Part shown: positions 1 to 64,000 of the stretch, piece by piece
Numbering within the stretch: the stretch's first letter is position 1
Layout of the letters: the number at the start of each line of letters is the position of its first letter
IMG/VR virus record: IMGVR_UViG_3300046000_008568
Span: 30,501-94,500 of that record
Origin: a virus
Lineage: Duplodnaviria; Heunggongvirae; Uroviricota; Caudoviricetes
Length of the DNA stretch: 64,000 bases
Reading direction: 5' to 3' (one strand)
Program-made: the position numbers and the translations under genes
Notes under the pieces: model-generated
Database searches by the model: none
The model's input: only the letters and a program-made list of their open reading frames with translations
What the model was told of the DNA's origin: nothing

Positions 1-3000
1 GGTTCTTTATTTGGTATTGATTGTACTTCAATCCTACCAGCGCCACCGGCAAATTGTGTTTCGTGTAATACAATTGCAATGCCTCCAACTGGAACAGGTA
101 CTATAACTAATGGAAATTTAACAGTTAGTACAACATATAGTGGCCCGGAATTAGTTCTTGGTCCGGCTAATGGTTCTCCTTTTGCTACTTGTACAAATGT
201 ATCTCTTCCATTACCCTTTGTAATTTTAGGAGCAACTCCTGGGGCTTTTATTTATACCTTAAACTTTAACCAACCTGTTAATAATATAAAATTTTTAATA
301 TCGGGAGCCGGAACAACTTACAATCCAACAGCACTTGAAACTTTTACATTTAATACAAGCGGAGGAACCCCTACACTCTCTACTTGTGGACCATCATGTG
401 GTACTACAATAAACAATAATGTCATAACATTAGAATATGTTTCACCTAACGGGGGTGGTGCTTTAACTCAAGTAAATGCAACTAATCCTTATACTCAAAT
501 AATAATAACAGGAAACGGTGGAGCAGATGGCTCCGGGTTTAGTTTATGTTTAGACACAGCAACACCATTACCATCACCATCTCCTTCTGCAACACCATCA
601 ATAACAGTATCACCAAGTAAAACACCATCAGTAACTGCTACACCTAGTATCTCTATTAGTGCTACACCAAGCGTAACACCATCGATAACTGTTACTCCTA
701 GTATAACAATTAGTCCGTCTCGTACGCCAAGTGTAACGCCGTCACCTTCTTTACCGTCGGATGTATGTCCTTTAATTTATACTACTGCTCTTCAATCATA
801 TAATGGAACTAGTTTAACTAATGGTTATTATACTAAAAATTATACTTGGAACCCTAATACTAATGTTCAACAAGAAATAATATTATCTAATGATGTTGTA
901 GGTAATGACATTGCCTCTACTGAAACTAAATTATGGAAAAGCTGGGGAGTATTTAATCCTATTGCTCAAACCTATAGCTATAATATCAATGAATGGAACC
1001 TTTCTGGAAACCCTCCATACACAGCAACTTTTAATAGAACACTTCTATACCCTTCAGGATACACTGCTAGTCCAGGACTAACAGCAAAAGATAATAATAC
1101 ACTTGTAGATGTTGCTTCTACTATTGTAAATGGGCAAACAGTATGGAAAGTTTATGAATTAAATATTCCTACCGCTCCGGCAACACAATTAACAACAACG
1201 TTTAAATTTAACTTAAATAGCAATTTTCAAGGTCAAGGAGATCTAATGTTAACCTCAGATGCAAATGGTAATCCTGATAAACTTTTATTAGCATGTGCTG
1301 TATCTAACCCAACCCCAGGTACTACAAATAGCATAATTGCTCTTCAACAATACGATTATAATACTGGAGCTTTTGAATATGAAATTACATTAATACCCCC
1401 AACAACCTCACCAACAGCCGGTCTTATAGCTGGTATTGCTCAATTTAATAATATAATATATGTTTTCTTTAAGGATGGTTATCCTAATTTACCTGCTTTA
1501 ACTGGGTGGGTTTATTCAATAAATCCAAATCCACCATATAACTGGACTTTAGTAAATAATATATTAGATTCGGGTGGATCAAATTCATTATTATCATGTT
1601 CTAAAGGTAAATTATTAGGGCCTAATGCTAGTGGGTGTGATACTATGTTGTATAGAACTCAAACCAAGGGATATGGTTCATATAACTTTACAACTAATAC
1701 ATCCGCAGTACTTAGTGTAACAGCAAACCCATACCCTGCTAATGATAATACAAATAATCTCCCTACAGTTATTGCTAATACAAGCAATAAAATGTGGGTA
1801 TATGCTACTGGAGCTGCTACTTCTGAAGTTAATTTAAGAGAAAGTAATATAGTATTATCTCCATTTTCTTCTACCTTTAATAGAAATATAGCTTTACCAA
1901 CTGGTCTTAAACCAAATAATGGATTATTTGCTCTAAATAATTCTACTTTAGTAGGTTCATACAAAATAACTAGTCCGGACAGTAGTGGAAATTTATATTC
2001 TCAACCTATAGTTGAAATAAATATACCGGCTGATGGCACCTCAAATCCTATAGCTACTTTTGTTACTAAATGTTTTTTACCAATACAAACAGAACCTGTT
2101 GGTGGGTTGGTAGTAACTAATGGTGTTAATCCAAAACTTATCATTTTAGTTAGAGATACAAATACTCCTACTATCATTATCCTCCTTCAGTACAATTATA
2201 CTACGGGGGATTTAGAGTTATATAAATCATTATCACCAACTATTACAACTCCTAGTGGATTAGTTGAATTAAATGGAAATATATACATTATCGGGTACAA
2301 CATGTATAAAATAGATACTGCTACACCGTATGCTCTAACGTTAGTCCAAAACCCAGGACTAGCCTTAATTAATGCTTCTCAACTATCCAATTGTATTAAT
2401 ACTAACTTTATAATACCTAATAATTGCGATACTTGTACCCCAGCGTTACTCCCTAAATTTAGTCCTGTTACGTATGGTGGAGTTACATTAACCCCATCAT
2501 TTACTGGGATTACTCCTAATTCAATGCCATATAGTGATATAGGATGTTCCGGGACTAACACAGTACTTAATGCTTCAAATACAGTCTGGTTAGGTTGGTA
2601 TCCTGGTGATTTTACTTATACTCTAACATTTAGCCAACCCGTTAATGACATAGTATTATTACTAACCGGTATGGGGGATAGTCCTATAGCTACTGGAGGT
2701 CATTATGAATCTTTTGCTTTTAATACTAATGGTGGGATTCCTTCTCTTACAGCATGTAAGGGATGTTTTGATAATATTAATGCAAATACGGTAACTGGAT
2801 CTGTTTTTGGGCTCAATAGTTTAAACCAAAATATTACAGGAGGTGGATTTCTTAAAGTACATGCAAGCAGTTTGTATACTACTTTAACTATTTCGGGTCC
2901 TGGTGGAATACAAGGTACAGTTTTTGGTATATGTGCCGCTTCTGTATTACCAGCACCAGCTGTTAGCCCATCACCAAGTCCAACACCATCTCCATCACCT

Positions 3001-4473
3001 CCATGTACACCATGTGCTTTACCTAATGTAATAATAGGAACACAAACATGGACAGCATGTAATTTAGATGTTACTACTTATAGAAATGGTGATGTCATAC
3101 CACAAGTTACAGATCCAACAGCTTGGAATACTCTAACTACAGGAGCTTGGTGTTACTACGACAACAACCCAACTAATGGTTGTACATATAATAAACTATA
3201 CAACTGGTATGCTGTAAATGATCCTCGTGGATTAGCTCCTGTCGGTTATCATGTACCAACAGAGGCTGAAATTGAAACATTGCGCCAGTATTTGGGGGGT
3301 ACAAATGTAGCCGGAGGTAAATTAAAACGAACAGGAACTACACTTTGGAATAGTCCTAATACAGGAGCAACAAATGAAACAGGTTGGACAGGACTACCAG
3401 GAGGAGGAAGAGAAAATGCCCAATTTGGGGGTATAAAATCATTTGGGCCTTTCTGGACTTCTACAGCTATCTCAACCCCTGGATATACTAATCTAGCAAT
3501 ATATGCTGATTTATATTATAATAATTCATTACTTGACCTTAAAGGATTCTCTAAAACTAGTGGATATTCCGTACGTTTAATTAAAGATATTAGTTCATTA
3601 GGATGTGTTTATTATAGCACAGGTGGTGCTTCTACATACAATTATAATATTACTACTAATACCTCAACACCAATTACGTTACCCGGAGATAATACAAGTA
3701 ATATGGTTGAAGCTCACACAACAACTAAATATTGGAAAGGAAACCAAACTAATTATATTAACGAATGGAATGTATCAAACAATCCAACAACATTAACATT
3801 TAACAGAACCATATCAATTTCTGGATATTCAGGACCCCAGTTTAATTATTTACAAGCAATAGATAATACTAATTTGCTTACTACGCTTGTTAATTATAGT
3901 TCAACATATAATCCTGCGGGACCATTTGTTAATCCTTTAGTTAAATTAAATATAACAAATAATACTGTTACGGCTACTCAAATGACAACTATGTTTAACA
4001 TATATGCTCCTTCGGGATTGGATGCCCTTATGTTAACAGCCACTAATAAAGTAATAACAGTTGGAAGACGAGCAACCTCATCAACCCAATACGTCTACTA
4101 CTTATCCCAATACTCATACCCAGATGGGGCTTTAGAATTAGATATTGATTTATCATCAACAATTCCTGCCGGGAATAGTACGTATTCCTTTAAATTATTC
4201 GAATCAAATGGAAATTTATATGTAGCTGTTAGTTCAACATACCCAAATGAAATTATATACAATATTAACTTAAACAGCCCTTATACATTTACACCGGTTC
4301 GGACTACTACTAACCCCAATCAATGGTTTGCATCATATAATTCATCAATTAATTGCAATACAGTTAACTTAAATGTAAATCCAAACCCATCACCATCGCC
4401 AACACCAACACCATCTCCATCAGCACCATCAACTGCTTTTAGAACAATATACAAATATTTAGATATTCAATAA
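1..4473 (+). CDS. Large modular virion appendage protein (5'-truncated by window edge): repeated beta-rich domains, P/S/T linkers and a FISUMP (Fib_succ_major)-like domain
   Basis: Frame is open from base 1 (GSLFGIDC...) so the ATG at 79 is internal; internal domain repeats; IGTQTWTACNLDV...GAWCYYDN...LYNWYAV...GYHVPT matches the FISUMP pattern. Confidence 0.75.
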   Translation, partial: GSLFGIDCTSILPAPPANCVSCNTIAMPPTGTGTITNGNLTVSTTYSGPELVLGPANGSPFATCTNVSLPLPFVILGATPGAFIYTLNFNQPVNNIKFLISGAGTTYNPTALETFTFNTSGGTPTLSTCGPSCGTTINNNVITLEYVSPNGGGALTQVNATNPYTQIIITGNGGADGSGFSLCLDTATPLPSPSPSATPSITVSPSKTPSVTATPSISISATPSVTPSITVTPSITISPSRTPSVTPSPSLPSDVCPLIYTTALQSYNGTSLTNGYYTKNYTWNPNTNVQQEIILSNDVVGNDIASTETKLWKSWGVFNPIAQTYSYNINEWNLSGNPPYTATFNRTLLYPSGYTASPGLTAKDNNTLVDVASTIVNGQTVWKVYELNIPTAPATQLTTTFKFNLNSNFQGQGDLMLTSDANGNPDKLLLACAVSNPTPGTTNSIIALQQYDYNTGAFEYEITLIPPTTSPTAGLIAGIAQFNNIIYVFFKDGYPNLPALTGWVYSINPNPPYNWTLVNNILDSGGSNSLLSCSKGKLLGPNASGCDTMLYRTQTKGYGSYNFTTNTSAVLSVTANPYPANDNTNNLPTVIANTSNKMWVYATGAATSEVNLRESNIVLSPFSSTFNRNIALPTGLKPNNGLFALNNSTLVGSYKITSPDSSGNLYSQPIVEINIPADGTSNPIATFVTKCFLPIQTEPVGGLVVTNGVNPKLIILVRDTNTPTIIILLQYNYTTGDLELYKSLSPTITTPSGLVELNGNIYIIGYNMYKIDTATPYALTLVQNPGLALINASQLSNCINTNFIIPNNCDTCTPALLPKFSPVTYGGVTLTPSFTGITPNSMPYSDIGCSGTNTVLNASNTVWLGWYPGDFTYTLTFSQPVNDIVLLLTGMGDSPIATGGHYESFAFNTNGGIPSLTACKGCFDNINANTVTGSVFGLNSLNQNITGGGFLKVHASSLYTTLTISGPGGIQGTVFGICAASVLPAPAVSPSPSPTPSPSPPCTPCALPNVIIGTQTWTACNLDVTTYRNGDVIPQVTDPTAWNTLTTGAWCYYDNNPTNGCTYNKLYNWYAVNDPRGLAPVGYHVPTEAEIETLRQYLGGTNVAGGKLKRTGTTLWNSPNTGATNETGWTGLPGGGRENAQFGGIKSFGPFWTSTAISTPGYTNLAIYADLYYNNSLLDLKGFSKTSGYSVRLIKDISSLGCVYYSTGGASTYNYNITTNTSTPITLPGDNTSNMVEAHTTTKYWKGNQTNYINEWNVSNNPTTLTFNRTISISGYSGPQFNYLQAIDNTNLLTTLVNYSSTYNPAGPFVNPLVKLNITNNTVTATQMTTMFNIYAPSGLDALMLTATNKVITVGRRATSSTQYVYYLSQYSYPDGALELDIDLSSTIPAGNSTYSFKLFESNGNLYVAVSSTYPNEIIYNINLNSPYTFTPVRTTTNPNQWFASYNSSINCNTVNLNVNPNPSPSPTPTPSPSAPSTAFRTIYKYLDIQ

Positions 4474-4474
4474 T

Positions 4475-5791
4475 ATGTTAACAGAACCAATTAAACAAAA
4501 AATAGAAGACTTATTTCAATCTACTCCCGATTATGTAGGAGTAGGATGGAGTCATAAAATTAGTAAAGATCAACCTATTGGAGAGCCTACTATAGTATTT
4601 AACGTACCTAAAAAACTACCATTAAGTGAAATACCTGAAGAAGAACATTTACCCTCAACAGTTGAAATTGATGGTGTTGCTTATAAAACAGATGTTATTG
4701 AAATTGGGCACGTTGTACCTTTATCATGTCCTCAAACTACATTAAATACTTGTTATACTTGGACTTGGTTTCAATTTCAATATCCCGCTGGAGGTCCTAT
4801 TTACCCTGCTGGAAATACACCCCCAGGAAATAGAGGTGTTATACGCCCTATGAAAGGTGGTATTTCAATAACATCTTTTAATAATGGAACTAAAGTAGGT
4901 ACTTTAGGATTTTTAGCTGTAGATAATGCAAAGAATGCATTAGTTGGAGTTACAAATAATCATGTTGTTGTAGATACTGCATTTTACACCAATTATAGAA
5001 ATGTAACTAATTCTAACGAATACCAAGATCAATACTACCAACCAGGAGAAGTAGGACCAAATTCAGATTATATGGTTGGTGAAGTAGTAAGATATGTTCC
5101 TATAGTTCCTCAACCTTCTGTAAATCAAGTAGATGGAGCTTTAGTTACAATTGATCCTAGTAAAGTAACAAACGCTGAATCATTTAAACAGTATGGAACA
5201 AGTATTTTAACTCCTATGCCGTTTGCTACAACAACAGAAATAAATGATCTTCCAATTGGAACTACTCTACTAGTTAGTTCTGGTAGATCATCGGGTGTTA
5301 AATCATCTACATCTTGTGGAATAAGACTTAAGGATACTAATGTTAGCGTACCATTATCAGTAGTAGTACCAGCACCACCCGCTGTACCATATGGAGGATA
5401 TAATCTAAATGGAACACCAACAGGAGCTAATTTTACCAACCAAATCCAATTCACCAGAACAGATCTTGAACCAAACGGAGATCCATCATGCCCTTTTCCA
5501 ATATATGGAGGGGACTCAGGATCAGCATTGTGTGCTTATATTGGAGGTGTTTGGAAAATTATAGGATTAGTATTTGCTGGATCTCAAATGTTTGGATTTG
5601 CTAATAGAATAGATAATGTAGCAGCTCAATTAAATATATCTGCTTGGGATGGTACAACTAAAAATTATTTTAATACTGGTTCAAGACAATACATAACTAC
5701 TATTGGAGGTAGCCCTGATAAAACATTACCTTGTGCTAGTAATATTTATTGGCAAGTAGGGACAACAAGTTTAATTAATCCTTGCCCTTAA
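4475..5791 (+). CDS. Trypsin/chymotrypsin-like serine protease with N-terminal pro-domain
   Basis: Catalytic triad motifs in order: GTLG..VTNNHV (His), VDGALV (Asp), GGDSGS (Ser). Confidence 0.8.
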   Translation: MLTEPIKQKIEDLFQSTPDYVGVGWSHKISKDQPIGEPTIVFNVPKKLPLSEIPEEEHLPSTVEIDGVAYKTDVIEIGHVVPLSCPQTTLNTCYTWTWFQFQYPAGGPIYPAGNTPPGNRGVIRPMKGGISITSFNNGTKVGTLGFLAVDNAKNALVGVTNNHVVVDTAFYTNYRNVTNSNEYQDQYYQPGEVGPNSDYMVGEVVRYVPIVPQPSVNQVDGALVTIDPSKVTNAESFKQYGTSILTPMPFATTTEINDLPIGTTLLVSSGRSSGVKSSTSCGIRLKDTNVSVPLSVVVPAPPAVPYGGYNLNGTPTGANFTNQIQFTRTDLEPNGDPSCPFPIYGGDSGSALCAYIGGVWKIIGLVFAGSQMFGFANRIDNVAAQLNISAWDGTTKNYFNTGSRQYITTIGGSPDKTLPCASNIYWQVGTTSLINPCP

Positions 5792-5794
5792 GAT

Positions 5795-7504
5795 ATGATA
5801 AATGTTACTTTTGTATATAATGGTACTATTAATGGGTATCCTTCTTGGATAGGATATGATGGAACAACTCTATTAACTATTCTTTGGACTGGGACTTATT
5901 GGGTAATGTATGGGTGGCCTTACGATGGAGAACCTAGAAATTATAACAATACCCTAAACCCAACAACGGGGTGGGCTTTATATGATAATACAACATTAAC
6001 AGCAACATTTAATGTAGTGTTAGGGGCCTGTCCTATACCAACACCAACACCAACACCAACTGGTGTAACCGGATGCACTACTTGGAATTTAACAGCACCT
6101 ACAGATCAACCATACGATATTTCATGGGTTGAATATTATGATTGTAGTTTAATTTTACAAACAAGAATAATTTTATATGGAGAAGATCCGATAGATTTCT
6201 GCGTAGACAACACACTTGGGATACTTAATAGTGTTATAAATAATGGGTCTGAGCTAACCAATACATTAGCACCATGCGGGTTAGTACCAACACCATCTCC
6301 AACTGTAACACCAGGTATAACTATAACTCCTACACCATCTATAACACCTTCTCAAATATGTAGTGCTCCGGTATTAAATAATGTTACTTTAGTTTCACGT
6401 CATTTAAGTGAATATACATTTGGTTTATTTTTTACTTCTTTACCTAATTGTAATGATGTTATTTATGAATATTCTTGCGACGGAATTAGTTGGACCTCAT
6501 GCGGTTATGATGAATGCGCTGATGGGTTTGGATGCATATCACCTGTTCAAGTAACTATAGCTGATGTGTATGGTTGTGTTATTTGTAGTGGGAATTGGTA
6601 TTTTAGAATTAAACAATGCTGTCCAAATAACTTACAAAGTAACTATTCAAATACAATAACATTTGTACCTGTATCAACATCACCATCTATAACACCTACA
6701 GTTACAAGAACTCCTAGCAGAACACCATCTGTTACGCCAACTATATCGATCACACCAACTAGAACTATTACTCCAACAACAACCCAAACCCCTACTCCAT
6801 CCGTTACTCCTGGTTTATGTCGATTTTTAGATTCACTTAGTTGTAATGTAGAAAGAGGTAATTATGTTAGAATTCAATACACAAATTGTGCTGGGGCCCT
6901 AAAGATATTTAATGTTTATTTACCTACAGGTATAAATGTTGTTGATGTTAGTTCTTTAAATATTTGTATGAAGGTTGGAACTCCTTTAACTATAATAACT
7001 GGTGCTGCTCTTAGTATACAACCAATATTTGGAGATAGTTGTACTGTAGTTGCTTCACCATCTCCAACTCCAACACCCACTGTAACACCATCTAAAACAC
7101 CATCAATAACACCATCAATAACACCAACACCTACTAGTCCATTAATACCTGTTAATTCTGTAGAGTGGTTTGGTGATGAATATGTTGCTTATAGCACAGG
7201 TGGTGGTGGTGGTGGTGAATATACAGTTGTATTAAATGGAACTGTTGAAATAATAGGAGATCCTGTTACTTTTAAAGCTTATGGATTTTGGTCGTTTTTA
7301 GGACCTAGTGACGGTTCTGTACTTACTAGTGTTTCTATAGGTGCACAAGGTAGATATGCTGAAGCAATCTTTCCAAATATACTTTCTGAATCTCCTCCAC
7401 CCGACCTAATACTTCCAGCAAATACATATGTTTGGCAAGTAATAGTTAGATTCTTTGATGATGCAACTGAAGCTGGAGAAGGTGGTATATTATGGACGCA
7501 ATAA
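5795..7504 (+). CDS. Cys-rich modular structural protein with P/T/S linkers and a putative FN3-like domain
   Basis: 569-aa ORF; several TPSITP tracts; WYFRIKQCC..SNYSN resembles an FN3 C-terminus. Confidence 0.55.
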   Translation: MINVTFVYNGTINGYPSWIGYDGTTLLTILWTGTYWVMYGWPYDGEPRNYNNTLNPTTGWALYDNTTLTATFNVVLGACPIPTPTPTPTGVTGCTTWNLTAPTDQPYDISWVEYYDCSLILQTRIILYGEDPIDFCVDNTLGILNSVINNGSELTNTLAPCGLVPTPSPTVTPGITITPTPSITPSQICSAPVLNNVTLVSRHLSEYTFGLFFTSLPNCNDVIYEYSCDGISWTSCGYDECADGFGCISPVQVTIADVYGCVICSGNWYFRIKQCCPNNLQSNYSNTITFVPVSTSPSITPTVTRTPSRTPSVTPTISITPTRTITPTTTQTPTPSVTPGLCRFLDSLSCNVERGNYVRIQYTNCAGALKIFNVYLPTGINVVDVSSLNICMKVGTPLTIITGAALSIQPIFGDSCTVVASPSPTPTPTVTPSKTPSITPSITPTPTSPLIPVNSVEWFGDEYVAYSTGGGGGGEYTVVLNGTVEIIGDPVTFKAYGFWSFLGPSDGSVLTSVSIGAQGRYAEAIFPNILSESPPPDLILPANTYVWQVIVRFFDDATEAGEGGILWTQ

Positions 7505-7618
7505 TCTGTAAAATTTAGCATATAACGCGCAAATTAACGCGTATTATATATAAAACAATACCCCATACACCTAATATTTTATCATTGTGTATTCCATGCG
7601 TCTTTCTTTAGAAATTTG

Positions 7619-7649
7619 CTTGGAATACTCATTTATCCTCGTATATTTA
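7619..7649 (+). promoter_or_regulatory. Bacteroidota-type promoter (nTTG-N19-TATATTTA)
   Basis: CTTG 7619-22, TATATTTA 7642-49. Confidence 0.5.
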
Positions 7650-7718
7650 TTGGTGTATTATAGACCCGTATGGGAAGTGGGCAAGCAATCTTGTAACCAA
7701 TCATAATAAATTTTATCT

Positions 7719-10700
7719 ATGCCAAGTTGGAAAAAAATCATAACGAGTGGCTCTGATGCCTCGTTAAATACTCTTACCGTTATAAACGGAATTACAGGTT
7801 CTTTATTTGGAACCGCTTCATGGGCTACAAATGCTTCAAAAGTAACAGTAAGTACCAATGCAGAAGCTGTTGCATTTAAAGTACCTTTCGCAGCTACAGC
7901 TGTTTCCACTACTGGAACTTATGACTTATATCAAGACTCTGAAACAACATTTACTTATAATCCAAGTACTAATACTTTAACTGTTCCAAATTTATCAGGT
8001 ACAGCATCATTTGTTGTCTCTGCTTCAAGAGCAATATCAAGCTCATTTGCAACAAGTGCCTCTCAAGCTATAACAGCATCTTATGCTTTAAATGCAAACA
8101 GTGCTTCATTTGCCATTAGTGCTTCATATGCTACAAATGCATCTTCTTCTTTAAATGCTCAAGACATTTTAATATATGTTAAAAATGTAACTGGAGCTCA
8201 AATCGATAAAGGAAAAGTAGTAAGAATATCAGGAGCAACAGGTGACAATGCTTTAATAGCAACAGCCTCGTATGAAAGTGATGAAGTATCAGCTAATACA
8301 TTAGGTATTACTAATCAAGATATTCCTAATGATAGTTTTGGATATATTATAACAGAAGGTACATTAATAGGAATAAACACAAATGCCTTTTCAGCGGGAC
8401 AATTACTTTATTTAGGAGCAACTGGATCTATAATAGGAACAGCACCAGTAGCACCATTACATGCTGTAAGATTAGGACAAGTATTAAGAGTACAACTTAA
8501 TAATGGTTCAATGTATGTTCGTATTGATAACGGATATGAATTAGGAGAGTTACATGATGTAGTGGATACTACTACGACTTCATCATATGGGGATTTACTT
8601 GTTAAAAGTGGTAGTGTTTGGATTAATTCTAAACAATTAACTGGATCTTATGGATTAACAGGTTCTCTAGCCCAAGGGCGTGATACAACAGCATCAGCAC
8701 CATATTCACATGCAGAAGGAAACCTTACAATAGCAATAGGAGATTACTCACATGCAGAAGGATATGCCACAACAACAATCCAGTCCTATTCACATGCAGA
8801 AGGAAGATACACAACATCATCAGGACTATTCTCACACGCTGAAGGAGAATTTGCAAACTCAATAGGAGAGTATTCTCACGCTGAAGGAGGAGGTACTCTA
8901 GCACAAGGAGATGGTTCACATGCAGAAGGAGGCTTTACAGTAGCAGGAGGAAACTACTCACATGCAGAAGGAAACCTTACAATAGCATCAGGAGAAGCTT
9001 CACATGCAGAAGGGCAATATACAACATCATCAGGATTTTGGTCACATGCAGAAGGTTATAACACATGGGCATCAGGAAGCTGGTCACATGCAGAAGGTTA
9101 TAACGCATGGGCATTAGGAGAATATTCACATGCAGAAGGAGTAGGTGCTGTAGCATCAGGAGAAACTTCACATGCCGAAGGTGATACTACTCAAGCATTA
9201 GGACAAGCTTCACATGCCGAAGGAGGAGGTACAGTAGCATTTGGACAAAAGTCACATACAGAAGGAGGTCTAACAAGAGCAATAGGAAACTACTCACATG
9301 CAGAAGGATACTATACAACATCATCAGGAGAGTTCTCACACGCTGAAGGCTCAGGCTCTATATCATCAGGAGATTATTCACATGCTGAAGGAGTCAATAC
9401 AATAGCAATAGGAGATTACTCACATGCAGAAGGACAGAATACACTAGCATCCGGTTCCTACTCCCATGCAGAAGGATACTATACAACATCATCAGGAGAT
9501 CATTCACACGCAGAAGGACAGAATACAATAGCATCGGGATTTTGGTCACATGCTGAAGGAACATTCACAATCTCACAAGGAACATATTCCCATGCCGAAG
9601 GAGAGAGCACAGTATCATCAGGAGTATCCTCACATGCAGAAGGCGTTGCTACACGTTCATCAGGAGATAATTCACATGCCGAAGGATACTACACAACAGC
9701 ATCAGGAGTAGGATCACATGCTGAAGGACGTAATACACTAGCATCAGGAGAATATTCACATGCAGAAGGAAACATTACAAGAGCAATAGGAGATTACTCA
9801 CATGCAGAAGGACAGAATACACATGCATTAGGATTAGCTTCACATGCTGAAGGATCATCTACATCGGCATCAGGAAACTGGTCACATGCCGAAGGAGGCT
9901 TTGCAATCTCATCAGGAGAGTTCTCACACGCAGAAGGCTCGACTACACTAGCATCAGGGCAGTATTCACATGCAGAAGGATACCTAACGATAGCATTAGG
10001 AAACTTCTCACATGCAGAAGGACGTAATACACGAGCAGTAGGACTGTACTCACATGCTGAAGGAAGATTCACAACAGCATCAGGAGATTTTTCACATGCA
10101 GAAGGCTATGATACAATAGCATCAGGAGATTATTCACACGCTGAAGGCTCAGGTTCTACAGCATCCGGAAACTTCTCACACGCAGAAGGTAGACTTACAA
10201 CAGCACAAGGATTACACTCACATTCTGAAGGTAATTCTTCTGTAGCACAAGGAAACTGGTCACATGCTGAAGGAGATACTACACGAGCAGTAGGACAGTA
10301 TTCACATGCCGAAGGTGATACCACAAGAGCGATAGGAACTAATTCACATGCCGAAGGATTTTTTACAACATCATCAGGAGAAGGTTCACATGCCGAAGGT
10401 GATACTACAGTAGCATTAGCAAACTACTCACATGCTGAAGGTAGACGAACATTAGCATCAAGAGTTTTTTCACATGCAGAGGGAGAGTTTACACTAACAT
10501 TAGGAACAGGCTCACATGCTGAAGGAAGACTTACAACAGCTTCAGGAAATTATTCACATACAGAAGGAGATAAGACATTTGCTGGAGGACTGTACTCACA
10601 TGCTGAAGGAAGACTTACAACAGCATCAGGAGACTATGCACACGCAGAGGGTGATAATACTCAAGCACAAGGAAACTATTCACATACAGAAGGGAGGAAC

Positions 10701-11771
10701 ACAATTGCATCAGGAGGTATTTCTCATGCTGAAGGACTTAACACCTTAGCATTAGGATTAGGATCACATGCTGAAGGATGGGAAACAGTAACATCAGGTA
10801 CATATCAACACGTACAGGGTCAATATAACCTATCTTCATCCATACAATCTGCATTTATTCATGGGAATGGAACCTCAGATGCAGCTAGAAGCAATTTAAT
10901 CTTTGCATCAGGAAATACGGTTCAAGTAACAGGATCATTAAGAGTAACTCAAGGTATAACAGGTTCTTTATTTGGAACTGCTTCATGGGCGGTAAGTGCT
11001 TCTTGGGCACCAGCCACAACAACTGCAGCTACAGCTTCTTTTGTAACAGCTTCAAATGTATATGGACCTAACGGTTCAAATAGTATATTATCTGCTTCAT
11101 TTGCAATAAGTGCTTCAAATGCAGTTAATGTTTCAAGTATTGCAAATAATGTTTCAAACAACACAGACAATTACATTCTTACAGCAACAGGCGGTGGTGA
11201 TATAAACGGTGAATCTAATTTAACGTTTGATGGTAGTAGTCTGTTAGCAGAGACAGTAAGTGTTGTTGCTGGGAAGTTAAGTAGTTTAACTGCTGATTAC
11301 CAAATAATAGATGGAGTTAGTTCAATACTTACTAATCTTAATGATTGGGATGCAAATTATGCTACTGGTGAAATTCTAAGCGAAGAAATCTCAAATGTAA
11401 CATTGGCTGCAGGAGAAATTGTAGCAATGCAATCAAACAGGAAATGGTCATTAGCTGATGCATCATCTGCAGATGCTAAATCAACACATTTACTGGGTAT
11501 TACACTAACCTCTACTAGTGGTGCAGATGAAGCAATAAACGTACTACTAAATGGTTTTGTTTCTTCAGCAAATGTAAGCGACCCTGCCAATGTAGCAGAA
11601 GGTGCGCCACTATATCTATCAGTAAATGCAGGAAAAATAACTGAGAACCCACCAACAGGTACAGGAGAAGTGGTAAGAGTAATAGGCCATACATTTTGGA
11701 ATGAAACAAATCAACCAAACGGAGTTGTCATAATAAGATTTAACCCAGACAATACTTGGATAGAACTATAA
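7719..11771 (+). CDS. Tail fibre/adhesin with a long YadA/Hep-Hag-like beta-roll repeat
   Basis: 50 x 14-aa SHAEG repeats; S/A-rich stalk segments; located before neck genes. Confidence 0.8.
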   Translation: MPSWKKIITSGSDASLNTLTVINGITGSLFGTASWATNASKVTVSTNAEAVAFKVPFAATAVSTTGTYDLYQDSETTFTYNPSTNTLTVPNLSGTASFVVSASRAISSSFATSASQAITASYALNANSASFAISASYATNASSSLNAQDILIYVKNVTGAQIDKGKVVRISGATGDNALIATASYESDEVSANTLGITNQDIPNDSFGYIITEGTLIGINTNAFSAGQLLYLGATGSIIGTAPVAPLHAVRLGQVLRVQLNNGSMYVRIDNGYELGELHDVVDTTTTSSYGDLLVKSGSVWINSKQLTGSYGLTGSLAQGRDTTASAPYSHAEGNLTIAIGDYSHAEGYATTTIQSYSHAEGRYTTSSGLFSHAEGEFANSIGEYSHAEGGGTLAQGDGSHAEGGFTVAGGNYSHAEGNLTIASGEASHAEGQYTTSSGFWSHAEGYNTWASGSWSHAEGYNAWALGEYSHAEGVGAVASGETSHAEGDTTQALGQASHAEGGGTVAFGQKSHTEGGLTRAIGNYSHAEGYYTTSSGEFSHAEGSGSISSGDYSHAEGVNTIAIGDYSHAEGQNTLASGSYSHAEGYYTTSSGDHSHAEGQNTIASGFWSHAEGTFTISQGTYSHAEGESTVSSGVSSHAEGVATRSSGDNSHAEGYYTTASGVGSHAEGRNTLASGEYSHAEGNITRAIGDYSHAEGQNTHALGLASHAEGSSTSASGNWSHAEGGFAISSGEFSHAEGSTTLASGQYSHAEGYLTIALGNFSHAEGRNTRAVGLYSHAEGRFTTASGDFSHAEGYDTIASGDYSHAEGSGSTASGNFSHAEGRLTTAQGLHSHSEGNSSVAQGNWSHAEGDTTRAVGQYSHAEGDTTRAIGTNSHAEGFFTTSSGEGSHAEGDTTVALANYSHAEGRRTLASRVFSHAEGEFTLTLGTGSHAEGRLTTASGNYSHTEGDKTFAGGLYSHAEGRLTTASGDYAHAEGDNTQAQGNYSHTEGRNTIASGGISHAEGLNTLALGLGSHAEGWETVTSGTYQHVQGQYNLSSSIQSAFIHGNGTSDAARSNLIFASGNTVQVTGSLRVTQGITGSLFGTASWAVSASWAPATTTAATASFVTASNVYGPNGSNSILSASFAISASNAVNVSSIANNVSNNTDNYILTATGGGDINGESNLTFDGSSLLAETVSVVAGKLSSLTADYQIIDGVSSILTNLNDWDANYATGEILSEEISNVTLAAGEIVAMQSNRKWSLADASSADAKSTHLLGITLTSTSGADEAINVLLNGFVSSANVSDPANVAEGAPLYLSVNAGKITENPPTGTGEVVRVIGHTFWNETNQPNGVVIIRFNPDNTWIEL
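7794..7825 (+). repeat. 32-nt direct repeat, copy 1 (TGSLFGTASWA)
   Basis: acaggttctttatttggaaccgcttcatgggc. Confidence 0.9.
8679..10778 (+). repeat. 50 tandem 42-nt (14-aa) coding repeats, consensus xxTxAxGxxSHAEG
   Basis: First unit ends at 8720 and last at 10778; difference 2058 = 49 x 42, so no net indels. Confidence 0.95.
10959..10990 (+). repeat. 32-nt direct repeat, copy 2
   Basis: acaggttctttatttggaactgcttcatgggc; 1 mismatch to copy 1; 3165 nt apart (in frame). Confidence 0.9.
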
Positions 11772-11782
11772 AATAAAAAAAA

Positions 11783-12106
11783 ATGACAACAACTTGGCAA
11801 ATCTTTGATACAACATATCAAACAGCAGATGGATTAATTATAGCAGTACACTACGGGTGCACAGTGCAATTGGAAAACTATATTGATAGGACAATTGGGT
11901 ATTTAGAATTAACAGGAGATCCTTCTGTAGAGGGATTTATACCTTATTCTGAATTAACACATGAAAATGTGTTAGGATGGATTAAATCTTCTTTAGGAGA
12001 AGAAGAAGTAACTACCATAGAAAATACTCTTCAAGATAATGTTGCCGCTCAAAAAGTAGCAAAAGACTCTCAAACAATAAAACAAGGTCTTCCCTGGAGA
12101 AAATAA
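11783..12106 (+). CDS. Small fibre-associated protein (putative fibre assembly chaperone)
   Basis: 107 aa directly after the fibre gene; FIPYSELT..VLGW pattern. Confidence 0.45.
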   Translation: MTTTWQIFDTTYQTADGLIIAVHYGCTVQLENYIDRTIGYLELTGDPSVEGFIPYSELTHENVLGWIKSSLGEEEVTTIENTLQDNVAAQKVAKDSQTIKQGLPWRK

Positions 12107-12113
12107 TATTTAT
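12106..12113 (+). promoter_or_regulatory. ATATTTAT putative late-promoter motif
   Basis: Recurrent intergenic octamer before structural genes. Confidence 0.45.
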
Positions 12114-12127
12114 ACTAAAACACAAAA

Positions 12128-13300
12128 ATGGCTGATATTCCTGTATATGATGGTACCTCTCAATTTTTCCCAGGCGATACGCCTTTTGGATTCTATGATT
12201 ACCAATATGATTTTCAAACCGATGCAGATAGCGTTGTAGTATTTGTTACTAGACGTTTAGGATGGCCTATTGAGGTGGTTGAACTTCAACCTATTCAAAT
12301 TTATACTGCTTTTGAAGAAGCTGTAACTGTATATGGAAATGAAGTATATCAATTCCAAGTACAGGAAAATATGCTTTCAATGGAAGGAAATTCAACAGGT
12401 TCGGGTCCATTTAATCAATTGTTAATGACACCTTCATTAGGAGGTGCTGTTAGAATAGCAGAAAACTATGGAACTGAAGCCGGAGTAGGAGGTAATGTCA
12501 CTTATTATAGTGGAGCCCTACAAACAATACCCTATATTCAATCATACGACATGAATTTATGGGCACAACAATCTGCTTCTATAGGACCAAATGATTATAT
12601 TGAAATTAAACGAGTATTTTTTGAAGCACCACCTGCTGCAGTAAGATATTTTGATCCTTACGTTGGTATTGGATATAGTTATGAAGGTTTATTAAACAGC
12701 TTTGGATTTGGAGCATATTCGCCTGCTATTACATTTTTATTAATGCCTTTATTCTTTGATTTACAAAGAATCCAAGCAATTAAATTAAATGACCAGATTA
12801 GAAGAGCACAATTTTCATTCGAAATACAAAACAATCAATTAAAACTCTTCCCAGTACCACCAGCAAAATATAATGTTTGGATAGAATACGTTAAAGGGTC
12901 TGAAAGAGATAGCGTAGTTGGTGGAAGAAATGCGAGTGGTTCTGCGGCAACTAATTTGATTACTAATCCTTCTAATGTACCTTACATTAATCCTAATTAC
13001 AATTACATTAATTCTATAGGTAGAATGTGGATTTACCAATATACTTTAGCATTATGTAGAGAAATTTTAGGATATGTTAGAGGAAAATATAGCACTGTGC
13101 CTATTCCTGGTTCAGAAGTAACATTAAATCAACAAGATTTATTAACTGATGCTAGGTCAACTAAAGAAGCACTATTAACTCAATTAAGAGATATGCTAGA
13201 AAAAACAGGACGTCAAGCTCAATTAGAAAAATTAGCAGCTAACTCTGACAACTTAAATAAAACATTAAACGACGTTCCAATGGGACTTTATATATTTTAA
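12128..13300 (+). CDS. Neck protein (T4 gp13-like head-tail adaptor)
   Basis: RRLGWPIEVVEL start, LCREILGYVRGKYSTVPIPGSEVTLN near the end; position upstream of sheath. Confidence 0.65.
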   Translation: MADIPVYDGTSQFFPGDTPFGFYDYQYDFQTDADSVVVFVTRRLGWPIEVVELQPIQIYTAFEEAVTVYGNEVYQFQVQENMLSMEGNSTGSGPFNQLLMTPSLGGAVRIAENYGTEAGVGGNVTYYSGALQTIPYIQSYDMNLWAQQSASIGPNDYIEIKRVFFEAPPAAVRYFDPYVGIGYSYEGLLNSFGFGAYSPAITFLLMPLFFDLQRIQAIKLNDQIRRAQFSFEIQNNQLKLFPVPPAKYNVWIEYVKGSERDSVVGGRNASGSAATNLITNPSNVPYINPNYNYINSIGRMWIYQYTLALCREILGYVRGKYSTVPIPGSEVTLNQQDLLTDARSTKEALLTQLRDMLEKTGRQAQLEKLAANSDNLNKTLNDVPMGLYIF

Positions 13301-13301
13301 T

Positions 13302-13634
13302 ATGGGATACTTAGAACAATTATTAACCGAAGGAGCATTTGAAACCTATTTCGTTCAAATCATTTTAAAAATGAAGAATGAGGTTAACTTTACTGAAATA
13401 TATAACCAAATTCGTGGTATTAAGAATGTTATTGTTGTTAAAGTAATTGATAATGATCAACTCCAAGCAGCTTCATCTGATTTGTATAATTATTCTCTGT
13501 TAGAAATGAAATATATTTCTCAAGGAAATTCTATTGAAACCATAAAGGGTATCAAATCTGAAGCACTAAAAATCCCAGGATTAGTAAAATTTGAGGTTAG
13601 AACAAAAACAATATTAAAAATTAGAAATTACTAA
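13302..13634 (+). CDS. Hypothetical protein
   Basis: 110-aa ORF tightly packed in the neck operon. Confidence 0.6.
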   Translation: MGYLEQLLTEGAFETYFVQIILKMKNEVNFTEIYNQIRGIKNVIVVKVIDNDQLQAASSDLYNYSLLEMKYISQGNSIETIKGIKSEALKIPGLVKFEVRTKTILKIRNY

Positions 13635-13636
13635 TT

Positions 13637-14137
13637 ATGGCTTTATATGGTAGTTCTCGAGATATATCTTTTTTCCATGTTATCAATGCTGAGTTGTTAC
13701 ACAACATTATTGAACAAAACGTGGGATACTATCAAATATCCTTAGATGAAACAACAACTAACGTTTATGGTGAAGCTGAAGGTGGAACCAAAATGTATTT
13801 TCCTCCTGTATTAATAGTTTGTTTGATTGATAGAGGAGATTATGAAGGAGATTATGATAATCAAATAGGACCTGATTTTACTAGAAATTTTAAATTTAGA
13901 TTTTTACGTAAAGACTTAGTACTACAAAACATTATACCTCAAATCGGAGATATTGTATTATGGAATAATGATTATTACGAAATAAATTTAGTTAATGAAA
14001 ATCAAGATATAGTTGGTAAAGTACCTGAATATAATTACAATGGTGCTTATTTAGATAATTTTGGAGCAAGTTTTTCCATCATTGTTAATGCTCATTACGT
14101 ATCACCAGAATCATTAGGATTAACCCAATCTAGATAA
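13637..14137 (+). CDS. Neck/head-closure protein (T4 gp14-like)
   Basis: NVYGEA, PQIGDIVLWNNDYYEI patterns; synteny. Confidence 0.55.
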   Translation: MALYGSSRDISFFHVINAELLHNIIEQNVGYYQISLDETTTNVYGEAEGGTKMYFPPVLIVCLIDRGDYEGDYDNQIGPDFTRNFKFRFLRKDLVLQNIIPQIGDIVLWNNDYYEINLVNENQDIVGKVPEYNYNGAYLDNFGASFSIIVNAHYVSPESLGLTQSR

Positions 14138-15915
14138 TGTCAAGACAACTCCCAATATTACCAAATACACCAGCTAGACGAGTAAATGAGCAGATTGAAC
14201 CTTATATTTCACCTGCTGATGTGCCTACTTTACCTGAAGATAGAATAACTCGTGCAAACCAAATATCTGTTGATATTGAAAATGACATCACACCACTTTC
14301 AATTGGTTTACAAGATATTGATGAGGCTGTATTTTTTTACTTTAACAATATTATTAAACCTGTAGTAGTACAAAATGGAAACCAAATATCTGTACCTGTT
14401 GCTTATGCGTCCGCTGAAAGATGGGTATCAGTCCAAAAAGATGGATATTTTAGAGATAAAAATGGGAAAGCAATGTACCCATATATTATTGTAAGAAGAA
14501 CAGGGTTTGAAAAAAATAGAACATTAGCAAATAAATTAGATGGTAATAATGTAAATAATTTTGCTGTTGCTCAAGGACGATATAATTCAAAAAATCAATA
14601 TACTAATTTTGATATTTTAAATAATTACTTACCATCCGAAAAATTCTACCTAACCCCTGTACCAGATTACATCAATGTAACGTATGATTGTGTTATTATT
14701 ACTAATTTTATACAGGAAAATAATAAAATAGTTGAAGCTATTGAATTTGCTTCAGATTCATATTGGGGTAATAAAAATCGTTATCAATTTAGAACATATA
14801 TTGATAGATTTGATTCTACTAATGAATATGGTATTAGTGATCAACGTGTAGCTAAAACAAATTTAAGTATAACATTGTACGGGTATATTATACCTGAAAC
14901 AATCAATAGGGATTTAGCCACTAATGGGCAACGCCAATTTTTTTCTAAATCAGTTGTTTCTATTACTGGAGAAACCGTAGTAAATGCTAATGGACCTGTA
15001 GGAGCATCGGCTAATCCGGGAACTGGTAGACCACTACCAAGCCCAACCCCTAGCCCATCAATTACCCCAAGCATATCAGCTACACCGGGCCTAACACCAA
15101 GTATATCAGCCACACCAAGTGTAACACCATCTATATCAGTTACACCAAGTATAACACCAAGCATAACAATTACACCAAGCATAAGCATAACACCATCTAT
15201 TACACCATCTATTACACCATCATCAGCACCAGTTTATGGAGGTAGTATAGATTTTGGTAATGAATATGGTAGATATGCTATTACTGATGTAGCTAGTACA
15301 GATTATTCATTAGGATATAATGATTTTACAATTGAGTGGTTTCAAAAATTAAGCACATTCAGTTCAGCTAACGGAGCAATAATTCCCTTCTCTATTTATA
15401 ATTCAAATACAGATTATTTACACTTTAGTATGGCTGATTATAACTCTAATATATTATTTAATTTAACATTAGTTGTAAGTTACTCTGGAATTGGTTATTC
15501 ATTTGTTACTTCTGTACCAACAACAACATTACTAGATTGGACTCATATAGCTATATCTAGAACATCAACAACATTTAATATATATGTTAATGGTGTTTTA
15601 TCAAATCCTGGAAATAGTATAGGAAGTGTAGATTTCGCTCCACTATTATCTAAATTATCTCTTGGAAATATCGGAGAATATTTCCCATTAAGCTATAGAT
15701 TCCCAGGAAAAATAACTAACTTTAATTTTGTTAATGGGACCGCATTATATACTGCTGACTTTACTCCACCAACATCACCAATAACACCATCAACTAATAC
15801 TAAATTATTATTATTAGCTACGGACAATGCTGGGTTATTGACGGATTCAAGTGGACTAAATATAACTGTAAATAATATTAGTGGATTAACTTGGAGTTCT
15901 GATAATCCTTTCTAA
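14137..15915 (+). CDS. Tail terminator/sheath stabiliser (gp15-like) fused via a PST linker to a LamG/ConA-like domain
   Basis: VPVAYASAERW, PDYINVTYD, N..VE pattern; TPSI repeats ~15030-15225; DFTIEWF..WTHIAISR..IYVNG. Confidence 0.65.
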   Translation: MSRQLPILPNTPARRVNEQIEPYISPADVPTLPEDRITRANQISVDIENDITPLSIGLQDIDEAVFFYFNNIIKPVVVQNGNQISVPVAYASAERWVSVQKDGYFRDKNGKAMYPYIIVRRTGFEKNRTLANKLDGNNVNNFAVAQGRYNSKNQYTNFDILNNYLPSEKFYLTPVPDYINVTYDCVIITNFIQENNKIVEAIEFASDSYWGNKNRYQFRTYIDRFDSTNEYGISDQRVAKTNLSITLYGYIIPETINRDLATNGQRQFFSKSVVSITGETVVNANGPVGASANPGTGRPLPSPTPSPSITPSISATPGLTPSISATPSVTPSISVTPSITPSITITPSISITPSITPSITPSSAPVYGGSIDFGNEYGRYAITDVASTDYSLGYNDFTIEWFQKLSTFSSANGAIIPFSIYNSNTDYLHFSMADYNSNILFNLTLVVSYSGIGYSFVTSVPTTTLLDWTHIAISRTSTTFNIYVNGVLSNPGNSIGSVDFAPLLSKLSLGNIGEYFPLSYRFPGKITNFNFVNGTALYTADFTPPTSPITPSTNTKLLLLATDNAGLLTDSSGLNITVNNISGLTWSSDNPF

Positions 15916-15973
15916 AAACATTTGGATATCTCAAATATATTTATTATAATGAAACATAACTAATAAATGAATA

Positions 15974-16216
15974 ATGTTTAAAAAATTTAAAGAAATATCA
16001 TCAGCTTGGATAACAGCAGCTAACCCAACACCAGAAGAAAAAAAATTAGCAGAAAATAGAGCTGCTATATGTAATGGGTGTGAGTTTCGTAAAAAAAATA
16101 CAGCAGTAATAGATTTTTACTACTGTAGTTTATGTGGGTGTCCACTAGACAAAAAAATATTCTCACCAATAGATTTAAAAACAAACCCTTGCCCAGAAAA
16201 CAAATGGGATAAATAA
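15974..16216 (+). CDS. Small Cys-rich (metal-binding) protein
   Basis: CxxC...CxxCxC...CPxxKW. Confidence 0.65.
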   Translation: MFKKFKEISSAWITAANPTPEEKKLAENRAAICNGCEFRKKNTAVIDFYYCSLCGCPLDKKIFSPIDLKTNPCPENKWDK

Positions 16217-16239
16217 ATAATTAATTAAAAACCAACGTT

Positions 16240-16533
16240 ATGTTAAAAGGAAACGCAGAAACACAAACACAATCATTAGATCAATTAACAGTAGAAGAAT
16301 TAGCAGAATTTAAAAGTGTCCATGAAGGATATCAAAAAGCATTATTTGATTTAGGAATAGTAGTTCTTAATCTTGAAGAAGCTAAGAAAAAAATAGACGA
16401 ATTAAATGGAAATAGAATCGATTTAATCAACTATATTCAAGAAATTAATGAAAAACGTCTAGTATTAACCGCTAAATTAGGCGAAAAATATGGAGATAGA
16501 CAAGTTGATCTAGAAACAGGTGAACTTAAATAA
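16240..16533 (+). CDS. Hypothetical coiled-coil protein
   Basis: 97 aa, E/K/L-rich, GTTATG start context. Confidence 0.6.
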   Translation: MLKGNAETQTQSLDQLTVEELAEFKSVHEGYQKALFDLGIVVLNLEEAKKKIDELNGNRIDLINYIQEINEKRLVLTAKLGEKYGDRQVDLETGELK

Positions 16534-16562
16534 ACCTATTTTAGGTTTGTAAGGGTTTTAGA

Positions 16563-16570
16563 ATATTTAT
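16563..16570 (+). promoter_or_regulatory. ATATTTAT putative late-promoter motif
   Basis: Upstream of sheath gene. Confidence 0.45.
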
Positions 16571-16611
16571 CATTAGAACAACCCTAATACAATTTAAAAT
16601 AACAACATAAA

Positions 16612-18750
16612 ATGGCAGAAGCAATTATCTCTCCTGGTGTATACACCAATGAAAACGACCAGAGCGCAGTAACACAAGGCCCTATTGAAGCTGGTGCAGC
16701 TATCATTGGACCAACGGTTAACGGTATTCCTTATGTTCCAACATTAGTCACTTCATATAGTGAGTATATTGCGAAATTTGGAACTACTTTTAGCAATGGA
16801 GCAAGTGGCTCTATGGAATATTTTACCTCATTAACAGCTAAAAATTATTTCGATAATGGAGGTACAACTCTATTAGTAACAAGAATCACACACCAAGGAA
16901 CAGGCTCAGCATTAGAATCATTCTCGTCTGCAAGTATTCCTTTAGTAGGATTAAATGCAACCTCTTCTATGAGTGTAGCAGGGCTTCACGTAAATGACCC
17001 AGGTAATAACACTATATTCTTCTTATTAACAGGTTCGGCTGCGGGTACATCAACAACTGCATCGTATGGTAAATTTGTTATGACAGGTAGTAGCACTTTA
17101 GTAGATGCTGCTCCAATATATTTTGTTACAACAGGATCAACAGCTACAGCTACAGCAACTAATATTACTGATAAAATTAATTCATTACAATCTACATTTA
17201 GAATTGCTGCAACGTCATCTATAACTGATTTAGCAGTAACAGCTAGTGTATATGAAAATGAATCATTAGGAAATTCATTTAGAATATTGTCATCAAGTAT
17301 TACTAACAACTTTGCTGGTGGTTTAACAGGAACCCAATGTTTTGAAGTTGAAACATTAGCTTGGGGTGCTCAAATGAACAACTCAGGTTCAATATTATCT
17401 TCAGGAGCTTTAGTAAGCGGTAGCGCTACTAATGTTCGTTGGCAGGTTCAAAACGTAAATACTACACAAGGTACATTTACCTTAGTTGTAAGAAGCGGTA
17501 ACGATAACGATGCTCAACCAAACGTTCTTGAAACATGGACTAACTTATCATTAGATGTTGACCAACCAAATTACATAGCTAGAGTAATAGGTAATACAAA
17601 ACCAGTTTATACTTATTCTGTAACAGACGGTCAAGGATACATTGATTATAGTGGAGATTTTCCAAATGCATCAAGATACATCAGAATTGCAACAGTAACA
17701 CAAGCTCAATTTGGTACATTCGATAATAACGGATTATACCAATCAGCACTATTTAGTGGAAGTCTACCAGCAAATGGAGATGGAGGCTTAGCAGGTGCAT
17801 TTAATGGTGGATTAATAGATACTACATTACCAAGATTCATGTATGAAAATATTATTTCAGGTGTAACAAATGCTCAAGGATTTACAACAGAAGATTACTT
17901 CCCAGCAATTAATTTACTAAATAACTCAGACGAATATATATTTAACATATTAATGACTCCTGGTTTATTCTTAGCCGGTGGAAATTCAAATATTAATATT
18001 GGTGCTAACGGCGCTGATCCAATAGCTTTATGTGAAGGAAGAGCAGATGCTTTAGCAGTAATTGACCCTGTTCCTTATGGTGGTACAGTTACAAGTGCTA
18101 AAACAGCAGCAAATGCTTCAAATTCTAGCTATGGTGCTACATACTGGCCATGGTGCCAAATATTCAGCTCCGCAATGGGTAGATTAGTATGGGTTCCAGC
18201 TTCAGTATTAATGGGTGGTGTATTTGCCTTTACAGATCAAGTAGCAGCTCCATGGTTTGCTCCAGCAGGTATTACTAGAGGTGGTATTCCAAATGTAGTA
18301 AAAGTTGAAAGAAAATTATCATTAAGCGATAGAAACAATTTATATTTAGATAATGTAAACCCATTAGCTACATTCCCTGGAAATGGTGTTGTAGTATTTG
18401 GACAGAAAACATTACAACAAAAAGCAACTGCTTTAGATAGAGTAAATGTTAGAAGATTATTAATTGCCTTAAAAGGATATATTAGTGGTGTATCTCGTTC
18501 ATTAGTATTTGAACAAAATACAGCGGTTACAAGAAACAAATTCTTAAACCAAGTAAACCCATACTTAGACTCAGTAGTACAAAGACAAGGTTTATACGCG
18601 TTTAAAGTAATTATGGATGAATCAAATAACACACCAAGTGTTGTAGATAGAAACCAATTAGTAGGTCAAATTTACATCCAACCAACTAAAACTGCTGAAT
18701 TCGTAATATTAGATTTCACAATTTTACCAACTGGTGTATCATTCCCATAA
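16612..18750 (+). CDS. Contractile tail sheath protein (gp18-like)
   Basis: SPGVYTNE, WFAPAGITRG, FGQKTLQ, RVNVRRLL, IYIQPTKTAEF. Confidence 0.92.
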   Translation: MAEAIISPGVYTNENDQSAVTQGPIEAGAAIIGPTVNGIPYVPTLVTSYSEYIAKFGTTFSNGASGSMEYFTSLTAKNYFDNGGTTLLVTRITHQGTGSALESFSSASIPLVGLNATSSMSVAGLHVNDPGNNTIFFLLTGSAAGTSTTASYGKFVMTGSSTLVDAAPIYFVTTGSTATATATNITDKINSLQSTFRIAATSSITDLAVTASVYENESLGNSFRILSSSITNNFAGGLTGTQCFEVETLAWGAQMNNSGSILSSGALVSGSATNVRWQVQNVNTTQGTFTLVVRSGNDNDAQPNVLETWTNLSLDVDQPNYIARVIGNTKPVYTYSVTDGQGYIDYSGDFPNASRYIRIATVTQAQFGTFDNNGLYQSALFSGSLPANGDGGLAGAFNGGLIDTTLPRFMYENIISGVTNAQGFTTEDYFPAINLLNNSDEYIFNILMTPGLFLAGGNSNINIGANGADPIALCEGRADALAVIDPVPYGGTVTSAKTAANASNSSYGATYWPWCQIFSSAMGRLVWVPASVLMGGVFAFTDQVAAPWFAPAGITRGGIPNVVKVERKLSLSDRNNLYLDNVNPLATFPGNGVVVFGQKTLQQKATALDRVNVRRLLIALKGYISGVSRSLVFEQNTAVTRNKFLNQVNPYLDSVVQRQGLYAFKVIMDESNNTPSVVDRNQLVGQIYIQPTKTAEFVILDFTILPTGVSFP

Positions 18751-18756
18751 GAAGTA

Positions 18757-18764
18757 ATATTTAT
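18757..18764 (+). promoter_or_regulatory. ATATTTAT putative late-promoter motif
   Basis: Between sheath and tube genes. Confidence 0.45.
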
Positions 18765-18792
18765 AATAAACAATTAATAAATACAACATAAC

Positions 18793-19284
18793 ATGCCTAT
18801 ATTAAACGCAAACGAAATTATGTTTACTCAATATGAACCTAAAGTACCAAATAGGTTTATAATGTATGTAAATGGTATTCCATCATATATCATTAAAGGT
18901 GTTAGTGCCGTAAATTTCGATGATGGAGAAATTATACTAGATCACATCAACACCTATAGAAAAATCCGTAGTGGAAAAAGACTATGGGGTGATATGACAT
19001 TCACATTATTTGATCCAATTGCTCCATCAGGTGCTCAAGTAGTAATGGAATGGGCTCGTTTAGCATATGAATCAATCACTGGTAGAGCTGGTTACTCAGA
19101 TTTCTATAAAAAAGACATTACATTTAATGTTTTAGGTCCAGTTGGTGATGTAGTATCAGAATGGGTTGTTAAAGGTGCTTTTATCAAAACAGCAAACTTT
19201 GACGATTACGATTGGTCGACATATACAGAAGCAGTTAATCTTACTATGACAATTGGTATGGATTATTGCATCTTAAATTACTAA
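18793..19284 (+). CDS. Tail tube protein (gp19-like)
   Basis: EPKVPNRF, LDHIN, W..GAF..ANF; follows sheath. Confidence 0.88.
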   Translation: MPILNANEIMFTQYEPKVPNRFIMYVNGIPSYIIKGVSAVNFDDGEIILDHINTYRKIRSGKRLWGDMTFTLFDPIAPSGAQVVMEWARLAYESITGRAGYSDFYKKDITFNVLGPVGDVVSEWVVKGAFIKTANFDDYDWSTYTEAVNLTMTIGMDYCILNY

Positions 19285-19285
19285 C

Positions 19286-19546
19286 ATGAATCAAATTCTT
19301 AAACAACTAATTCAAGAATGTATTTCTGAAGCACTTGACGGAAACGTAGGTTCTGACGGAAATGTAGATCAACATAGAAATAGTGTTGATAACATGCAAC
19401 GTGGTTTTGCCTATATGCTTGGTGAATTAGATGTATTAAAAGATTATAGTAAATTAACAGATAGAGAGAAATCTGAGTTTGTCTCAGGAATAAAAGGGTA
19501 TATAGATCGCTATTTCTCAGATAGAACAGATGCTCCTAGAAATTAA
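19286..19546 (+). CDS. Hypothetical protein
   Basis: 86-aa ORF abutting the tube gene. Confidence 0.55.
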   Translation: MNQILKQLIQECISEALDGNVGSDGNVDQHRNSVDNMQRGFAYMLGELDVLKDYSKLTDREKSEFVSGIKGYIDRYFSDRTDAPRN

Positions 19547-19551
19547 ATAAA

Positions 19552-19580
19552 AAACCCGATAGAAATATCGGGTTTCTTTT
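19552..19580 (+). terminator. Rho-independent terminator
   Basis: AAACCCGATA-GAAA-TATCGGGTTT followed by CTTTT. Confidence 0.85.
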
Positions 19581-19600
19581 ACAAAAAACATAGTTTCATT

Positions 19601-19608
19601 ATATTTAT
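19601..19608 (+). promoter_or_regulatory. ATATTTAT putative late-promoter motif
   Basis: Directly after a terminator, before the chaperone gene. Confidence 0.45.
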
Positions 19609-19631
19609 ATATATAAAATTAAAATAAGTTT

Positions 19632-20387
19632 ATGACAGATTTAAAAATTCCAACGGAAACGGTTACATTACCATCAAAAGGTCTTGTTTACCCTGAAACA
19701 TCGTTGTTAGCTAAGGGAGAAATCGAAATGCGCTACATGAGTGCACGAGATGAAGATATCTTAACTAACATTAACTTCATTAAGCAGGGAACTGCTATTG
19801 ATAAATTACTAAAATCACTTATAGTAACACCAATTGATATTGATGAGTTGGTTACAGGTGATAAAAACGCAGTTTTATTTGCTGCTCGTATCTTGGGATA
19901 TGGTAAAGAATATTCATTCAAATTTAGAAACGAATCAACAGGTAACGATGATGAATATTCCTTAGATTTAACTACATTAGATGAAAAACCTTTAGACGAA
20001 AATATATTCGAAAAAGGTAAAAACGAATTTGAATTTCAATTACCTAAATCAAATAATACCGTAACATTTAAGTTACTAACAGGCAAAGACGATAAAGCAA
20101 TTGACGCAGAACTTAAAGGACTTCAAAAAATTGACCCAAATGGCTCATTCGAGAATACTACGCGTTTAAAGCGCATGATAATCGCAGTTAACGGCAAGAC
20201 TGACCTAGTATCGATTGTAGATTTCGTAGATAATTACTTACTAGCACCAGATTCACGAGCATTAAAAAAATATTATAACGAGATATCCCCAGATATTGAA
20301 ACTACAATAACTTTAAACAAAGATGGCTACGTTCAGGAGGGCGTAACTATCCCTATTGGGATTAGCTTTTTTTGGCCTGACGCCTAA
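19632..20387 (+). CDS. Tail/baseplate assembly chaperone (T4 gp26-like)
   Basis: LPSKGLVYP, EDILT, ILFAARILGYG; ends SFFWPDA; precedes tape measure. Confidence 0.7.
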   Translation: MTDLKIPTETVTLPSKGLVYPETSLLAKGEIEMRYMSARDEDILTNINFIKQGTAIDKLLKSLIVTPIDIDELVTGDKNAVLFAARILGYGKEYSFKFRNESTGNDDEYSLDLTTLDEKPLDENIFEKGKNEFEFQLPKSNNTVTFKLLTGKDDKAIDAELKGLQKIDPNGSFENTTRLKRMIIAVNGKTDLVSIVDFVDNYLLAPDSRALKKYYNEISPDIETTITLNKDGYVQEGVTIPIGISFFWPDA

Positions 20388-20634
20388 ATATCGAGAATAT
20401 CTATTTTCTAGAATACATGAAATTGTATTTTACGGAAATGGAGGATACGATTGGAATACAGTTTACAATTTGCCTATTTCGCATCGTGATTTTATATATC
20501 ATAAAATTAGAGAACATTTTGAAAAACAAAATGCTGATGCTGAAAAACAACAAAAATCTATGAAATCAGCTTCATCAACAACTGTCAAACCTCCAATGAA
20601 CCCAACCTACACAGCAAAAGCCCCACGAAAGTAG
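20356..20634 (+). CDS. Tail assembly chaperone C-terminal extension (likely frameshift product)
   Basis: Overlaps the upstream ORF across the T7 run; only a TTG start; lies immediately before tape measure. Confidence 0.6.
   Translation: MGLAFFGLTPKYREYLFSRIHEIVFYGNGGYDWNTVYNLPISHRDFIYHKIREHFEKQNADAEKQQKSMKSASSTTVKPPMNPTYTAKAPRK
20367..20373 (+). other. Putative programmed frameshift site (T7 run; +1 or -2)
   Basis: AGC TTT TTT TGG in frame 0 vs GCT TTT TTT GGC in the overlapping +1 ORF. Confidence 0.6.
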
Positions 20635-20641
20635 GGCTTTT
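20616..20641 (+). terminator. Rho-independent terminator
   Basis: AAAAGCCC-CAC-GAAA-GTA-GGGCTTTT. Confidence 0.75.
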
Positions 20642-20642
20642 C

Positions 20643-20650
20643 ATATTTAT
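20643..20650 (+). promoter_or_regulatory. ATATTTAT putative late-promoter motif
   Basis: After terminator, before tape measure. Confidence 0.45.
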
Positions 20651-20667
20651 CTATATAATACACTACT

Positions 20668-22980
20668 ATGGCTAACAATCCTAACGATCCAGATTTTCAA
20701 AAAAATAATGAAGAACTAAATAGATTTAATGATTCCTTAAAAGAATCTATAGATTTATCGAGATCTTTGTCTAGAAATATTAAATCTGTTACGGATGAGC
20801 TTAAACTTTCTAAAGGAGCTAATAGTGAACTTTATAATGATTTAGGTAGATATAATGATGCTTTATCTAAAACCATTGGTTTATCTAAAAAATTAACTGA
20901 TGGACGATTAAAAGTAAAAGATGTAGAAAAATCTATTGCTAATATTGGGCAGACTTATGCCGATTATATGGCTCGAAACAATAAGTCATTTGAAGCAAGA
21001 GGTAGATTTACTTTAAGACAAAAAGACCTTCAAGAAGAACTTCTTAAATTAGAAGATAAAGAAATTAATAGAAGACTTAGAATTGGAGAAGCTGATGCTA
21101 AAATTGATGATTTACGACAACAACTAGCTGCTACTGAAGTCGCCCGCAGAAACACTAGAGAAACTGCTGATAGAGCCCTACAAACTCAAGCGATTCGAGA
21201 TATTAAAGCAAAAATTAAATATCAAGAAGATAATATAAAGATTTTAGAAAAAGATCAAAATCAAGAAGCAAAAATTACTGCTCAAAAACAACAAACTTTA
21301 GATAAAGTTGAAGATATAATAAAATCTCATAAAGGACTCCAAAAACAATATGAAGATGAAATAAAAAAACATGAAATTCTTCTTAAACTAGCAAAAGAAC
21401 AAGATACAGTAACTAATAGAATAAGTAACACATATAAAGACATATCAAAATTACTTAGCCCATTTACTGCAATATTTGCGTTTATTAAACAAATGGCGTT
21501 TGCCATATCTGATCAAACAGTAAAAATACAAAGAGGTTTAGTTAAAACTTATGATGAAGCACTTGTTATAAGACAAGAATTTAATGCTATTGCTGTTGCT
21601 TCTGGAGATATAGCAGTTACTACTGGAAGAATGGTTGCTGCTAATGCTGAGTTAGGAAAGCAATTAGGATACAACACCCAGTTTAGTGAAGACATGAACA
21701 CTGAGTTCATTAAGTTAACTAAAACACTTGGAATTAGTAATGAATCTGCTGGAGGATTAGCAAAACTTACTAAGATATCTGGACAAGAATTTAAAGATGT
21801 TAAAAACATCATTTATCAAACTACCCAACAACTCTCAGTTCAAAATGGACTTCAACAAGATCAAGTAGAAGTTATGGATGAAGTTGGTAAAATATCTGGT
21901 CAAACATTAGCAATGTTTAAAGGTAATGTACCTGCCCTAACAGAAGCTGTTGTTCAAGCTAGATTATTAGGTACTACTTTAGAAAGCGCTAAAAAATCCG
22001 CATCTGCTTTACTTGATTTTGAATCATCTATTGAAAATGAATTACAAGCCGAATTAATTACAGGAAGACAATTTAATTTAGAACGTGCTCGTGCTGCTGC
22101 TTTAACTGGAGATTTAACAACAGAAATGAAAGAGTTAGCAAATCAAGGAATTGATTTTAATAACTACTCTAACATGAACGTTATTGCTCAACAGAAGATA
22201 GCGGATATGATGGGTAAAACTACAGATGAACTTACCGATCAGCTATTAAAACAACAATATTTGGGCATGTCACATGAACAAATTGTTTCTATGAGTGGTG
22301 AGGAAGTAGCTAAAAAAGTAGAAGCATTAAATGCTCAAGAACAATTTAATCTTGCTATGGAAAAAATGCAGGATATTGTTACAAGCTTAGTAGGAGGTCC
22401 TTTAGGACAGTTAGTTGAAGCAATGGCTAGTGCACTTTCAAGTGCTGGAGGTTTATATGGTATGATGTTAGCTATTGCTGGGGTATCACTAGGGAAAACA
22501 CTAGCAACTTTAGCAACCTTAGCAATTGAATTAGAATTATCAGCTGCTGGCGCTATTGCTACTGCTTCTGCTATATCTTTTGGTCTTGCTGCTGTTGGTA
22601 TAGTAGCGGGAATTGCTGCTATGATGGGGGCATTTGACGATGCTAAAACTGATGCCACTCAACCTACATCTGCTGGAGATATGTATTCTGCTAAAGGTAA
22701 AACTATAATATCACCTAAAGAAGGTGGTTTATTTTCATTAAGCGATAATGATGAATTTGCTGCTGCTCCAGGATTAGGAGATATGATTAATAGACCAAAA
22801 CAACAAACCGCGGTTGTTCAAGATAATTCTGCCTTATTAAATGAATTAAAAGATTTAAACAAAAACACATTAATTACTAATCAACTTGTACAGCAAAGCA
22901 ATAATAAAAAATCTGACATATATATGGGACCAGATAAAGTAGGGACCTCATTGCTTAAAAGTAATTATAGCTTAGCTTAA
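20668..22980 (+). CDS. Tape measure protein
   Basis: 770 aa, helical/coiled-coil, Ala/Gly-rich hydrophobic C-terminal part; canonical position. Confidence 0.8.
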   Translation: MANNPNDPDFQKNNEELNRFNDSLKESIDLSRSLSRNIKSVTDELKLSKGANSELYNDLGRYNDALSKTIGLSKKLTDGRLKVKDVEKSIANIGQTYADYMARNNKSFEARGRFTLRQKDLQEELLKLEDKEINRRLRIGEADAKIDDLRQQLAATEVARRNTRETADRALQTQAIRDIKAKIKYQEDNIKILEKDQNQEAKITAQKQQTLDKVEDIIKSHKGLQKQYEDEIKKHEILLKLAKEQDTVTNRISNTYKDISKLLSPFTAIFAFIKQMAFAISDQTVKIQRGLVKTYDEALVIRQEFNAIAVASGDIAVTTGRMVAANAELGKQLGYNTQFSEDMNTEFIKLTKTLGISNESAGGLAKLTKISGQEFKDVKNIIYQTTQQLSVQNGLQQDQVEVMDEVGKISGQTLAMFKGNVPALTEAVVQARLLGTTLESAKKSASALLDFESSIENELQAELITGRQFNLERARAAALTGDLTTEMKELANQGIDFNNYSNMNVIAQQKIADMMGKTTDELTDQLLKQQYLGMSHEQIVSMSGEEVAKKVEALNAQEQFNLAMEKMQDIVTSLVGGPLGQLVEAMASALSSAGGLYGMMLAIAGVSLGKTLATLATLAIELELSAAGAIATASAISFGLAAVGIVAGIAAMMGAFDDAKTDATQPTSAGDMYSAKGKTIISPKEGGLFSLSDNDEFAAAPGLGDMINRPKQQTAVVQDNSALLNELKDLNKNTLITNQLVQQSNNKKSDIYMGPDKVGTSLLKSNYSLA

Positions 22981-22984
22981 TTTA

Positions 22985-22992
22985 ATATTTAT
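22985..22992 (+). promoter_or_regulatory. ATATTTAT putative late-promoter motif
   Basis: Between tape measure and baseplate genes. Confidence 0.45.
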
Positions 22993-23016
22993 AATAAACA
23001 TTAAAACATAAATAAT

Positions 23017-23310
23017 ATGCCAACATCATTAGTAACCTTACTACAAAATCCAACATCGTACACTAATGCAGTACCTAAATGGAATGGAGGGGCAGTACCA
23101 CCAACGTTTCAACCAAACGTTAACCCAAATCCTCCAGGGTCTCGCCATGATCAATATTCAGTAAATGGAAACCCACCTATTCAAGTAATAGCAGGTGGAT
23201 TTGTACCATTTATACCAACACCATCACGTTTAGAAGAAGCCGATCCGTTAAATACGGCACCCTACAGAAACGCACCTGGACTTAAATACGTAGATTTCCC
23301 ACACCCTTAA
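23017..23310 (+). CDS. Pro-rich small virion-associated protein
   Basis: 97-aa ORF in the tail operon. Confidence 0.55.
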   Translation: MPTSLVTLLQNPTSYTNAVPKWNGGAVPPTFQPNVNPNPPGSRHDQYSVNGNPPIQVIAGGFVPFIPTPSRLEEADPLNTAPYRNAPGLKYVDFPHP

Positions 23311-23319
23311 TACTTAATA

Positions 23320-25389
23320 ATGGGTATATTCCAACAGGCTTCATTAACAAATCTAAGGAATTTAAGATACGGACGTGATACAATAGGTGGTGGTGATAGT
23401 GGAGCTCCATATATTACTACTGCTATTCCACCTGCTTTAGACCAACAAGCCGATCCTAACGACGCTGTAGGAATTGACGGTGGTTTAATTAGAGGAGGTT
23501 TTACAGGAGCAACAAATGCTTCTCAAAAAGATTTCATTCGTATTGGTAAATTCTTAAAAGATGCACCACAAGGTCCATTGTTTGTAATCAAACAAGTTGG
23601 ACTACAGTTGTCTAATCCACAGTTGGAAGCACCTCTAGGCGCTGGAGCTATATTAAATAATGTATTACAAGGAAACTTTAGTACACTTTTTGGAGGTGGT
23701 GATAATTTTAACGCTAATATAGGGAATACTCGTATCTATAATGGTGGTATTAATACATTACTTCAAGTTCCACTTAATGCTTTTGGAGGTCATATAACAA
23801 GACATGGTTTGTTGCCGATTCAATCCGATGATGCCAAATATGAAAATGTTGCCTTTAATAACAATCAAGAAGATCAAGGAGCTAACAATAGATTAGTTAG
23901 ATTAAAAGCTAAATTAGTAAAAAACCCGGATGCCAATATAGCTTCATACATTAGTGGTCCTGGTTCTATTGATGGTATAGGAATTACTACTATCCCATAT
24001 ATTTACAAAACATTAAGTAATCCTCAATATCTACCTTTAACTAAACCTCTTGAAATTTCACAAGATGGTTTTACTAACAACGCTGTAGATGAGAATGAAG
24101 ATTATTTATATGTACGCCCTGCTTTAAATCCAAACTATTATAATGCTCAAGGAGTATCATTACAATACTTATACAATTCTGAAGCTTTAATAGAATATAG
24201 TAATAATATTCTTCCTCCTTCTGAAGATCTAACAAATACTCTAGCTCAAAGTAATCAAATTGATCAAAATGCTATTAATTACGGGGCTGCCAAAACATAC
24301 TCAATATTACAAAGTGCTATTGATAGACAGACAAATAAAAATCAAATAGGAACAACATATTTTGAAAAAAATATAGGTACCACAGTTGGAGTAAGTCAAA
24401 TTAATAAGGCTAATCAAGCTAGTACACCTATTCGCTTTAATATAACTGGGAGATCTAAATATAAAAATTTAGATTTAAAAACATTTAATATAGATTCTCG
24501 CTTGGGTTTAAGCCAAGCTGATGGTTATAAAGATGAGGTTAATTTAACCCCACTATACTATGCTTCAGACGCTCCGGGCTCATCATATATTAAAATACCA
24601 GGAAACGCAAGACCTACTAGAGTAAGAGATTTAATCAAATTTAGAATTGAAGCAGTCGATAACGACTCTCCAACAAATAGTGTCTGGATGATCTTTCGTT
24701 CGTACCTTAAGGATATTACAGATAGTCCAAATCCGTCTTGGGGTACAGTTAATTATATAGGACGTGGAGAACCTTTTTATATTTACAAAGGATTTGAACG
24801 AAATATTTCATTTACTCTTCAAGTAGCGGCAATGTCTGAGGAAGAATTAAGACCAATGTGGCAAAAATTAAATTATCTATATTCAAATACAATGCCTGAT
24901 TATAGTAATAATATAATGAGAGCCCCATATATGCGATTAACATTAGGTGATTATATGTTCAGACAACCAGGAATAATTAAAAATTTAACATATTCTATAG
25001 GTAACGATTCACCTTGGGAGATAGCAATTGATGAACCAGAAAGTGGTGGAGATTTATATGAATTACCACACGTAATGACTATAACAATGACATTTGCTCC
25101 GGTACATGACTTCGTTCCTCGCAAATTTCCAACAATTTTAAATACAGTACCAGGTTCAGACGGAAAACCAGTAGCAGATTGGAAAAATCTACCAGCATTT
25201 ATGGGTGATAGACAAAGTAATCAAAATAAATGGTTAACAGATATATTTGGAAGTGATAATAAAATACCAGTGGGAGAAAATTCACCAGGAGTCCGCCCTG
25301 TATCAGTATTACCTACGCCTCAATTAGCCCCCGTAACGGGAGGTGCAACTATAAACGATATTGTTGCTCCCCTTAATATACCACAATAA
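23320..25389 (+). CDS. Baseplate/tail-tube initiator protein (gp48/gp54-like C-terminal domain)
   Basis: FRSYL..ITD..W..YIGRGEPFYIY.GFER.ISF, RLTLGDY...PG.I..L. Confidence 0.6.
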   Translation: MGIFQQASLTNLRNLRYGRDTIGGGDSGAPYITTAIPPALDQQADPNDAVGIDGGLIRGGFTGATNASQKDFIRIGKFLKDAPQGPLFVIKQVGLQLSNPQLEAPLGAGAILNNVLQGNFSTLFGGGDNFNANIGNTRIYNGGINTLLQVPLNAFGGHITRHGLLPIQSDDAKYENVAFNNNQEDQGANNRLVRLKAKLVKNPDANIASYISGPGSIDGIGITTIPYIYKTLSNPQYLPLTKPLEISQDGFTNNAVDENEDYLYVRPALNPNYYNAQGVSLQYLYNSEALIEYSNNILPPSEDLTNTLAQSNQIDQNAINYGAAKTYSILQSAIDRQTNKNQIGTTYFEKNIGTTVGVSQINKANQASTPIRFNITGRSKYKNLDLKTFNIDSRLGLSQADGYKDEVNLTPLYYASDAPGSSYIKIPGNARPTRVRDLIKFRIEAVDNDSPTNSVWMIFRSYLKDITDSPNPSWGTVNYIGRGEPFYIYKGFERNISFTLQVAAMSEEELRPMWQKLNYLYSNTMPDYSNNIMRAPYMRLTLGDYMFRQPGIIKNLTYSIGNDSPWEIAIDEPESGGDLYELPHVMTITMTFAPVHDFVPRKFPTILNTVPGSDGKPVADWKNLPAFMGDRQSNQNKWLTDIFGSDNKIPVGENSPGVRPVSVLPTPQLAPVTGGATINDIVAPLNIPQ

Positions 25390-25700
25390 TGATATACAAT
25401 AACGCAGACATATTAACAACAACTATTGATTCCCCATTCGGTGCGGGAAAACAATACTATAAAGCTAAACAATTTCCTATCATACCACCAACGGCTAATG
25501 ATTTATATGTTGTTACTGTAGAAGGGGATAGATTAGATTTATTAGCTTATACTTACTATCAAGATGCTTCATTATGGTGGGTTATATCTGCTATAAATAA
25601 TAATTGCACATTAGGATCTATGTTTCCTGTGCCTGGAACACAATTACGCATACCTACGGATATAAATAATGTTTTAACTATATTCGGAAATATTAATTAA
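25389..25700 (+). CDS. Baseplate wedge protein (gp53/LysM-like, tail-X type)
   Basis: GDRLDLLAYTYYQDASLWWVISAIN..G..LRIP. Confidence 0.7.
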   Translation: MIYNNADILTTTIDSPFGAGKQYYKAKQFPIIPPTANDLYVVTVEGDRLDLLAYTYYQDASLWWVISAINNNCTLGSMFPVPGTQLRIPTDINNVLTIFGNIN

Positions 25701-25710
25701 ATAAAATGTT

Positions 25711-28700
25711 ATGTCAATATTTAGAGAAACCTTCCCTACATTTATTCAAAACGAATTAAAACGAAGACAAGATGGGATGGCTGCTAGAACTCCCGCTTTT
25801 CTCCACCAATTAAATTCTCGCTCAGCTTGGGTAAGAATGACTTCAGGAGTTAATACTAGAGATAGTAAAGGGGGTATAACCAATGAACTAGCAAAAAACT
25901 ATGTTTTACAAGGTGGAACCTTAAATCATTCTACAAAAGAAACTAAAGATGGTATTGTAGATGTTTTTACTCAAAAAAATGGTTTAGGAAATGCATCAAA
26001 TGCCTATAGTAACAGATCTCAAGGAGGCAATTTAAACAGAACTGGTATTAGACCTATGCCGGGTATTACTAATGTAGCTATACAATCAAAGGGAGCATAC
26101 GGTTCACTTCAAGAAGCAACAGTAACATTTAATTGTTGGGATATTAAACAATTAGAAGAATTAGAACTTCTTTATATGCGTCCGGGATATACTGTACTTT
26201 TAGAATTTGGTTGGGATTTTGCTAAAATAAATGGTTATACTCCTAGCTATGATATATTAAATAAAAGCGATCTAAAATTAAATGATGCTTTTGCTCAAAT
26301 TTATGAATTAATTGATCAAAGTGGAGGAACATACGATGCCTTATTAGGGTATGTTAAAAATTATAATTGGGCTGCTAGAGATGATGGTGGATACGATTGT
26401 ACTACTTCTATTATATCACTAGGTGAAGTATTAGAATCACTTAAATGTAATTGGGTACCTGGAGAAACAATAGCATTTGATAGCTCTAACAAAGGAATAC
26501 TTCAAATACCAGGAGCTCCTTCTAATATAAATGTTGTTCAATCTTATGAAAAAGGAATTATTCCCGGATTAATCCAAGAATTATGGAACTATGCTTATAG
26601 AAGATCAGACAGATTATCAACAACTATAACTGACAGATCAGGAGACTATTATTATCTTTATAGACAAGATATTAGAGAGAATAAGGGTGATAGAGGAGGA
26701 TTAGTTAAAAACCTAGGACAAAACGATCCTAAAGCAGAAATATATATAACATTAGGTAGTTTTTGTGATTTACTTAGTACGTATGTGTTTACTAAAGGAG
26801 CTAGTAATCAACCACTTTCTGAGTTAGTAACTTATGAAACTGACTATAAATCTAAAAATTATATAAAATACGATAAGAAAAATAGCACTAACTCTCCTGA
26901 ATCATTATTTAATCCTCAAAAACCAATTAATGCATATGCTAAATCTCTTAAATGTATAGCTAGTCCTTTAGCTCTATCAACTAATCTAGGAGTATGCTAT
27001 GTTAGAAATGACAATTGGAATAACCTCTCAATTCAAGCACCTACATCACCTACACCACCTGCAAGAATAACACCTTCTAGAGATATCCAGAATGCCGTTT
27101 TTAATACCAATTTTTCTACATTAAAAAATTCTGTGCTGCCTGCAGTAGTTGAACGAATTGGTTCTAAAATGACTAGAACAGGAGATACAACATTAGGTTC
27201 TACATTTGGAGGTGGATTTGACCTTACAAATACAAAACAATATAAATATGATGGTAATTTAAAAGATGACATAACAACACTAGCTACGGATTTAGGAAAT
27301 GCTTTAGTTGGATTTACATTTCCTAGTGGAGTTCCTGAACTTGAATTTTGGAATGGAACCCGATTTTCTTCCCCTAACACAAATCCTGGATCGGGTACTG
27401 TTAATCTTTTAGATTACTTTGGAAATGTTAATAAATTATATGATCAACTATTTCGCTATGATTATGATCCCGCCCCTCCAGGGAAACCAGATATATATGA
27501 ACAAAATATTGTAGGATTTAATGAAGACCCGTTTGAAGATGGAGCTGTTTCAACTACTGATAAAACTCAAAAACAATGGTCTAAACAAGAAGTAATTGAT
27601 CTTCTTAAAACATCTCTTTCTAGTATTCCTATACAAGGAGCATTACAACAAAGTCTTATAAATCAAATCCCTGTAGTAGCAGATCAAGTTGCTAACGCAG
27701 CTTCAAATGTATCATCTAAAAGTGCTTTACCTTTTTTAGAAGATAATAATGGTGATACAAAACAATTAGGATATATTTCAAATATATATGTTAATTTAAA
27801 CTACTTATATGAACATGCAATTTCTAAAAATGTTGCTTCTAGTGATCCTCAAAATAAAAATACTATATCTATAAGGGATTATATTCAAGGAGTTATGAGA
27901 GATGTTCAAAATAGTTTAGGAAATATAAATAATTTTGATATTCAAGTAGATAATCGAAATGCTATAGGTAGAATTATTGATATTAATTTTACTGGAAGTA
28001 CAAAAGAAAAATTATTTCTTCTTCAAATGCATAATCTTAATTCTGTAGTTAGAGATTATAAATTTTCATCTAAAATATTTCCTGAAATGGGTTCTATTAT
28101 AGCTATATCTGCTCAAGATCCTGAAGGTATAGGAAAATTAGGATACGATAATGCTACTTTAGTTGCATGGAATGAAGGGATATCAGATAGATTAATACCT
28201 AAAAAGAATTTTAATTCAACTATAGAGTTAAAAAAAGATCCTAATAAACCTGATAGTCCTGCTACATTTCTTTTACCTTTTTTAACTAAGATATATAATT
28301 ATTTTCAATATATAAATGGTTCTAGTACTTTAAATAGCACAAATGATAATTTTAATTATGCTTATGGTGGGTTAGATTTTGCTTATAGAGACTTTTTAGC
28401 TAGTTTAGATAGATTTGATCCACAAAACCGTTTTAGAACTATTATACCAACAGAATTAACTATTACTTTAGATGGTATTGGTGGTATAATTATAGGAAAT
28501 TTATTTAAAATTAATCAAGACATTATACCTAAAGGATACAAAAACATAGGTAACCGAGAAATTGCATATATTGTAACTAGACTAGGACACCAACTCTCAG
28601 GAAATGACTGGACCACAGAATTAAGTGCTTATCCTGTTGTATTTGAAAATGCCACAGGAATAAAGGTTTGGAAACAATGGGATAATAACCAATATCCAGG

Positions 28701-29241
28701 AACAATTATTAAAGTAGGTAAAAATCGAATAAGGATACCAAATACAGCAGCCGCGGCCGCCAATGAATTAATAGTTTTTAATACTTTAAAAGCTGCAGGA
28801 TGGAATAAGGTACAAGTAGCAGCTGCATTAGGTAATATATCAAAAGAAACAGGAGGTTCATTTGATCCAGGAGCAGTATGGGCTAAAGATCTTAATGGAT
28901 ATCCTTCTGTAGGCTTAATCCAATGGAATGGAAAAGGTGTAGGTAACACTACAGATCCAAATGGTGTTTTTGCTATAATTGGTACAACAGTAGAAGAACA
29001 AACAAATTATTTAATTAATAAATGGCCTAATACTGCTAGATTTTTAAAAGCAACTCCTAGTACGGTAACTCCTTATACAGCAGGATTTAATTTTGCTAAA
29101 ATAGTAGAAGTATGTGCAGATTGCGGAAATTTAACAGACTACCAAAATAGCACAAGATTCCAAGCATATGAAAGAAGCACATTTGCTGAAAACTATTATA
29201 ATAGATTTAATACATCTGGAGATTCTTTATACTGGCAATAA
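25711..29241 (+). CDS. Baseplate hub/central spike-type protein with C-terminal phage-tail-lysozyme-like domain
   Basis: RPMPGIT, YMRPGYTVLLEFGW; C-terminal AAALGNISKETG...GLIQW. Confidence 0.6.
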   Translation: MSIFRETFPTFIQNELKRRQDGMAARTPAFLHQLNSRSAWVRMTSGVNTRDSKGGITNELAKNYVLQGGTLNHSTKETKDGIVDVFTQKNGLGNASNAYSNRSQGGNLNRTGIRPMPGITNVAIQSKGAYGSLQEATVTFNCWDIKQLEELELLYMRPGYTVLLEFGWDFAKINGYTPSYDILNKSDLKLNDAFAQIYELIDQSGGTYDALLGYVKNYNWAARDDGGYDCTTSIISLGEVLESLKCNWVPGETIAFDSSNKGILQIPGAPSNINVVQSYEKGIIPGLIQELWNYAYRRSDRLSTTITDRSGDYYYLYRQDIRENKGDRGGLVKNLGQNDPKAEIYITLGSFCDLLSTYVFTKGASNQPLSELVTYETDYKSKNYIKYDKKNSTNSPESLFNPQKPINAYAKSLKCIASPLALSTNLGVCYVRNDNWNNLSIQAPTSPTPPARITPSRDIQNAVFNTNFSTLKNSVLPAVVERIGSKMTRTGDTTLGSTFGGGFDLTNTKQYKYDGNLKDDITTLATDLGNALVGFTFPSGVPELEFWNGTRFSSPNTNPGSGTVNLLDYFGNVNKLYDQLFRYDYDPAPPGKPDIYEQNIVGFNEDPFEDGAVSTTDKTQKQWSKQEVIDLLKTSLSSIPIQGALQQSLINQIPVVADQVANAASNVSSKSALPFLEDNNGDTKQLGYISNIYVNLNYLYEHAISKNVASSDPQNKNTISIRDYIQGVMRDVQNSLGNINNFDIQVDNRNAIGRIIDINFTGSTKEKLFLLQMHNLNSVVRDYKFSSKIFPEMGSIIAISAQDPEGIGKLGYDNATLVAWNEGISDRLIPKKNFNSTIELKKDPNKPDSPATFLLPFLTKIYNYFQYINGSSTLNSTNDNFNYAYGGLDFAYRDFLASLDRFDPQNRFRTIIPTELTITLDGIGGIIIGNLFKINQDIIPKGYKNIGNREIAYIVTRLGHQLSGNDWTTELSAYPVVFENATGIKVWKQWDNNQYPGTIIKVGKNRIRIPNTAAAAANELIVFNTLKAAGWNKVQVAAALGNISKETGGSFDPGAVWAKDLNGYPSVGLIQWNGKGVGNTTDPNGVFAIIGTTVEEQTNYLINKWPNTARFLKATPSTVTPYTAGFNFAKIVEVCADCGNLTDYQNSTRFQAYERSTFAENYYNRFNTSGDSLYWQ

Positions 29242-29253
29242 TTTAATTAATTA

Positions 29254-29727
29254 ATGAGACCAATACCTAAAAGCCGAATTCAAGAAAGTTTATATACCAA
29301 TGGTACTGGTATAGGGCAAAATATTGCTTTACGTTACATAAGTGATAAAAAACCTTATCTAGGATCATATAACATAGTTAATGGTACTAAATATTCTACA
29401 GGAAAAACATTTGATAATAATTCTCAATCATTAGAAACTTATAATGTTTTATCAAAAAATACTGCTTCTATTTTATCTGCTGGGTCCGTTCCTACTTTAA
29501 AAGATTCATTATTAAATCCTAATGTTTCCTTGTCTTCTCCTCGTTATTTTTCTAAAGACTTAAGAACTTCAAATATTTTAATTAAAGAAATAGATAAAAA
29601 CGCTTATAATCAACTAGCTGACCAATCTTCATCAAATTATCAAGTAATAATTTACGATCAAAACACTCAAACTTTAGAAGAAGTTAATAGTCAAATGCCT
29701 GGATTGACATCTTTCTTGGTTTCCTAA
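29254..29727 (+). CDS. Hypothetical protein (baseplate region)
   Basis: 157-aa ORF. Confidence 0.55.
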   Translation: MRPIPKSRIQESLYTNGTGIGQNIALRYISDKKPYLGSYNIVNGTKYSTGKTFDNNSQSLETYNVLSKNTASILSAGSVPTLKDSLLNPNVSLSSPRYFSKDLRTSNILIKEIDKNAYNQLADQSSSNYQVIIYDQNTQTLEEVNSQMPGLTSFLVS

Positions 29728-29746
29728 AAATTTATTCGTACATTTA
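29715..29746 (+). promoter_or_regulatory. Bacteroidota-type promoter (CTTG-N20-TACATTTA)
   Basis: Exact 20-nt spacer; start of replication module. Confidence 0.65.
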
Positions 29747-29766
29747 GCGAATAAATAAATAAGGTT

Positions 29767-31041
29767 ATGTTTTATATTATCGAGAAGGAATCTCAATTAC
29801 CGTTTTTACCGCCTTTTGATAAATGTTTTGTTCATGTAATATCGAACAATTACAATTATCACCCTGCTATATCTGAAGTATCATTAGTTTATGTTAAACC
29901 ATTTGATGATAAAGGATATATATTCTGTATTAAACATAACGAATCACTAAGTCTAAAATGGCAACCACTTAAAAAATTCCTGTCTGAAAAGGAATTATAT
30001 GCTATTGATGCAAAACACACTAAATATTTTTTAAGTGGTAAAATAAACGATATAACATTAAACAGTATTGCTAAAGGCGCTAAATTAGAGCTAAGCAAAT
30101 GTGAACCTGAAATTATGTTTGATTTTTATCGTAACCACGGTTCAATAAAGAATGTTAATGAATTAATTCCAATTTCTAAACATTATGAATATTGCGAATT
30201 ACTTTACGAGTTAGTAAAACCATATATTGATAAAAATACTGATTATACAAATAAACAAATTGATGTGTTCTTTAAAATTGAAAAAGAAGGCATTAAATTA
30301 GATCGCGAATGCTTTATTAAATACCATGAAAACCATCCTACGCCGCATTTTTCAATCAAACAAGGACGAGCTTATACTAATTATAATTTATATACTCTTA
30401 CTGGTCGCCCTTCTAATTCCTTCAATAATATAAATTATGCTGCTCTAAATAAAGAAAACGGGGAGAGAGAATGCTTTGTTCCTGGCAATGACTTATTTAT
30501 GGAGTTTGATTTTAATGGTTATCACCCTCGTTTATTAGGTGATATAGTAGGATACAAATTTGATTACGATACTAGTGTATATGTTCAAATTGCCCAAATA
30601 TTAAACGAATCCGATATATCTAAAGTAAAAGAAATTACATTTCAAAATTTATACGGAGGGATACGAAAAGAATTTAAAAACAAGCCATTCTTCAAGGAAG
30701 TAGACATGTTTACAGATAGTTTATGGGATGAAATCCAATATGGTGGTTCATTTAAAACACCATCAGGTAAAATATTTCATTTAAAAGATATTGAAAACCC
30801 AACACCACAAAAAATACTTAACTACTATATCCAGAATTTCGAAACATCGCAAAACGTAGAACAACTACATGCATTATTTGGCGAGTTTAGGCCGTTAAAA
30901 TCGCGTATAGTGCTCTATACATATGACTCCGTGCTTATAGATGTATCGCGCGAAGAAACGCAGAAAATTGGGGAGATCCTAGCTAAATTAAAATACCCAA
31001 CACGAGTAAAAACAGGAACACACTATAATAATTTAAAATAG
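29767..31041 (+). CDS. Compact family-A DNA polymerase
   Basis: TLTGRPS; motif A EFDFNGYHPR; motif B KEITFQNLYG; motif C YTYDSV. Confidence 0.75.
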   Translation: MFYIIEKESQLPFLPPFDKCFVHVISNNYNYHPAISEVSLVYVKPFDDKGYIFCIKHNESLSLKWQPLKKFLSEKELYAIDAKHTKYFLSGKINDITLNSIAKGAKLELSKCEPEIMFDFYRNHGSIKNVNELIPISKHYEYCELLYELVKPYIDKNTDYTNKQIDVFFKIEKEGIKLDRECFIKYHENHPTPHFSIKQGRAYTNYNLYTLTGRPSNSFNNINYAALNKENGERECFVPGNDLFMEFDFNGYHPRLLGDIVGYKFDYDTSVYVQIAQILNESDISKVKEITFQNLYGGIRKEFKNKPFFKEVDMFTDSLWDEIQYGGSFKTPSGKIFHLKDIENPTPQKILNYYIQNFETSQNVEQLHALFGEFRPLKSRIVLYTYDSVLIDVSREETQKIGEILAKLKYPTRVKTGTHYNNLK

Positions 31042-31055
31042 AAAAACAAACGGTT

Positions 31056-31511
31056 ATGACCCAAGAACACATATTTATGGCCAGTTATGAATTTAACGAC
31101 ATTGTTATTGATGACATGGTAGGAAATAAATTATTTTGCACCTTTATTGCTCAAGATAGATTAGATGAAGTGCTAGGTGCCCTTACAAATCGCTATTCTA
31201 TTTTATATAATAAAATATTCGTTTTATCCTCTCCGGATACTAACGAGTTGATTTTAACATATAACATTGATGTTATGAATACTACATCGAAAAATGCACT
31301 ACCTAGCACAATATTACTACATAGAAAAAAAGAATCTAATACTTTATACACAATTAATGCATTAAACGCTTTAATTCGTGAACTAAATCAAGGTGTACTT
31401 GATACTAACTACAAAGTAAACTGGCCTGACCACCGTAATGTTATATTACTTACTCAAGAAGGCGGCTTAAGAAAAGTACATACAAAAATCCACACTATTG
31501 TTGAAGTCTAA
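31056..31511 (+). CDS. Conserved phage hypothetical protein
   Basis: NKLFCTF...LLHRKKESNTLYTINALN; start may be downstream. Confidence 0.6.
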   Translation: MTQEHIFMASYEFNDIVIDDMVGNKLFCTFIAQDRLDEVLGALTNRYSILYNKIFVLSSPDTNELILTYNIDVMNTTSKNALPSTILLHRKKESNTLYTINALNALIRELNQGVLDTNYKVNWPDHRNVILLTQEGGLRKVHTKIHTIVEV

Positions 31512-31543
31512 TTTGGCTTCCTAATTTTCCTTTCGTACATTTA
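31512..31543 (+). promoter_or_regulatory. Bacteroidota-type promoter (TTTG-N20-TACATTTA)
   Basis: Exact 20-nt spacer. Confidence 0.7.
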
Positions 31544-31576
31544 TCTTACTTATAATTATTAAAATTAAAAAATGTT

Positions 31577-32389
31577 ATGGATTTATCTTTAATCAAATCA
31601 AAATTGGACTCTTTCCAAAGCAAAGGGCAAACCAAAGACAAAATTGACTATTCCAAAATTTTTTGGAAACCGAAAGTGGGAAAACACCAAGTTCGTATTA
31701 TTCCGTCAAAATTTAACAAGTCAACACCATTCCGTGAAGTTTATTTTCACTATGGTTACACTAAAGGACCTATTTTGGCCTTAACAAATTGGGGTGAAGC
31801 TGACCCAATCTTAGAAGCAGCACAAAAACTTCGTAAATCTGACAATCCGGATCATTGGCAAATGGCTAAAAAGATTACTCCTAAAATGAGAGTATTCGCA
31901 CCTGTTATTGTTCGTGGTGAAGAAGCATCAGGAGTTCGTTTATGGGAATTTGGTAAAGAAATTTACACCCAATTAATGAATATTGCAATGAACGAAGATT
32001 ATGGTGATTTTACGGACATTCAAGATGGACGTGATTTTATTGTTGAAGGAGTTGATGATACTGTAGCAGGTCGTAAAGTAGTTAAATGTCTTCTTACACC
32101 AAGAGTAAAAACTACACCTATTACAGATGATGCTGAAGCATTACAACTGTATTTAGACGAACAACCAGATATCTTTGCAATTAATAGAAAACATACCTAT
32201 GAAAGCTTAAATGAAATCTTCCAAAAATGGGCTAATCCTGAAGAAGATGATACTGACGAACCTATTGTTGCTAAAGAAGAAGAAGGTCTTAATGATATGC
32301 CTTGGGATGCTAAAGCAGAAACACCAGCGCCTAATTATACTTTAAGCACAAAACAACCAAAAGCAGATAAATTTAACGACTTATTTTAA
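31577..32389 (+). CDS. Single-stranded DNA-binding protein (gp32-like)
   Basis: FWKPK.G..QVRIIP, WEFGK, DFTDIQDGRD; acidic C-tail ending DLF. Confidence 0.75.
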   Translation: MDLSLIKSKLDSFQSKGQTKDKIDYSKIFWKPKVGKHQVRIIPSKFNKSTPFREVYFHYGYTKGPILALTNWGEADPILEAAQKLRKSDNPDHWQMAKKITPKMRVFAPVIVRGEEASGVRLWEFGKEIYTQLMNIAMNEDYGDFTDIQDGRDFIVEGVDDTVAGRKVVKCLLTPRVKTTPITDDAEALQLYLDEQPDIFAINRKHTYESLNEIFQKWANPEEDDTDEPIVAKEEEGLNDMPWDAKAETPAPNYTLSTKQPKADKFNDLF

Positions 32390-32391
32390 TC

Positions 32392-33492
32392 ATGGCTAAA
32401 AGAACCTTAAACGATATGGCTTCGGCCGCTATAAAATCGTCTCCTGGTAAGCCATTTGATTTAGATAGTTTTAAAAAATCAAAATTCCTATCGGAGTCAT
32501 CTAAGTTTAAAAAACAACGATGGATCCCATTTTCCCCAGCTGTACAAGATGCACTCTCTATTCCAGGAATACCCATGGGCCATGTAACAATTGCTCGTGG
32601 GGGTTCCGATACAGGGAAAACTACATTATTGATTGAGGCCGCAGTGTCCGCTCAACAAATGGAGGTATTACCTGTATTTATTATTACTGAGATGAAATGG
32701 GATTTTGCTCACGCTAAGAAAATGGGACTAGAAGTAGAAGCTATTCCTGACGGAATTACAGGTGATACTATGGATTATAAAGGATTTTTCCTATATGTTG
32801 ATAGATCATCGTTAAATACTATTGAAGATGTATCTGCATTTATTGCTGATATATTGGACGAACAAAAGAAAGGTAAATTACCTTATGATTTATTATTCTT
32901 ATGGGATTCAGTTGGATCTATTCCGTGTGATATGAGTGTTAAACAAGGAAATAATAATCCTATGTGGAATGCTGGTGCTATGGCTACTCAATTTGGTAAT
33001 TTTATCAACCAACAATTTCCATTATCACGTAAAGAAAAATATCCTTACACAAATACATTATTTGTAATCAATAAAACAGGAGTACAACCGGCTTTAACCC
33101 CGATGTCACAACCTAGAATGACAAATAAAGGTGGAAACGCAATGTATTGGGATGCTTCAATTGTAATTACATTTGGAAATGTAACCAATAGTGGTACTTC
33201 TAAAATTAATGTACAGCATAAAGGTAAAAAAGTTGAATTCGCTAAACGTACTAAAATAGCAATTGATAAAATTCATGCTGATTGTGGCATAGCAACATCT
33301 TCAACTATAATCGTAACACCTCATGGATTTATACCAGATGATAATGATGCCGTAAAAGATTATAAAAAAACATATGCTTACGAGTGGTTTACAGAAGGAA
33401 CAAATGTAGAAGAACTACAAATTGTTGAAGACGCTAGTGAATGGGATGAAAGTAGAAGTATATCTCCTATGATTGAAATAGATGATAACTAA
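32392..33492 (+). CDS. RecA/UvsX-like recombinase
   Basis: Walker A GGSDTGKT; Walker B FLWDSVGS; KGG.AMY. Confidence 0.8.
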   Translation: MAKRTLNDMASAAIKSSPGKPFDLDSFKKSKFLSESSKFKKQRWIPFSPAVQDALSIPGIPMGHVTIARGGSDTGKTTLLIEAAVSAQQMEVLPVFIITEMKWDFAHAKKMGLEVEAIPDGITGDTMDYKGFFLYVDRSSLNTIEDVSAFIADILDEQKKGKLPYDLLFLWDSVGSIPCDMSVKQGNNNPMWNAGAMATQFGNFINQQFPLSRKEKYPYTNTLFVINKTGVQPALTPMSQPRMTNKGGNAMYWDASIVITFGNVTNSGTSKINVQHKGKKVEFAKRTKIAIDKIHADCGIATSSTIIVTPHGFIPDDNDAVKDYKKTYAYEWFTEGTNVEELQIVEDASEWDESRSISPMIEIDDN

Positions 33493-34520
33493 TGTTTGAT
33501 AAAAAATTTCTAAGTCAACTCATAAGTACATTAGGAGAAGACAAACCAACTAGAAACAGCAGAATACTTGTTGTAGATTCCATGAATACTTTTATGAGAA
33601 ACTTCTCAACAATAAATGCAATTAACCCAGCAGGCCACCATATAGGTGGTCTGGTTGGTTATCTACGAAGTGTTGGTTACGCTATTAAAACATTCCGTCC
33701 TACTCGTGTAATACTTGTGTTTGATGGTACTGGTAGTACGCAAAATAAAAAGAATTTATACCCTGATTATAAAGGAAATAGAAATATTACCCGCATTATG
33801 AATTGGGATGTATTTGATGACAAAGAAGAAGAAAGTGATGCAATGTCTGGGCAAATGTCCCGTTTAATTCATTATTTAAAACAACTTCCTGTTAGTTTAA
33901 TATCAATTGATAAGATTGAAGCAGATGATAGTATTGGACTTATAGCAAAACATTATGAAAATGATGAAACATGCAATGAAGTTACCATTATGTCGGCTGA
34001 TCAAGATTTTTATCAATTAATTAGTGAAAAAGTACATGTGTATTCACCAACTAAACGCAAAACATACAAAGTTGATGACGTTGTAGCCGAATTTAATGTA
34101 CACCCAAATAACTTTCTATTATACAAGGCATTATTAGGTGACAATTCAGATAATCTACCAGGAATACGAGGATTAGGACCTAAAAAAATCCTTAAAATGT
34201 TTGATTTGTCTGGAGAAAGCGAATTAGATTTAAACGATATCTATGAGATAAGTGAAGATAATCAAGGAGCTAAAAATATGCATGGTGCTGTATTAGAATC
34301 TAAACAACAGTTGAGTATTAACTACCAATTAATGAATATTCGCACACCTAATATATCAGATGAAAGCAAAGAAGATATAATTAATTCATTAAATGAAGAA
34401 ATCACTCCATTAAATGTTGGAGGATTTGTAATGCTTTACGAAGCAGATGGTTTGCGAAATTCTATTGGAAATACGCATACTTGGCTTGCCGAAACCTTTG
34501 GATCCCTCATCCTAAGGTAG
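33492..34520 (+). CDS. 5'-3' exonuclease / flap endonuclease (T4 RNase H / Pol I N-domain-like)
   Basis: LVVDSMN, YPDYKGNR, EADDSIG, SADQDFYQL, LLGDNSDNLPGIRGLGPK. Confidence 0.9.
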   Translation: MFDKKFLSQLISTLGEDKPTRNSRILVVDSMNTFMRNFSTINAINPAGHHIGGLVGYLRSVGYAIKTFRPTRVILVFDGTGSTQNKKNLYPDYKGNRNITRIMNWDVFDDKEEESDAMSGQMSRLIHYLKQLPVSLISIDKIEADDSIGLIAKHYENDETCNEVTIMSADQDFYQLISEKVHVYSPTKRKTYKVDDVVAEFNVHPNNFLLYKALLGDNSDNLPGIRGLGPKKILKMFDLSGESELDLNDIYEISEDNQGAKNMHGAVLESKQQLSINYQLMNIRTPNISDESKEDIINSLNEEITPLNVGGFVMLYEADGLRNSIGNTHTWLAETFGSLILR

Positions 34521-34528
34521 TATATTTA
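34497..34528 (+). promoter_or_regulatory. Bacteroidota-type promoter (TTTG-N20-TATATTTA)
   Basis: Exact 20-nt spacer. Confidence 0.65.
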
Positions 34529-34551
34529 ACAAAATAAAATAAATAAAAGTT

Positions 34552-35925
34552 ATGACAACATTGAGTAAATTATCTCAGTACGGACCTACTTTCCAAACAA
34601 AAGTAATTGGTGCTTTATTAACAGATCGAGATTTCCTTATTACAATTTCCGAATCATTAAGTGATGATTATTTTGAAAATACATCTCATCAATGGGTTAT
34701 AAAAGAAATCTTAAAATACTTTAGTAAGTATCATACTGTTCCCTCAATGGAAGCTCTTAAGGTTGAAGTTCAAAAAATAGAAAACGATGTACTAAAAATC
34801 GCTATTAAAGAACAATTAGTCCAAGCTTACAGAGAATCAGAACAAACAGATGTCCAATATGTTAAAGACGAATTTTTAGGTTTCTGTCGAAATCAACAAA
34901 TGAAAAAAGCTATTATTGCTTCTACTGATTTGTTGAGTATTAATGACTTCGATTCTATTAGACAATTAATTCTTAATGCACTTAAAGTAGGTGAAATAAG
35001 ATCTATTGGTCACGAATATGAAAAAGATATTGAAACTAGATATCGTGATGATAATAGATCACCAATTCCATTTCCTTGGGCTGTTATGAACAATATTACA
35101 CAAGGTGGTTATGGTAAAGGTGAATTAGTTATTATATTCGGTAATCCGGGTGGTGGTAAATCATGGGCTATTATTGATATGGCTACACATGCTGCTAAAT
35201 TAGGATTTAATGTATTGTATTATACTTTAGAATTAAGTGAAACTTATGTAGCAAGACGTATGGATGCTAATTTATTAAGTATTCCTGTAGACCAAATTAC
35301 AATGCATCGTGAAGAAGTAGAGAAAATGGCTAATGAAATACCTGGTAAAATCAAAATCAAAGAATTCCCAGCAGGTAAAACTACATTAGATAATATTGAA
35401 CAACACATTGAACAACTTAGAACTCAATATGAATTTGTTCCTGATGTAATTTACATTGATTATATTGACTTACTTAAAAATTCATCACGAGACAGATTAG
35501 AGGGTACTGAAGATATATACACCAGTATTCGAGGATTAGCTACTGAATTAGGTTTACCTATTGTAACACCATCACAAGCAAATAGAACAGGTGCTAAAAG
35601 TGATATTATTGAAGGAGATAACATAGCAGGGTCATATTCTAAATTAATGATTGGTGATATTGTATTATCTTTAGCTAGAAATAGAAAAGATAAATTAGAA
35701 GGTATTGGACGTTGGCATGTTATGAAAAATAGATTAGGTGGTGATGGTATGACATTTGCGTCAACTATAGATACATCAATGGGTAAAATTGAAATATTTG
35801 AAGATTTTCTTGAAATAGAAACCCCTGCTTTTAATAGTAAAGTCGGCGATTACAACGCAGTAGATAAAGATGAAAAAGATTTTTTAAGAAACTTCATCCT
35901 TAATACAGATCAAGCCCCATTTTAA
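34552..35925 (+). CDS. Replicative DNA helicase (DnaB/gp41-like)
   Basis: Walker A GNPGGGKS; YTLELSE; YIDYIDLL; SQANR; KNRLG. Confidence 0.9.
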   Translation: MTTLSKLSQYGPTFQTKVIGALLTDRDFLITISESLSDDYFENTSHQWVIKEILKYFSKYHTVPSMEALKVEVQKIENDVLKIAIKEQLVQAYRESEQTDVQYVKDEFLGFCRNQQMKKAIIASTDLLSINDFDSIRQLILNALKVGEIRSIGHEYEKDIETRYRDDNRSPIPFPWAVMNNITQGGYGKGELVIIFGNPGGGKSWAIIDMATHAAKLGFNVLYYTLELSETYVARRMDANLLSIPVDQITMHREEVEKMANEIPGKIKIKEFPAGKTTLDNIEQHIEQLRTQYEFVPDVIYIDYIDLLKNSSRDRLEGTEDIYTSIRGLATELGLPIVTPSQANRTGAKSDIIEGDNIAGSYSKLMIGDIVLSLARNRKDKLEGIGRWHVMKNRLGGDGMTFASTIDTSMGKIEIFEDFLEIETPAFNSKVGDYNAVDKDEKDFLRNFILNTDQAPF

Positions 35926-35962
35926 TGTATTTATAATCCCGATTTAAAATTTAAAAACGTAT

Positions 35963-36943
35963 ATGAGAAATATTACCCAAGAGCGAGTAGTTTATAAGCC
36001 CTTTGAATACCCAGAAGCATTTGATTTTTGGATGAAACAACAACAAGCTCATTGGTTACATACGGAAGTCCCTATGATGTCTGATGTAAATGATTGGAAA
36101 CAAAATTTAAGTGAATCCGAAAAAAATGTTATAGGTTCTATACTAAAAGGATTTGCCCAAACAGAAACAGTAGTAAACGATTATTGGTCTACATTAGTTA
36201 CTAAATGGTTTAGAAAACCTGAAGTTATAGCAATGGCTGTGTGTTTTGCAAATATGGAAACAGTTCACGCTGAAGCTTATTCATTATTGAACGAAGAATT
36301 AGGATTAGATAATTTTTCTGAATTTTTAGAAGATGAATCAACAATGGCTAAAATTCAAGCATTAATGAATGTAAGAGATAAAATCGAAGATGAACCAGAT
36401 TGGAGCGAACGAGCCAAATCGCTAGCCATATTCTCAGCATTTACTGAAGGTGTTAATTTATTTTCATCATTTGCTATTCTTCTTTCATTTAAACTAAGAA
36501 ATTTATTAAAAGGTGTAGGACAAATTGTTGAATGGTCAATTCGAGACGAATCTTTGCATTCGGAAGCAGGATGTTGGTTATTTAGACAATTATTAATTGA
36601 AAAACCTGAATTAAATACTCCCGAATTAAAAGAAGCTATTAAACAAGCTGCTTTATTATCATTAAAACTTGAATTAGACTTTATTGATAAAGTTTATGAA
36701 ATGGGTGATTTAGATGGTTGCTCAAAATACGATTTAGTTAGCTTTATTAAATATAGAGTTAATACAAAAATGCAAGATTTAGGTTATGAACCCGTTGTCA
36801 ATGGAATTGATGATGCTTCAATTAAGAGAATGAAATGGTTTGACAGCTTATCAGCAGGAAAACAACATACAGATTTCTTCGCTAACCGAGTAACTAATTA
36901 TTCAAAAGGAGTCCAAAACTGGGACGCAAACGATTTATTTTAA
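35963..36943 (+). CDS. nrdB: Class I ribonucleotide reductase beta subunit
   Basis: ETVHAEAYS, EGVNLFSSF, RDESLH, DFFANRVTNY. Confidence 0.93.
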   Translation: MRNITQERVVYKPFEYPEAFDFWMKQQQAHWLHTEVPMMSDVNDWKQNLSESEKNVIGSILKGFAQTETVVNDYWSTLVTKWFRKPEVIAMAVCFANMETVHAEAYSLLNEELGLDNFSEFLEDESTMAKIQALMNVRDKIEDEPDWSERAKSLAIFSAFTEGVNLFSSFAILLSFKLRNLLKGVGQIVEWSIRDESLHSEAGCWLFRQLLIEKPELNTPELKEAIKQAALLSLKLELDFIDKVYEMGDLDGCSKYDLVSFIKYRVNTKMQDLGYEPVVNGIDDASIKRMKWFDSLSAGKQHTDFFANRVTNYSKGVQNWDANDLF

Positions 36944-36949
36944 TTTTAT

Positions 36950-38662
36950 ATGGACAATAATTTAACTATCGACTACACACAGTGGGAGAGGGGTAAAGAC
37001 TACCCTGAGTATTTCGACGAAATCTCATTAGCTACAATTTCAAAAGGGTACTTGCTACCTGGAGAAACACCTAAGAAGGCTTATCGAAGAGTAGCTGTAG
37101 CGGCTTCAACTAGATTAAATAGACCTGATTTAGAAAATAAATTCTTTAAAATCCTTTGGAATGGATGGTTAGGACTTGCTTCTCCTGTATTATCAAATAT
37201 GGGTACTAGTAGAGGATTACCAATCTCATGCTTTGGAATCGACACTCCAGATTCAATTAGAGGTATTGGTTTAACTAATGCCGAATTAATGAAGCTAACC
37301 TCAGTAGGAGGTGGAGTTGGTATTAGTTTATCTAGAATTAGAGGTAGAGGAACTGAAATTAAAGGGAATGGTAAATCGGAAGGTGTAGTGCCGTGGGCTA
37401 AAATTTACGATTCAACTATTATCGCTACAAATCAAGGATCTGTACGTAGAGGTGCTGCTTCTGTTAATTTAGATATTAATCACTTTGATATTGATGAATT
37501 TTTAGAAATTCGTCGTGCTAAAGGTGATCCTAACAGACAGTGTTTAAATTTACATCAGTGTGTTGTTATAGATGATATTTTTATGAGAAAATTAGAAGCA
37601 AGAGACCAAGTAGCTATGGAGCGTTGGACTAAAATTCTAAAAGCAAGAATGGAAACGGGTGAACCTTACATCATGTTTAAAGACAATGTAAATAAACAAA
37701 ACCCAATTTCATATTTAATGAATAATCTTGATGTATCTATGACAAACATATGCACTGAGATTACTTTACATACTGATGAAGAACATTCATTTATATGTTG
37801 TTTATCTTCATTAAATTTAGCAAAATACGATGAGTGGAAAGACACAGATACTGTTCAACTATCTATTTACTTTTTAGATGGCGTGATGCAAGAGTTTATT
37901 GAAAAAACAAGTGGTAAAGAAAGTATGGTTAGAACTAATAACCATGCTAAAAAAGGTAGAGCATTAGGTTTAGGAGTAATGGGGTGGCATACGTTTCTAC
38001 AACAAAAACAAGTACCTTTCAACTCAATAGCGTCCACAGCATATACTCATAATGTATTTAGTAAAATTAAAGTTGAAGCTGAAGCTGCATCAAGACAATT
38101 AGCAGTAGAATACGGAGAGCCAGTATGGTGTCGTGGAACTGGTATGCGTAATACGCATTTACTTGCGATAGCTCCGACAGTCTCTAATAGTGTCATAACA
38201 GGCGGCATCTCTGCAGGAATTGAGCCGTTACCCGCAAATATTTACACATTTAACGGTGCTAAAGGTACATTTATTCGTAAAAATAAAGTATTAGAAGTTA
38301 TGTTAGATACTAAAGGCGAAAACAAAGATAAATGGTGGGATCAAATGCTAAGAGATAACGGCTCTGTATTAAATCTACCAGATACTGTATTAACTCCAGA
38401 TGAAAAAGAATTATTTTTAACATTCCCCGAGATTAATCAGCTAGAATTAGTTAGACAAGCCGCAATTAGACAAAGATATATAGATCAAACGCAATCTTTA
38501 AATTTATCGTTTGATCCTCAAGATTCTCCTAAATGGATTAATCAAGTTCACATAGAAGCTTGGAAATTGGGAATAAAAACATTATATTATTTAAGAACAG
38601 ATTCAGTAATTAAAGGTGATTTAGGATCACGCCAAGCAGATTGTGTATCTTGCGACGGATAA
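36950..38662 (+). CDS. nrdA: Class I ribonucleotide reductase alpha subunit (no ATP cone)
   Basis: LPISCF, TNICTEI, CCLSSLNL, AIAPT, KTLYYLR, C-terminal CVSC. Confidence 0.93.
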   Translation: MDNNLTIDYTQWERGKDYPEYFDEISLATISKGYLLPGETPKKAYRRVAVAASTRLNRPDLENKFFKILWNGWLGLASPVLSNMGTSRGLPISCFGIDTPDSIRGIGLTNAELMKLTSVGGGVGISLSRIRGRGTEIKGNGKSEGVVPWAKIYDSTIIATNQGSVRRGAASVNLDINHFDIDEFLEIRRAKGDPNRQCLNLHQCVVIDDIFMRKLEARDQVAMERWTKILKARMETGEPYIMFKDNVNKQNPISYLMNNLDVSMTNICTEITLHTDEEHSFICCLSSLNLAKYDEWKDTDTVQLSIYFLDGVMQEFIEKTSGKESMVRTNNHAKKGRALGLGVMGWHTFLQQKQVPFNSIASTAYTHNVFSKIKVEAEAASRQLAVEYGEPVWCRGTGMRNTHLLAIAPTVSNSVITGGISAGIEPLPANIYTFNGAKGTFIRKNKVLEVMLDTKGENKDKWWDQMLRDNGSVLNLPDTVLTPDEKELFLTFPEINQLELVRQAAIRQRYIDQTQSLNLSFDPQDSPKWINQVHIEAWKLGIKTLYYLRTDSVIKGDLGSRQADCVSCDG

Positions 38663-38674
38663 AAATAAGTTATT

Positions 38675-38830
38675 ATGGAAGAAATAGATGAATATCTTAA
38701 AACGGTTGAAAGCGAATTAAATGAAATTCAAGCTAAAGTAGAAGCGAACCCTGAAGTAGCTTCTCAATATGAATCTCGCTTAATTGAATTATTTGAAGAA
38801 TTAGTATCTCAATTAACAAAAATAGAATAA
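38675..38830 (+). CDS. Small acidic protein (51 aa; below ORF-track cutoff)
   Basis: MEEIDEYLKTVESELNEIQAKVEANPEVASQYESRLIELFEELVSQLTKIE fills the nrdA-queD gap. Confidence 0.55.
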   Translation: MEEIDEYLKTVESELNEIQAKVEANPEVASQYESRLIELFEELVSQLTKIE

Positions 38831-38834
38831 AGTT

Positions 38835-39296
38835 ATGAAATTTCAATCAACAAAAGTCTTTGATGGTTACTCAACAGTATTTCGTCAATGGAGAGCAGAA
38901 GGCACTCACTGTAGTTTTCTTCATGGTTATGGTATTTCTTTTAAAATTGTATTTGAAGGAGAACTTGATGAAAGAAACTGGGTGTGGGACTTTGGAGGAA
39001 TGAAAAGAGCCAAAAACACTATTGATGGTATGCCTCCTAAAGCATGGATGGACCATATGTTCGATCACACTTATATTATTGCCGAAGATGACCCATTTTT
39101 ATTAAAAGCATTAGAAATGCATGGTACAGGTATAGCACAAGTTAGAGTAGTACCAGCTACAGGAGCAGAACAATTTGCTAAATTTATCTATGATAAAACT
39201 TCTGAGTTTATTAGAATTGAAACAGATAACAGAGTACGAGTAGTAAGCGTAGAATTTAAAGAACACAGTAAAAACTCAGCAATATACACAGAATAA
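38835..39296 (+). CDS. queD: 6-carboxy-tetrahydropterin synthase
   Basis: CSFLHGY, WVWDFG, FDHT, EHSKNSA. Confidence 0.8.
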   Translation: MKFQSTKVFDGYSTVFRQWRAEGTHCSFLHGYGISFKIVFEGELDERNWVWDFGGMKRAKNTIDGMPPKAWMDHMFDHTYIIAEDDPFLLKALEMHGTGIAQVRVVPATGAEQFAKFIYDKTSEFIRIETDNRVRVVSVEFKEHSKNSAIYTE

Positions 39297-39297
39297 T

Positions 39298-39549
39298 ATG
39301 AAAAAAGTAATTAGATACACGGCAGCATGGTGTGGACCGTGTAAAGTATTTGCTCCTACATTTAATAAAGTAGCAGCAGAAACACCAGGAGTACAATTTG
39401 AAACAGTTGATGTTGATTCAGGGCACCAATCAATTATGGAGAATGGGATTAGAAATGTTCCTACTACTGTAGTAATTGAGCCAAACGGAACTATTAGAAA
39501 ACAAAGTGGAAATATGAGCGCAGAAGCCTTAAAAACATTTATTGGATAA
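39298..39549 (+). CDS. trxA: Thioredoxin
   Basis: WCGPC; cis-Pro motif NVPT. Confidence 0.92.
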   Translation: MKKVIRYTAAWCGPCKVFAPTFNKVAAETPGVQFETVDVDSGHQSIMENGIRNVPTTVVIEPNGTIRKQSGNMSAEALKTFIG

Positions 39550-40337
39550 TGAAAATATCACACGAACTACCGTTATCGTTATTCCCTTATAGTTTTGGAT
39601 GGAATGATTATGAGTATTGTTTACCTCATTTATTAGATAAACATGCCGATTATAGACAATTTTTCTTAGATTCTAGAGAAAGAGACCGTTTCATTATAAT
39701 GGATAACGGTTTGTTTGAGGGTGTAACACACACCATTGAAGATTTAAGAGAAAAAATCAAGTTAATTGAACCTGATATCTTTATTGTTCCTGATGAGTGG
39801 AATAATAAAACAATAACAGCTAAAAATGCTAAACATTGGAGGCAATACGAGCTACCTGAACGCACCAATTTAATGGTAGTAATGCAAGGTACTACAATAA
39901 GTGAAATTCATCAACTATACCACCACTGTGTTGACCTGGGTTATACTCACTTTGCATTTAATCATTCATCAGTAGTATATCATGAATTATGTCCTACCGA
40001 AAATTTAATAGCTAATCAAGCTGTTGGTAGAGTATTACTTCTAGAGAATATGAAGCATGAAAATTTAATTAAACCACACCATTATATCCATTTATTAGGA
40101 TGTTCGGTACCTCAAGAATTTACTCACTATAGGGATAATTGGACACCTGGTATAATTAATTCAGTAGATACTTCAAATCCTATTATATGTGGTGCTTTAG
40201 GTATTAGATATAACGAAATTGGTTTATTAGAAAAACCAACAAATAAAATTGAAGAATTTATGGAATCTGATTTAGAAGATAAATTAGAAGATATTAAATA
40301 TAATGTTCAACGTTTTAGAAATTTATGCAATAAATAG
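39549..40337 (+). CDS. TGT-fold transglycosylase (DpdA-like, putative 7-deazaguanine insertase)
   Basis: MDNGLFE, VPDEW, VMQG, HLLGC, SVDTS align by eye with TGT barrel motifs; lies between queD and queC. Confidence 0.6.
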   Translation: MKISHELPLSLFPYSFGWNDYEYCLPHLLDKHADYRQFFLDSRERDRFIIMDNGLFEGVTHTIEDLREKIKLIEPDIFIVPDEWNNKTITAKNAKHWRQYELPERTNLMVVMQGTTISEIHQLYHHCVDLGYTHFAFNHSSVVYHELCPTENLIANQAVGRVLLLENMKHENLIKPHHYIHLLGCSVPQEFTHYRDNWTPGIINSVDTSNPIICGALGIRYNEIGLLEKPTNKIEEFMESDLEDKLEDIKYNVQRFRNLCNK

Positions 40338-40368
40338 TTGGATTTATAAAATAAAGTTCGTATATTTA
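40337..40368 (+). promoter_or_regulatory. Bacteroidota-type promoter (GTTG-N20-TATATTTA)
   Basis: Exact 20-nt spacer. Confidence 0.65.
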
Positions 40369-40393
40369 TAAAGTAAAACAAATATAAACAGTT

Positions 40394-40537
40394 ATGAGCA
40401 AAACTTCATCAAAAAACAAGTACGAGCAACTAATGGCTTGGTTACCGACTTTAGGACAATCTAAAAAGTCCGTAGTAGAAAAATCAACTACTAAATTTTC
40501 TAAAGGAGATTATTACAAACAACAAGGAGCCAGGTAA
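40394..40537 (+). CDS. Small basic protein (47 aa)
   Basis: MSKTSSKNKYEQLMAWLPTLGQ...; GTTATG start right after a promoter. Confidence 0.5.
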   Translation: MSKTSSKNKYEQLMAWLPTLGQSKKSVVEKSTTKFSKGDYYKQQGAR

Positions 40538-40539
40538 TC

Positions 40540-40686
40540 ATGATTGAGATCATAAAACATAGTTTAGGATTATGTGGTGAAGGTCATGTTAGTCTTTTAA
40601 ATTGTTCTCCATTTATAGTTGGAGGAATTGGATATTTTACGTACATTAAATCAAAATTAAAATTAAAGTTATGGAAAAAGAATTAA
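40540..40686 (+). CDS. Small putative membrane peptide (48 aa)
   Basis: MIEIIKHSLGLCGEGHVSLLNCSPFIVGGIGYFTYIKSKLKLKLWKKN. Confidence 0.4.
   Translation: MIEIIKHSLGLCGEGHVSLLNCSPFIVGGIGYFTYIKSKLKLKLWKKN
40618..40649 (+). promoter_or_regulatory. Bacteroidota-type promoter (GTTG-N20-TACATTAA)
   Basis: 20-nt spacer; one mismatch in the -7 box. Confidence 0.45.
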
Positions 40687-40898
40687 AACCTTACATGATG
40701 TCTTTGTTTGAATATCTAGGTTATGCCGCTGGTACTGAAACAGGAAAAGAAGTGTATAGCACTGCAAATAAATTGCGCGAAACTATTAGCACTCACAACA
40801 TTTCTAATCCTAAATACACGGGAAAAGTAATGTTATATCGTAGAGAATTTCTAGATGAATATTTTGGAAATAAAGTATACGAAGGAGAGAAAAAATAA
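40671..40898 (+). CDS. Hypothetical protein
   Basis: 75 aa; GTTATG start. Confidence 0.6.
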   Translation: MEKELKPYMMSLFEYLGYAAGTETGKEVYSTANKLRETISTHNISNPKYTGKVMLYRREFLDEYFGNKVYEGEKK

Positions 40899-40949
40899 TA
40901 ACGTTTGCCTATACGTTTCAAATACCTGGCACAAATTAAATTATAAATT

Positions 40950-41873
40950 ATGTCTAAAAATCATGTAGTGGTTTCACTTTCAGGTGGAATGGATAGTAGC
41001 ACATTGTTACTACGTTGTTTAAAAGAATACTCATCTGTTACGGCCATAAGCTTTGACTATGGTCAAAAACACAGAGTAGAGCTAGAGAGAGCTCAATCGT
41101 TGGTAGATTATTTAAACGGTGCTATTAATGTTTCAACATTTGAACCTATTAAAGTAAACTATCGTCAAATCAAACTAGACGGATTAGTTGATCTACTAGA
41201 TTCAGCATTAGTAACAGGAGGTAAAGATGTACCAGAAGGTCATTACGAGCAAGACAATATGAAAGAAACAGTTGTTCCTAACAGAAACAAAATGTTTGCT
41301 TCTATTGCTCAAGCAGTAGCTTTATCCATTGCAAACCGTACAGAAGAGACTTGTGACATTGCTTTAGGTATTCACGCAGGTGATCATGCAATTTATCCTG
41401 ATTGTAGACAAGAATTTAGAGATGCAGATGATGCAGCCTTTAGAATTGGAAACTGGGATGCAGAAAGAGTAAATTATTTCTCACCTTATCTTCAAGGAGA
41501 TAAATTTGATATCTTAAAAGATGGAGAAGTATTATGTAAAGAGTTGGGATTAAATTTTGATGAAGTTTATTCAAGAACTAATACTTCGTATAAGCCAATT
41601 AAAATAGTAACTAGTGGATTTATACAGACATCCCCAGAAAATACAAACTGGACTTCACCTGTAGTGACTTGGTACTCAGATTATAAATCAGCATCTTCAG
41701 TTGAAAGAATAGAAGCATTTATCAAACTAGGAAGAAAAGATCCAGTTGCTTATGCAGACGAAACAGGACCAGTAACATGGGAGACTGCAAGAGATGCAGT
41801 TCAAAAAGTATTAACAGAACATAACCAACCCCAAACTGATGGTGTTAAGTGGACTGAAACAAGAACTTACTAA
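40950..41873 (+). CDS. queC: 7-cyano-7-deazaguanine synthase (variant lacking the Zn-binding Cys motif)
   Basis: SLSGGMDS, FDYGQKH, TVVPNRN, HAGDHAIYPDCR. Confidence 0.9.
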   Translation: MSKNHVVVSLSGGMDSSTLLLRCLKEYSSVTAISFDYGQKHRVELERAQSLVDYLNGAINVSTFEPIKVNYRQIKLDGLVDLLDSALVTGGKDVPEGHYEQDNMKETVVPNRNKMFASIAQAVALSIANRTEETCDIALGIHAGDHAIYPDCRQEFRDADDAAFRIGNWDAERVNYFSPYLQGDKFDILKDGEVLCKELGLNFDEVYSRTNTSYKPIKIVTSGFIQTSPENTNWTSPVVTWYSDYKSASSVERIEAFIKLGRKDPVAYADETGPVTWETARDAVQKVLTEHNQPQTDGVKWTETRTY

Positions 41874-41878
41874 AAAAA

Positions 41879-41910
41879 GTAGGATATTAAAAAATAAGTT
41901 CGTATATTTA
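41879..41910 (+). promoter_or_regulatory. Bacteroidota-type promoter (GTAG-N20-TATATTTA) heading the RNA operon
   Basis: 20-nt spacer; same TTCGTATATTTA context as 40357-40368. Confidence 0.55.
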
Positions 41911-41935
41911 AGTATAGAAATTAATAAAAACAAAA

Positions 41936-42097
41936 ATGAAAAAAGTATTTTTAACATTAGCCTTAGTGGCTTTAGTGGCAGTAAGTTGTAACAAGGTGAC
42001 TCCGTCATCTAAATTAACAACAGTAGATTCAACAAAAGTACAAGTCGATTCAGTAAGTATTGACTCAACTTCAATTGATACTACAGCTGTAAAATAA
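41936..42097 (+). CDS. Small lipoprotein (53 aa) with D-S/T repeats; absent from ORF track
   Basis: MKKVFLTLALVALVAVS-C signal/lipobox; DST, DSV, DST, DTT motifs. Confidence 0.8.
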   Translation: MKKVFLTLALVALVAVSCNKVTPSSKLTTVDSTKVQVDSVSIDSTSIDTTAVK

Positions 42098-42120
42098 AAC
42101 ACACCCCAGTAGATAGGTCC

Positions 42121-42381
42121 GCCAAGAAAGTCTTTAAACAACGTGGGAACTGCGGCTCTCCCAATGTGGCTGGAATGTTTTATAAAATAGTCACCCTACT
42201 CTTATAATAAGGGAATCAGTGTAGATAAACAATGCACGATTATAGGAAAGAGGGTGCTAAAAAATTACCAATGCTCGCTGTTAATTGAGAAGTAGAGTGT
42301 ATTAATTTCCGAACAAGGGTTTATAGTAGGAAGGCGTCACTTATTGCACTCAATCAGAAACCCTGAAAGACCAAGGTTGGT
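42121..42381 (+). ncRNA. Candidate ~260-nt multi-branched structured RNA, family unknown
   Basis: No long + strand ORF; GC above typical spacers; end-to-end pairings GCCAA/TTGGT and GTCTTT/AAAGAC plus four internal arms found by eye. Confidence 0.5.
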
Positions 42382-42388
42382 AAAAAAA

Positions 42389-42476
42389 GAATCGGTTAGT
42401 GTCAACGGGAAAGTTCCTGCTAGGGTTAACATGGACGATAAGTCTGGATGAGGGTTCGAATCCCTCACCGATTCCA
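42389..42476 (+). tRNA. Atypical tRNA-like RNA (no canonical anticodon arm)
   Basis: 8-bp acceptor GAATCGGT/ACCGATTC; perfect T-arm GAGGG-TTCGAAT-CCCTC; U8-A9 connector; non-canonical middle. Confidence 0.65.
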
Positions 42477-42502
42477 AAATAAATTATTATTTATTACAAA
42501 AC

Positions 42503-42859
42503 GGGGGTGCCTGGTTTTGACAGATTACAACTAATTAATACAATCAGCCAGAGAGATAACTGTAAACTAAGGTGAATTTAATTAAATGGCAAAAACACAA
42601 ACGGTGTAGTATCTCAAGGAGACAACGCACAAATCGAAGCTAACATGAACACAGTATTCTCTTTATTGAGAAACGAAGTATTGGCAGCAGCCTAAATTAC
42701 CCAAGATTTCTCTATTAGATTAAATAGAGTGGTGGTTTCGCTAACTTAACAGTTGGCCCCAGTTGAATGATACTCCAACTTTAAAACCGTATCAAATAAG
42801 CTGTATAAATTGTATTGACTAACGCAGTCTGGACGGGAGTTCGAATCTCCCCACCTCCA
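42503..42859 (+). ncRNA. ssrA: tmRNA
   Basis: GGGGGTG/CACCTCC-A acceptor with G3.U70; GGTTTTGACAG 5' motif; T-arm GGGAG-TTCGAAT-CTCCC; tag ORF 42588-42695 ending LAAA*. Confidence 0.93.
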
Positions 42860-42887
42860 CTAATTTTTTAACTCTAAATTAATCGTT

Positions 42888-43106
42888 ATGGCAAAAACCA
42901 AACTAAATCGCACGGCAAAGCTAGCATTTTACAATGCTCGCGAGCGTAAAGACGACACAAATCGTTTAGCAGAAACTACAGGTTTCACAACTCGTTTCAT
43001 CAATTATGTAAAAAAAGGTGAAAGAAAAGTAAATGATTCATTAGCTGATGCTATGTACACTCTTTCTCGAAGACGTGCAAAAAACAGCGCAGTATCTGCG
43101 AATTAA
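42888..43106 (+). CDS. Small basic HTH-like DNA-binding protein
   Basis: 72 aa, RLAETTGFTTRFINYVKKGER resembles an XRE-type HTH. Confidence 0.5.
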   Translation: MAKTKLNRTAKLAFYNARERKDDTNRLAETTGFTTRFINYVKKGERKVNDSLADAMYTLSRRRAKNSAVSAN

Positions 43107-43119
43107 TCAATCCAAATAT

Positions 43120-43140
43120 GCCCCTCACCAGAGGGGCTAT
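43120..43140 (+). terminator. Hairpin terminator
   Basis: GCCCCTC-ACCA-GAGGGGC followed by an A/T tract. Confidence 0.6.
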
Positions 43141-43161
43141 ATTAATTAAAACTATTAAAAT

Positions 43162-43398
43162 ATGGACGAATTTTTAGAGTTTCCAGAGTTAACAGATGAC
43201 GAAATAGATCAAGTAATGACTGAATTTTTTGAATGGGATAGGTTGCAAGATTATGATTTTGTAAATGAATTTGACGATTTTATTTATGTTTCATATGATG
43301 AAGTTTTAAATAATCCTAATGATACTGAATTAGGTGCCTTAATTAGGAAAAGATACGTAGAAGCTCAAAATAAATTAAAAGAAAGTCCCTCATTGTAG
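43162..43398 (+). CDS. Acidic hypothetical protein
   Basis: 78 aa D/E-rich. Confidence 0.55.
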   Translation: MDEFLEFPELTDDEIDQVMTEFFEWDRLQDYDFVNEFDDFIYVSYDEVLNNPNDTELGALIRKRYVEAQNKLKESPSL

Positions 43399-43406
43399 GG
43401 ACTTTT
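43382..43406 (+). terminator. Rho-independent terminator
   Basis: AAAGTCCCT-CATTGT-AGGGACTTT-T. Confidence 0.8.
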
Positions 43407-43407
43407 G

Positions 43408-43415
43408 ATATTTAT
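43408..43415 (+). promoter_or_regulatory. ATATTTAT putative late-promoter motif
   Basis: Heads the lysis cassette. Confidence 0.45.
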
Positions 43416-43486
43416 TACAAATAATGTCTATGAAAAATATGTTTTGCCAAGTAAGTTATATATTCATTAATTTAATAAAATATATT

Positions 43487-43732
43487 ATGGCATTTAAAGA
43501 CATTTTTAAAAAATCAAACGACTACAATGAAAAAACTGTAGTAGGCTTCATATCATTTGCAGTAATGACAATAGTGATGATTGTAGATCTTGTAACTGGG
43601 TTCATGGGTCAACACCTCCCACTAAATGAATATGTATTTAATGCATTTATGTATATTACATTAGGATCATTCGGTATTGCCGGATTAGAAAAATTTGCAT
43701 CAACAGATAAGCAAAAGGAGCAGGATGTTTAG
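43487..43732 (+). CDS. Two-TM membrane protein (holin/antiholin-like)
   Basis: Two hydrophobic helices; start at MAFKD is more plausible than 43424. Confidence 0.55.
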   Translation: MAFKDIFKKSNDYNEKTVVGFISFAVMTIVMIVDLVTGFMGQHLPLNEYVFNAFMYITLGSFGIAGLEKFASTDKQKEQDV

Positions 43733-44045
43733 TGAAGGTGGAATAGTAATGATTGCAGGAATCCTATTAGGATTAGGTGTAATAGGTGGATCAGTTTATT
43801 ATGTTAATAAAATGTTTGCCACACATACTCAGGAAATCCTAGTTCGTTTTATTTTATTAATATTTACCTCATTAGTTGCATTATTTATTGTTGATAAAGT
43901 AATTGCTTGGCAGGTTAAATTATTAAGTGAGGAACAAAATTCTCAACTATTTGATTTAATTAAAACCTTGGTTCTTATGATTTTTTCTTATTACTTTGGA
44001 ACTAAAGAAGGTGTAGAAACTAATGGAGACCCTAATAAAAAATAA
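43725..44045 (+). CDS. Three-TM membrane protein (holin-like)
   Basis: Hydrophobic helices; IFSYYFGT motif; ATG overlaps upstream stop. Confidence 0.55.
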   Translation: MFSEGGIVMIAGILLGLGVIGGSVYYVNKMFATHTQEILVRFILLIFTSLVALFIVDKVIAWQVKLLSEEQNSQLFDLIKTLVLMIFSYYFGTKEGVETNGDPNKK

Positions 44046-44058
44046 ATATAGATAAGCT

Positions 44059-44670
44059 ATGAGTTTAAAAAGTTTACAAGCTAAAATAGGAGTAACAGCA
44101 GATGGAGTATTCGGTCCTGGTACAATAAAAAAAGCAATGGAGTTTTATAAATTAACTCCGGTTAGAGCAGCACACTTCTTTGCTCAAACAGCTCATGAAA
44201 CAGGTGATTATAAATTATTTGCTGAAAATCTTAACTACTCTACTCAGGGGCTTCAAAACATATTTAAAAAATACTTTCCAGGTAATCTAAGTGACTTATA
44301 TGCTCGTAATCCTGAAAAAATAGCTAATAGAGTTTATGCTTCTAGAATGGGTAATGGGGATGAGAAATCAGGAGATGGGTGGAAATATAGAGGTAGAGGT
44401 GCTCTTCAATTAACTGGAAAAGATAATTATGCTGCCTTTGCTAAATATTTACAAAAACCAGAAATTATGACTACTCCTGATTTAGTAGCTACAGAATATT
44501 CATTTGAATCAGCAATGTTCTTCTTTGATAAAAACAAATTATGGTTAATATGTGATCAAGGAATTAACGATGCCGCTATATTAGCATTAACAAAAAGAAT
44601 TAATGGTGGTACTCATGGATTAGAAGACCGACAAGAAAAAACTAAAAAATATTACCAATACATTAAATAA
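44059..44670 (+). CDS. GH19 endolysin with N-terminal peptidoglycan-binding segment
   Basis: ADGVFGPGT; FFAQTAHETG; YRGRGALQLTGKDNY; INGGTHGLEDR. Confidence 0.9.
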   Translation: MSLKSLQAKIGVTADGVFGPGTIKKAMEFYKLTPVRAAHFFAQTAHETGDYKLFAENLNYSTQGLQNIFKKYFPGNLSDLYARNPEKIANRVYASRMGNGDEKSGDGWKYRGRGALQLTGKDNYAAFAKYLQKPEIMTTPDLVATEYSFESAMFFFDKNKLWLICDQGINDAAILALTKRINGGTHGLEDRQEKTKKYYQYIK

Positions 44671-44681
44671 GTTGCTATAAG

Positions 44682-45107
44682 ATGAAAACATCACTATTAA
44701 TTACATTATCATTGACAACAGCATTAGCATTTATAGGTACATATTTTATGCATCTAACAGCAGATAATATAGATCAATTCCTAGCAGTAGGTTTAATTGT
44801 ATTTATTGATGGTTTTTTTGGAGTATGGGCAGGAGTAAAAAGAGAAGGTTTTCAAACTTGTAAAGCAATTAAAGTATTAAAAACATTTGGTTTTTGGATG
44901 GTAATGCTAGCAGCTATCTTATCAATAGAAAAAGGATTTACTGGGACTTCTTGGTTAAGTGAAACAATTATAGCCCCTTTTATGATATTCCAGCTAATTT
45001 CTATATTAAAAAATGCTTCTATGGTAGGTATAGTTAAAAATGAATTAGTTACACAAATATTAGATAGATTAGATAAACATAAAGGAGATAGAGAAATAAA
45101 TGGATAA
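44682..45107 (+). CDS. Holin (toxin-secretion/phage lysis holin-like)
   Basis: Multi-TM; FQLISILKNASMVG. Confidence 0.65.
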   Translation: MKTSLLITLSLTTALAFIGTYFMHLTADNIDQFLAVGLIVFIDGFFGVWAGVKREGFQTCKAIKVLKTFGFWMVMLAAILSIEKGFTGTSWLSETIIAPFMIFQLISILKNASMVGIVKNELVTQILDRLDKHKGDREING

Positions 45108-45738
45108 AGTTAAAAATTTTATATTAGGATTAGATTTCAAATCAATTTTAATAATAGGGTTAATTATATTAATACTGCTAATGAGAATGTGTTCTGGAGG
45201 AGATCAAAGTTCTCACCCAATAATTAAAGTAGATGGAAAAAAATATGAACTGTTAAAACATACTATTGATACTGTTACAGTTATAAAAACTAAAGTAGAA
45301 TACCGTCCAGGAAAAACAATCTTTAAAGATCCCCCAATCTATATAACACCACCAACACAAATAGATTCATTAGCTGTAGTTAAAGAATACTACTCTAAAA
45401 TAGTATATAAAGATACTTTAAACTTAGATGAAGATGGAGGAACAATTGCTATAACTGATACAGTTTCTCAAAATAAAATTATAGGTAGATTATGGAGTGC
45501 TTCAATAAAGCAAAAAACAATTCATGATGTCACTATTGTAAAAGAATTACCTAAGACACAAGTATACATTGGTGGTACTGCTGGGTTTGATGAAGATAAC
45601 ATTGTAAATTTTGTAGGACCATCATTACTATTAAAAACAAAACAAGATCGTGTTTATTCTTTAGGAGTAGGATACGGAACAGATAAAAATGTTTCTATAC
45701 AAGCTGGTATTTATTGGAAAATAAAATTAGGAAAATAA
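45100..45738 (+). CDS. Membrane-anchored spanin-like protein with C-terminal beta strands
   Basis: N-terminal TM; ends YSLGVGY..SIQAGIYWKIKLGK; last gene of lysis cassette. Confidence 0.45.
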   Translation: MDKVKNFILGLDFKSILIIGLIILILLMRMCSGGDQSSHPIIKVDGKKYELLKHTIDTVTVIKTKVEYRPGKTIFKDPPIYITPPTQIDSLAVVKEYYSKIVYKDTLNLDEDGGTIAITDTVSQNKIIGRLWSASIKQKTIHDVTIVKELPKTQVYIGGTAGFDEDNIVNFVGPSLLLKTKQDRVYSLGVGYGTDKNVSIQAGIYWKIKLGK

Positions 45739-45760
45739 AATTAAAAAACTTTATTAATAT

Positions 45761-45794
45761 AGGTTGGATTTCGTCCAACCTTTTATTATCTTTA
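45761..45794 (+). terminator. Terminator hairpin overlapping a promoter (GTTG-N20-TATCTTTA)
   Basis: AGGTTGGA-TTTCG-TCCAACCT-TTT; -33 box inside the stem, -7 box at 45787-94. Confidence 0.65.
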
Positions 45795-45807
45795 TAAAAA
45801 ATAGTTT

Positions 45808-46581
45808 ATGAAAAGAATAGAAGATTATAACAAAACACTTCCCATTGTAGAGCTTTATACAGCGGTACAGTCAGAAGGAAGTAGAGCAGGTTATCCAACC
45901 GTAGTAATCAGAACAACAGGCTGTACTCACAGATGTTATTTTGGTGAAGGTGGATGGTGCGATTCTTGGTACACAAGTATACATCCTGAGAAAGGACACA
46001 TTACTTTCCAAGACATTATTAACATGTATGATGCAAATCCTCACATCACAGAGATGATGTTAACAGGAGGATCACCTACAATGCATCCAGCATTAGTAAA
46101 CGAATTAACACATTTTGCACATGAAAGAAATATTTTCATTACAATTGAGACCGAAGGAAGTCATTTTCTTGAAACGGATTACCCAATTAATCTATTATCA
46201 ATCTCCCCTAAGTTCAGTAATTCAGTCCCTAAGATTGGCGTACTTACACCTCAAGGAGTCGTTACAGATGAAAAAATGATTAAACAGCATAACAAGCTAA
46301 GACTTAATTATGATGCAATTTCTAAATCAATTGCTTACCATTCTGACTATCATTTAAAACCAGTATGGGATGGAGAGGATCAAGAAGCATTAAAAGAAAT
46401 AATGGGATGTATTAAGATACTAGACATACCACAAGACAAAGTTTGGTTTATGCCAGCAGGAGATTCAAGAGAAGCTTTATTCAAATCATATCCTAAAATG
46501 TTTGACTGGGTGAGAGATAATGGTTATAGATTGACCTGGAGACCTCACATTATTGCATTTGAAGATCAAAGAGAAGTATAA
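45808..46581 (+). CDS. queE: 7-carboxy-7-deazaguanine synthase (radical SAM)
   Basis: VQSEGSRAGYPTVVIRTTGC, CxxxCx7C, LTGGSP, IETEGS, ISPK. Confidence 0.88.
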   Translation: MKRIEDYNKTLPIVELYTAVQSEGSRAGYPTVVIRTTGCTHRCYFGEGGWCDSWYTSIHPEKGHITFQDIINMYDANPHITEMMLTGGSPTMHPALVNELTHFAHERNIFITIETEGSHFLETDYPINLLSISPKFSNSVPKIGVLTPQGVVTDEKMIKQHNKLRLNYDAISKSIAYHSDYHLKPVWDGEDQEALKEIMGCIKILDIPQDKVWFMPAGDSREALFKSYPKMFDWVRDNGYRLTWRPHIIAFEDQREV

Positions 46582-46796
46582 TGATACTACAAGAAGCAAA
46601 AATTACTGAAGTGGATTTATTAAATTCACTTTGGTGGCTGTGGTGTAATAATAAGATAGGATCTACTAATATAGAACTTTGTATAGAAGACTTGGATCTT
46701 GAAATAGAATTTATTACATTTAGCGGGTACAAATTTACAAGTAAAGATAAAAAAACAACTTATTCTTATGACAGAAAACAGAAAGAAAATTCATAA
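46581..46796 (+). CDS. Possible small protein (doubtful)
   Basis: TAATG-coupled to queE but contains a complete promoter and overlaps folE. Confidence 0.25.
   Translation: MILQEAKITEVDLLNSLWWLWCNNKIGSTNIELCIEDLDLEIEFITFSGYKFTSKDKKTTYSYDRKQKENS
46691..46722 (+). promoter_or_regulatory. Bacteroidota-type promoter for folE (CTTG-N20-TACATTTA)
   Basis: Exact 20-nt spacer. Confidence 0.6.
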
Positions 46797-47463
46797 TGAT
46801 CTAGAAGTAGTTCAAGAAGGATTTGCCAATGGTGTTGCACCTGGTTTTCCTTTAGATGACAAAGCTAAAGCTAAAATGATTGAGAAAGCAGCTAAAGCTT
46901 ATGGTCAATTTTTAACAGCATTAGGTTGCGATTGGGAAAATGATCCCAATAGCGACAACACTCCAAACAGAGTAGCTAAAGCATATGTTAATGATTTATG
47001 GAAAGGTAGATATACAGCAATGTCTGAAATTACTTCATTCCCTTCTGATGGTTACGATGGTATTGTAATTGAAAGAAATATTCCATTAACTTCAATGTGT
47101 TCACATCATCACCAAACAATTGGAGGAGTAGTTCATATTGGTTATGTAGTAGGTGAAAATGGTAGAGTAATTGGTTTATCTAAACTAAATAGAATAGTTG
47201 AACTATTCGGTAGAAGAGGAGCAATACAAGAACAATTAACATCAGCTATTCACAATGCAGTAAATAAAATTTGTGAAAACAATAGAGGTGTAATTGTAAC
47301 TGTAGTAGGTACTCACAACTGTGTTTCTTGTAGAGGAGTTAGACATCAAGGTGCTTCAATGGTTACAACTAAAGCAACAGGTGTGTTTATGGAAAATGGG
47401 AATTTAGCTCGTGAAGAGTTCTTCGATTCAATCAAAATTAATAACGGTAATCACCCAGTATAA
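46768..47463 (+). CDS. folE: GTP cyclohydrolase I
   Basis: TPNRVAK, SMCSHHH, GLSKLNR, IQEQLT, HNCVSCRG. Confidence 0.95.
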   Translation: MTENRKKIHNDLEVVQEGFANGVAPGFPLDDKAKAKMIEKAAKAYGQFLTALGCDWENDPNSDNTPNRVAKAYVNDLWKGRYTAMSEITSFPSDGYDGIVIERNIPLTSMCSHHHQTIGGVVHIGYVVGENGRVIGLSKLNRIVELFGRRGAIQEQLTSAIHNAVNKICENNRGVIVTVVGTHNCVSCRGVRHQGASMVTTKATGVFMENGNLAREEFFDSIKINNGNHPV

Positions 47464-47858
47464 TGTTAAAAGTAGGAAACAAAATTTATTTAAGTTGGGA
47501 CGATGTTCAAGGACTAGTTGATAAACTATGTGAAAAAATTATTACTGAACTTCCTAATATTGATTCAATTTATGGTATTAGACGTGGCGGATTAATTCCC
47601 GCAGTAATGGTATCGCATAAACTAGATTTACCTTGGACATATGTAATGTTACCTAATACACTAGTTATAGATGATATTGCTGATACTGGGGAAACATTAA
47701 AAAATACAGTAGGTTGTCATACCGCCGTATTGCATTATAAACCTCACACTTCATGTCATATACCTAACTTATGGGCGTACGTACATGAAGGAGATGAATG
47801 GATTATTTATCCATGGGAAAGAAAAGATTCACAACCAATACAAGATTACAAAATTTAA
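47463..47858 (+). CDS. Type I phosphoribosyltransferase (Gpt/XGPRT-like)
   Basis: LSWDDV, GIRRGGLIP, LVIDDIADTGETL. Confidence 0.85.
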   Translation: MLKVGNKIYLSWDDVQGLVDKLCEKIITELPNIDSIYGIRRGGLIPAVMVSHKLDLPWTYVMLPNTLVIDDIADTGETLKNTVGCHTAVLHYKPHTSCHIPNLWAYVHEGDEWIIYPWERKDSQPIQDYKI

Positions 47859-47865
47859 TATAGTT

Positions 47866-48516
47866 ATGACCAAATTAGAACAAAAACAACAAGAATATAT
47901 TGATTTACTTAGAAATCAATTATTAGATATCTGTATGATGTCTAAAATTGAATTAGGAGATGATGTCATTAAAGAATTTCTCCTAATCCAAGCAGAAATT
48001 GAACACCTAAAACAACATTTAGTACCCTTCGTAGACGAAGTAGAAGAATTTAATGCCACAATGGGCAAACCAAACAATTATGAACCAATTATCCCCGAAA
48101 GAAAAGAATGGGAATTTGTATACAATTTCGTCCTTGAAGAACTTGAAGAATATAGAGAAGCTTGCGAAAGAGGAGACATCGTTGAGATTTTGGACGCTTT
48201 GTGTGATATTACTTATGTTTCCCTTGGGAACGGTGCTATGTTACATGGCCTTAAGGATAAGGTATGGCCGGCATATCAAGAGGTACAAGCATCAAATATG
48301 TCGAAAGCTTGTAAAACTGAAGACGAAGCCTTACAGACTGTCATTAAAAGAACAATCGAACAGGGCGAAGCATGTCATCACGAAAAAGTTGGAGAGTATT
48401 ATATCGTCTATAGAAGTAGAGATAGAAAAGTAATGAAAAATATAAATTACTTTAGACCCGATTTATCACAATTCTTCACTGAAGAACAACTAAGTAAATT
48501 TAACAGAATTAAATAA
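47866..48516 (+). CDS. MazG-like/all-alpha NTP pyrophosphatase
   Basis: EELEEY..EILDALCDITY..VQASNMSK; GTTATG start at 47866. Confidence 0.75.
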   Translation: MTKLEQKQQEYIDLLRNQLLDICMMSKIELGDDVIKEFLLIQAEIEHLKQHLVPFVDEVEEFNATMGKPNNYEPIIPERKEWEFVYNFVLEELEEYREACERGDIVEILDALCDITYVSLGNGAMLHGLKDKVWPAYQEVQASNMSKACKTEDEALQTVIKRTIEQGEACHHEKVGEYYIVYRSRDRKVMKNINYFRPDLSQFFTEEQLSKFNRIK

Positions 48517-48538
48517 TTATTAACCAAAACCAAAAACG

Positions 48539-48895
48539 ATGACAATTTTAACATCAATTATTTTAGTAGCAGCTATTGTACTAGTAGCAGCATTTATTGC
48601 ATACCAAATGCAAAAAGGAACAAAACCTATGTCCGAATTTAAAGCAGACTTTGACAACAATGCCGAAGTACAAGAATTAGCAGAATTAGCTAAAGAACTT
48701 TACAACAAAGACTTACGTCCTATTGTAGCTAAAAAAGCACCTAAAACTAAAAAACCAGAATTTCCTATCGATCAACCAGTTAAGGAGGAAAAAGTAACCG
48801 AAATATCTCAACCAGTTGTAACAGTAAATGTTGAGGTAGCAAAACCGAAGAAAAAAAGAAAATATTACCCTAAAAAGAAAAAGACTCAAGAGTAA
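48539..48895 (+). CDS. Membrane-anchored protein with Lys-rich C-terminus
   Basis: N-terminal TM, KPKKKRKYYPKKK tail. Confidence 0.55.
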   Translation: MTILTSIILVAAIVLVAAFIAYQMQKGTKPMSEFKADFDNNAEVQELAELAKELYNKDLRPIVAKKAPKTKKPEFPIDQPVKEEKVTEISQPVVTVNVEVAKPKKKRKYYPKKKKTQE

Positions 48896-48896
48896 T

Positions 48897-48904
48897 ATAT
48901 TTAT
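48897..48904 (+). promoter_or_regulatory. ATATTTAT putative late-promoter motif heading the GT cluster
   Basis: No upstream TTG box at the 20-nt spacing. Confidence 0.4.
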
Positions 48905-48920
48905 CGGAAAATAAATCGTT

Positions 48921-50201
48921 ATGCCAAAACAAAAGGTTTCAAATGAAACAATATTTGTACAAATCGCTTCGTACAGAGACCCAGAATTATTATCTACTAT
49001 TAAAGATTGTTTAGCTAATGCTAAATATCCTGAAAATCTACGTATTTGTATTGCTTGGCAACACGCTGAAGAAGATGAATGGGATAATTTAGATGAGTAT
49101 AAAAACGATCCACGTTTTAAAATAATGGATATCCATTACAAAGACGCTAAAGGAGTATGCTGGGCTAGAAACAGATTACAAAGACATTATAACGGAGAAA
49201 AATATACATTACATTTAGATTCTCATCACCGGTTCTCTAAGAATTGGGATGAGACTCTAATTAATATGTTAAAAGGTCTTCAAAAGAAAGGTCATAAAAA
49301 ACCATTACTTACCGCCTATTTACCTGGATACTTCCCAAATAATGATCCTGAAGGGCGTAATAATGAAGTATGGTTTACTAATTGTGATAGATATATGCCT
49401 GAAGGTCCTATATTTATTGCTCCTGGTCACGTACCAAATTGGGAAACTATTAAAGAACCAATCCCCGCTAGATTTTATTCAGGACATTTTGGATTTACCT
49501 TAGGTGAATTTACTTATGATGTACCTCACGATCCTGAACTTTACTTCCATGGTGAAGAAACATCTATATCAGCTCGAGCATTTACTCACGGATATGATTT
49601 GTTTCACCCTCACATTCCTGTTATTTGGCATGAATATACTAGAGAAGGAAAGAAACGTCATTGGGACGATCATCAATTTTCCCCATTAGATAAAGCTTCA
49701 TTTAAAAAATATAGAGCATTATTTGGAATAGATGGTGAAAGCAGAGAAGACATGGATTTTGTCGGGCTTGACTTAGGAAAAGAACGTACATTGGCTGAAT
49801 TTGAACGTTATATTGGAGTAGATTTTAAAGGTAAACGAATTCAAAAACATACATCCGATCAAAAAATGCTTCCTATACCGGAAATGACAGAAGAAGAATG
49901 GGAATCAAATTTTGTAAACCGTTTCAAATACTGTATCGATCTTTATAAACCATCAGTACCTGATGAAGATTATGATTGTTGGGTAATAGCATTTAAAGAT
50001 AAAGACGGTGTTGAAATAGCTAGGATGGATGCCGATAAAGATGAAATTGCTAGAATTAAACAATCTAATCCTACTGGTCAATTTTATAATATATGGAGAG
50101 AATTTGACTGTTTAGAACACCCTAAAAGCTGGTTACTATGGCCACACAGTCCATCTAAAGAATGGGATCATGAAATTATAAAAAACGAAATACCTTACTA
50201 A
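48921..50201 (+). CDS. GT60-like (Skp1-hydroxyproline/polypeptide GlcNAc-transferase-like) glycosyltransferase 1
   Basis: IFVQIASYRDPEL, AKGVCWAR, LDSHHRF, YFHGEE, ARAFTHGYDLFHP. Confidence 0.75.
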   Translation: MPKQKVSNETIFVQIASYRDPELLSTIKDCLANAKYPENLRICIAWQHAEEDEWDNLDEYKNDPRFKIMDIHYKDAKGVCWARNRLQRHYNGEKYTLHLDSHHRFSKNWDETLINMLKGLQKKGHKKPLLTAYLPGYFPNNDPEGRNNEVWFTNCDRYMPEGPIFIAPGHVPNWETIKEPIPARFYSGHFGFTLGEFTYDVPHDPELYFHGEETSISARAFTHGYDLFHPHIPVIWHEYTREGKKRHWDDHQFSPLDKASFKKYRALFGIDGESREDMDFVGLDLGKERTLAEFERYIGVDFKGKRIQKHTSDQKMLPIPEMTEEEWESNFVNRFKYCIDLYKPSVPDEDYDCWVIAFKDKDGVEIARMDADKDEIARIKQSNPTGQFYNIWREFDCLEHPKSWLLWPHSPSKEWDHEIIKNEIPY

Positions 50202-51487
50202 TGAAAAAACCAAATAGTAGAAAAATATTCATCCACTTACCAGCATACAGAGAACCAGAATTAATTCCTACAATTAAATCTGCTTTAGAAAATGCTAAGT
50301 ATCCAAAACGTTTAGTATTTGGTATTTGTCGACAATTTAATCCTGAAGATGGATTTGATAATATTGATGAGTATAGAAACGATAAACGTTTTAAAATTAT
50401 AGATATACCTTACGAGCAAGCAAAGGGATTACCTTATGCTCGTTATCAAATTAACACATTGTTAACTGATGAAGAATATATATGTCAATTAGACTCACAT
50501 CATAGATTTGCACAAGATTGGGATGTTACCTTAATTGAAATGCACGACCAATTAAAAGCTAAGGGACATAAAAAACCTATATTAGCTGCTTATTTACCTT
50601 ATTATAATCCGTTTAATGATCCTGCTGAACGTACTATGGAACCATGGCAACAAACATTTGCTTGTTTTTATCCTCATGGAACAATTTTCATTAGACCGGG
50701 ACTATTACATGGTTGGCAGGACATGAAAGAACCACCCCCATCAAGATTTTTATCCGGGCATTTTTGCTTTGCTGATGGACATTGGGCTAAAACAGTTTTA
50801 CATGATGCTGATATCTTCTTTAGTGGTGAGGAATTAAATTTAACTGTACGTTCTTATACTCACGGTTATGATATGTTTCATCCTCATAAATTAGTAGTTT
50901 GGCATGCTACTATGAGAGAAGAACGTAGTGGTAAATTAGTATGGGACGATCAAAGTAAACGAGGTGAAGATTGGTGGTCTCAACAAGATAGTGCTAGAGC
51001 TAAAATTAGACAATTACTTCAAACCGAAGAGAATGGTTTTGATTTAACTGGGTATGATTTAGGAACAGAACGTACTTTAAAAGACTATGAAAAATATGCC
51101 GGTATTCACTTTAAAAAACGCTCAGTACAAAAATATACTTTAGATAATAATTATCCTCCTAACCCATATTATTTAGATGATCAAGAATGGGAAAATTCAT
51201 TTATGTTTTCATTCTATCATTTAATCCAATTTAGTAAAGCTACATTTAAACATGATGATTACGATTTCTGGGTTTGTGCTTTTGACGATGAAAATGGAAA
51301 AGAAGTATGGAGAGAAGATTATCAAGAACATCAAATTAAAGGAATACTTAATTCCCCTGGAGATTGGTATAATGAAGAAAAATTCTTCTTAACCGAAACT
51401 ATTCCTACTCGTTGGGTGATTTGGGCACATAGTAAATCTCAAGGATGGGTAGAGCGAATTGAAGAACAAATTAATTATAAAAAATAA
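50201..51487 (+). CDS. GT60-like glycosyltransferase 2 (tandem paralog)
   Basis: IFIHLPAYREPEL, AKGLPYAR, LDSHHRF, FFSGEE, RSYTHGYDMFHP. Confidence 0.75.
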   Translation: MKKPNSRKIFIHLPAYREPELIPTIKSALENAKYPKRLVFGICRQFNPEDGFDNIDEYRNDKRFKIIDIPYEQAKGLPYARYQINTLLTDEEYICQLDSHHRFAQDWDVTLIEMHDQLKAKGHKKPILAAYLPYYNPFNDPAERTMEPWQQTFACFYPHGTIFIRPGLLHGWQDMKEPPPSRFLSGHFCFADGHWAKTVLHDADIFFSGEELNLTVRSYTHGYDMFHPHKLVVWHATMREERSGKLVWDDQSKRGEDWWSQQDSARAKIRQLLQTEENGFDLTGYDLGTERTLKDYEKYAGIHFKKRSVQKYTLDNNYPPNPYYLDDQEWENSFMFSFYHLIQFSKATFKHDDYDFWVCAFDDENGKEVWREDYQEHQIKGILNSPGDWYNEEKFFLTETIPTRWVIWAHSKSQGWVERIEEQINYKK

Positions 51488-52492
51488 ATGAAATTTATAG
51501 TTACAATAGCGGGCCCAACTATGATGTATCGATTAGATATTATAAAAAAATCTAGCCCGGATATTATTAAAGATTATGTAATTATTTTTACGGATAGGTA
51601 TTCTTATAATTTGTATAAGGAAAAAGGTTATCATAATGATTTTAATTTTGTTATAATAGATGATATTAGAAATAATTTTCCTATTAGTTTAGAATACGAA
51701 CAAATATTAGAATTACCTACGGAAGAAGAATACTTAAAAAATTTATATACTTTTTATAATGGTAGTAATAAAAAACTTTTTCCGTATGATATACATCGTT
51801 TCATATTACCTTATTTAGCAGAACAAAATATTTTAAATTTTGCTATTGTTGATTCTGATATGATTTTAAACAATGATAAAGATTTTTTAACCGAATATTT
51901 TAAATCGCTTCCACAATCTTACCTCTACATGCATATGCATGATTATGATCTAGAATTACAACCTAGATTATCCTTATTTCTAAAAAATCAACACCTCTAC
52001 CCAGAAATAAATTTCAACGTAGACCAAATGAATAAAGCTGATGGTTATGTTAGAGGATTTAATTTTAATTCTAAAGAAGATTTATTATTATTTTTTAATA
52101 TATGGAATAAAACAATTGAAGAATATTTTACTTCATCTGACCACGATCATAAAATTGGTGGGGGGAATCTTATTTTAGATTTAGCATTTATATGTCCTTA
52201 TGTAATGCAATTTTTTAAAAGTAAAGGATATACATTTGAAGATTGTCATATAAGCAGAGACATTCGTGGCCAAAGATGCTATCAACATTGCACCCGCCCA
52301 GAAGATACTTTTTACTTTGGAGCTAGATTTGGATGGGGTCATTATAATTTTAATTATTCTGATGTTAGTAATATTTCTAATTTTATAAAAAATAATAAAA
52401 ATCAATTAAGAGAATATTATAATAATCGTCTATCTGTAACCGGTATAACTGATACTCATGTTTATACCACAATTAATGAAAATATACAATGA
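51488..52492 (+). CDS. Putative GT-A glycosyltransferase
   Basis: AIVDSDM DxD motif; cluster context. Confidence 0.45.
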   Translation: MKFIVTIAGPTMMYRLDIIKKSSPDIIKDYVIIFTDRYSYNLYKEKGYHNDFNFVIIDDIRNNFPISLEYEQILELPTEEEYLKNLYTFYNGSNKKLFPYDIHRFILPYLAEQNILNFAIVDSDMILNNDKDFLTEYFKSLPQSYLYMHMHDYDLELQPRLSLFLKNQHLYPEINFNVDQMNKADGYVRGFNFNSKEDLLLFFNIWNKTIEEYFTSSDHDHKIGGGNLILDLAFICPYVMQFFKSKGYTFEDCHISRDIRGQRCYQHCTRPEDTFYFGARFGWGHYNFNYSDVSNISNFIKNNKNQLREYYNNRLSVTGITDTHVYTTINENIQ

Positions 52493-53295
52493 TCATAAAT
52501 AGAAGTAATAATATATATGATGAATTACCTAAATTTAATGTAATTCATGGATGTGGGGTTAATAATTTTAGAAATGATGAATACATTGTACCTTTTGTAT
52601 CTAAAGATATAAAAGTGGTAATGATATCTAATTTTAGGCATCAAAGTTCTTTTCCTGAACAATATGAGAATTCTGATAGATTAGATTTTACTTTTATAGA
52701 ATTACCAACTTTTAAATGTTGGATTGATAAAATAGAACCTTTACTTAATTTAGCCAAATCTATAGATAATAAATACATAATGTATTTAGATACTAGTGAT
52801 ACTGTATTATTAACTAATCTTTTAGATCCTAAAAGTTTATTAGATAAATATAAGTGTAAAGTTTTATTTAATGCTGAAGATGATTATTCTAATCCTGGTC
52901 ACCCGTGTGATCCTAAACTTTGGTTAAATGATTATCCTACTTATTATAAAGATAAGGATGCGGTAATAATAAAAAATAAATCAAATTTAGCTAGTAAGAT
53001 GAATACTAATGGGTTTACTAGATCTTTAAATGCTGGGGTATTTTTAGGAGAAAGAGAATTTTTAATAGAGGTACTTCAAAAAATACTAGATTTAATGAAC
53101 GATGATCCCTCAAAAGGATACCCATACGGGGAATCAGACGATCAAGTCCTCTGGCAACATATGATGTCTCTTTATGAAAATAATGAAATAGAAATAGATT
53201 ATTATAATTTATTTTTTCTTTGGACTCATTCTAGAAAATTTGATTTCCCTCATGACCATTGGGAGCATTTTAACTATTTCAATAACATAAATTAA
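52489..53295 (+). CDS. PLOD/LH3 glycosyltransferase-domain-like protein
   Basis: YLDTSDTV, VLFNAE, LNAGVFLG, SDDQ in the order of the PLOD GT domain. Confidence 0.6.
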   Translation: MIINRSNNIYDELPKFNVIHGCGVNNFRNDEYIVPFVSKDIKVVMISNFRHQSSFPEQYENSDRLDFTFIELPTFKCWIDKIEPLLNLAKSIDNKYIMYLDTSDTVLLTNLLDPKSLLDKYKCKVLFNAEDDYSNPGHPCDPKLWLNDYPTYYKDKDAVIIKNKSNLASKMNTNGFTRSLNAGVFLGEREFLIEVLQKILDLMNDDPSKGYPYGESDDQVLWQHMMSLYENNEIEIDYYNLFFLWTHSRKFDFPHDHWEHFNYFNNIN

Positions 53296-53318
53296 TATTA
53301 ATAAACTAAAAACAAAAT

Positions 53319-54128
53319 ATGAACCAAGTTGTAATAACCCTTACCACAATCCCATCTAGACTAACCCCAGAAAATTTTGAAGAGGGAATTAAAAGTAATA
53401 TTGAATCTTTATTAAATCAAGACTATGAAGGAGAATATGAAATACATTTTAATGTACCTTCTATGTTAAAACAGACTAGTACTGAATATATCATACCTGA
53501 ATGGATAAGAGAAATAGCTAATACTAATCCTAAATTTAAAATATTTGATAACTTAGAAGATCTAGGCCCTGTTACTAAAATAGTACACACTTTAAAAAGA
53601 GTAACAGACCCTGAAGCAATCCTAATAGTATGTGATGATGATTTAGTATACCACCCAGGAATGGTAGCGGAACAAGTAAAAAATCAAAACAAACATCATA
53701 ATACCGCAGTAGGATATGATGGAATAGGAGCACTTGACCCTACAATATTTAATGATATACGATATCATTATGTAGTATCGGTACCTCAAGATATAGAGGT
53801 AAACATATTGCAACATTATAAAACGGTATCATATAGACGTAGATTTTTTGGAGATGACTTTTGGGCAGATTTTGCTTCCCATTCATGGAATGATGATATT
53901 TCTGTAGCCGCTCATATGGGTAAGCAAGGTATCAAAAAACTAGTTGCTTGTTATGAACATGAAGAACCACTACTTACTATTGAAGAATGGAGAGCAAAAG
54001 GTGGTGTTACTACATTTCCTGTATTAAGACACACATCTCACGAACGAGAAGAAGGATGTACTTTATATAGAGATAATCAAGTAAACGATAACCACATGTA
54101 TTTTCATAGAGCAGGATACATCAGATAA
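53319..54128 (+). CDS. GT2-like glycosyltransferase
   Basis: VITLTTIPSRL, DLGPVTK, IVCDDD, NDDI. Confidence 0.7.
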   Translation: MNQVVITLTTIPSRLTPENFEEGIKSNIESLLNQDYEGEYEIHFNVPSMLKQTSTEYIIPEWIREIANTNPKFKIFDNLEDLGPVTKIVHTLKRVTDPEAILIVCDDDLVYHPGMVAEQVKNQNKHHNTAVGYDGIGALDPTIFNDIRYHYVVSVPQDIEVNILQHYKTVSYRRRFFGDDFWADFASHSWNDDISVAAHMGKQGIKKLVACYEHEEPLLTIEEWRAKGGVTTFPVLRHTSHEREEGCTLYRDNQVNDNHMYFHRAGYIR

Positions 54129-54144
54129 TACATAAAACTAAAAC

Positions 54145-55974
54145 ATGGGTATAGTTATAAAAACCGAAGATACTGCTTTTAATTTAGAAAACATTAAATC
54201 TCAATTAAGTACTTTAAGTCCTGATGAAAAAACTAAATTATTAGAATACTTATCTGCTACTCCACAACTAGATATAACAAATAATGATATAACATTAGTT
54301 ACTGGTTTATGGAATATAAGTCGAGTAGGTAGAGATTTTGATCATTACATTGAACATTTTAAAAACTTCTTAGATATTCCTATGAAGATGTTTATTTATG
54401 TTCCCCAAGAATTAGAATACTTAGTTTGGGAAAAACGTTCTAAAGAAAATACACATGTTAGAACATTTGAATTAAATAACATTAAAGATAATTTCTATGC
54501 TCCATTTTGGGATAAAACCCAAGAAATTAGAAATAATCCTGAATGGTTAAATCAAACTGGAGAACATGGATGGTTACCTAATAGCCCTCAAGCATCAAAT
54601 GAATGGTATAATCCAATTGTACAATCAAAAATGTTTATGCTTCACGACGCTAAAGTTATGAATGTATTTGATACAGATTATTTCCTTTGGTTAGATGCAG
54701 GTATCAGCAATACAGTATATGATAAACACTTTAGTTCAGATAAATGTTTAGACAAAATTACTCCATATCTAAGTACATTTTTATTTTTAAGTTATCCTTA
54801 TGAAGCAAAAGATGAAATTCATGGGTTTGATTTTAAAGCAATAAACAAATATGCTAGAGAAGAAGTAAAATATGTTTGTAGAGGCGGATTATTTGGAGGA
54901 CATAAAGACTTTCTCTCTCAAGCTAATGGAACTTATTATTCATTACTTCAAGATACATTAAATTCTGGATACATGGGTACTGAAGAGAGCATTTTTAGTA
55001 TAATGTCTCATTTAGAACCTCACATTTATAGACGTTACGCTTTAGATGGAAACGGATTAATTATAAAATTTACTCAAGCATTATTAGATGATCAAGTAGA
55101 ATTAGAAAATAATAGTACTCGTGCTCATGTTTTACCTAAAGGAATTTATACTCCACATAAAACTAAAACATCCCTCTACATGCTTACCTTTAACTTCCCA
55201 GAACAAATTAAGCATACCTTAGCTACTTGGGAAGAAAATTCATCTGATTGGCTTTCTAAACCTAGAAAAATATTATTAGACAATTCAACTGACTATGCAG
55301 CACAGGAAGATAATAAATTAGTTGCTCATCAATATGGGTTTGAATATATTTCATTAGAAGGAAACATAGGAATAAATGGTGGAAGATTATTTGCCGCTAA
55401 ACACTTTGATGAGTCTGATAGTGATTATTATTTCTTCTTTGAAGACGATATGGGGCTAAACCCAGCAAGTGATACTGGTTCATGTAGAAATGGATTTAAA
55501 AATCATATTCCTAATCTATATAAGCACGTTCACGAAATAATGGCTAGAGAAGAATTTGATTTCTTAAAACTATCATTTACAGAAGTATACATGGATAACA
55601 ATATCCAAGTATCATGGTATAATGTCCCTCAAGACTTCAGAAGTTTCCTATGGCCCGACTATGATCAACTCCCAGTTTCTGGTTTAGATCCGTATGCTCC
55701 AAGAACCAAATTTGATAAGGTAGAAGTCCACAATGAGGTATCGTATATTTCAGGAGAAATTTATTATTGCAACTGGCCTATGATTGTAAGTAGAGAGGGT
55801 AATAAGAAAATGTTTTTAGATGTAGAATGGGCTCACCCCTATGAACAAACTTGGATGAGTTATATGTTTCAAGAAACAGTTAAAGGAAATATTAAACCAG
55901 CAATATTATTAGCTTCCCCTGTATGGCATAATAGAATAGTCTATTATAAACCAGAAGAAAGACGTGAGAATTAA
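54145..55974 (+). CDS. Two-domain glycosyltransferase: HtrL/YibB-like plus GT-A
   Basis: ITLVTGLWNI, FLWLDAG, GGLFGG, GTEES; second domain FFFEDD. Confidence 0.7.
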   Translation: MGIVIKTEDTAFNLENIKSQLSTLSPDEKTKLLEYLSATPQLDITNNDITLVTGLWNISRVGRDFDHYIEHFKNFLDIPMKMFIYVPQELEYLVWEKRSKENTHVRTFELNNIKDNFYAPFWDKTQEIRNNPEWLNQTGEHGWLPNSPQASNEWYNPIVQSKMFMLHDAKVMNVFDTDYFLWLDAGISNTVYDKHFSSDKCLDKITPYLSTFLFLSYPYEAKDEIHGFDFKAINKYAREEVKYVCRGGLFGGHKDFLSQANGTYYSLLQDTLNSGYMGTEESIFSIMSHLEPHIYRRYALDGNGLIIKFTQALLDDQVELENNSTRAHVLPKGIYTPHKTKTSLYMLTFNFPEQIKHTLATWEENSSDWLSKPRKILLDNSTDYAAQEDNKLVAHQYGFEYISLEGNIGINGGRLFAAKHFDESDSDYYFFFEDDMGLNPASDTGSCRNGFKNHIPNLYKHVHEIMAREEFDFLKLSFTEVYMDNNIQVSWYNVPQDFRSFLWPDYDQLPVSGLDPYAPRTKFDKVEVHNEVSYISGEIYYCNWPMIVSREGNKKMFLDVEWAHPYEQTWMSYMFQETVKGNIKPAILLASPVWHNRIVYYKPEERREN

Positions 55975-56001
55975 AGAAAAAAATCGTATATTTAAAAGGT
56001 T

Positions 56002-58587
56002 ATGTATCAAGCAATTTATTACAATAGAAGCGCAAAGCAATATCATTTAAGAGATGACAAAAAAGGATGGGTTGAGTTCCAATACCGTCCTACTTGTTAT
56101 GTTGCTAACGAAAGAGGAGAATACCAAACTTTAGAAGGCAATAGAGTAACTCCAACCAAACAATACACCTACAAAGACACTAGCGCTTATGAAAGCGATG
56201 TGGACAAATTTACTCGTATTCTAGTAGATACATACTATGAATCAGATGATGTATCATCATATCAAAATATAGTTTATTTAGATATTGAGTGTGAAATAGC
56301 AGGAGCACTTACTCAAGACAGTGTTCGAAATCCTCAAGGTAAAATAACTGCTATTGCATTGTACGATAATAATTCTACAACTTATTTCTGTTATATATTA
56401 GATGAAGCACAAGCTATGACTCCTTCTGAAACAGAAGGCAGAAGCATCATACCTTGCCCATCAGAGAAAGACTTATTAGCACGATTTCTTAATAAATGGG
56501 AAGAATTAGACCCAACCATTATATCAGGTTGGAACAGCGAATTCTTCGATATACCGTACTTATATCATCGAATGGCCAAGGTATTGGGAAAAGAAGAGGC
56601 CGTGCGTATATCGCCGTTAAATCAAGTAGATGACACTGAATTCTTGGGAGTTAAAACCACTACTATAGCAGGTTTAAACCATCTTGATTATATGTTATTG
56701 TTTAAAAAATATGTAACAACTCAAGAACCATCTTATGCTCTAGGAAATGTGGGTGAAAAATATGTTAACTTAGGCAAACTTGAATATTTAGGATCTTTAG
56801 ATAAATTATTTAAAGACGATATTCAAAAGTTTATAGATTATAATATTCGAGACGTTGAAATTATTATTGAATTAGAGAAAAAACTTAAATTCATTGATTT
56901 AACAGTTACAGTGTGTCATTTATGTCATGTACCATATAATCAAATTTATATGTCAACTATGTTAAATGAAGGCGCTATTTTAACTTATTTAAAACGTAAA
57001 GGTATAGTTTCACCAAACAAACCTACAACATATAATCCTTCATTACGAGATATTAAAGAAGAATATGCTGGTGGTTATTTAAAAGATCCAACACCGGGAT
57101 TATACGAATGGGTTATTGACTTAGATTTTACATCACTGTACCCATCAATTATTCGTTCCTTAAACATAGGCATTGAAACATTAGTAGGACGTATTGTAAA
57201 TAGAGATAAATACGATAACCAATGGTCCCTTAAAGAATTAAAATTGCTCAACCCAGAAACTGAAGTTACTATTGAACGAATTAACGCTAATCGAGGAGTA
57301 GTTCGTTCTACTGTAAAAGTAGGTAAAATGGTTGAATTAATTGAACAAGAAAACTGGATTATATCTGCTCCTGGTGTTATATTTAGTAAAACTAAGGAAA
57401 GTGTAGTTTGTGAAATATTAACAGATTGGTTTAATAAAAGAAGTGAATATAAAGCGTTAATGAAAGATGCTTTTAAAGTTAAAAAAGATCCAATATTAGG
57501 AGACTTTTACAATAGAAGACAACACGCTTATAAAATTAAATTAAATGATGTTTACGGATGTTATGCTATTAATGGTTGGAGATACACGGATGGACATAAA
57601 TTTATATCTAAAGCAATTACCTTAACAGGACAACGATTAATTCAAGAATCTATTAAACATGTAAACAACTGGATGAATACCCAGATTAATACAGAAGGTA
57701 TAGATTATATTGTAACATCCGATACCGATTCACTTTTTATTCAAGTTAAAGATTTACTTAGACAGAGATATCCTGATTTAGATTTAAACAATAGAGAAGA
57801 AACAGTTAAATACGTTTTGGAGATTGCTACTGAAGTACAACAAATTGCAAATGATAACTTACATGGTTTAGTAGTTGAATTGTTTAATCTTCATGATAGA
57901 GAGCATTACTTTGATTTAAAACAAGAGGTTGTACTCGAACGAGGTTATTTTGCAGGTAAAAGACGTTACGCTCAATTTATTGTAAATAAAGAAGGTGTTC
58001 CTGTTGAAGAGTTAGATATTAAAGGTTTAGACCTAATGAAATCAAATTTTCCACCATACTTTAGAAACTTTGCAAAACAGTTACTTCAAGATATTATGTT
58101 TGGTAAACCTAAACCTGATATAGATAAGCAAATCCTAGCATTTAGAGAAAGTATAGATACAGTAGATTGGAAATTATTATTAAAACCTACTGGATTAAAG
58201 AATGTAAGTGGGTACATCGCTTCATCTCCCAGATCCGGTGAGATATTTTCTAAACTCGAAACAAAATGCCCAATCAACACTAAATCAGCTATATATTATA
58301 ATGATTTGCTTAGATTTAAAAAATTAGATAAACAATTTAATACATTCCAAATTGGAGATAAAATGTTCATTGCTTATTTAAAAGATAACCCATATAAAAT
58401 AGAAGTAATAGGGTTTAACGGATATAATGACCCTCCATTTATTACAGAATTTATAGAAAAGTATTTAGACAAAACTAAAATTTTTGATTCTATTCTACGA
58501 AATAAATTAGAAACTATTTATGATGATTTAAAGTGGGGAAAACCTATATTCAATAATAACATAAATAAATTTTTTAAATTTGGATAA
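56002..58587 (+). CDS. Family-B DNA polymerase with 3'-5' exonuclease (gp43-like)
   Basis: LDIECE, WNSEFFDIPY, YNIRDV; DFTSLYPS, KIKLNDVYG, SDTDS. Confidence 0.95.
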   Translation: MYQAIYYNRSAKQYHLRDDKKGWVEFQYRPTCYVANERGEYQTLEGNRVTPTKQYTYKDTSAYESDVDKFTRILVDTYYESDDVSSYQNIVYLDIECEIAGALTQDSVRNPQGKITAIALYDNNSTTYFCYILDEAQAMTPSETEGRSIIPCPSEKDLLARFLNKWEELDPTIISGWNSEFFDIPYLYHRMAKVLGKEEAVRISPLNQVDDTEFLGVKTTTIAGLNHLDYMLLFKKYVTTQEPSYALGNVGEKYVNLGKLEYLGSLDKLFKDDIQKFIDYNIRDVEIIIELEKKLKFIDLTVTVCHLCHVPYNQIYMSTMLNEGAILTYLKRKGIVSPNKPTTYNPSLRDIKEEYAGGYLKDPTPGLYEWVIDLDFTSLYPSIIRSLNIGIETLVGRIVNRDKYDNQWSLKELKLLNPETEVTIERINANRGVVRSTVKVGKMVELIEQENWIISAPGVIFSKTKESVVCEILTDWFNKRSEYKALMKDAFKVKKDPILGDFYNRRQHAYKIKLNDVYGCYAINGWRYTDGHKFISKAITLTGQRLIQESIKHVNNWMNTQINTEGIDYIVTSDTDSLFIQVKDLLRQRYPDLDLNNREETVKYVLEIATEVQQIANDNLHGLVVELFNLHDREHYFDLKQEVVLERGYFAGKRRYAQFIVNKEGVPVEELDIKGLDLMKSNFPPYFRNFAKQLLQDIMFGKPKPDIDKQILAFRESIDTVDWKLLLKPTGLKNVSGYIASSPRSGEIFSKLETKCPINTKSAIYYNDLLRFKKLDKQFNTFQIGDKMFIAYLKDNPYKIEVIGFNGYNDPPFITEFIEKYLDKTKIFDSILRNKLETIYDDLKWGKPIFNNNINKFFKFG

Positions 58588-58610
58588 TCAAAAAATAATT
58601 ATTATATTTA
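58579..58610 (+). promoter_or_regulatory. Bacteroidota-type promoter (TTTG-N20-TATATTTA)
   Basis: Exact 20-nt spacer. Confidence 0.65.
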
Positions 58611-58614
58611 CAAT

Positions 58615-59355
58615 ATGATTCAAAAATTAGACTTAGTAGAAAATATTGAAAAATACTACCTTGGTGGTATTGTTGAAAGTGTTAAATGGAAAGTATCCAA
58701 TAAAAAACTTCACATTGATTTCGTATCACCACATCAAGACTTAGTAGGTCATGTTGAATGTGATATTGAATTAACTGATGGTGTTTTAGGTATATTTAAC
58801 ACTAGTAGTTTATTAAAATTGTTAAGTATTTTAGATATGGATATTCTAATTACTATTGAACAACAGTTTAAAACACCTGTAAAATTATTAATTGAGGATT
58901 CTAATTTCTCACTTCAATACTCATTAGCCGATCCATATGTTATTGCTCCCTCACCTTCAATAGACGAACCAGAATATGAAACTACGTTTACTATTGATGC
59001 TGAATTTATAACTAGATTTTCTAAAGCAAAAAGCGCATTAGGTGCGAATACTAAAGACATATGTCGAGTATCTAATACGGTGCATGAAGATGGAAATAAG
59101 CAAGTAAAGTTTATATTAGGTGAACCAACATCTCATTCTAATAAAATAGAATTCACCTGCGATGCTTCATATGAATCTGATCAGTCCAATATCCTCCCAT
59201 TTAATTCAGCTCATATTAAAGAAATTCTTAATGCTAATAAAAATGACATTACAGAAGCTAAAGGATCAATTAGTATGAAAGGGTTACTTAAATTAGAATT
59301 TATTACTGAAACTGGAGTATCAACTTATTACTTACCTGAACTAAGAACTACGTAA
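58615..59355 (+). CDS. Sliding clamp (gp45-like)
   Basis: 246 aa next to polB and clamp loader; GIFNTSSLLKLL, YSLADP. Confidence 0.7.
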   Translation: MIQKLDLVENIEKYYLGGIVESVKWKVSNKKLHIDFVSPHQDLVGHVECDIELTDGVLGIFNTSSLLKLLSILDMDILITIEQQFKTPVKLLIEDSNFSLQYSLADPYVIAPSPSIDEPEYETTFTIDAEFITRFSKAKSALGANTKDICRVSNTVHEDGNKQVKFILGEPTSHSNKIEFTCDASYESDQSNILPFNSAHIKEILNANKNDITEAKGSISMKGLLKLEFITETGVSTYYLPELRTT

Positions 59356-59564
59356 TGGAACAAATGATTAAAGTAAACGATGACTTGTTCTTAATAAAAA
59401 GAACAACTAACGAATTATATGAACGTTTTGCAAGTTTATGGAATGAAACATCTATAAACCACAAAACATTTAAAAAAGATGGCCGAATGTACTTCTGTGA
59501 ACTTATAGAAGAGGCCCAAATTATAGAAGATAATATTAACCAAAAACAAGAAGAAAATGATTAA
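59355..59564 (+). CDS. Hypothetical protein
   Basis: 69 aa, TAATG-coupled. Confidence 0.55.
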   Translation: MEQMIKVNDDLFLIKRTTNELYERFASLWNETSINHKTFKKDGRMYFCELIEEAQIIEDNINQKQEEND

Positions 59565-59853
59565 AGCAGTATGGGATGCCATAATTGTAAAGGCAGACGA
59601 GAAAAATGACCGTATGCATGGGAAATTTATTATTCCCGATTTAAGCCAAGAAAAAGCAATAATTGGAACAGTTACCGATGTAGGACCAGGAAAATGGAAT
59701 GCAGCTGGAACCGAAAGAGTTCCTATGTCCTTTAAAATAGGGGATAGAGTGTTATTACCTCAAGTAGGATTAACCAAACTAGAGTGGGATGGAATAGAAT
59801 ACTTAGCAACCTCAGAGGCTACAGTATTAGGATTAATTGAAGAACAAAACTAA
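59557..59853 (+). CDS. groES: Co-chaperonin GroES
   Basis: DAIIVK, GKFIIPD, GTVTDVGPG, KIGDRVL. Confidence 0.88.
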   Translation: MIKAVWDAIIVKADEKNDRMHGKFIIPDLSQEKAIIGTVTDVGPGKWNAAGTERVPMSFKIGDRVLLPQVGLTKLEWDGIEYLATSEATVLGLIEEQN

Positions 59854-59855
59854 AT

Positions 59856-61487
59856 ATGAAAACAGCCTTTAATCAAGAAGCTAAAGAGAAATTAGCAAAG
59901 GGTATTAAAACCGTAGCAGATGCTGTTGGTTCTACCTTAGGTCCATACGGACGAAATGTATTATTCCTTGACGAATATGGAAGTGTACGTAGTACAAAAG
60001 ATGGTGTAACTGTAGCTAAAGAGCTTAAAAATCTTGAGGATCCTATTGAACATATGGGTGCTCAAATGATAAAAGAAGCATCTATTAAAACGGCTGATAA
60101 AGCCGGAGATGGAACTACTACATCAACTGTATTAGCTAATGAGTTAATTCAAAAAGCATTTAGCAGTATAAACACTAATACTAATGTAGTATCTGTAAAA
60201 AAAGGTATTGAAGCCGGAGCTGCTGAGGTGTTAGCAGGTTTAAAACAAATTAAACGTGAAATTACTTCTCCTGAACAAATTAAACAGGTAGCTACTATTT
60301 CTGCTAACAATGATGAAGAAATTGGAGCATTAGTTGCTGAAGCAATGGAATTAGTAGGACAAGATGGTGTGGTAACGGTTGAAGAATCTAAAACAGGAGA
60401 AACATCATTAGAAACAGTTGAAGGTATCCAATTCGATAGAGGATACAAATCAATGTATTTTGTAACTGATAATAACTCAATGTCAGCCACATTACAAAAC
60501 CCAGTAATCTTAATTTATAACGGACGTTTAGTATCAGTTAAAGAATTACTTCCAATTCTTGAAGGTGCTTCTCAAACAGATAGTTCATTATTAATCATTG
60601 CTGAAGATATTGATGGTGAAGCATTATCTACGTTGATCGTAAATAAAATGAGAGGTATGTTAAAAGTAGTAGCAGTTAAAGCTCCTGATTTTGGAGATAG
60701 ACGTGCTGCTGTTTTAGAAGATATTGCTACTGTAACTGGTGGAACTGTAGTAACACCTGAAAAAGGTATGAAATTAGACAGATTTAATTCTGAATGGTTT
60801 GGTACTTCTAGAGTTGTAACTGTAACTAAAGATACTACTACAATTGTAGATGGTAGAGGTGAAGAAACAGCTGTTCAAGAACGCGTATCTGAACTTAAAG
60901 AGCAAATCAACAAGGCAACCTCAGCGTTTGAAAAAGAACATTTACAAGAACGTTTAGGTAAATTAGTAGGTGGTGTAGCCGTAATCAACATTGGTGGTGC
61001 TACTGAAACCGAAATTAAAGAGAAAAAAGACCGTATCGATGATGCTTTACAAGCAACAAAAGCTGCTTTAGAAGAAGGTTTATTGCCTGGTGGTGGTATT
61101 GCTTTATTAGAAGCTAGAGAAGGAATTACTCAAAACAAAACAGACGGAGGTGATTTTAACTTAGGTAAAAGAATCGTTTACACTGCTTGTGGTGCTCCAT
61201 TCTTAAAAATCCTTACAAACGCTGGTATTGAAACTACAAATGAAATAGTTTTTGATCTTCGTAAAGCTAGAGAGGATAACCCAGAAACAGGTCGTACATT
61301 TGGGTATAATATAAAAACAGAAACAGTAACAGATATGTTTGAAGCTGGTATTATCGATCCGATGAAAGTAGTACGTACCGCGTTAGCAAATGCTGTATCT
61401 GTTGCCGGGACTGTATTAATAACAGAATGTGTACTTTATAACGAACCTAAAAAAGATAAAGATGATCAACAACACCCTATGGGTTGA
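59856..61487 (+). CDS. groEL: Chaperonin GroEL
   Basis: TLGPYGRNV, TKDGVTVAK, AGDGTTT, VKAPDFGDRR, GIIDPMKV. Confidence 0.97.
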   Translation: MKTAFNQEAKEKLAKGIKTVADAVGSTLGPYGRNVLFLDEYGSVRSTKDGVTVAKELKNLEDPIEHMGAQMIKEASIKTADKAGDGTTTSTVLANELIQKAFSSINTNTNVVSVKKGIEAGAAEVLAGLKQIKREITSPEQIKQVATISANNDEEIGALVAEAMELVGQDGVVTVEESKTGETSLETVEGIQFDRGYKSMYFVTDNNSMSATLQNPVILIYNGRLVSVKELLPILEGASQTDSSLLIIAEDIDGEALSTLIVNKMRGMLKVVAVKAPDFGDRRAAVLEDIATVTGGTVVTPEKGMKLDRFNSEWFGTSRVVTVTKDTTTIVDGRGEETAVQERVSELKEQINKATSAFEKEHLQERLGKLVGGVAVINIGGATETEIKEKKDRIDDALQATKAALEEGLLPGGGIALLEAREGITQNKTDGGDFNLGKRIVYTACGAPFLKILTNAGIETTNEIVFDLRKAREDNPETGRTFGYNIKTETVTDMFEAGIIDPMKVVRTALANAVSVAGTVLITECVLYNEPKKDKDDQQHPMG

Positions 61488-62373
61488 GAAATATAGGTCA
61501 CAAACTTTAGAACAATACGTTGGAAATGAGGGTATAAAAGCCTTCATTTCTAAATGTATTACTAATAATGATATTCCTCACCTATTATTCTATGGTAAAG
61601 CAGGTACAGGTAAAACTACCTTAGCTAAATTAATCACTAGAAATATTAAATGTGATTTGATGTACATAAATGCATCGGATGAAAGAGGTATAGATACTAT
61701 TAGAGAAAAGATTGTTGACTTTGCTTCTGTAAATAGTTTTAACCCTATAAAGGTTGTTATTTTAGATGAAGCAGATTACCTTACACCTCAAGCACAAGCA
61801 GCTTTGCGTAATGTTATGGAAACATATTCTGCTAAAACTAGATTTATATTAACAGCAAATTATGCTGAGCGTATAATTGATCCGTTAAAAAGCAGATGTC
61901 AAACATTTCATATTGAACCACCAACAAAAGGTGAAGTAGCCAAACATACTGCTGGTATCTTAGACCAAGAAGGAGTGTCATATAAATTACCAGCATTAGC
62001 TGGAATAATTAAAACCTATTACCCAGATATTAGAAAAATTATTAATGTTGCTCAACAGTCAATAGATGATAATAATACATTAAATCCTGGGGCATTAATC
62101 GCCAATGTTGAAGACGTATTAAACACCATTATACTGCTGTTAAAAGCACGACCTAAGAGTGTTTGGGCAGATATACGACAAGCAGTAGTCGATGAAGATA
62201 TCAACGATTTTATACCGTTATTTACGGGATTATATGAGCGAGCAACAGAATATACTTCATCTCCTCCTGATGTAGCAATACATGCCGCCCAATATATGTG
62301 GCAAAATAACACAATAGCTGATAAAGAATTAAACTTTATGGCTTTTACATCTCAACTATTAAAAATTAAATAA
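61462..62373 (+). CDS. Clamp loader large subunit (gp44/RFC-like AAA+)
   Basis: LWVEKYR, GKAGTGKT, NASDERG, ILDEAD, SRC; ATG 61462 overlaps the groEL end. Confidence 0.92.
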   Translation: MINNTLWVEKYRSQTLEQYVGNEGIKAFISKCITNNDIPHLLFYGKAGTGKTTLAKLITRNIKCDLMYINASDERGIDTIREKIVDFASVNSFNPIKVVILDEADYLTPQAQAALRNVMETYSAKTRFILTANYAERIIDPLKSRCQTFHIEPPTKGEVAKHTAGILDQEGVSYKLPALAGIIKTYYPDIRKIINVAQQSIDDNNTLNPGALIANVEDVLNTIILLLKARPKSVWADIRQAVVDEDINDFIPLFTGLYERATEYTSSPPDVAIHAAQYMWQNNTIADKELNFMAFTSQLLKIK

Positions 62374-62374
62374 A

Positions 62375-62593
62375 ATGGATCAAAAAGAATTGAACATGAA
62401 TGTGGCTTTAAAAGACACAACAGCTATTACTTGTGAAGAATGCGGGCATAGTGTATTTCAAGAAGGAGTATTACTTCGTAAAATATCTCGATTTGTAACA
62501 GGAACTTCCCAAGATGCTCTTATGCCTATACCAGTATTTGCTTGTGCTAACTGTGGACACGTGAATGCTGAATTTATGCCTAAAGATAAATAA
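62375..62593 (+). CDS. Small zinc-finger protein
   Basis: CEECG...CANCG. Confidence 0.65.
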   Translation: MDQKELNMNVALKDTTAITCEECGHSVFQEGVLLRKISRFVTGTSQDALMPIPVFACANCGHVNAEFMPKDK

Positions 62594-62595
62594 AA

Positions 62596-63045
62596 ATGAC
62601 AGTATTTGATTGGATGAAACAGGTAACCTATATACGGGATCCTTGGCATACCTTTAGTGATGAAGACAAAGAAAGTTTTAATGTCTATATGCTTCACAAA
62701 GTTATATCAATGCATGAGCCCTATATTGAATTAGCTAACTATTTACAAACGTTATGGTTATTAACTCCTGAGCAAATCTATACTATATATTGTGGTTATT
62801 TACCTGAAAATAAAATATTTGCTAAATATATTAAATCAAGTAAAACCAAAGCAAATTATGATTTAGTTACTATATTAGCTAATCATTACCAATTATCAAC
62901 AAGGGAGATAAAATCTTATCTACATATATTAAGTGAAGATGAAATAAAAAATGTTTTAACTAGCAGAGGAATGAATGATGATGAAATACAAAAACTATTA
63001 AATGAAAAAAGTACCAAAGCATCTAAAGCCTCTACTGGAGCATAA
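62596..63045 (+). CDS. Clamp loader small subunit (gp62-like)
   Basis: Position after gp44-like gene; FNVYMLHK..S, FAKYIK. Confidence 0.55.
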   Translation: MTVFDWMKQVTYIRDPWHTFSDEDKESFNVYMLHKVISMHEPYIELANYLQTLWLLTPEQIYTIYCGYLPENKIFAKYIKSSKTKANYDLVTILANHYQLSTREIKSYLHILSEDEIKNVLTSRGMNDDEIQKLLNEKSTKASKASTGA

Positions 63046-63943
63046 AGCTGAAGAGATTAATTGGGAAGTGGATAAAATTGTATCTTATTCCCAATTTTCA
63101 ACTTGGAAACAATGCCCACATAAATGGAAACTTCAAAACGTAGATAAACTTAAAAATCCACCTAGTATTCATTTGATATTTGGGACGGCAATACATACCG
63201 CTTTACAACATTATTTAAAAATAATGTATGAGCAAAGTGGAGCTGCTGCTGATAGAGAAGATATAGTTCAATTATTTGAAGATAGTCTTAGAGCAGAATA
63301 TAAAAAAGGTTTTGAACAGAATAAACAAACCCATTTTTCAAATGCTGAAGAAATGGCTGAGTTTTTTGAAGATGGAAAAACAATATTAGAATACTTCAAA
63401 AGAAAAAAAGGAGGATACTTTTCAACTCGTAAAACACATCTTGTAGGAATAGAATTTCCATTATCATATGCACCACATGAAGATTATCCTAACGTTAAGT
63501 TTAAAGGATTTATTGATCTTATCTTCTATAATGAGAATTCAGAGAAGCTGTATATCTATGATATAAAAACCTCAACTCGTGGTTGGAAAGATAAAGATAA
63601 AAAAGATGAAACTAAAACATCTCAAATCTTACTTTATAAATCTTACTTTAGTAAAATATTTAATTGGGATATCGATAAGATAGAAGTTGAATTCTTTATT
63701 GTTAAAAGAAAAATTTGGGAAGAAAGTGATTTTCCCATTCCCCGAATTCAAGAATTCTTCCCACCATCAGGGACAAGAAAACGTTTGAATGCTACAGAAG
63801 CTTTTCGTACATTCATTGAAGATTGCTTCACTACAGAAGGTAAACCACAAGAAAAAGAATTTACAAAAATTGTAAGTCCGTTATGTGGGTGGTGTCAATT
63901 TAATGATAAACCTTCTCTCTGTAGTAAAGTTAATTCTTTATAA
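63002..63943 (+). CDS. PD-(D/E)XK nuclease, Cas4/AddB-like with putative Fe-S cysteines
   Basis: QCPHKW, GTAIH, GFIDL, DIKT, LCGWCQF..C. Confidence 0.8.
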   Translation: MKKVPKHLKPLLEHKAEEINWEVDKIVSYSQFSTWKQCPHKWKLQNVDKLKNPPSIHLIFGTAIHTALQHYLKIMYEQSGAAADREDIVQLFEDSLRAEYKKGFEQNKQTHFSNAEEMAEFFEDGKTILEYFKRKKGGYFSTRKTHLVGIEFPLSYAPHEDYPNVKFKGFIDLIFYNENSEKLYIYDIKTSTRGWKDKDKKDETKTSQILLYKSYFSKIFNWDIDKIEVEFFIVKRKIWEESDFPIPRIQEFFPPSGTRKRLNATEAFRTFIEDCFTTEGKPQEKEFTKIVSPLCGWCQFNDKPSLCSKVNSL

Positions 63944-63975
63944 ATTCACATATATTTATATCCAAATATATAATT

Positions 63976-64000
63976 ATGGCAAGTAAAAATGACAAACTTA
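63976..64000 (+). CDS. Start of an ORF truncated by the window end
   Basis: ATG at 63976 after an ATATTTAT motif at 63952. Confidence 0.4.

What the first reader, a model, noticed from the sequence alone, without database searches (positions are those of the whole stretch)
42121..42381. Unannotated ~260-nt multi-branched RNA upstream of the tRNA-like RNA and tmRNA
There is no credible ORF here, yet pairing found by eye is extensive. Closing helices: GCCAA(42121-25)/TTGGT(42377-81) and GTCTTT(42130-35)/AAAGAC(42366-71). Arm 1: AAACA..ACGT-GGGA/TCCC-A-ATGT..TGTTT (~42136-42180). Arm 2: CACCCT/AGGGTG with inner CTTATA/TATAGG and GTGTA/TGCAC (42192-42256). Arm 3: AAATTA/TAATTT with ATGCTC/GAGTGT (~42265-42308). 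Arm 4: AGGGTTT/AAACCCT (42316-42364). I cannot match it to a known family.
Basis: partly seen in the sequence, partly recalled or inferred. Interest (0 to 1): 0.75.

Follow-up and report, generated by a model that had tools for sequence, protein, structure and literature searches.

The report
Three small phage RNAs, not one
The supposed 260-base branched RNA is three separate, conserved, folded small RNAs lined up before a tRNA look-alike and a tmRNA in a large Flavobacterium-type phage. The third belongs to a widespread, uncatalogued pseudoknot RNA family of phage tRNA clusters and may end up as a small RNA circle.

Summary
The stretch is non-coding and holds real, conserved RNA structure, but not the single multi-branched RNA proposed.

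Comparison with over 300 phage and metagenome loci shows three modules that occur independently of each other:
- **A** (42094-42183): pseudoknotted.
- **B** (42190-42258): a hairpin.
- **C** (42265-42383): a stem-closed H-type pseudoknot.

Covariation supports A (98% of cells paired, 30 sequences) and C (94% paired, 70 sequences, 11 pairs changed on both sides).

C is a divergent branch of a much larger family, with at least 113 distinct sites. Members lie between tRNA genes in phage arrays. The family also occurs as circularly permuted genes and, in one case, inside the tmRNA of Cellulophaga phage phi14:2. None of the modules matches Rfam 15, T4 rnaC/rnaD or Y RNAs. C was not found in 151 Flavobacteriaceae genomes.

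One metatranscriptome contig is a closed 124-base cycle that is exactly module C. No DNA collection searched holds that end-to-start joint. The phage encodes a kinase and an RNA ligase.

Function is unknown. My best guess is stable small RNAs released by tRNA-processing enzymes.

This scan reached the same "separate modules" verdict before on other genomes.

The parts
41936..42097 (+). 53-aa lipoprotein ORF that heads the unit. Its stop codon overlaps the first bases of module A.
   Evidence: ORF list. Homologous ORFs precede the RNA modules in many relatives, including phage immuto, where it is annotated YcfL.
42094..42183 (+). Module A, a ~90-nt pseudoknotted RNA. P1 42094-101/42176-83; P2 42106-10/42169-73; hairpin P3 42142-48/42159-66; pseudoknot CCGC 42119-22 with loop GCGG 42152-55.
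   Evidence: 30 distinct sequences: 98.3% of cells paired against <=54% when the partners are slid, and 8 pairs changed on both sides. Two subtypes exist; A2 lies inside tRNA arrays of 150-320 kb phages. G-U pairs occur only on the + strand.
42190..42258 (+). Module B, a hairpin with a conserved base (CACCCT 42192-97 / AGGGTG 42251-56; TCTTATAAT 42200-08 / ATTATAGGA 42239-47) and a variable apex. It is an insertion between A and C in this phage.
   Evidence: Most relatives have A directly next to C. Seven distinct B relatives share the base and differ in the apex.
42265..42383 (+). Module C, a 119-nt stem-closed H-type pseudoknot. P1 42265-71/42377-83; invariant J1/2 42272-83; P2 42284-89/42349-54; P2b 42307-10/42329-32; conserved loop 42311-28 holding the P3 5' strand 42316-22; P3 3' strand 42358-64; invariant J3/1 42365-76.
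   Evidence: Alignments A1 (35 sequences) and A3 (70 sequences): 94% paired, 11 pairs changed on both sides, slid controls <=52%. The short-type P2 shows many pair types. Covariance model R1 scores 129 bits here and finds a single copy in the genome.
42261..42384 (+). Extent of the closed 124-nt cycle seen in an RNA-seq contig: module C plus five A residues.
   Evidence: read laying, run X3, record 14: 154 nt, depth 11.2, joint 42384->42261 "goes back 124". The first and last 30 nt are the same stretch. The joint is absent from viral and metagenome DNA collections.
42389..42475 (+). tRNA-like RNA with acceptor and T arms and no normal anticodon arm. It is the usual downstream partner of module C.
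   Evidence: Not called by ARAGORN. Weak Rfam tRNA-Sec match, 20 bits. This tRNA-like family follows C in 54 of 104 loci by a strict pattern, plus about 15 near-variants by eye.
42503..42862 (+). tmRNA
   Evidence: Rfam RF00023, 77.9 bits, E 1.6e-28.

Best explanation
The stretch encodes three separate small structured RNAs (A, B, C) on the + strand. They sit in a tRNA-operon-like array: lipoprotein ORF, A, B, C, tRNA-like RNA, tmRNA.

Shown:
- Each module has its own closing helix.
- Each module is conserved far better than the neighbouring ORF.
- Each module occurs in other phages without the other two.
- Modules A and C have covarying pseudoknotted folds.
- C is a branch of a large phage RNA family that normally lies between tRNA genes, a few bases from each.

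Inferred:
- The modules are cut out of a common transcript by the enzymes that mature tRNAs. RNase P would cut at the 5' end of the tRNA-like RNA. Endonucleases would cut in the A-rich linkers.
- P1 brings the two ends of C together.
- C persists as a compact, nuclease-resistant particle, possibly sealed into a 124-nt circle by an RNA ligase.
- The many invariant unpaired bases in its junctions suggest a specific binding surface for a protein, the ribosome or a small ligand, acting in trans. The same core replaces pseudoknot PK2 in one phage tmRNA, which points to a role as a stable structural or ribosome-associated module.

The actual function is not known.

The confidence given applies to the module and processing picture. 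The trans-acting role alone I would put near 0.3.
For: Modularity:
- A is 92-100% identical in most of the ~20 matching loci (two are 82-84%), while the adjacent ORF is 68-91% identical.
- C occurs without A in many loci, such as immuto. A occurs without C in tRNA arrays. B is an insertion.

Structure:
-.
- P1 of the wider family is 88% paired across 28 distinct strand pairs.
- G-U pairs fit only the + strand.

Family and context:
- The core pattern hits at least 114 viral contigs, giving 113 distinct sites. An ARAGORN tRNA lies within 120 nt downstream at 51 of them.
- Locus L440 shows the layout tRNA, 3 nt, P1 ... P1', 6 nt, tRNA.
- C is followed by a tRNA-like RNA in most loci.
- It is phage-specific in what was searched: 1 chance-level hit in 151 Flavobacteriaceae genomes.

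Discrete or circular species:
- A closed 124-nt cycle contig.
- No such joint in DNA collections.
- Natural circularly permuted genes exist, with the P2 strands swapped and still complementary.
- The phage carries an AAA_33 kinase next to a PF09414 RNA ligase.

tmRNA link:
- R1 core hit of 35 bits, E 4e-8, inside the phi14:2 tmRNA just after the tag stop codon. Its P3 carries a compensatory change.
Against: - No direct evidence of transcript ends or strand. All runs laid were assembled contigs, and RNA libraries can carry DNA.
- The circle rests on one contig from one run. It could also come from ligation of a linear 124-nt RNA during library preparation.
- Folding energy is no better than shuffled sequence.
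- Much of the covariation in A is a single split between two clades.
- A's segment GCCAA...GTCTTT is complementary to C's 3' part in most loci that carry both, so an optional A-C contact is not excluded.
- No partner, ligand or phenotype is known.
Confidence: 0.75

Rival explanations
1. Module C and its family form a new class of self-cleaving ribozyme that helps cut up tRNA-array transcripts.
For: Features typical of small ribozymes:
- compact pseudoknot with many invariant junction bases;
- an optional hairpin inserted at one fixed site;
- natural circular permutations;
- varied gene neighbourhoods in phages;
- position next to tRNAs, like the theta ribozymes (PMC10879173);
- a circular product.
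Against: - No match to any ribozyme family in Rfam 15.
- The helix order P1-P2-P3-P2'-P3'-P1' is not the HDV-like nested double pseudoknot.
- The cycle contains the whole module, with its joint outside P1, so both ends were made outside the fold rather than by one internal cut.
- The core sits inside a tmRNA, where cleavage would split that RNA.
Confidence: 0.12
2. Module C is a cis-acting 5' leader of the tRNA-like RNA. It would guide or protect that RNA's maturation (for example RNase P site choice) and would have no function after release.
For: C lies 3-8 nt upstream of a tRNA-like RNA in most loci. General-family members abut tRNAs.
Against: - Permuted members lie away from tRNAs, upstream of uvsX-like, 2OG-oxygenase and unknown genes.
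- The core also occurs inside a tmRNA.
- Ordinary tRNA leaders need no such structure.
- The cycle contig shows C persisting on its own.
Confidence: 0.15
3. One reading: one ~260-nt multi-branched RNA closed by GCCAA/TTGGT and GTCTTT/AAAGAC.
For: Both helices can form in the window and in most loci that carry A and C together.
Against: - No compensatory change where A varies.
- TTGGTAA has a covarying partner inside C.
- GC of GCCAA is used in A's covarying pseudoknot.
- A and C exist apart in many phages, and 53 to 343 nt apart in others.
- MFE z = +0.48.
Confidence: 0.04
4. Modules A or C are ligand-sensing riboswitch aptamers, for example for a 7-deazaguanine precursor, given the neighbouring QueC gene.
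For: QueC lies just upstream here and in immuto. Permuted members sit in 5' untranslated regions.
Against: - No match to preQ1 or any other riboswitch model.
- The downstream element is usually a tRNA or tRNA-like RNA, not an ORF.
- Genes downstream of permuted members share no function.
- The QueC neighbourhood is not kept in other loci.
Confidence: 0.05

Closest known systems
Bacteriophage T4 species 1 and species 2 RNAs (rnaC, rnaD)
   Same: Small stable RNAs of unknown function, encoded on the tRNA strand at the edge of a phage tRNA cluster (annotated in NC_000866) and presumably released by tRNA-processing enzymes (my knowledge). Size range is similar, 119-139 nt.
   Different: No sequence or structure similarity: covariance models R1 and R2 do not hit rnaC or rnaD. 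The RNAs here are pseudoknotted, occur in hundreds of uncultured aquatic phages, have permuted forms and may be circular.
tmRNA pseudoknot PK2 (in the tmRNA of Cellulophaga phage phi14:2)
   Same: The C core (conserved loop, P3, CAG, GAAAGACC) lies right after the tag stop codon of the ARAGORN-called 470-nt tmRNA.
   Different: - P1 and J1/2 of C are missing there.
- Host Flavobacterium and Aureisphaera tmRNAs, and the window's own tmRNA, show no such similarity.
- Module C is free-standing.
Theta (minimal HDV-like) ribozymes next to phage tRNAs (PMC10879173)
   Same: Small pseudoknotted RNAs directly adjoining tRNA genes in phage genomes.
   Different: By my recollection, theta ribozymes lie 3' of tRNAs and have the HDV nested double-pseudoknot fold. 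C lies 5' of its tRNA-like partner, has a different helix order and gives no Rfam ribozyme hit.
GOLLD and ROOL large RNAs of phages and prophages
   Same: Uncharacterised structured RNAs often found near phage tRNA genes.
   Different: Those RNAs are 500-800 nt (my knowledge). The modules here are 70-160 nt, and no Rfam match was found.

Membership tests
Any Rfam 15 family | Covariance-model match at or near the gathering score | tested here: not met
   The only hits at E<=10 are chance-level: Ysr209, algC, microRNA precursors (mir-266, mir-968), CRISPR-DR30. Only tRNA and tmRNA pass gathering scores.
Bacterial RNase P RNA | P4 helix formed by conserved regions CR-I and CR-V, and a match to RF00010/RF00011 | tested here: not met
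   Short words (GAAAGUC, CAGAAACCC) recall CR-I and CR-V. However, AAACCCT pairs with AGGGTTT inside C, the two words belong to different independent modules, and no RNase P model hits at E<=10.
T4 rnaC/rnaD-type small stable RNAs | Encoded in, and co-oriented with, a phage tRNA cluster | tested here: met
   A2 and the general C family lie between tRNAs on the same strand. In the window the modules adjoin a tRNA-like RNA and a tmRNA.
T4 rnaC/rnaD-type small stable RNAs | Homology to rnaC or rnaD | tested here: not met
   R1 and R2, run with filters off on T4 66-76 kb, give no hit at rnaC or rnaD.
HDV-like / theta ribozymes | Nested double pseudoknot with helix order P1-P2-P3-P3'-P1'-P4-P2' | tested here: not met
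   The covarying helix order in C is P1-P2-P3-P2'-P3'-P1'.
Self-cleaving ribozymes in general | Site-specific self-scission | not testable with these tools
   Needs an in vitro transcription and cleavage assay.
Y RNA / YrlA | Ro60-binding stem, and a Ro60 (TROVE) gene in the genome | tested here: not met
   No TROVE gene in the 165.9-kb phage genome. No Y_RNA or YrlA model hit. The GGUCCG word of subtype A1 is absent from subtype A2.
Riboswitch | Consistent position upstream of functionally related genes | tested here: not met
   Downstream elements are tRNAs or tRNA-like RNAs, or unrelated genes.
Covalently closed circular RNA | End-to-start junction present in RNA and absent from DNA | tested here: inconclusive
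   One closed-cycle RNA-seq contig, and no such junction in 2.9 M viral contigs or 241 M metagenome records. Only one run shows it, and there are no raw reads and no RNase R test.

The most novel reading that the evidence does not exclude
Module C RNA is a natural covalently closed ~124-nt circular RNA made by a DNA phage. tRNA-processing nucleases excise it from a tRNA-operon-like transcript, P1 aligns its ends, and an RNA ligase (the phage's own kinase-ligase pair or a host enzyme) seals them. It would represent a large, undescribed phage RNA family whose fold is indifferent to where the chain ends lie, as its natural circular permutations and its use as a tmRNA pseudoknot suggest.
Probability: 0.3. 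Interest if true: 0.85.

Novelty: new variant of a known kind. Interest (0 to 1): 0.66.

Why it matters
Phage tRNA clusters have been known to hold small stable RNAs of unknown purpose since T4's species 1 and 2 RNAs.

This locus shows that aquatic Bacteroidota phages carry several such RNA families that no database lists. One of them has hundreds of members, strict conservation of unpaired bases, permuted gene forms, a copy built into a tmRNA, and a hint of circularisation.

A cultured phage, Flavobacterium phage immuto, carries module C with its tRNA-like partner, so the question can be tested at the bench.

If the RNA is circular or catalytic, it would add a new kind of RNA biology to DNA phages. 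If it is a decoy or a ribosome-binding module, it bears on how phages manipulate host translation or RNA-targeting defences.

Tried and rejected
- **RNase P-like reading:** rejected; see the membership test.
- **Y RNA:** rejected.
- **Host-encoded copies:**
  - The 15-mer scan of bacterial genomes gave 120 loci.
  - R1 on 151 Flavobacteriaceae genomes gave one 26-bit hit, which lies in coding sequence without the motifs.
- **Cultured phages:** blastn finds only a 26-nt piece of C in immuto and finds nothing for A or B.
- **Thermodynamics:** MFE z-scores are uninformative.
- **Extra tertiary pairs:** a mutual-information scan of alignment A3 showed only subtype signal.
- **Sigma-70 promoter scan:** uninformative for a Bacteroidota host.
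- **Published catalogue:** the 2023 catalogue of 10,006 viral structured-RNA candidates (PMC10690425) could not be checked, because no supplementary files are held. The modules might be listed there anonymously.
- **phi14:2 abundant intergenic RNAs** (bioRxiv 10.1101/2020.03.07.982082): I could not map that paper's gene numbers onto the GenBank record, so I cannot say whether one of them is the tmRNA that carries the C-like core.
- **Read laying:** parts of the stretch without contig cover, and depth differences between genes, were not used as evidence.
- **MAFFT register:** the alignment mis-registers P2 of the short subtype by 3 columns, so that helix was counted separately.

Full report
**Setting.** The window is bases 30501-94500 of a 165,861-bp IMG/VR virus record. 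It is syntenic with the 160-kb Flavobacterium phage immuto. In both, a QueC gene and a small lipoprotein ORF precede the region and an endolysin follows it. A tmRNA lies at 42503-42862 (Rfam, 77.9 bits). A tRNA-like RNA that ARAGORN does not call lies at 42389-42475. The phage's 18-tRNA array is about 38 kb away, on the same strand.

**Check of the observation.**
- No ORF of note covers 42098-42388.
- Rfam 15 gives nothing for the stretch at E<=10.
- The minimum free energy of 42100-42390 is no better than shuffled sequence on either strand: z = +0.48 and +0.47.

**Comparison shows three modules.** Exact-word scans of IMG/VR with conserved words from the 3' and 5' halves brought in more than 100 loci. 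A JGI metagenome scan added 109 more.
- The first ~92 bases (module A) are 92-100% identical in most of the ~20 matching loci (two are 82-84%), while the preceding ORF is 68-91% identical.
- In most of these loci A directly abuts the 3' element (module C). The window has a 70-nt hairpin (module B) inserted between them.
- C occurs without A in many loci, including immuto.
- A occurs without C. Its second subtype, A2, sits inside tRNA arrays of 150-320 kb phages, on the tRNA strand.
- B has its own relatives, with a conserved base and a variable apex.
- A, B and C are each single-copy in this genome.

**Module C (42265-42383).** The fold is:
- P1 (TTACCAA/TTGGTAA);
- an invariant 12-nt junction;
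- a variable-length P2, with an inner P2b;
- a conserved 18-nt loop whose AGGGTTT pairs with AAACCCT downstream of P2 (P3, an H-type pseudoknot);
- an optional hairpin at one fixed site;
- an invariant GAAAGACCAAGG;
- P1'.

On 35 and then 70 distinct sequences, 94-95% of cells are paired, against 81-82% in column shuffles and <=52% when the partners are slid. Eleven pairs show changes on both sides. P2 of the short subtype, counted separately, shows GC, CG, AU, UA and GU at the same positions. G-U pairs fit only the + strand.

**Module A (42094-42183).**
- The outer P1 and P2 change together between subtypes A1 and A2.
- The hairpin CGTGGGA/TCCC-A-ATG is invariant.
- The pseudoknot CCGC/GCGG has one compensatory variant, CTGC/GCAG.
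- 98.3% of cells are paired, against <=54% when slid.
- Much of this signal is one clade split, so the number of independent events is small.

- Arms 1, 2 and 4 are real parts of A, B and C.
- The closing helices link A to C. They are possible wherever both modules are present, but variation in A is never compensated in C.
- TTGGT has a covarying partner within C, and GC of GCCAA belongs to A's pseudoknot.
- Arm 3 pairs an invariant junction with a subtype-specific segment.
- The single 260-nt RNA is therefore not supported. I cannot exclude an occasional A-C contact, and the complementarity itself remains unexplained.

**A much larger family.**
- In most new loci the core is the same, but P1 is a purine-rich/pyrimidine-rich helix (for example AAGAGAGG/CCTCTCTT). 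It is 88% paired over 28 distinct strand pairs.
- In those loci the junctions read YAGTGAAGCTGTA and GAAAGACCCGAAR.
- These members lie between tRNA genes with linkers of a few bases. L440 is a clear case. An ARAGORN tRNA lies within 120 nt downstream at 51 of 113 distinct sites.
- Eleven loci carry a circularly permuted gene. The core comes first, P1 is capped by a loop, and the junction and the P2 5' strand come last. The swapped P2 strands are still complementary in each lineage.
- The permuted copies lie upstream of unrelated genes: uvsX-like, a 2OG oxygenase and unknowns.
- None of these members matches Rfam.
- R1 found nothing credible in 151 Flavobacteriaceae genomes.

**Link to tmRNA.** R1 hits the crAss-like Cellulophaga phage phi14:2 at 4225-4297 (35 bits, E 4e-8). 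This is the core only, inside the 470-nt tmRNA that ARAGORN calls at 4031-4500. It lies directly after the tag stop codon, where PK2 sits in tmRNAs. Its P3 reads AAGGTTA/TAACCTT, a compensatory change. Host tmRNAs and the window's own tmRNA lack the core.

**Expression and a possible circle.** Parts of the stretch occur in contigs of metatranscriptome runs from several studies. Contigs cannot show strand, ends or level, and RNA libraries may contain DNA.

One contig is informative. In run X3, record 14 (154 nt, depth 11.2) runs 42365 down to 42261 and then 42384 down to 42336. It joins 42384 to 42261, and its first and last 30 nt are the same stretch. That is what a closed 124-nt cycle looks like in a k=31 assembly graph (my inference from assembler behaviour). 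The cycle is exactly module C plus five A residues. The contig does not break at the joint, as a tandem repeat embedded in a genome would be expected to make it do.

A pattern for the end-to-start joint found nothing in 2.9 M viral contigs or 241 M metagenome records. The variant matches L022-type relatives. There, three A residues separate P1' from the tRNA-like 5' end, which is compatible with an RNase P-made 3' end.

The phage encodes an AAA_33 kinase next to an OB-fold/PF09414 RNA ligase. It has no RtcB.

This is one contig from one run. Ligation of a linear 124-nt RNA during library preparation would look the same. Either way, the contig indicates a discrete species with the boundaries of module C.

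**Mechanism, as far as it goes.**
- Shown: modularity, folds, family, genomic context.
- Inferred: co-transcription, release by tRNA-processing enzymes, stability and perhaps circularisation, and action in trans through the conserved junction surface.

**Comparison with known families.** The modules are closest in kind to T4 rnaC and rnaD, but are not homologous to them. They are not Y RNAs, not RNase P RNA and not HDV-like. They might be among the anonymous candidates of PMC10690425, which I could not check.

**Earlier notes of this scan.** Follow-up reports on other genomes (e1-5398383, e1-5420871) reached the same "separate modules" verdict and named T4 rnaC/rnaD and the phi14:2 RNAs as closest. 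I re-derived the modularity independently. New here are the superfamily, the permuted forms, the tmRNA-embedded core and the cycle contig.

Noticed in passing
L355 (KC821624, phi14:2) 4031-4500: A 470-nt tmRNA (ARAGORN tag GSSVQKLAMVA*) is not annotated in the GenBank record. The record instead lists tiny opposite-strand ORFs gp013 and gp014 there. Its PK2 position holds the module C core.
   Followed up: partly
L004 (NC_055915, immuto) 2397-2613: The annotated 33-aa hypothetical protein gp031 (- strand) lies over module C and is probably spurious. The annotated "tRNA-Cys" is the non-canonical tRNA-like RNA, which ARAGORN does not call.
   Followed up: partly
L003 (NC_041872, FpV4) 1103-3433: A 2.3-kb stretch without annotated genes around an unannotated tmRNA (Rfam, 58 bits, at 2510-2924). 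It may hold further small RNAs. No module C or A words were seen by eye.
   Followed up: no
24 loci, e.g. L007 1300-1317, L068 4457-4474; absent from the window: One mini-hairpin (stem CCG/CGG around the loop TAACTGATAACT, on a CAAGCC/GGCT stem) appears both as the optional insert of module C and as the apex of module B. It behaves like a portable sub-module, perhaps a protein-binding site.
   Followed up: partly
G000:C1:120326-121858 (outside the window; L242 616-2148): Adjacent genes for an AAA_33 kinase-like protein (127 aa) and an RNA ligase with a PHA02142 OB-fold plus PF09414 domain (381 aa). This looks like an RNA repair or sealing pair.
   Followed up: partly
window 42121-42135 versus 42366-42381: A1-type module A keeps GCCAA...GTCTTT, which is complementary to the invariant 3' part of module C. 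It keeps this even in phages where A occurs without C. I could not tell whether this is chance or an optional inter-module contact.
   Followed up: partly
L021, L010, L070 and RNA contigs of run X5 (loose ends at 42189 and 42388): Further recurring modules follow A or C in relatives, for example one starting AAACTACTTGAGTAAG and one starting GGCTAAACATTGA. These are probably more members of the same small-RNA arrays.
   Followed up: no
L430 8085-9311, L389, L433: Circularly permuted members of the C family sit about 100 nt upstream of uvsX-like recombinase genes in T4-like uncultured phages.
   Followed up: partly

Follow-up and report, generated by a model that had tools for sequence, protein, structure and literature searches.

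Genes at the locus

The window, the whole 64,000-nucleotide stretch of DNA analysed here, belongs to a 166-kb Flavobacterium-type phage genome. Positions 48921-55974 consist of six back-to-back + strand ORFs, which a previous sequence-only reading had described as consecutive glycosyltransferase-like genes; this is confirmed, the interval being packed with ORFs for glycosyltransferases (GTs) or GT-like proteins. Long PST tracts had also been claimed for three other genes of the window, and they are real in all three. The features are:

1..4473, + strand: fibre-like protein, C-terminal 1490 of 2338 aa; many PST linkers, Fib_succ_major domain; proposed substrate
5795..7504, + strand: 569-aa Cys-rich modular protein; PST linkers; proposed substrate
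14137..15915, + strand: 592-aa protein; conserved core of ~290 aa, PST linker, C-terminal LamG/ConA-like lectin domain; proposed substrate
48897..48904, + strand: ATATTTAT promoter-like box, 16 nt before the GT60a ATG; putative late promoter element
48921..50201, + strand: GT60a (ORF1), 426 aa; soluble GT60/PF11397 glycosyltransferase, proposed initiating polypeptide O-glycosyltransferase
50201..51487, + strand: GT60b (ORF2), 428 aa; GT60a paralogue (42% identity), putative second initiating or follow-up transferase
51488..52492, + strand: ORF3, 334 aa; GT-A-like (GT8/GT77-like), putative glycan-extending transferase; swappable cassette member
51489..54134, + strand: swappable glycan-tailoring cassette (ORF3-ORF5), flanked by GT60b and O6
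52489..53295, + strand: ORF4, 268 aa; PLOD-GT-like, putative glycan-extending transferase; swappable cassette member
53319..54128, + strand: ORF5, 269 aa; GT2-family glycosyltransferase; swappable cassette member
54145..55974, + strand: O6 (ORF6), 609 aa; bifunctional, two GT-A domains; conserved GT60 partner
63952..64000, + strand: ATATTTAT box and start of a second glycan island, which runs on past the window end

Membrane segments are absent from all six cluster proteins, indicating that they are soluble. The first two match PF11397 (GlcNAc/GT60; E 7e-67 for GT60a, 5e-56 for GT60b) as well as phrog_24687, and their tandem arrangement is found in this phage's own clade and at loci L022, L027, L032, L036 and L039. 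The predicted model of GT60a (pLDDT 88), together with an alignment in which D100-S101-H102 is invariant, gives it a GT-A fold with a DxH site; GT60b retains the invariant DSH motif (alignment A3). Polypeptide GalNAc-transferases account for all of the top 47 PDB fold hits of GT60a (E down to 1e-10, TM about 0.5), so that by both HMM and fold the lead enzymes group with those that initiate O-glycosylation of polypeptides. At the sequence level no PDB chain was matched, even with a profile.

At the other end of the cluster, the N-terminus of O6 matches HtrL_YibB (PF09612, E 2e-10), and its model (pLDDT 80.5) shows two GT-A domains whose best PDB matches are the Mimivirus collagen glucosyltransferase R699 (E 6e-11), LARGE1, LH3, COLGALT1, K4CP and PmHS2; the first four of these are enzymes of protein glycans. 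E433-D434-D435 is invariant in O6, which accompanies GT60 in 34 of 44 loci. Between these conserved partners, ORF5 matches GT2 (PF00535, E 5e-7, 30.1 bits against a cut-off of 23.3) and at residues 102-109 has a hydrophobic strand leading into DDD. Pfam and PHROG searches gave no match for ORF3 or ORF4, and their GT-like status comes from Atlas matches that are leads rather than proofs: ORF3 lies near GT8/GT77 folds (TM 0.56 to glucoside xylosyltransferase, GT8) and has nucleotide-diphospho-sugar transferases as its feature matches, and ORF4 scores 0.97-0.98 to clusters in which 26-64% of members carry GT_PLOD (PF25342).

GT60 and GT27 enzymes target Thr/Ser in Pro-rich repeats. The animal polypeptide GalNAc-transferases (CAZy GT27) start mucin-type O-glycosylation and act on TP-rich tandem repeats; they have the DxH motif in common with the phage enzymes, which differ from them in lacking a membrane anchor and in that a ricin-type lectin domain is not established. 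The protist GT60 alpha-GlcNAc-transferases include the Dictyostelium Golgi pp-alphaGlcNAcT2 (PTVT-type spacers), the T. cruzi mucin OGNT and the cytoplasmic Gnt1 (Skp1), and their acceptors, Thr/Ser (or Hyp) in Pro/Thr-rich repeats, are very like the phage linkers. With these the phage enzymes share PF11397, the GT-A fold and the DxH site, and they are soluble as Gnt1 is; unlike them, they are encoded by a bacteriophage and have at the C-terminus an additional conserved domain, beta-rich and about 120 aa long. Because no prolyl hydroxylase was found in the phage genome, a Skp1-type Hyp linkage is unlikely.

PST-linker proteins and a shared promoter-like box

The genome encodes six PST proteins, three of them outside the window. 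The fibre-like protein contains a Fib_succ_major match (PF09603, E 8e-37). In the 592-aa protein, the PST tract (about residues 297-364) is followed by the LamG/ConA-like domain (PF13385, E 8e-10), and the core has a faint T4-gp15_tss Pfam match (E 0.007, 16 bits) that falls below the 25-bit cut-off.

The raw number of ATATTTAT copies in the window is not elevated (19, against 20.5 in shuffles). Over the whole genome, the + strand carries 48 copies and the - strand 9. Of the 48, 34 are found within 0-75 nt upstream of an ORF start, where 4.3 are expected (P 3e-25); the box upstream of the cluster is a real promoter-like element, biased in strand and position. Two structural modules contain 28 of these 34 copies, and the other six precede the lysis cassette, the GT cluster (48897), the second glycan island (63952) and three other genes, which bears out the earlier claim that the motif is found mainly ahead of structural and lysis genes. 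The same box precedes the PST genes or their operons, lying 53 nt upstream of the fibre-like gene and 45 nt upstream of the Cys-rich protein gene, and the copy before GT60a is kept in L005-L009 and L013. This motif suggests that the GT cluster is expressed late.

Co-occurrence and co-loss of GT60 and PST linkers

Across phages, the GT cluster and PST-linker proteins occur together and disappear together. Among PolB relatives, the PST pattern is present in 8/9 GT60+ records and 0/15 GT60- records (Fisher 1.2e-5), and pooled with more distant records in 28/34 versus 0/16 (P 1.5e-8), although the compared records are mutually related, so that these values overstate independence; the independent contrasts that can be identified are two within the clade and three or four among deep lineages. 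Relatives with PST linkers and no GTs, the case that would speak against the link, were not seen among the 16. The distant GT60+ records carry the pattern in 18 of 23 cases. The five that do not, one of which is an 85%-complete, 256-kb contig with GT60 and no O6, count against our reading.

Physical proximity follows the same trend. A PST-tract ORF directly adjoins the module in 14 of 26 non-redundant distant loci (6.4 expected, P 1e-4), and PST tracts occur in 11% of flank ORFs, versus 3% of ORFs over the whole genome of this phage. When records were chosen only for a (Thr-Pro)6 tract, 10 of 68 contained PF11397, compared with 4 of 50,697 cultured phage records. The remaining 58, five of them 98-100% complete, lack PF11397 and count against a two-way link; since such unrelated phages exist, the link goes from GT60 to linkers and not the reverse.

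A sister genome, G081, serves as a natural knock-out. It is 97% complete, nested inside this phage's clade and syntenic at 60-95% amino acid identity, and it lacks the whole GT cluster, leaving a MazG-PolB gap of only about 550 bp. For three of the six PST proteins, including the fibre-like and Cys-rich proteins of the window, no homologue was found in G081. Two further orthologues stop at the linker (292 vs 592 aa, the shorter ending at the linker start of the 14137..15915 protein, and 301 vs 836 aa), and the last has only its N-terminal 269 aa in common and is fused in G081 to the next gene. Two cultured phages agree with the pattern. The Xanthomonas jumbo phage XacN1 contains GT60 (ORF334, 40% identity), O6 (ORF330, 37%) and 21 PST-pattern hits across several genes, and Schiff reagent stains two or more of its virion bands (Yoshikawa et al. 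2018, PMC5852040); in Flavobacterium phage immuto, GT60 and PST tracts are both absent.

The virion proteins might instead be glycosylated at other sites, such as the capsid or tail-tube termini, with PST linkers merely co-travelling in exchangeable appendage modules or with the lectin-like modules binding the glycan. In mycobacteriophages, phage-encoded transferases glycosylate the phage's virion proteins while still in the cytoplasm (Freeman et al. 2023, summarised in PMC12619734), and the glycans in that summary are on capsid and tail-tube C-termini. The Schiff-positive bands of XacN1 were not assigned to named proteins. The PST-linked distal domains are, moreover, lectin-like (LamG, Fib_succ_major). 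Against this, it is the PT/PST tract itself that recurs beside GT60 across deep lineages while the flanking domains vary, and the loss in G081 falls exactly on linkers and attached parts, with capsid and tail genes retained. The Pro-rich acceptor preference of GT60/GT27 enzymes, with the fold match, points the same way, and we consider glycosylation at other sites unlikely.

Cassette exchange and the acceptor

ORF3-ORF5 occupy a swappable slot. Nucleotide homology to L005 (89-97%) breaks off at 51528 and restarts at 54134, and that to L007 restarts at 53287; ORF5 is retained in L007 and L008 and missing from L005 and L006, and ORF3 is not conserved in 98%-identical relatives. Depending on the locus, the slot is filled by carbamoyl-, methyl- and pyruvyl-transferases, GT2/7/10/25/PLOD and an epimerase. 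The second island (Pfam, genome 94698-107274) encodes two GT4 proteins, a GT2, a nucleotidyltransferase, DegT-like proteins, a PglD-like acetyltransferase, a GDP-mannose 4,6-dehydratase and a methyltransferase; in G081 its sugar-nucleotide genes are gone and the GT4 pair is retained.

The transferases could instead act on a host or non-protein acceptor, such as LPS, capsule, a host surface protein whose modification blocks superinfection, or a free oligo- or polysaccharide synthesised by two-domain O6. Several of the families have names taken from the cell envelope, namely HtrL/YibB (LPS core region), GT2, GT8 and GT25, and O6 also resembles the capsule polymerases K4CP and PmHS2. However, all six proteins are soluble, and among the matches reported for 60 cassette ORFs there is no flippase, polymerase or phosphoglycosyl-transferase/lipid-carrier initiating family. 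A promoter box common to structural and lysis genes would be late for protecting the host cell, and adjacency, co-occurrence and co-loss with PST linkers would be left unexplained. We give this explanation roughly a one-in-ten chance.

The position of the cluster raises a third alternative, that the transferases shield phage DNA from host nucleases by glycosylating it (on a hydroxylated pyrimidine or 7-deazaguanine), in the manner of T-even phages. The cluster of this clade is located in a replication/nucleotide module, between FolE/MazG genes and PolB and away from the structural genes, which counts against a virion role; its neighbours are 7-deazaguanine genes (QueD, QueC, QueE, FolE), a MazG-like pyrophosphatase and a family-B DNA polymerase. 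Phage GTs making diverse glycans on DNA are documented, including glucosyl-5hmC of T-even phages and arabinosyl-5hoC of RB69 and DLP3 (PMC13326640), and they too are encoded near replication and nucleotide-metabolism genes. Those systems, though, need a thymidylate-synthase homologue (for 5hmC, 5hmU, 5hoC) or a methylase plus dioxygenase, and the genome search found no thymidylate-synthase homologue, ThyX or C5 DNA methylase; a Tet/JBP dioxygenase search also gave no match, but its control was silent in every genome, so this negative carries no weight. Most other lineages have the GT60+O6 module away from Que genes, set among PST and structural genes, and the GT60a fold matches peptide-acting enzymes. 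Flavobacterium phage immuto, in which neither GT60 nor PST tracts were found, has its G fully replaced by fdPreQ1, and none of its nucleosides carries a sugar. As none of the known starter enzymes for hydroxylated bases was detected in the genome, DNA glycosylation is very unlikely.

Proposed mechanism and related systems

The sequence-only reading had proposed O-glycans on mucin-like linkers, and fold, adjacency, co-occurrence and co-loss all support this; we infer that the cluster is most likely a phage-encoded cytoplasmic protein O-glycosylation system acting on the PST linkers of the phage's own virion proteins. These linkers, the proposed substrates, connect modules of lectin-like and Cys-rich type to proteins of the tail, neck, baseplate and fibres. 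The cluster would be co-transcribed with structural genes from the ATATTTAT-type promoter, after which the two soluble GT60 enzymes, with their DxH metal site and ppGalNAc-T-like fold, may add the first sugar (probably HexNAc, by family analogy) to linker Thr/Ser. Extension or tailoring of the glycan would then fall to the replaceable middle cassette (GT8/77-like, PLOD-GT-like and GT2 in this phage), and the conserved O6 might add two more sugars or a repeating pair, with the second island probably supplying an unusual nucleotide sugar. If true, the virion would bear stiff, protease-resistant, strain-variable 'mucin-like' stalks; stiffening, protease protection and masking are all conceivable benefits.

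We found no paper that describes this reading. The nearest cassette is ORF334-ORF330 of XacN1 (PMC5852040), also seen in Xoo-sp13 and the Stenotrophomonas phages CM1 and RAS14, in which GT60 and O6 bracket tailoring genes; XacN1 differs in being a roughly 385-kb proteobacterial phage with one GT60 copy and a carbamoyltransferase in the cassette, and the paper on it draws no link between the enzymes and Pro/Thr linkers (Yoshikawa et al. 2018). Compared with the mycobacteriophage systems, the lead enzyme here is GT60/ppGalNAc-T-like and the proposed sites are internal appendage linkers. Giant viruses likewise use soluble transferases and sugar-nucleotide genes to modify repetitive structural proteins (PBCV-1 capsid; Mimivirus collagen-like fibrils, R699; PMC9546862, PMC12279948). 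They have eukaryotic hosts, Asn or hydroxylysine acceptor chemistry and no described GT60 initiator, yet it is R699 that provides the best fold match of O6.

Genome setting of the glycosyltransferase cluster

We read the six-gene glycosyltransferase (GT) cluster as a set of soluble enzymes that would O-glycosylate the Ser/Thr/Pro-rich (PST) linkers of the phage's own tail and fibre proteins. The record is judged complete at 165,861 bp, of which the window is bases 30501-94500, and the + strand holds almost every gene of the genome. The genes run in the following order (window coordinates unless marked as genome).

1-29,700: tail, neck and fibre genes, including sheath, tube, baseplate hub and tape measure
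From 29,767: replication and nucleotide genes (SSB, UvsX-like recombinase, 5'-3' exonuclease, DnaB-like helicase, ribonucleotide reductase)
38835-48516: 7-deazaguanine genes, in the order QueD, QueC, lysis cassette, QueE, FolE
47463-47858: phosphoribosyltransferase-like ORF
47785-48516: MazG-like ORF
48921-55974, + strand: six GT genes (GT60a, GT60b, ORF3, ORF4, ORF5, O6), preceded at 48897 by the promoter-like box ATATTTAT
Downstream of the six GT genes: PolB, GroES/GroEL, clamp loader, PD-(D/E)XK nuclease
63952-64000 (genome 94476-107274): second glycan island (L260), following another ATATTTAT box

Among cultured phages the nearest relatives are the Flavobacterium phages vB_FspM_immuto, with only 44% identity in the tail sheath; their records were missed by the PolB search and recovered from the collection by a tail-sheath search. 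No close isolate exists in culture, because the best DNA-level match of the whole cluster among cultured phages is only 4%, to Xoo-sp13. The lysis cassette (TssN-like small membrane protein, GH19 endolysin and holin, 43424-45107) splits the 7-deazaguanine gene set and is served by a separate ATATTTAT box at 43408. The ORF immediately before the GT promoter box (118 aa, 48539-48895) is strongly hydrophobic at its N-terminus (KD19 2.99) and matches no family. It is poorly conserved even among close relatives: in loci L005 and L007 only part of it aligns, at 49-59% identity. The phage-encoded GroES and GroEL (PF00166, PF00118; 59557-61487) are conserved in relatives, and GroES/GroEL are also encoded by the cultured phage XacN1 according to its paper (PMC5852040).

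Counted simply as a word, ATATTTAT is no commoner in the window than chance would make it; only its strand and position bias give the motif meaning. Genome-wide there are 48 copies on the + strand and 9 on the - strand. Of the 48, 34 precede an ORF start by 0-75 nt, where 4.3 would be expected (P 3e-25), and the median distance is 21 nt. The sequence-only reading had the box mostly preceding structural and lysis genes, and its placement bears this out: 28 of the 34 start-proximal copies fall in the two structural modules; of the remaining six, three precede the lysis cassette, the GT cluster and the second glycan island, and the other three precede further genes. A T4-type late promoter carries the consensus octamer TATAAATA at -10 of late genes; the box here, ATATTTAT(A), is a different word. 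By its position and the genes that it precedes, ATATTTAT nonetheless behaves like a late-promoter element, and the putative timing of the GT genes rests on this motif.

A proposed soluble initiating enzyme of mucin type

The six consecutive GT-like genes first picked out by eye hold up as two GT60 (PF11397) paralogues, a GT2 enzyme (ORF5), a protein with an HtrL_YibB match (O6), and two leads from Atlas neighbours (ORF3 and ORF4). GT60a and GT60b score 226.8 and 191.1 bits against PF11397 (cut-off 21; E 7e-67 and 5e-56), and the same genes were recovered by a family search of the whole genome. The initiating family has >7,600 homologues in metagenomes. GT60/PF11397 comprises polypeptide and Skp1 alpha-GlcNAc-transferases, which pass alpha-GlcNAc from UDP-GlcNAc to Thr/Ser or Hyp of a polypeptide; for the phage enzymes such a transfer is putative, and the co-occurrence with PST linkers supports it only indirectly. 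A model of GT60a built with 23 homologues (pLDDT 88) has a GT-A core, and its top 47 Foldseek matches in the PDB are all ppGalNAc-transferases (E 1e-10 to 2e-7, TM about 0.5); polypeptide GalNAc-transferases are the initiators of mucin-type O-glycosylation. The triad D100-S101-H102, invariant in the 23 sequences including both paralogues, corresponds to the DxH metal site of this enzyme class.

The modelled catalytic domain is thus of the ppGalNAc-T (GT27) type, and GT60a would work like a GT27 enzyme. We do not count it as a GT27 member, because GT60a has no PDB match by sequence, either as a single sequence or as a GT60 profile, and because the C-terminal ricin-type lectin domain that is a GT27 trait has no Pfam Ricin counterpart in the GT60 proteins. 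A Skp1-type hydroxyproline route was also considered and dropped, since no P4H-type 2OG oxygenase (PF13640) is present.

PST linkers accompany GT60

The long PST tracts noted earlier in three virion genes (1-4473, 5795-7504 and 14137-15915) are real, and the genome encodes six PST proteins in total. An earlier proposal was to check whether the GT cluster and PST-linker proteins co-occur across phages; adjacency, enrichment, relatives, a sister genome and cultured phages have now all been examined, with supportive results. In distant loci (45-55% GT60 identity), long PT/PST-tract ORFs stop some tens of bases short of GT60 or begin immediately after O6. A PST ORF is directly adjacent in 14 of 26 non-duplicate loci, where 6.4 would be expected from the PST density of each locus (P 1e-4). 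Viral records selected solely for a (Thr-Pro)6 coding run contain PF11397 in 10 of 68 cases, and cultured phage records in only 4 of 50,697.

The PolB relatives of 60 kb or more number 24, and in this set the PST codon pattern occurs in 8/9 GT60-positive and 0/15 GT60-negative records (Fisher 1.2e-5), with 1-23 hits per pattern-bearing record, all on a single strand. A wider GT60-positive set has the pattern in 18/23, and pooling gives 28/34 GT60-positive against 0/16 GT60-negative (P 1.5e-8, a value that overstates independence because the compared records are related to one another). PT tracts without GT60 do exist, including in five complete unrelated phages, and one 85%-complete record of 256 kb has GT60 with neither O6 nor PST tracts. 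In one GT60-less relative (L199, record G078) the reversed control pattern itself scored 18 times on a single strand, a sign of a different repeat with codon periodicity.

One contrast comes from G081, a genome of 161.7 kb (97% complete) that lies inside the window's own clade on the PolB tree and is syntenic with the window genome at 60-95% protein identity. In G081 MazG is followed by PolB with only ~550 bp between them, so that G081 lacks the whole 7-kb cluster. It has no homologue of the 2338-aa, 569-aa or 252-aa PST protein; the neck/tail protein (14137-15915) is 592 aa here and 292 aa in G081, ending where the linker starts, the 836-aa baseplate protein is 301 aa long there, and the N-terminal 269 aa of the 534-aa protein are fused to the next gene. 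Judged by gene content, G081 is in effect a natural knock-out of the GT cluster and the PST linkers. A second contrast, in another clade, sets L202 and L203, which have both traits, beside L217, which has neither (63% complete).

Two further features of G081 were observed. A 1350-aa protein with YadA-head adhesin repeats (7719-11771; PF05658, E 3e-28; phrog_25468) is absent along with the neighbouring PST proteins. The PolB gene of G081 (L212, G081:C1:65260-70547) is interrupted: its longest ORF is 579 aa and the match extends over 3.3 kb rather than 2.6 kb, suggestive of an insertion, for instance an intein or a homing endonuclease.

An alternative is that other parts of the virion carry the glycans and the linkers are mere companions of the GT genes. 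We regard this as quite unlikely: across lineages the common element is the tract itself, and the distal domains differ (LamG, Fib_succ_major, Cys-rich modules).

A conserved core with a variable slot

Searching IMG/VR with GT60a returned 44 loci, and O6 lies beside GT60 in 34 of them; GT60 and O6 therefore form a conserved core. The slot between them, occupied here by ORF3-ORF5 (51489-54134), differs in content even between near-identical genomes. In locus L005 the GT60a, GT60b and O6 proteins are 97-98% identical to those of the window and the flanks of the slot share 89-97% nucleotide identity, but nucleotide homology ends 40 nt into ORF3 (51528) and restarts 11 nt before O6 (54134). Neither ORF3 nor ORF4 has a Pfam or PHROG match; their Atlas neighbours are GT8/GT77-type and PLOD-GT-type proteins, respectively, putative assignments drawn only from such lookalike searches. 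A weak leucine-rich-repeat match of ORF3 in the PDB, with E 6e-5 across 37 residues, was discounted as an effect of composition, and PDB sequence searches with O6, ORF3 and ORF4 returned nothing usable.

A Pfam scan of 60 slot ORFs from related loci found carbamoyltransferases (7), FkbM (5) and CmcI-type (3) methyltransferases, together with GT2, GT7, GT10, GT25, PLOD-GT, epimerase/dehydratase and pyruvyltransferase families. The 25 most frequent of the 27 families matched include no flippase, polymerase, or phosphoglycosyl- or membrane initiating transferase. To judge from these families, the slot holds what a soluble, stepwise line for building and tailoring glycans would look like. It does not resemble a polysaccharide cluster working on a lipid carrier (Wzx/Wzy or ABC): none of the six GT-cluster proteins has a membrane segment, and no carrier-lipid family is among those 25. 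That the GTs act on the host envelope or on free polysaccharide is very unlikely in our view, as this does not fit the soluble enzymes, the lack of carrier-lipid genes among the families matched, the shared promoter box or the coupling to PST tracts.

The 609-aa O6 carries its HtrL_YibB match at the N-terminus and is modelled (pLDDT 80.5) as a tandem of two GT-A domains, that is, two Rossmann-like halves in one chain, as in bifunctional transferases. The best PDB matches of the model are Mimivirus R699 (a collagen Gal-Hyl glucosyltransferase), LARGE1, LH3, COLGALT1, K4CP and PmHS2, all two-domain or protein-glycan enzymes. The C-terminal domain has an invariant E433-D434-D435, and the N-terminal domain has an invariant W182-x-D184-x-G186 in place of a classic DxD. 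O6 might be an alternating polymerase like LARGE1 or the chondroitin and heparosan synthases, laying down long repeating-disaccharide chains on linker Thr/Ser primed by GT60, with swapped cassettes giving glycan serotypes. We consider this unlikely; if true, it would place 'proteoglycan' fibres on a bacterial virus, and cassette-made serotypes would alter adsorption, resistance to proteases or grazers, or recognition by host defences. Some O6 homologues, in L010, L014, L025, L027 and L039, reach 758-1033 aa through fusion to an additional N-terminal domain and would be three-domain enzymes.

DNA as an alternative acceptor

The neighbouring 7-deazaguanine genes raise the alternative that the cluster glycosylates phage DNA. 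In every described pathway the hydroxylated base is made by a thymidylate-synthase homologue, or by a C5 methylase together with Tet/JBP-type enzymes. The complete genome has no thymidylate-synthase homologue (PF00303), ThyX (PF02511) or C5 methylase (PF00145); the Tet/JBP search (PF12851) was also empty, but its control matched in no genome, so that this absence is weak. In most other lineages the GT60-O6 module shows no linkage to Que genes. Immuto, which has no GT60, replaces all G by fdPreQ1, with dA, dC and dT canonical. Taken together, these observations make DNA a highly improbable acceptor. As for the deazaguanine genes themselves, TGT/DpdA gave zero Pfam matches across the whole genome; immuto-type phages use a divergent DpdA3, and a conserved 262-aa ORF at 39549-40337 is a candidate for a DpdA-type role.

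Cultured phages and known systems

Only a few actinobacteriophages are known to have glycosylated particle proteins, and elsewhere among phages the trait is regarded as rare. In the literature we found no description of a GT60-led system aimed at the Pro/Thr linkers of phage virions. The closest paper is the XacN1 study, which noted two GTs and stained bands without connecting them to linkers (PMC5852040). Phage-encoded virion glycosylation as such is already known in mycobacteriophages (PMC12619734); the system proposed here is GT60-led and would act on PST linkers.

XacN1 carries a GT60 (ORF334), a carbamoyltransferase, an O6 (ORF330), and a 3313-aa PT-tract protein adjoining baseplate genes, and it scores 21 hits for the PST pattern and 0 for the control; immuto has neither a PF11397 gene nor the PST pattern. 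The only experimental hint of glycans comes by analogy from XacN1, a carrier of a homologous cassette, in whose virions at least two bands were Schiff-stained as glycoprotein (PMC5852040).

In several deep phage lineages a eukaryote-like initiating enzyme family of mucin type is tied to mucin-like linkers of virion appendages. If these linkers are indeed glycosylated, strain-variable fibres coated with glycans would be a feature of many large phages that are abundant in aquatic and plant-associated settings, with consequences for host range, particle stability, adhesion and the way in which therapeutic phages are recognised by the immune system. PT/PST linkers in phage proteins could then be read as sites of glycosylation, and the enzymes would offer a soluble toolkit for mucin-type O-glycosylation in the bacterial cytoplasm.

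The second glycan island encodes two GT4-type transferases, a nucleotidyltransferase, DegT-like proteins and a PglD-like acetyltransferase, as well as a GT2, a methyltransferase and a GDP-mannose 4,6-dehydratase. G081 and G084, both relatives that lack GT60, retain the GT4 pair of this island but not its sugar-nucleotide genes.
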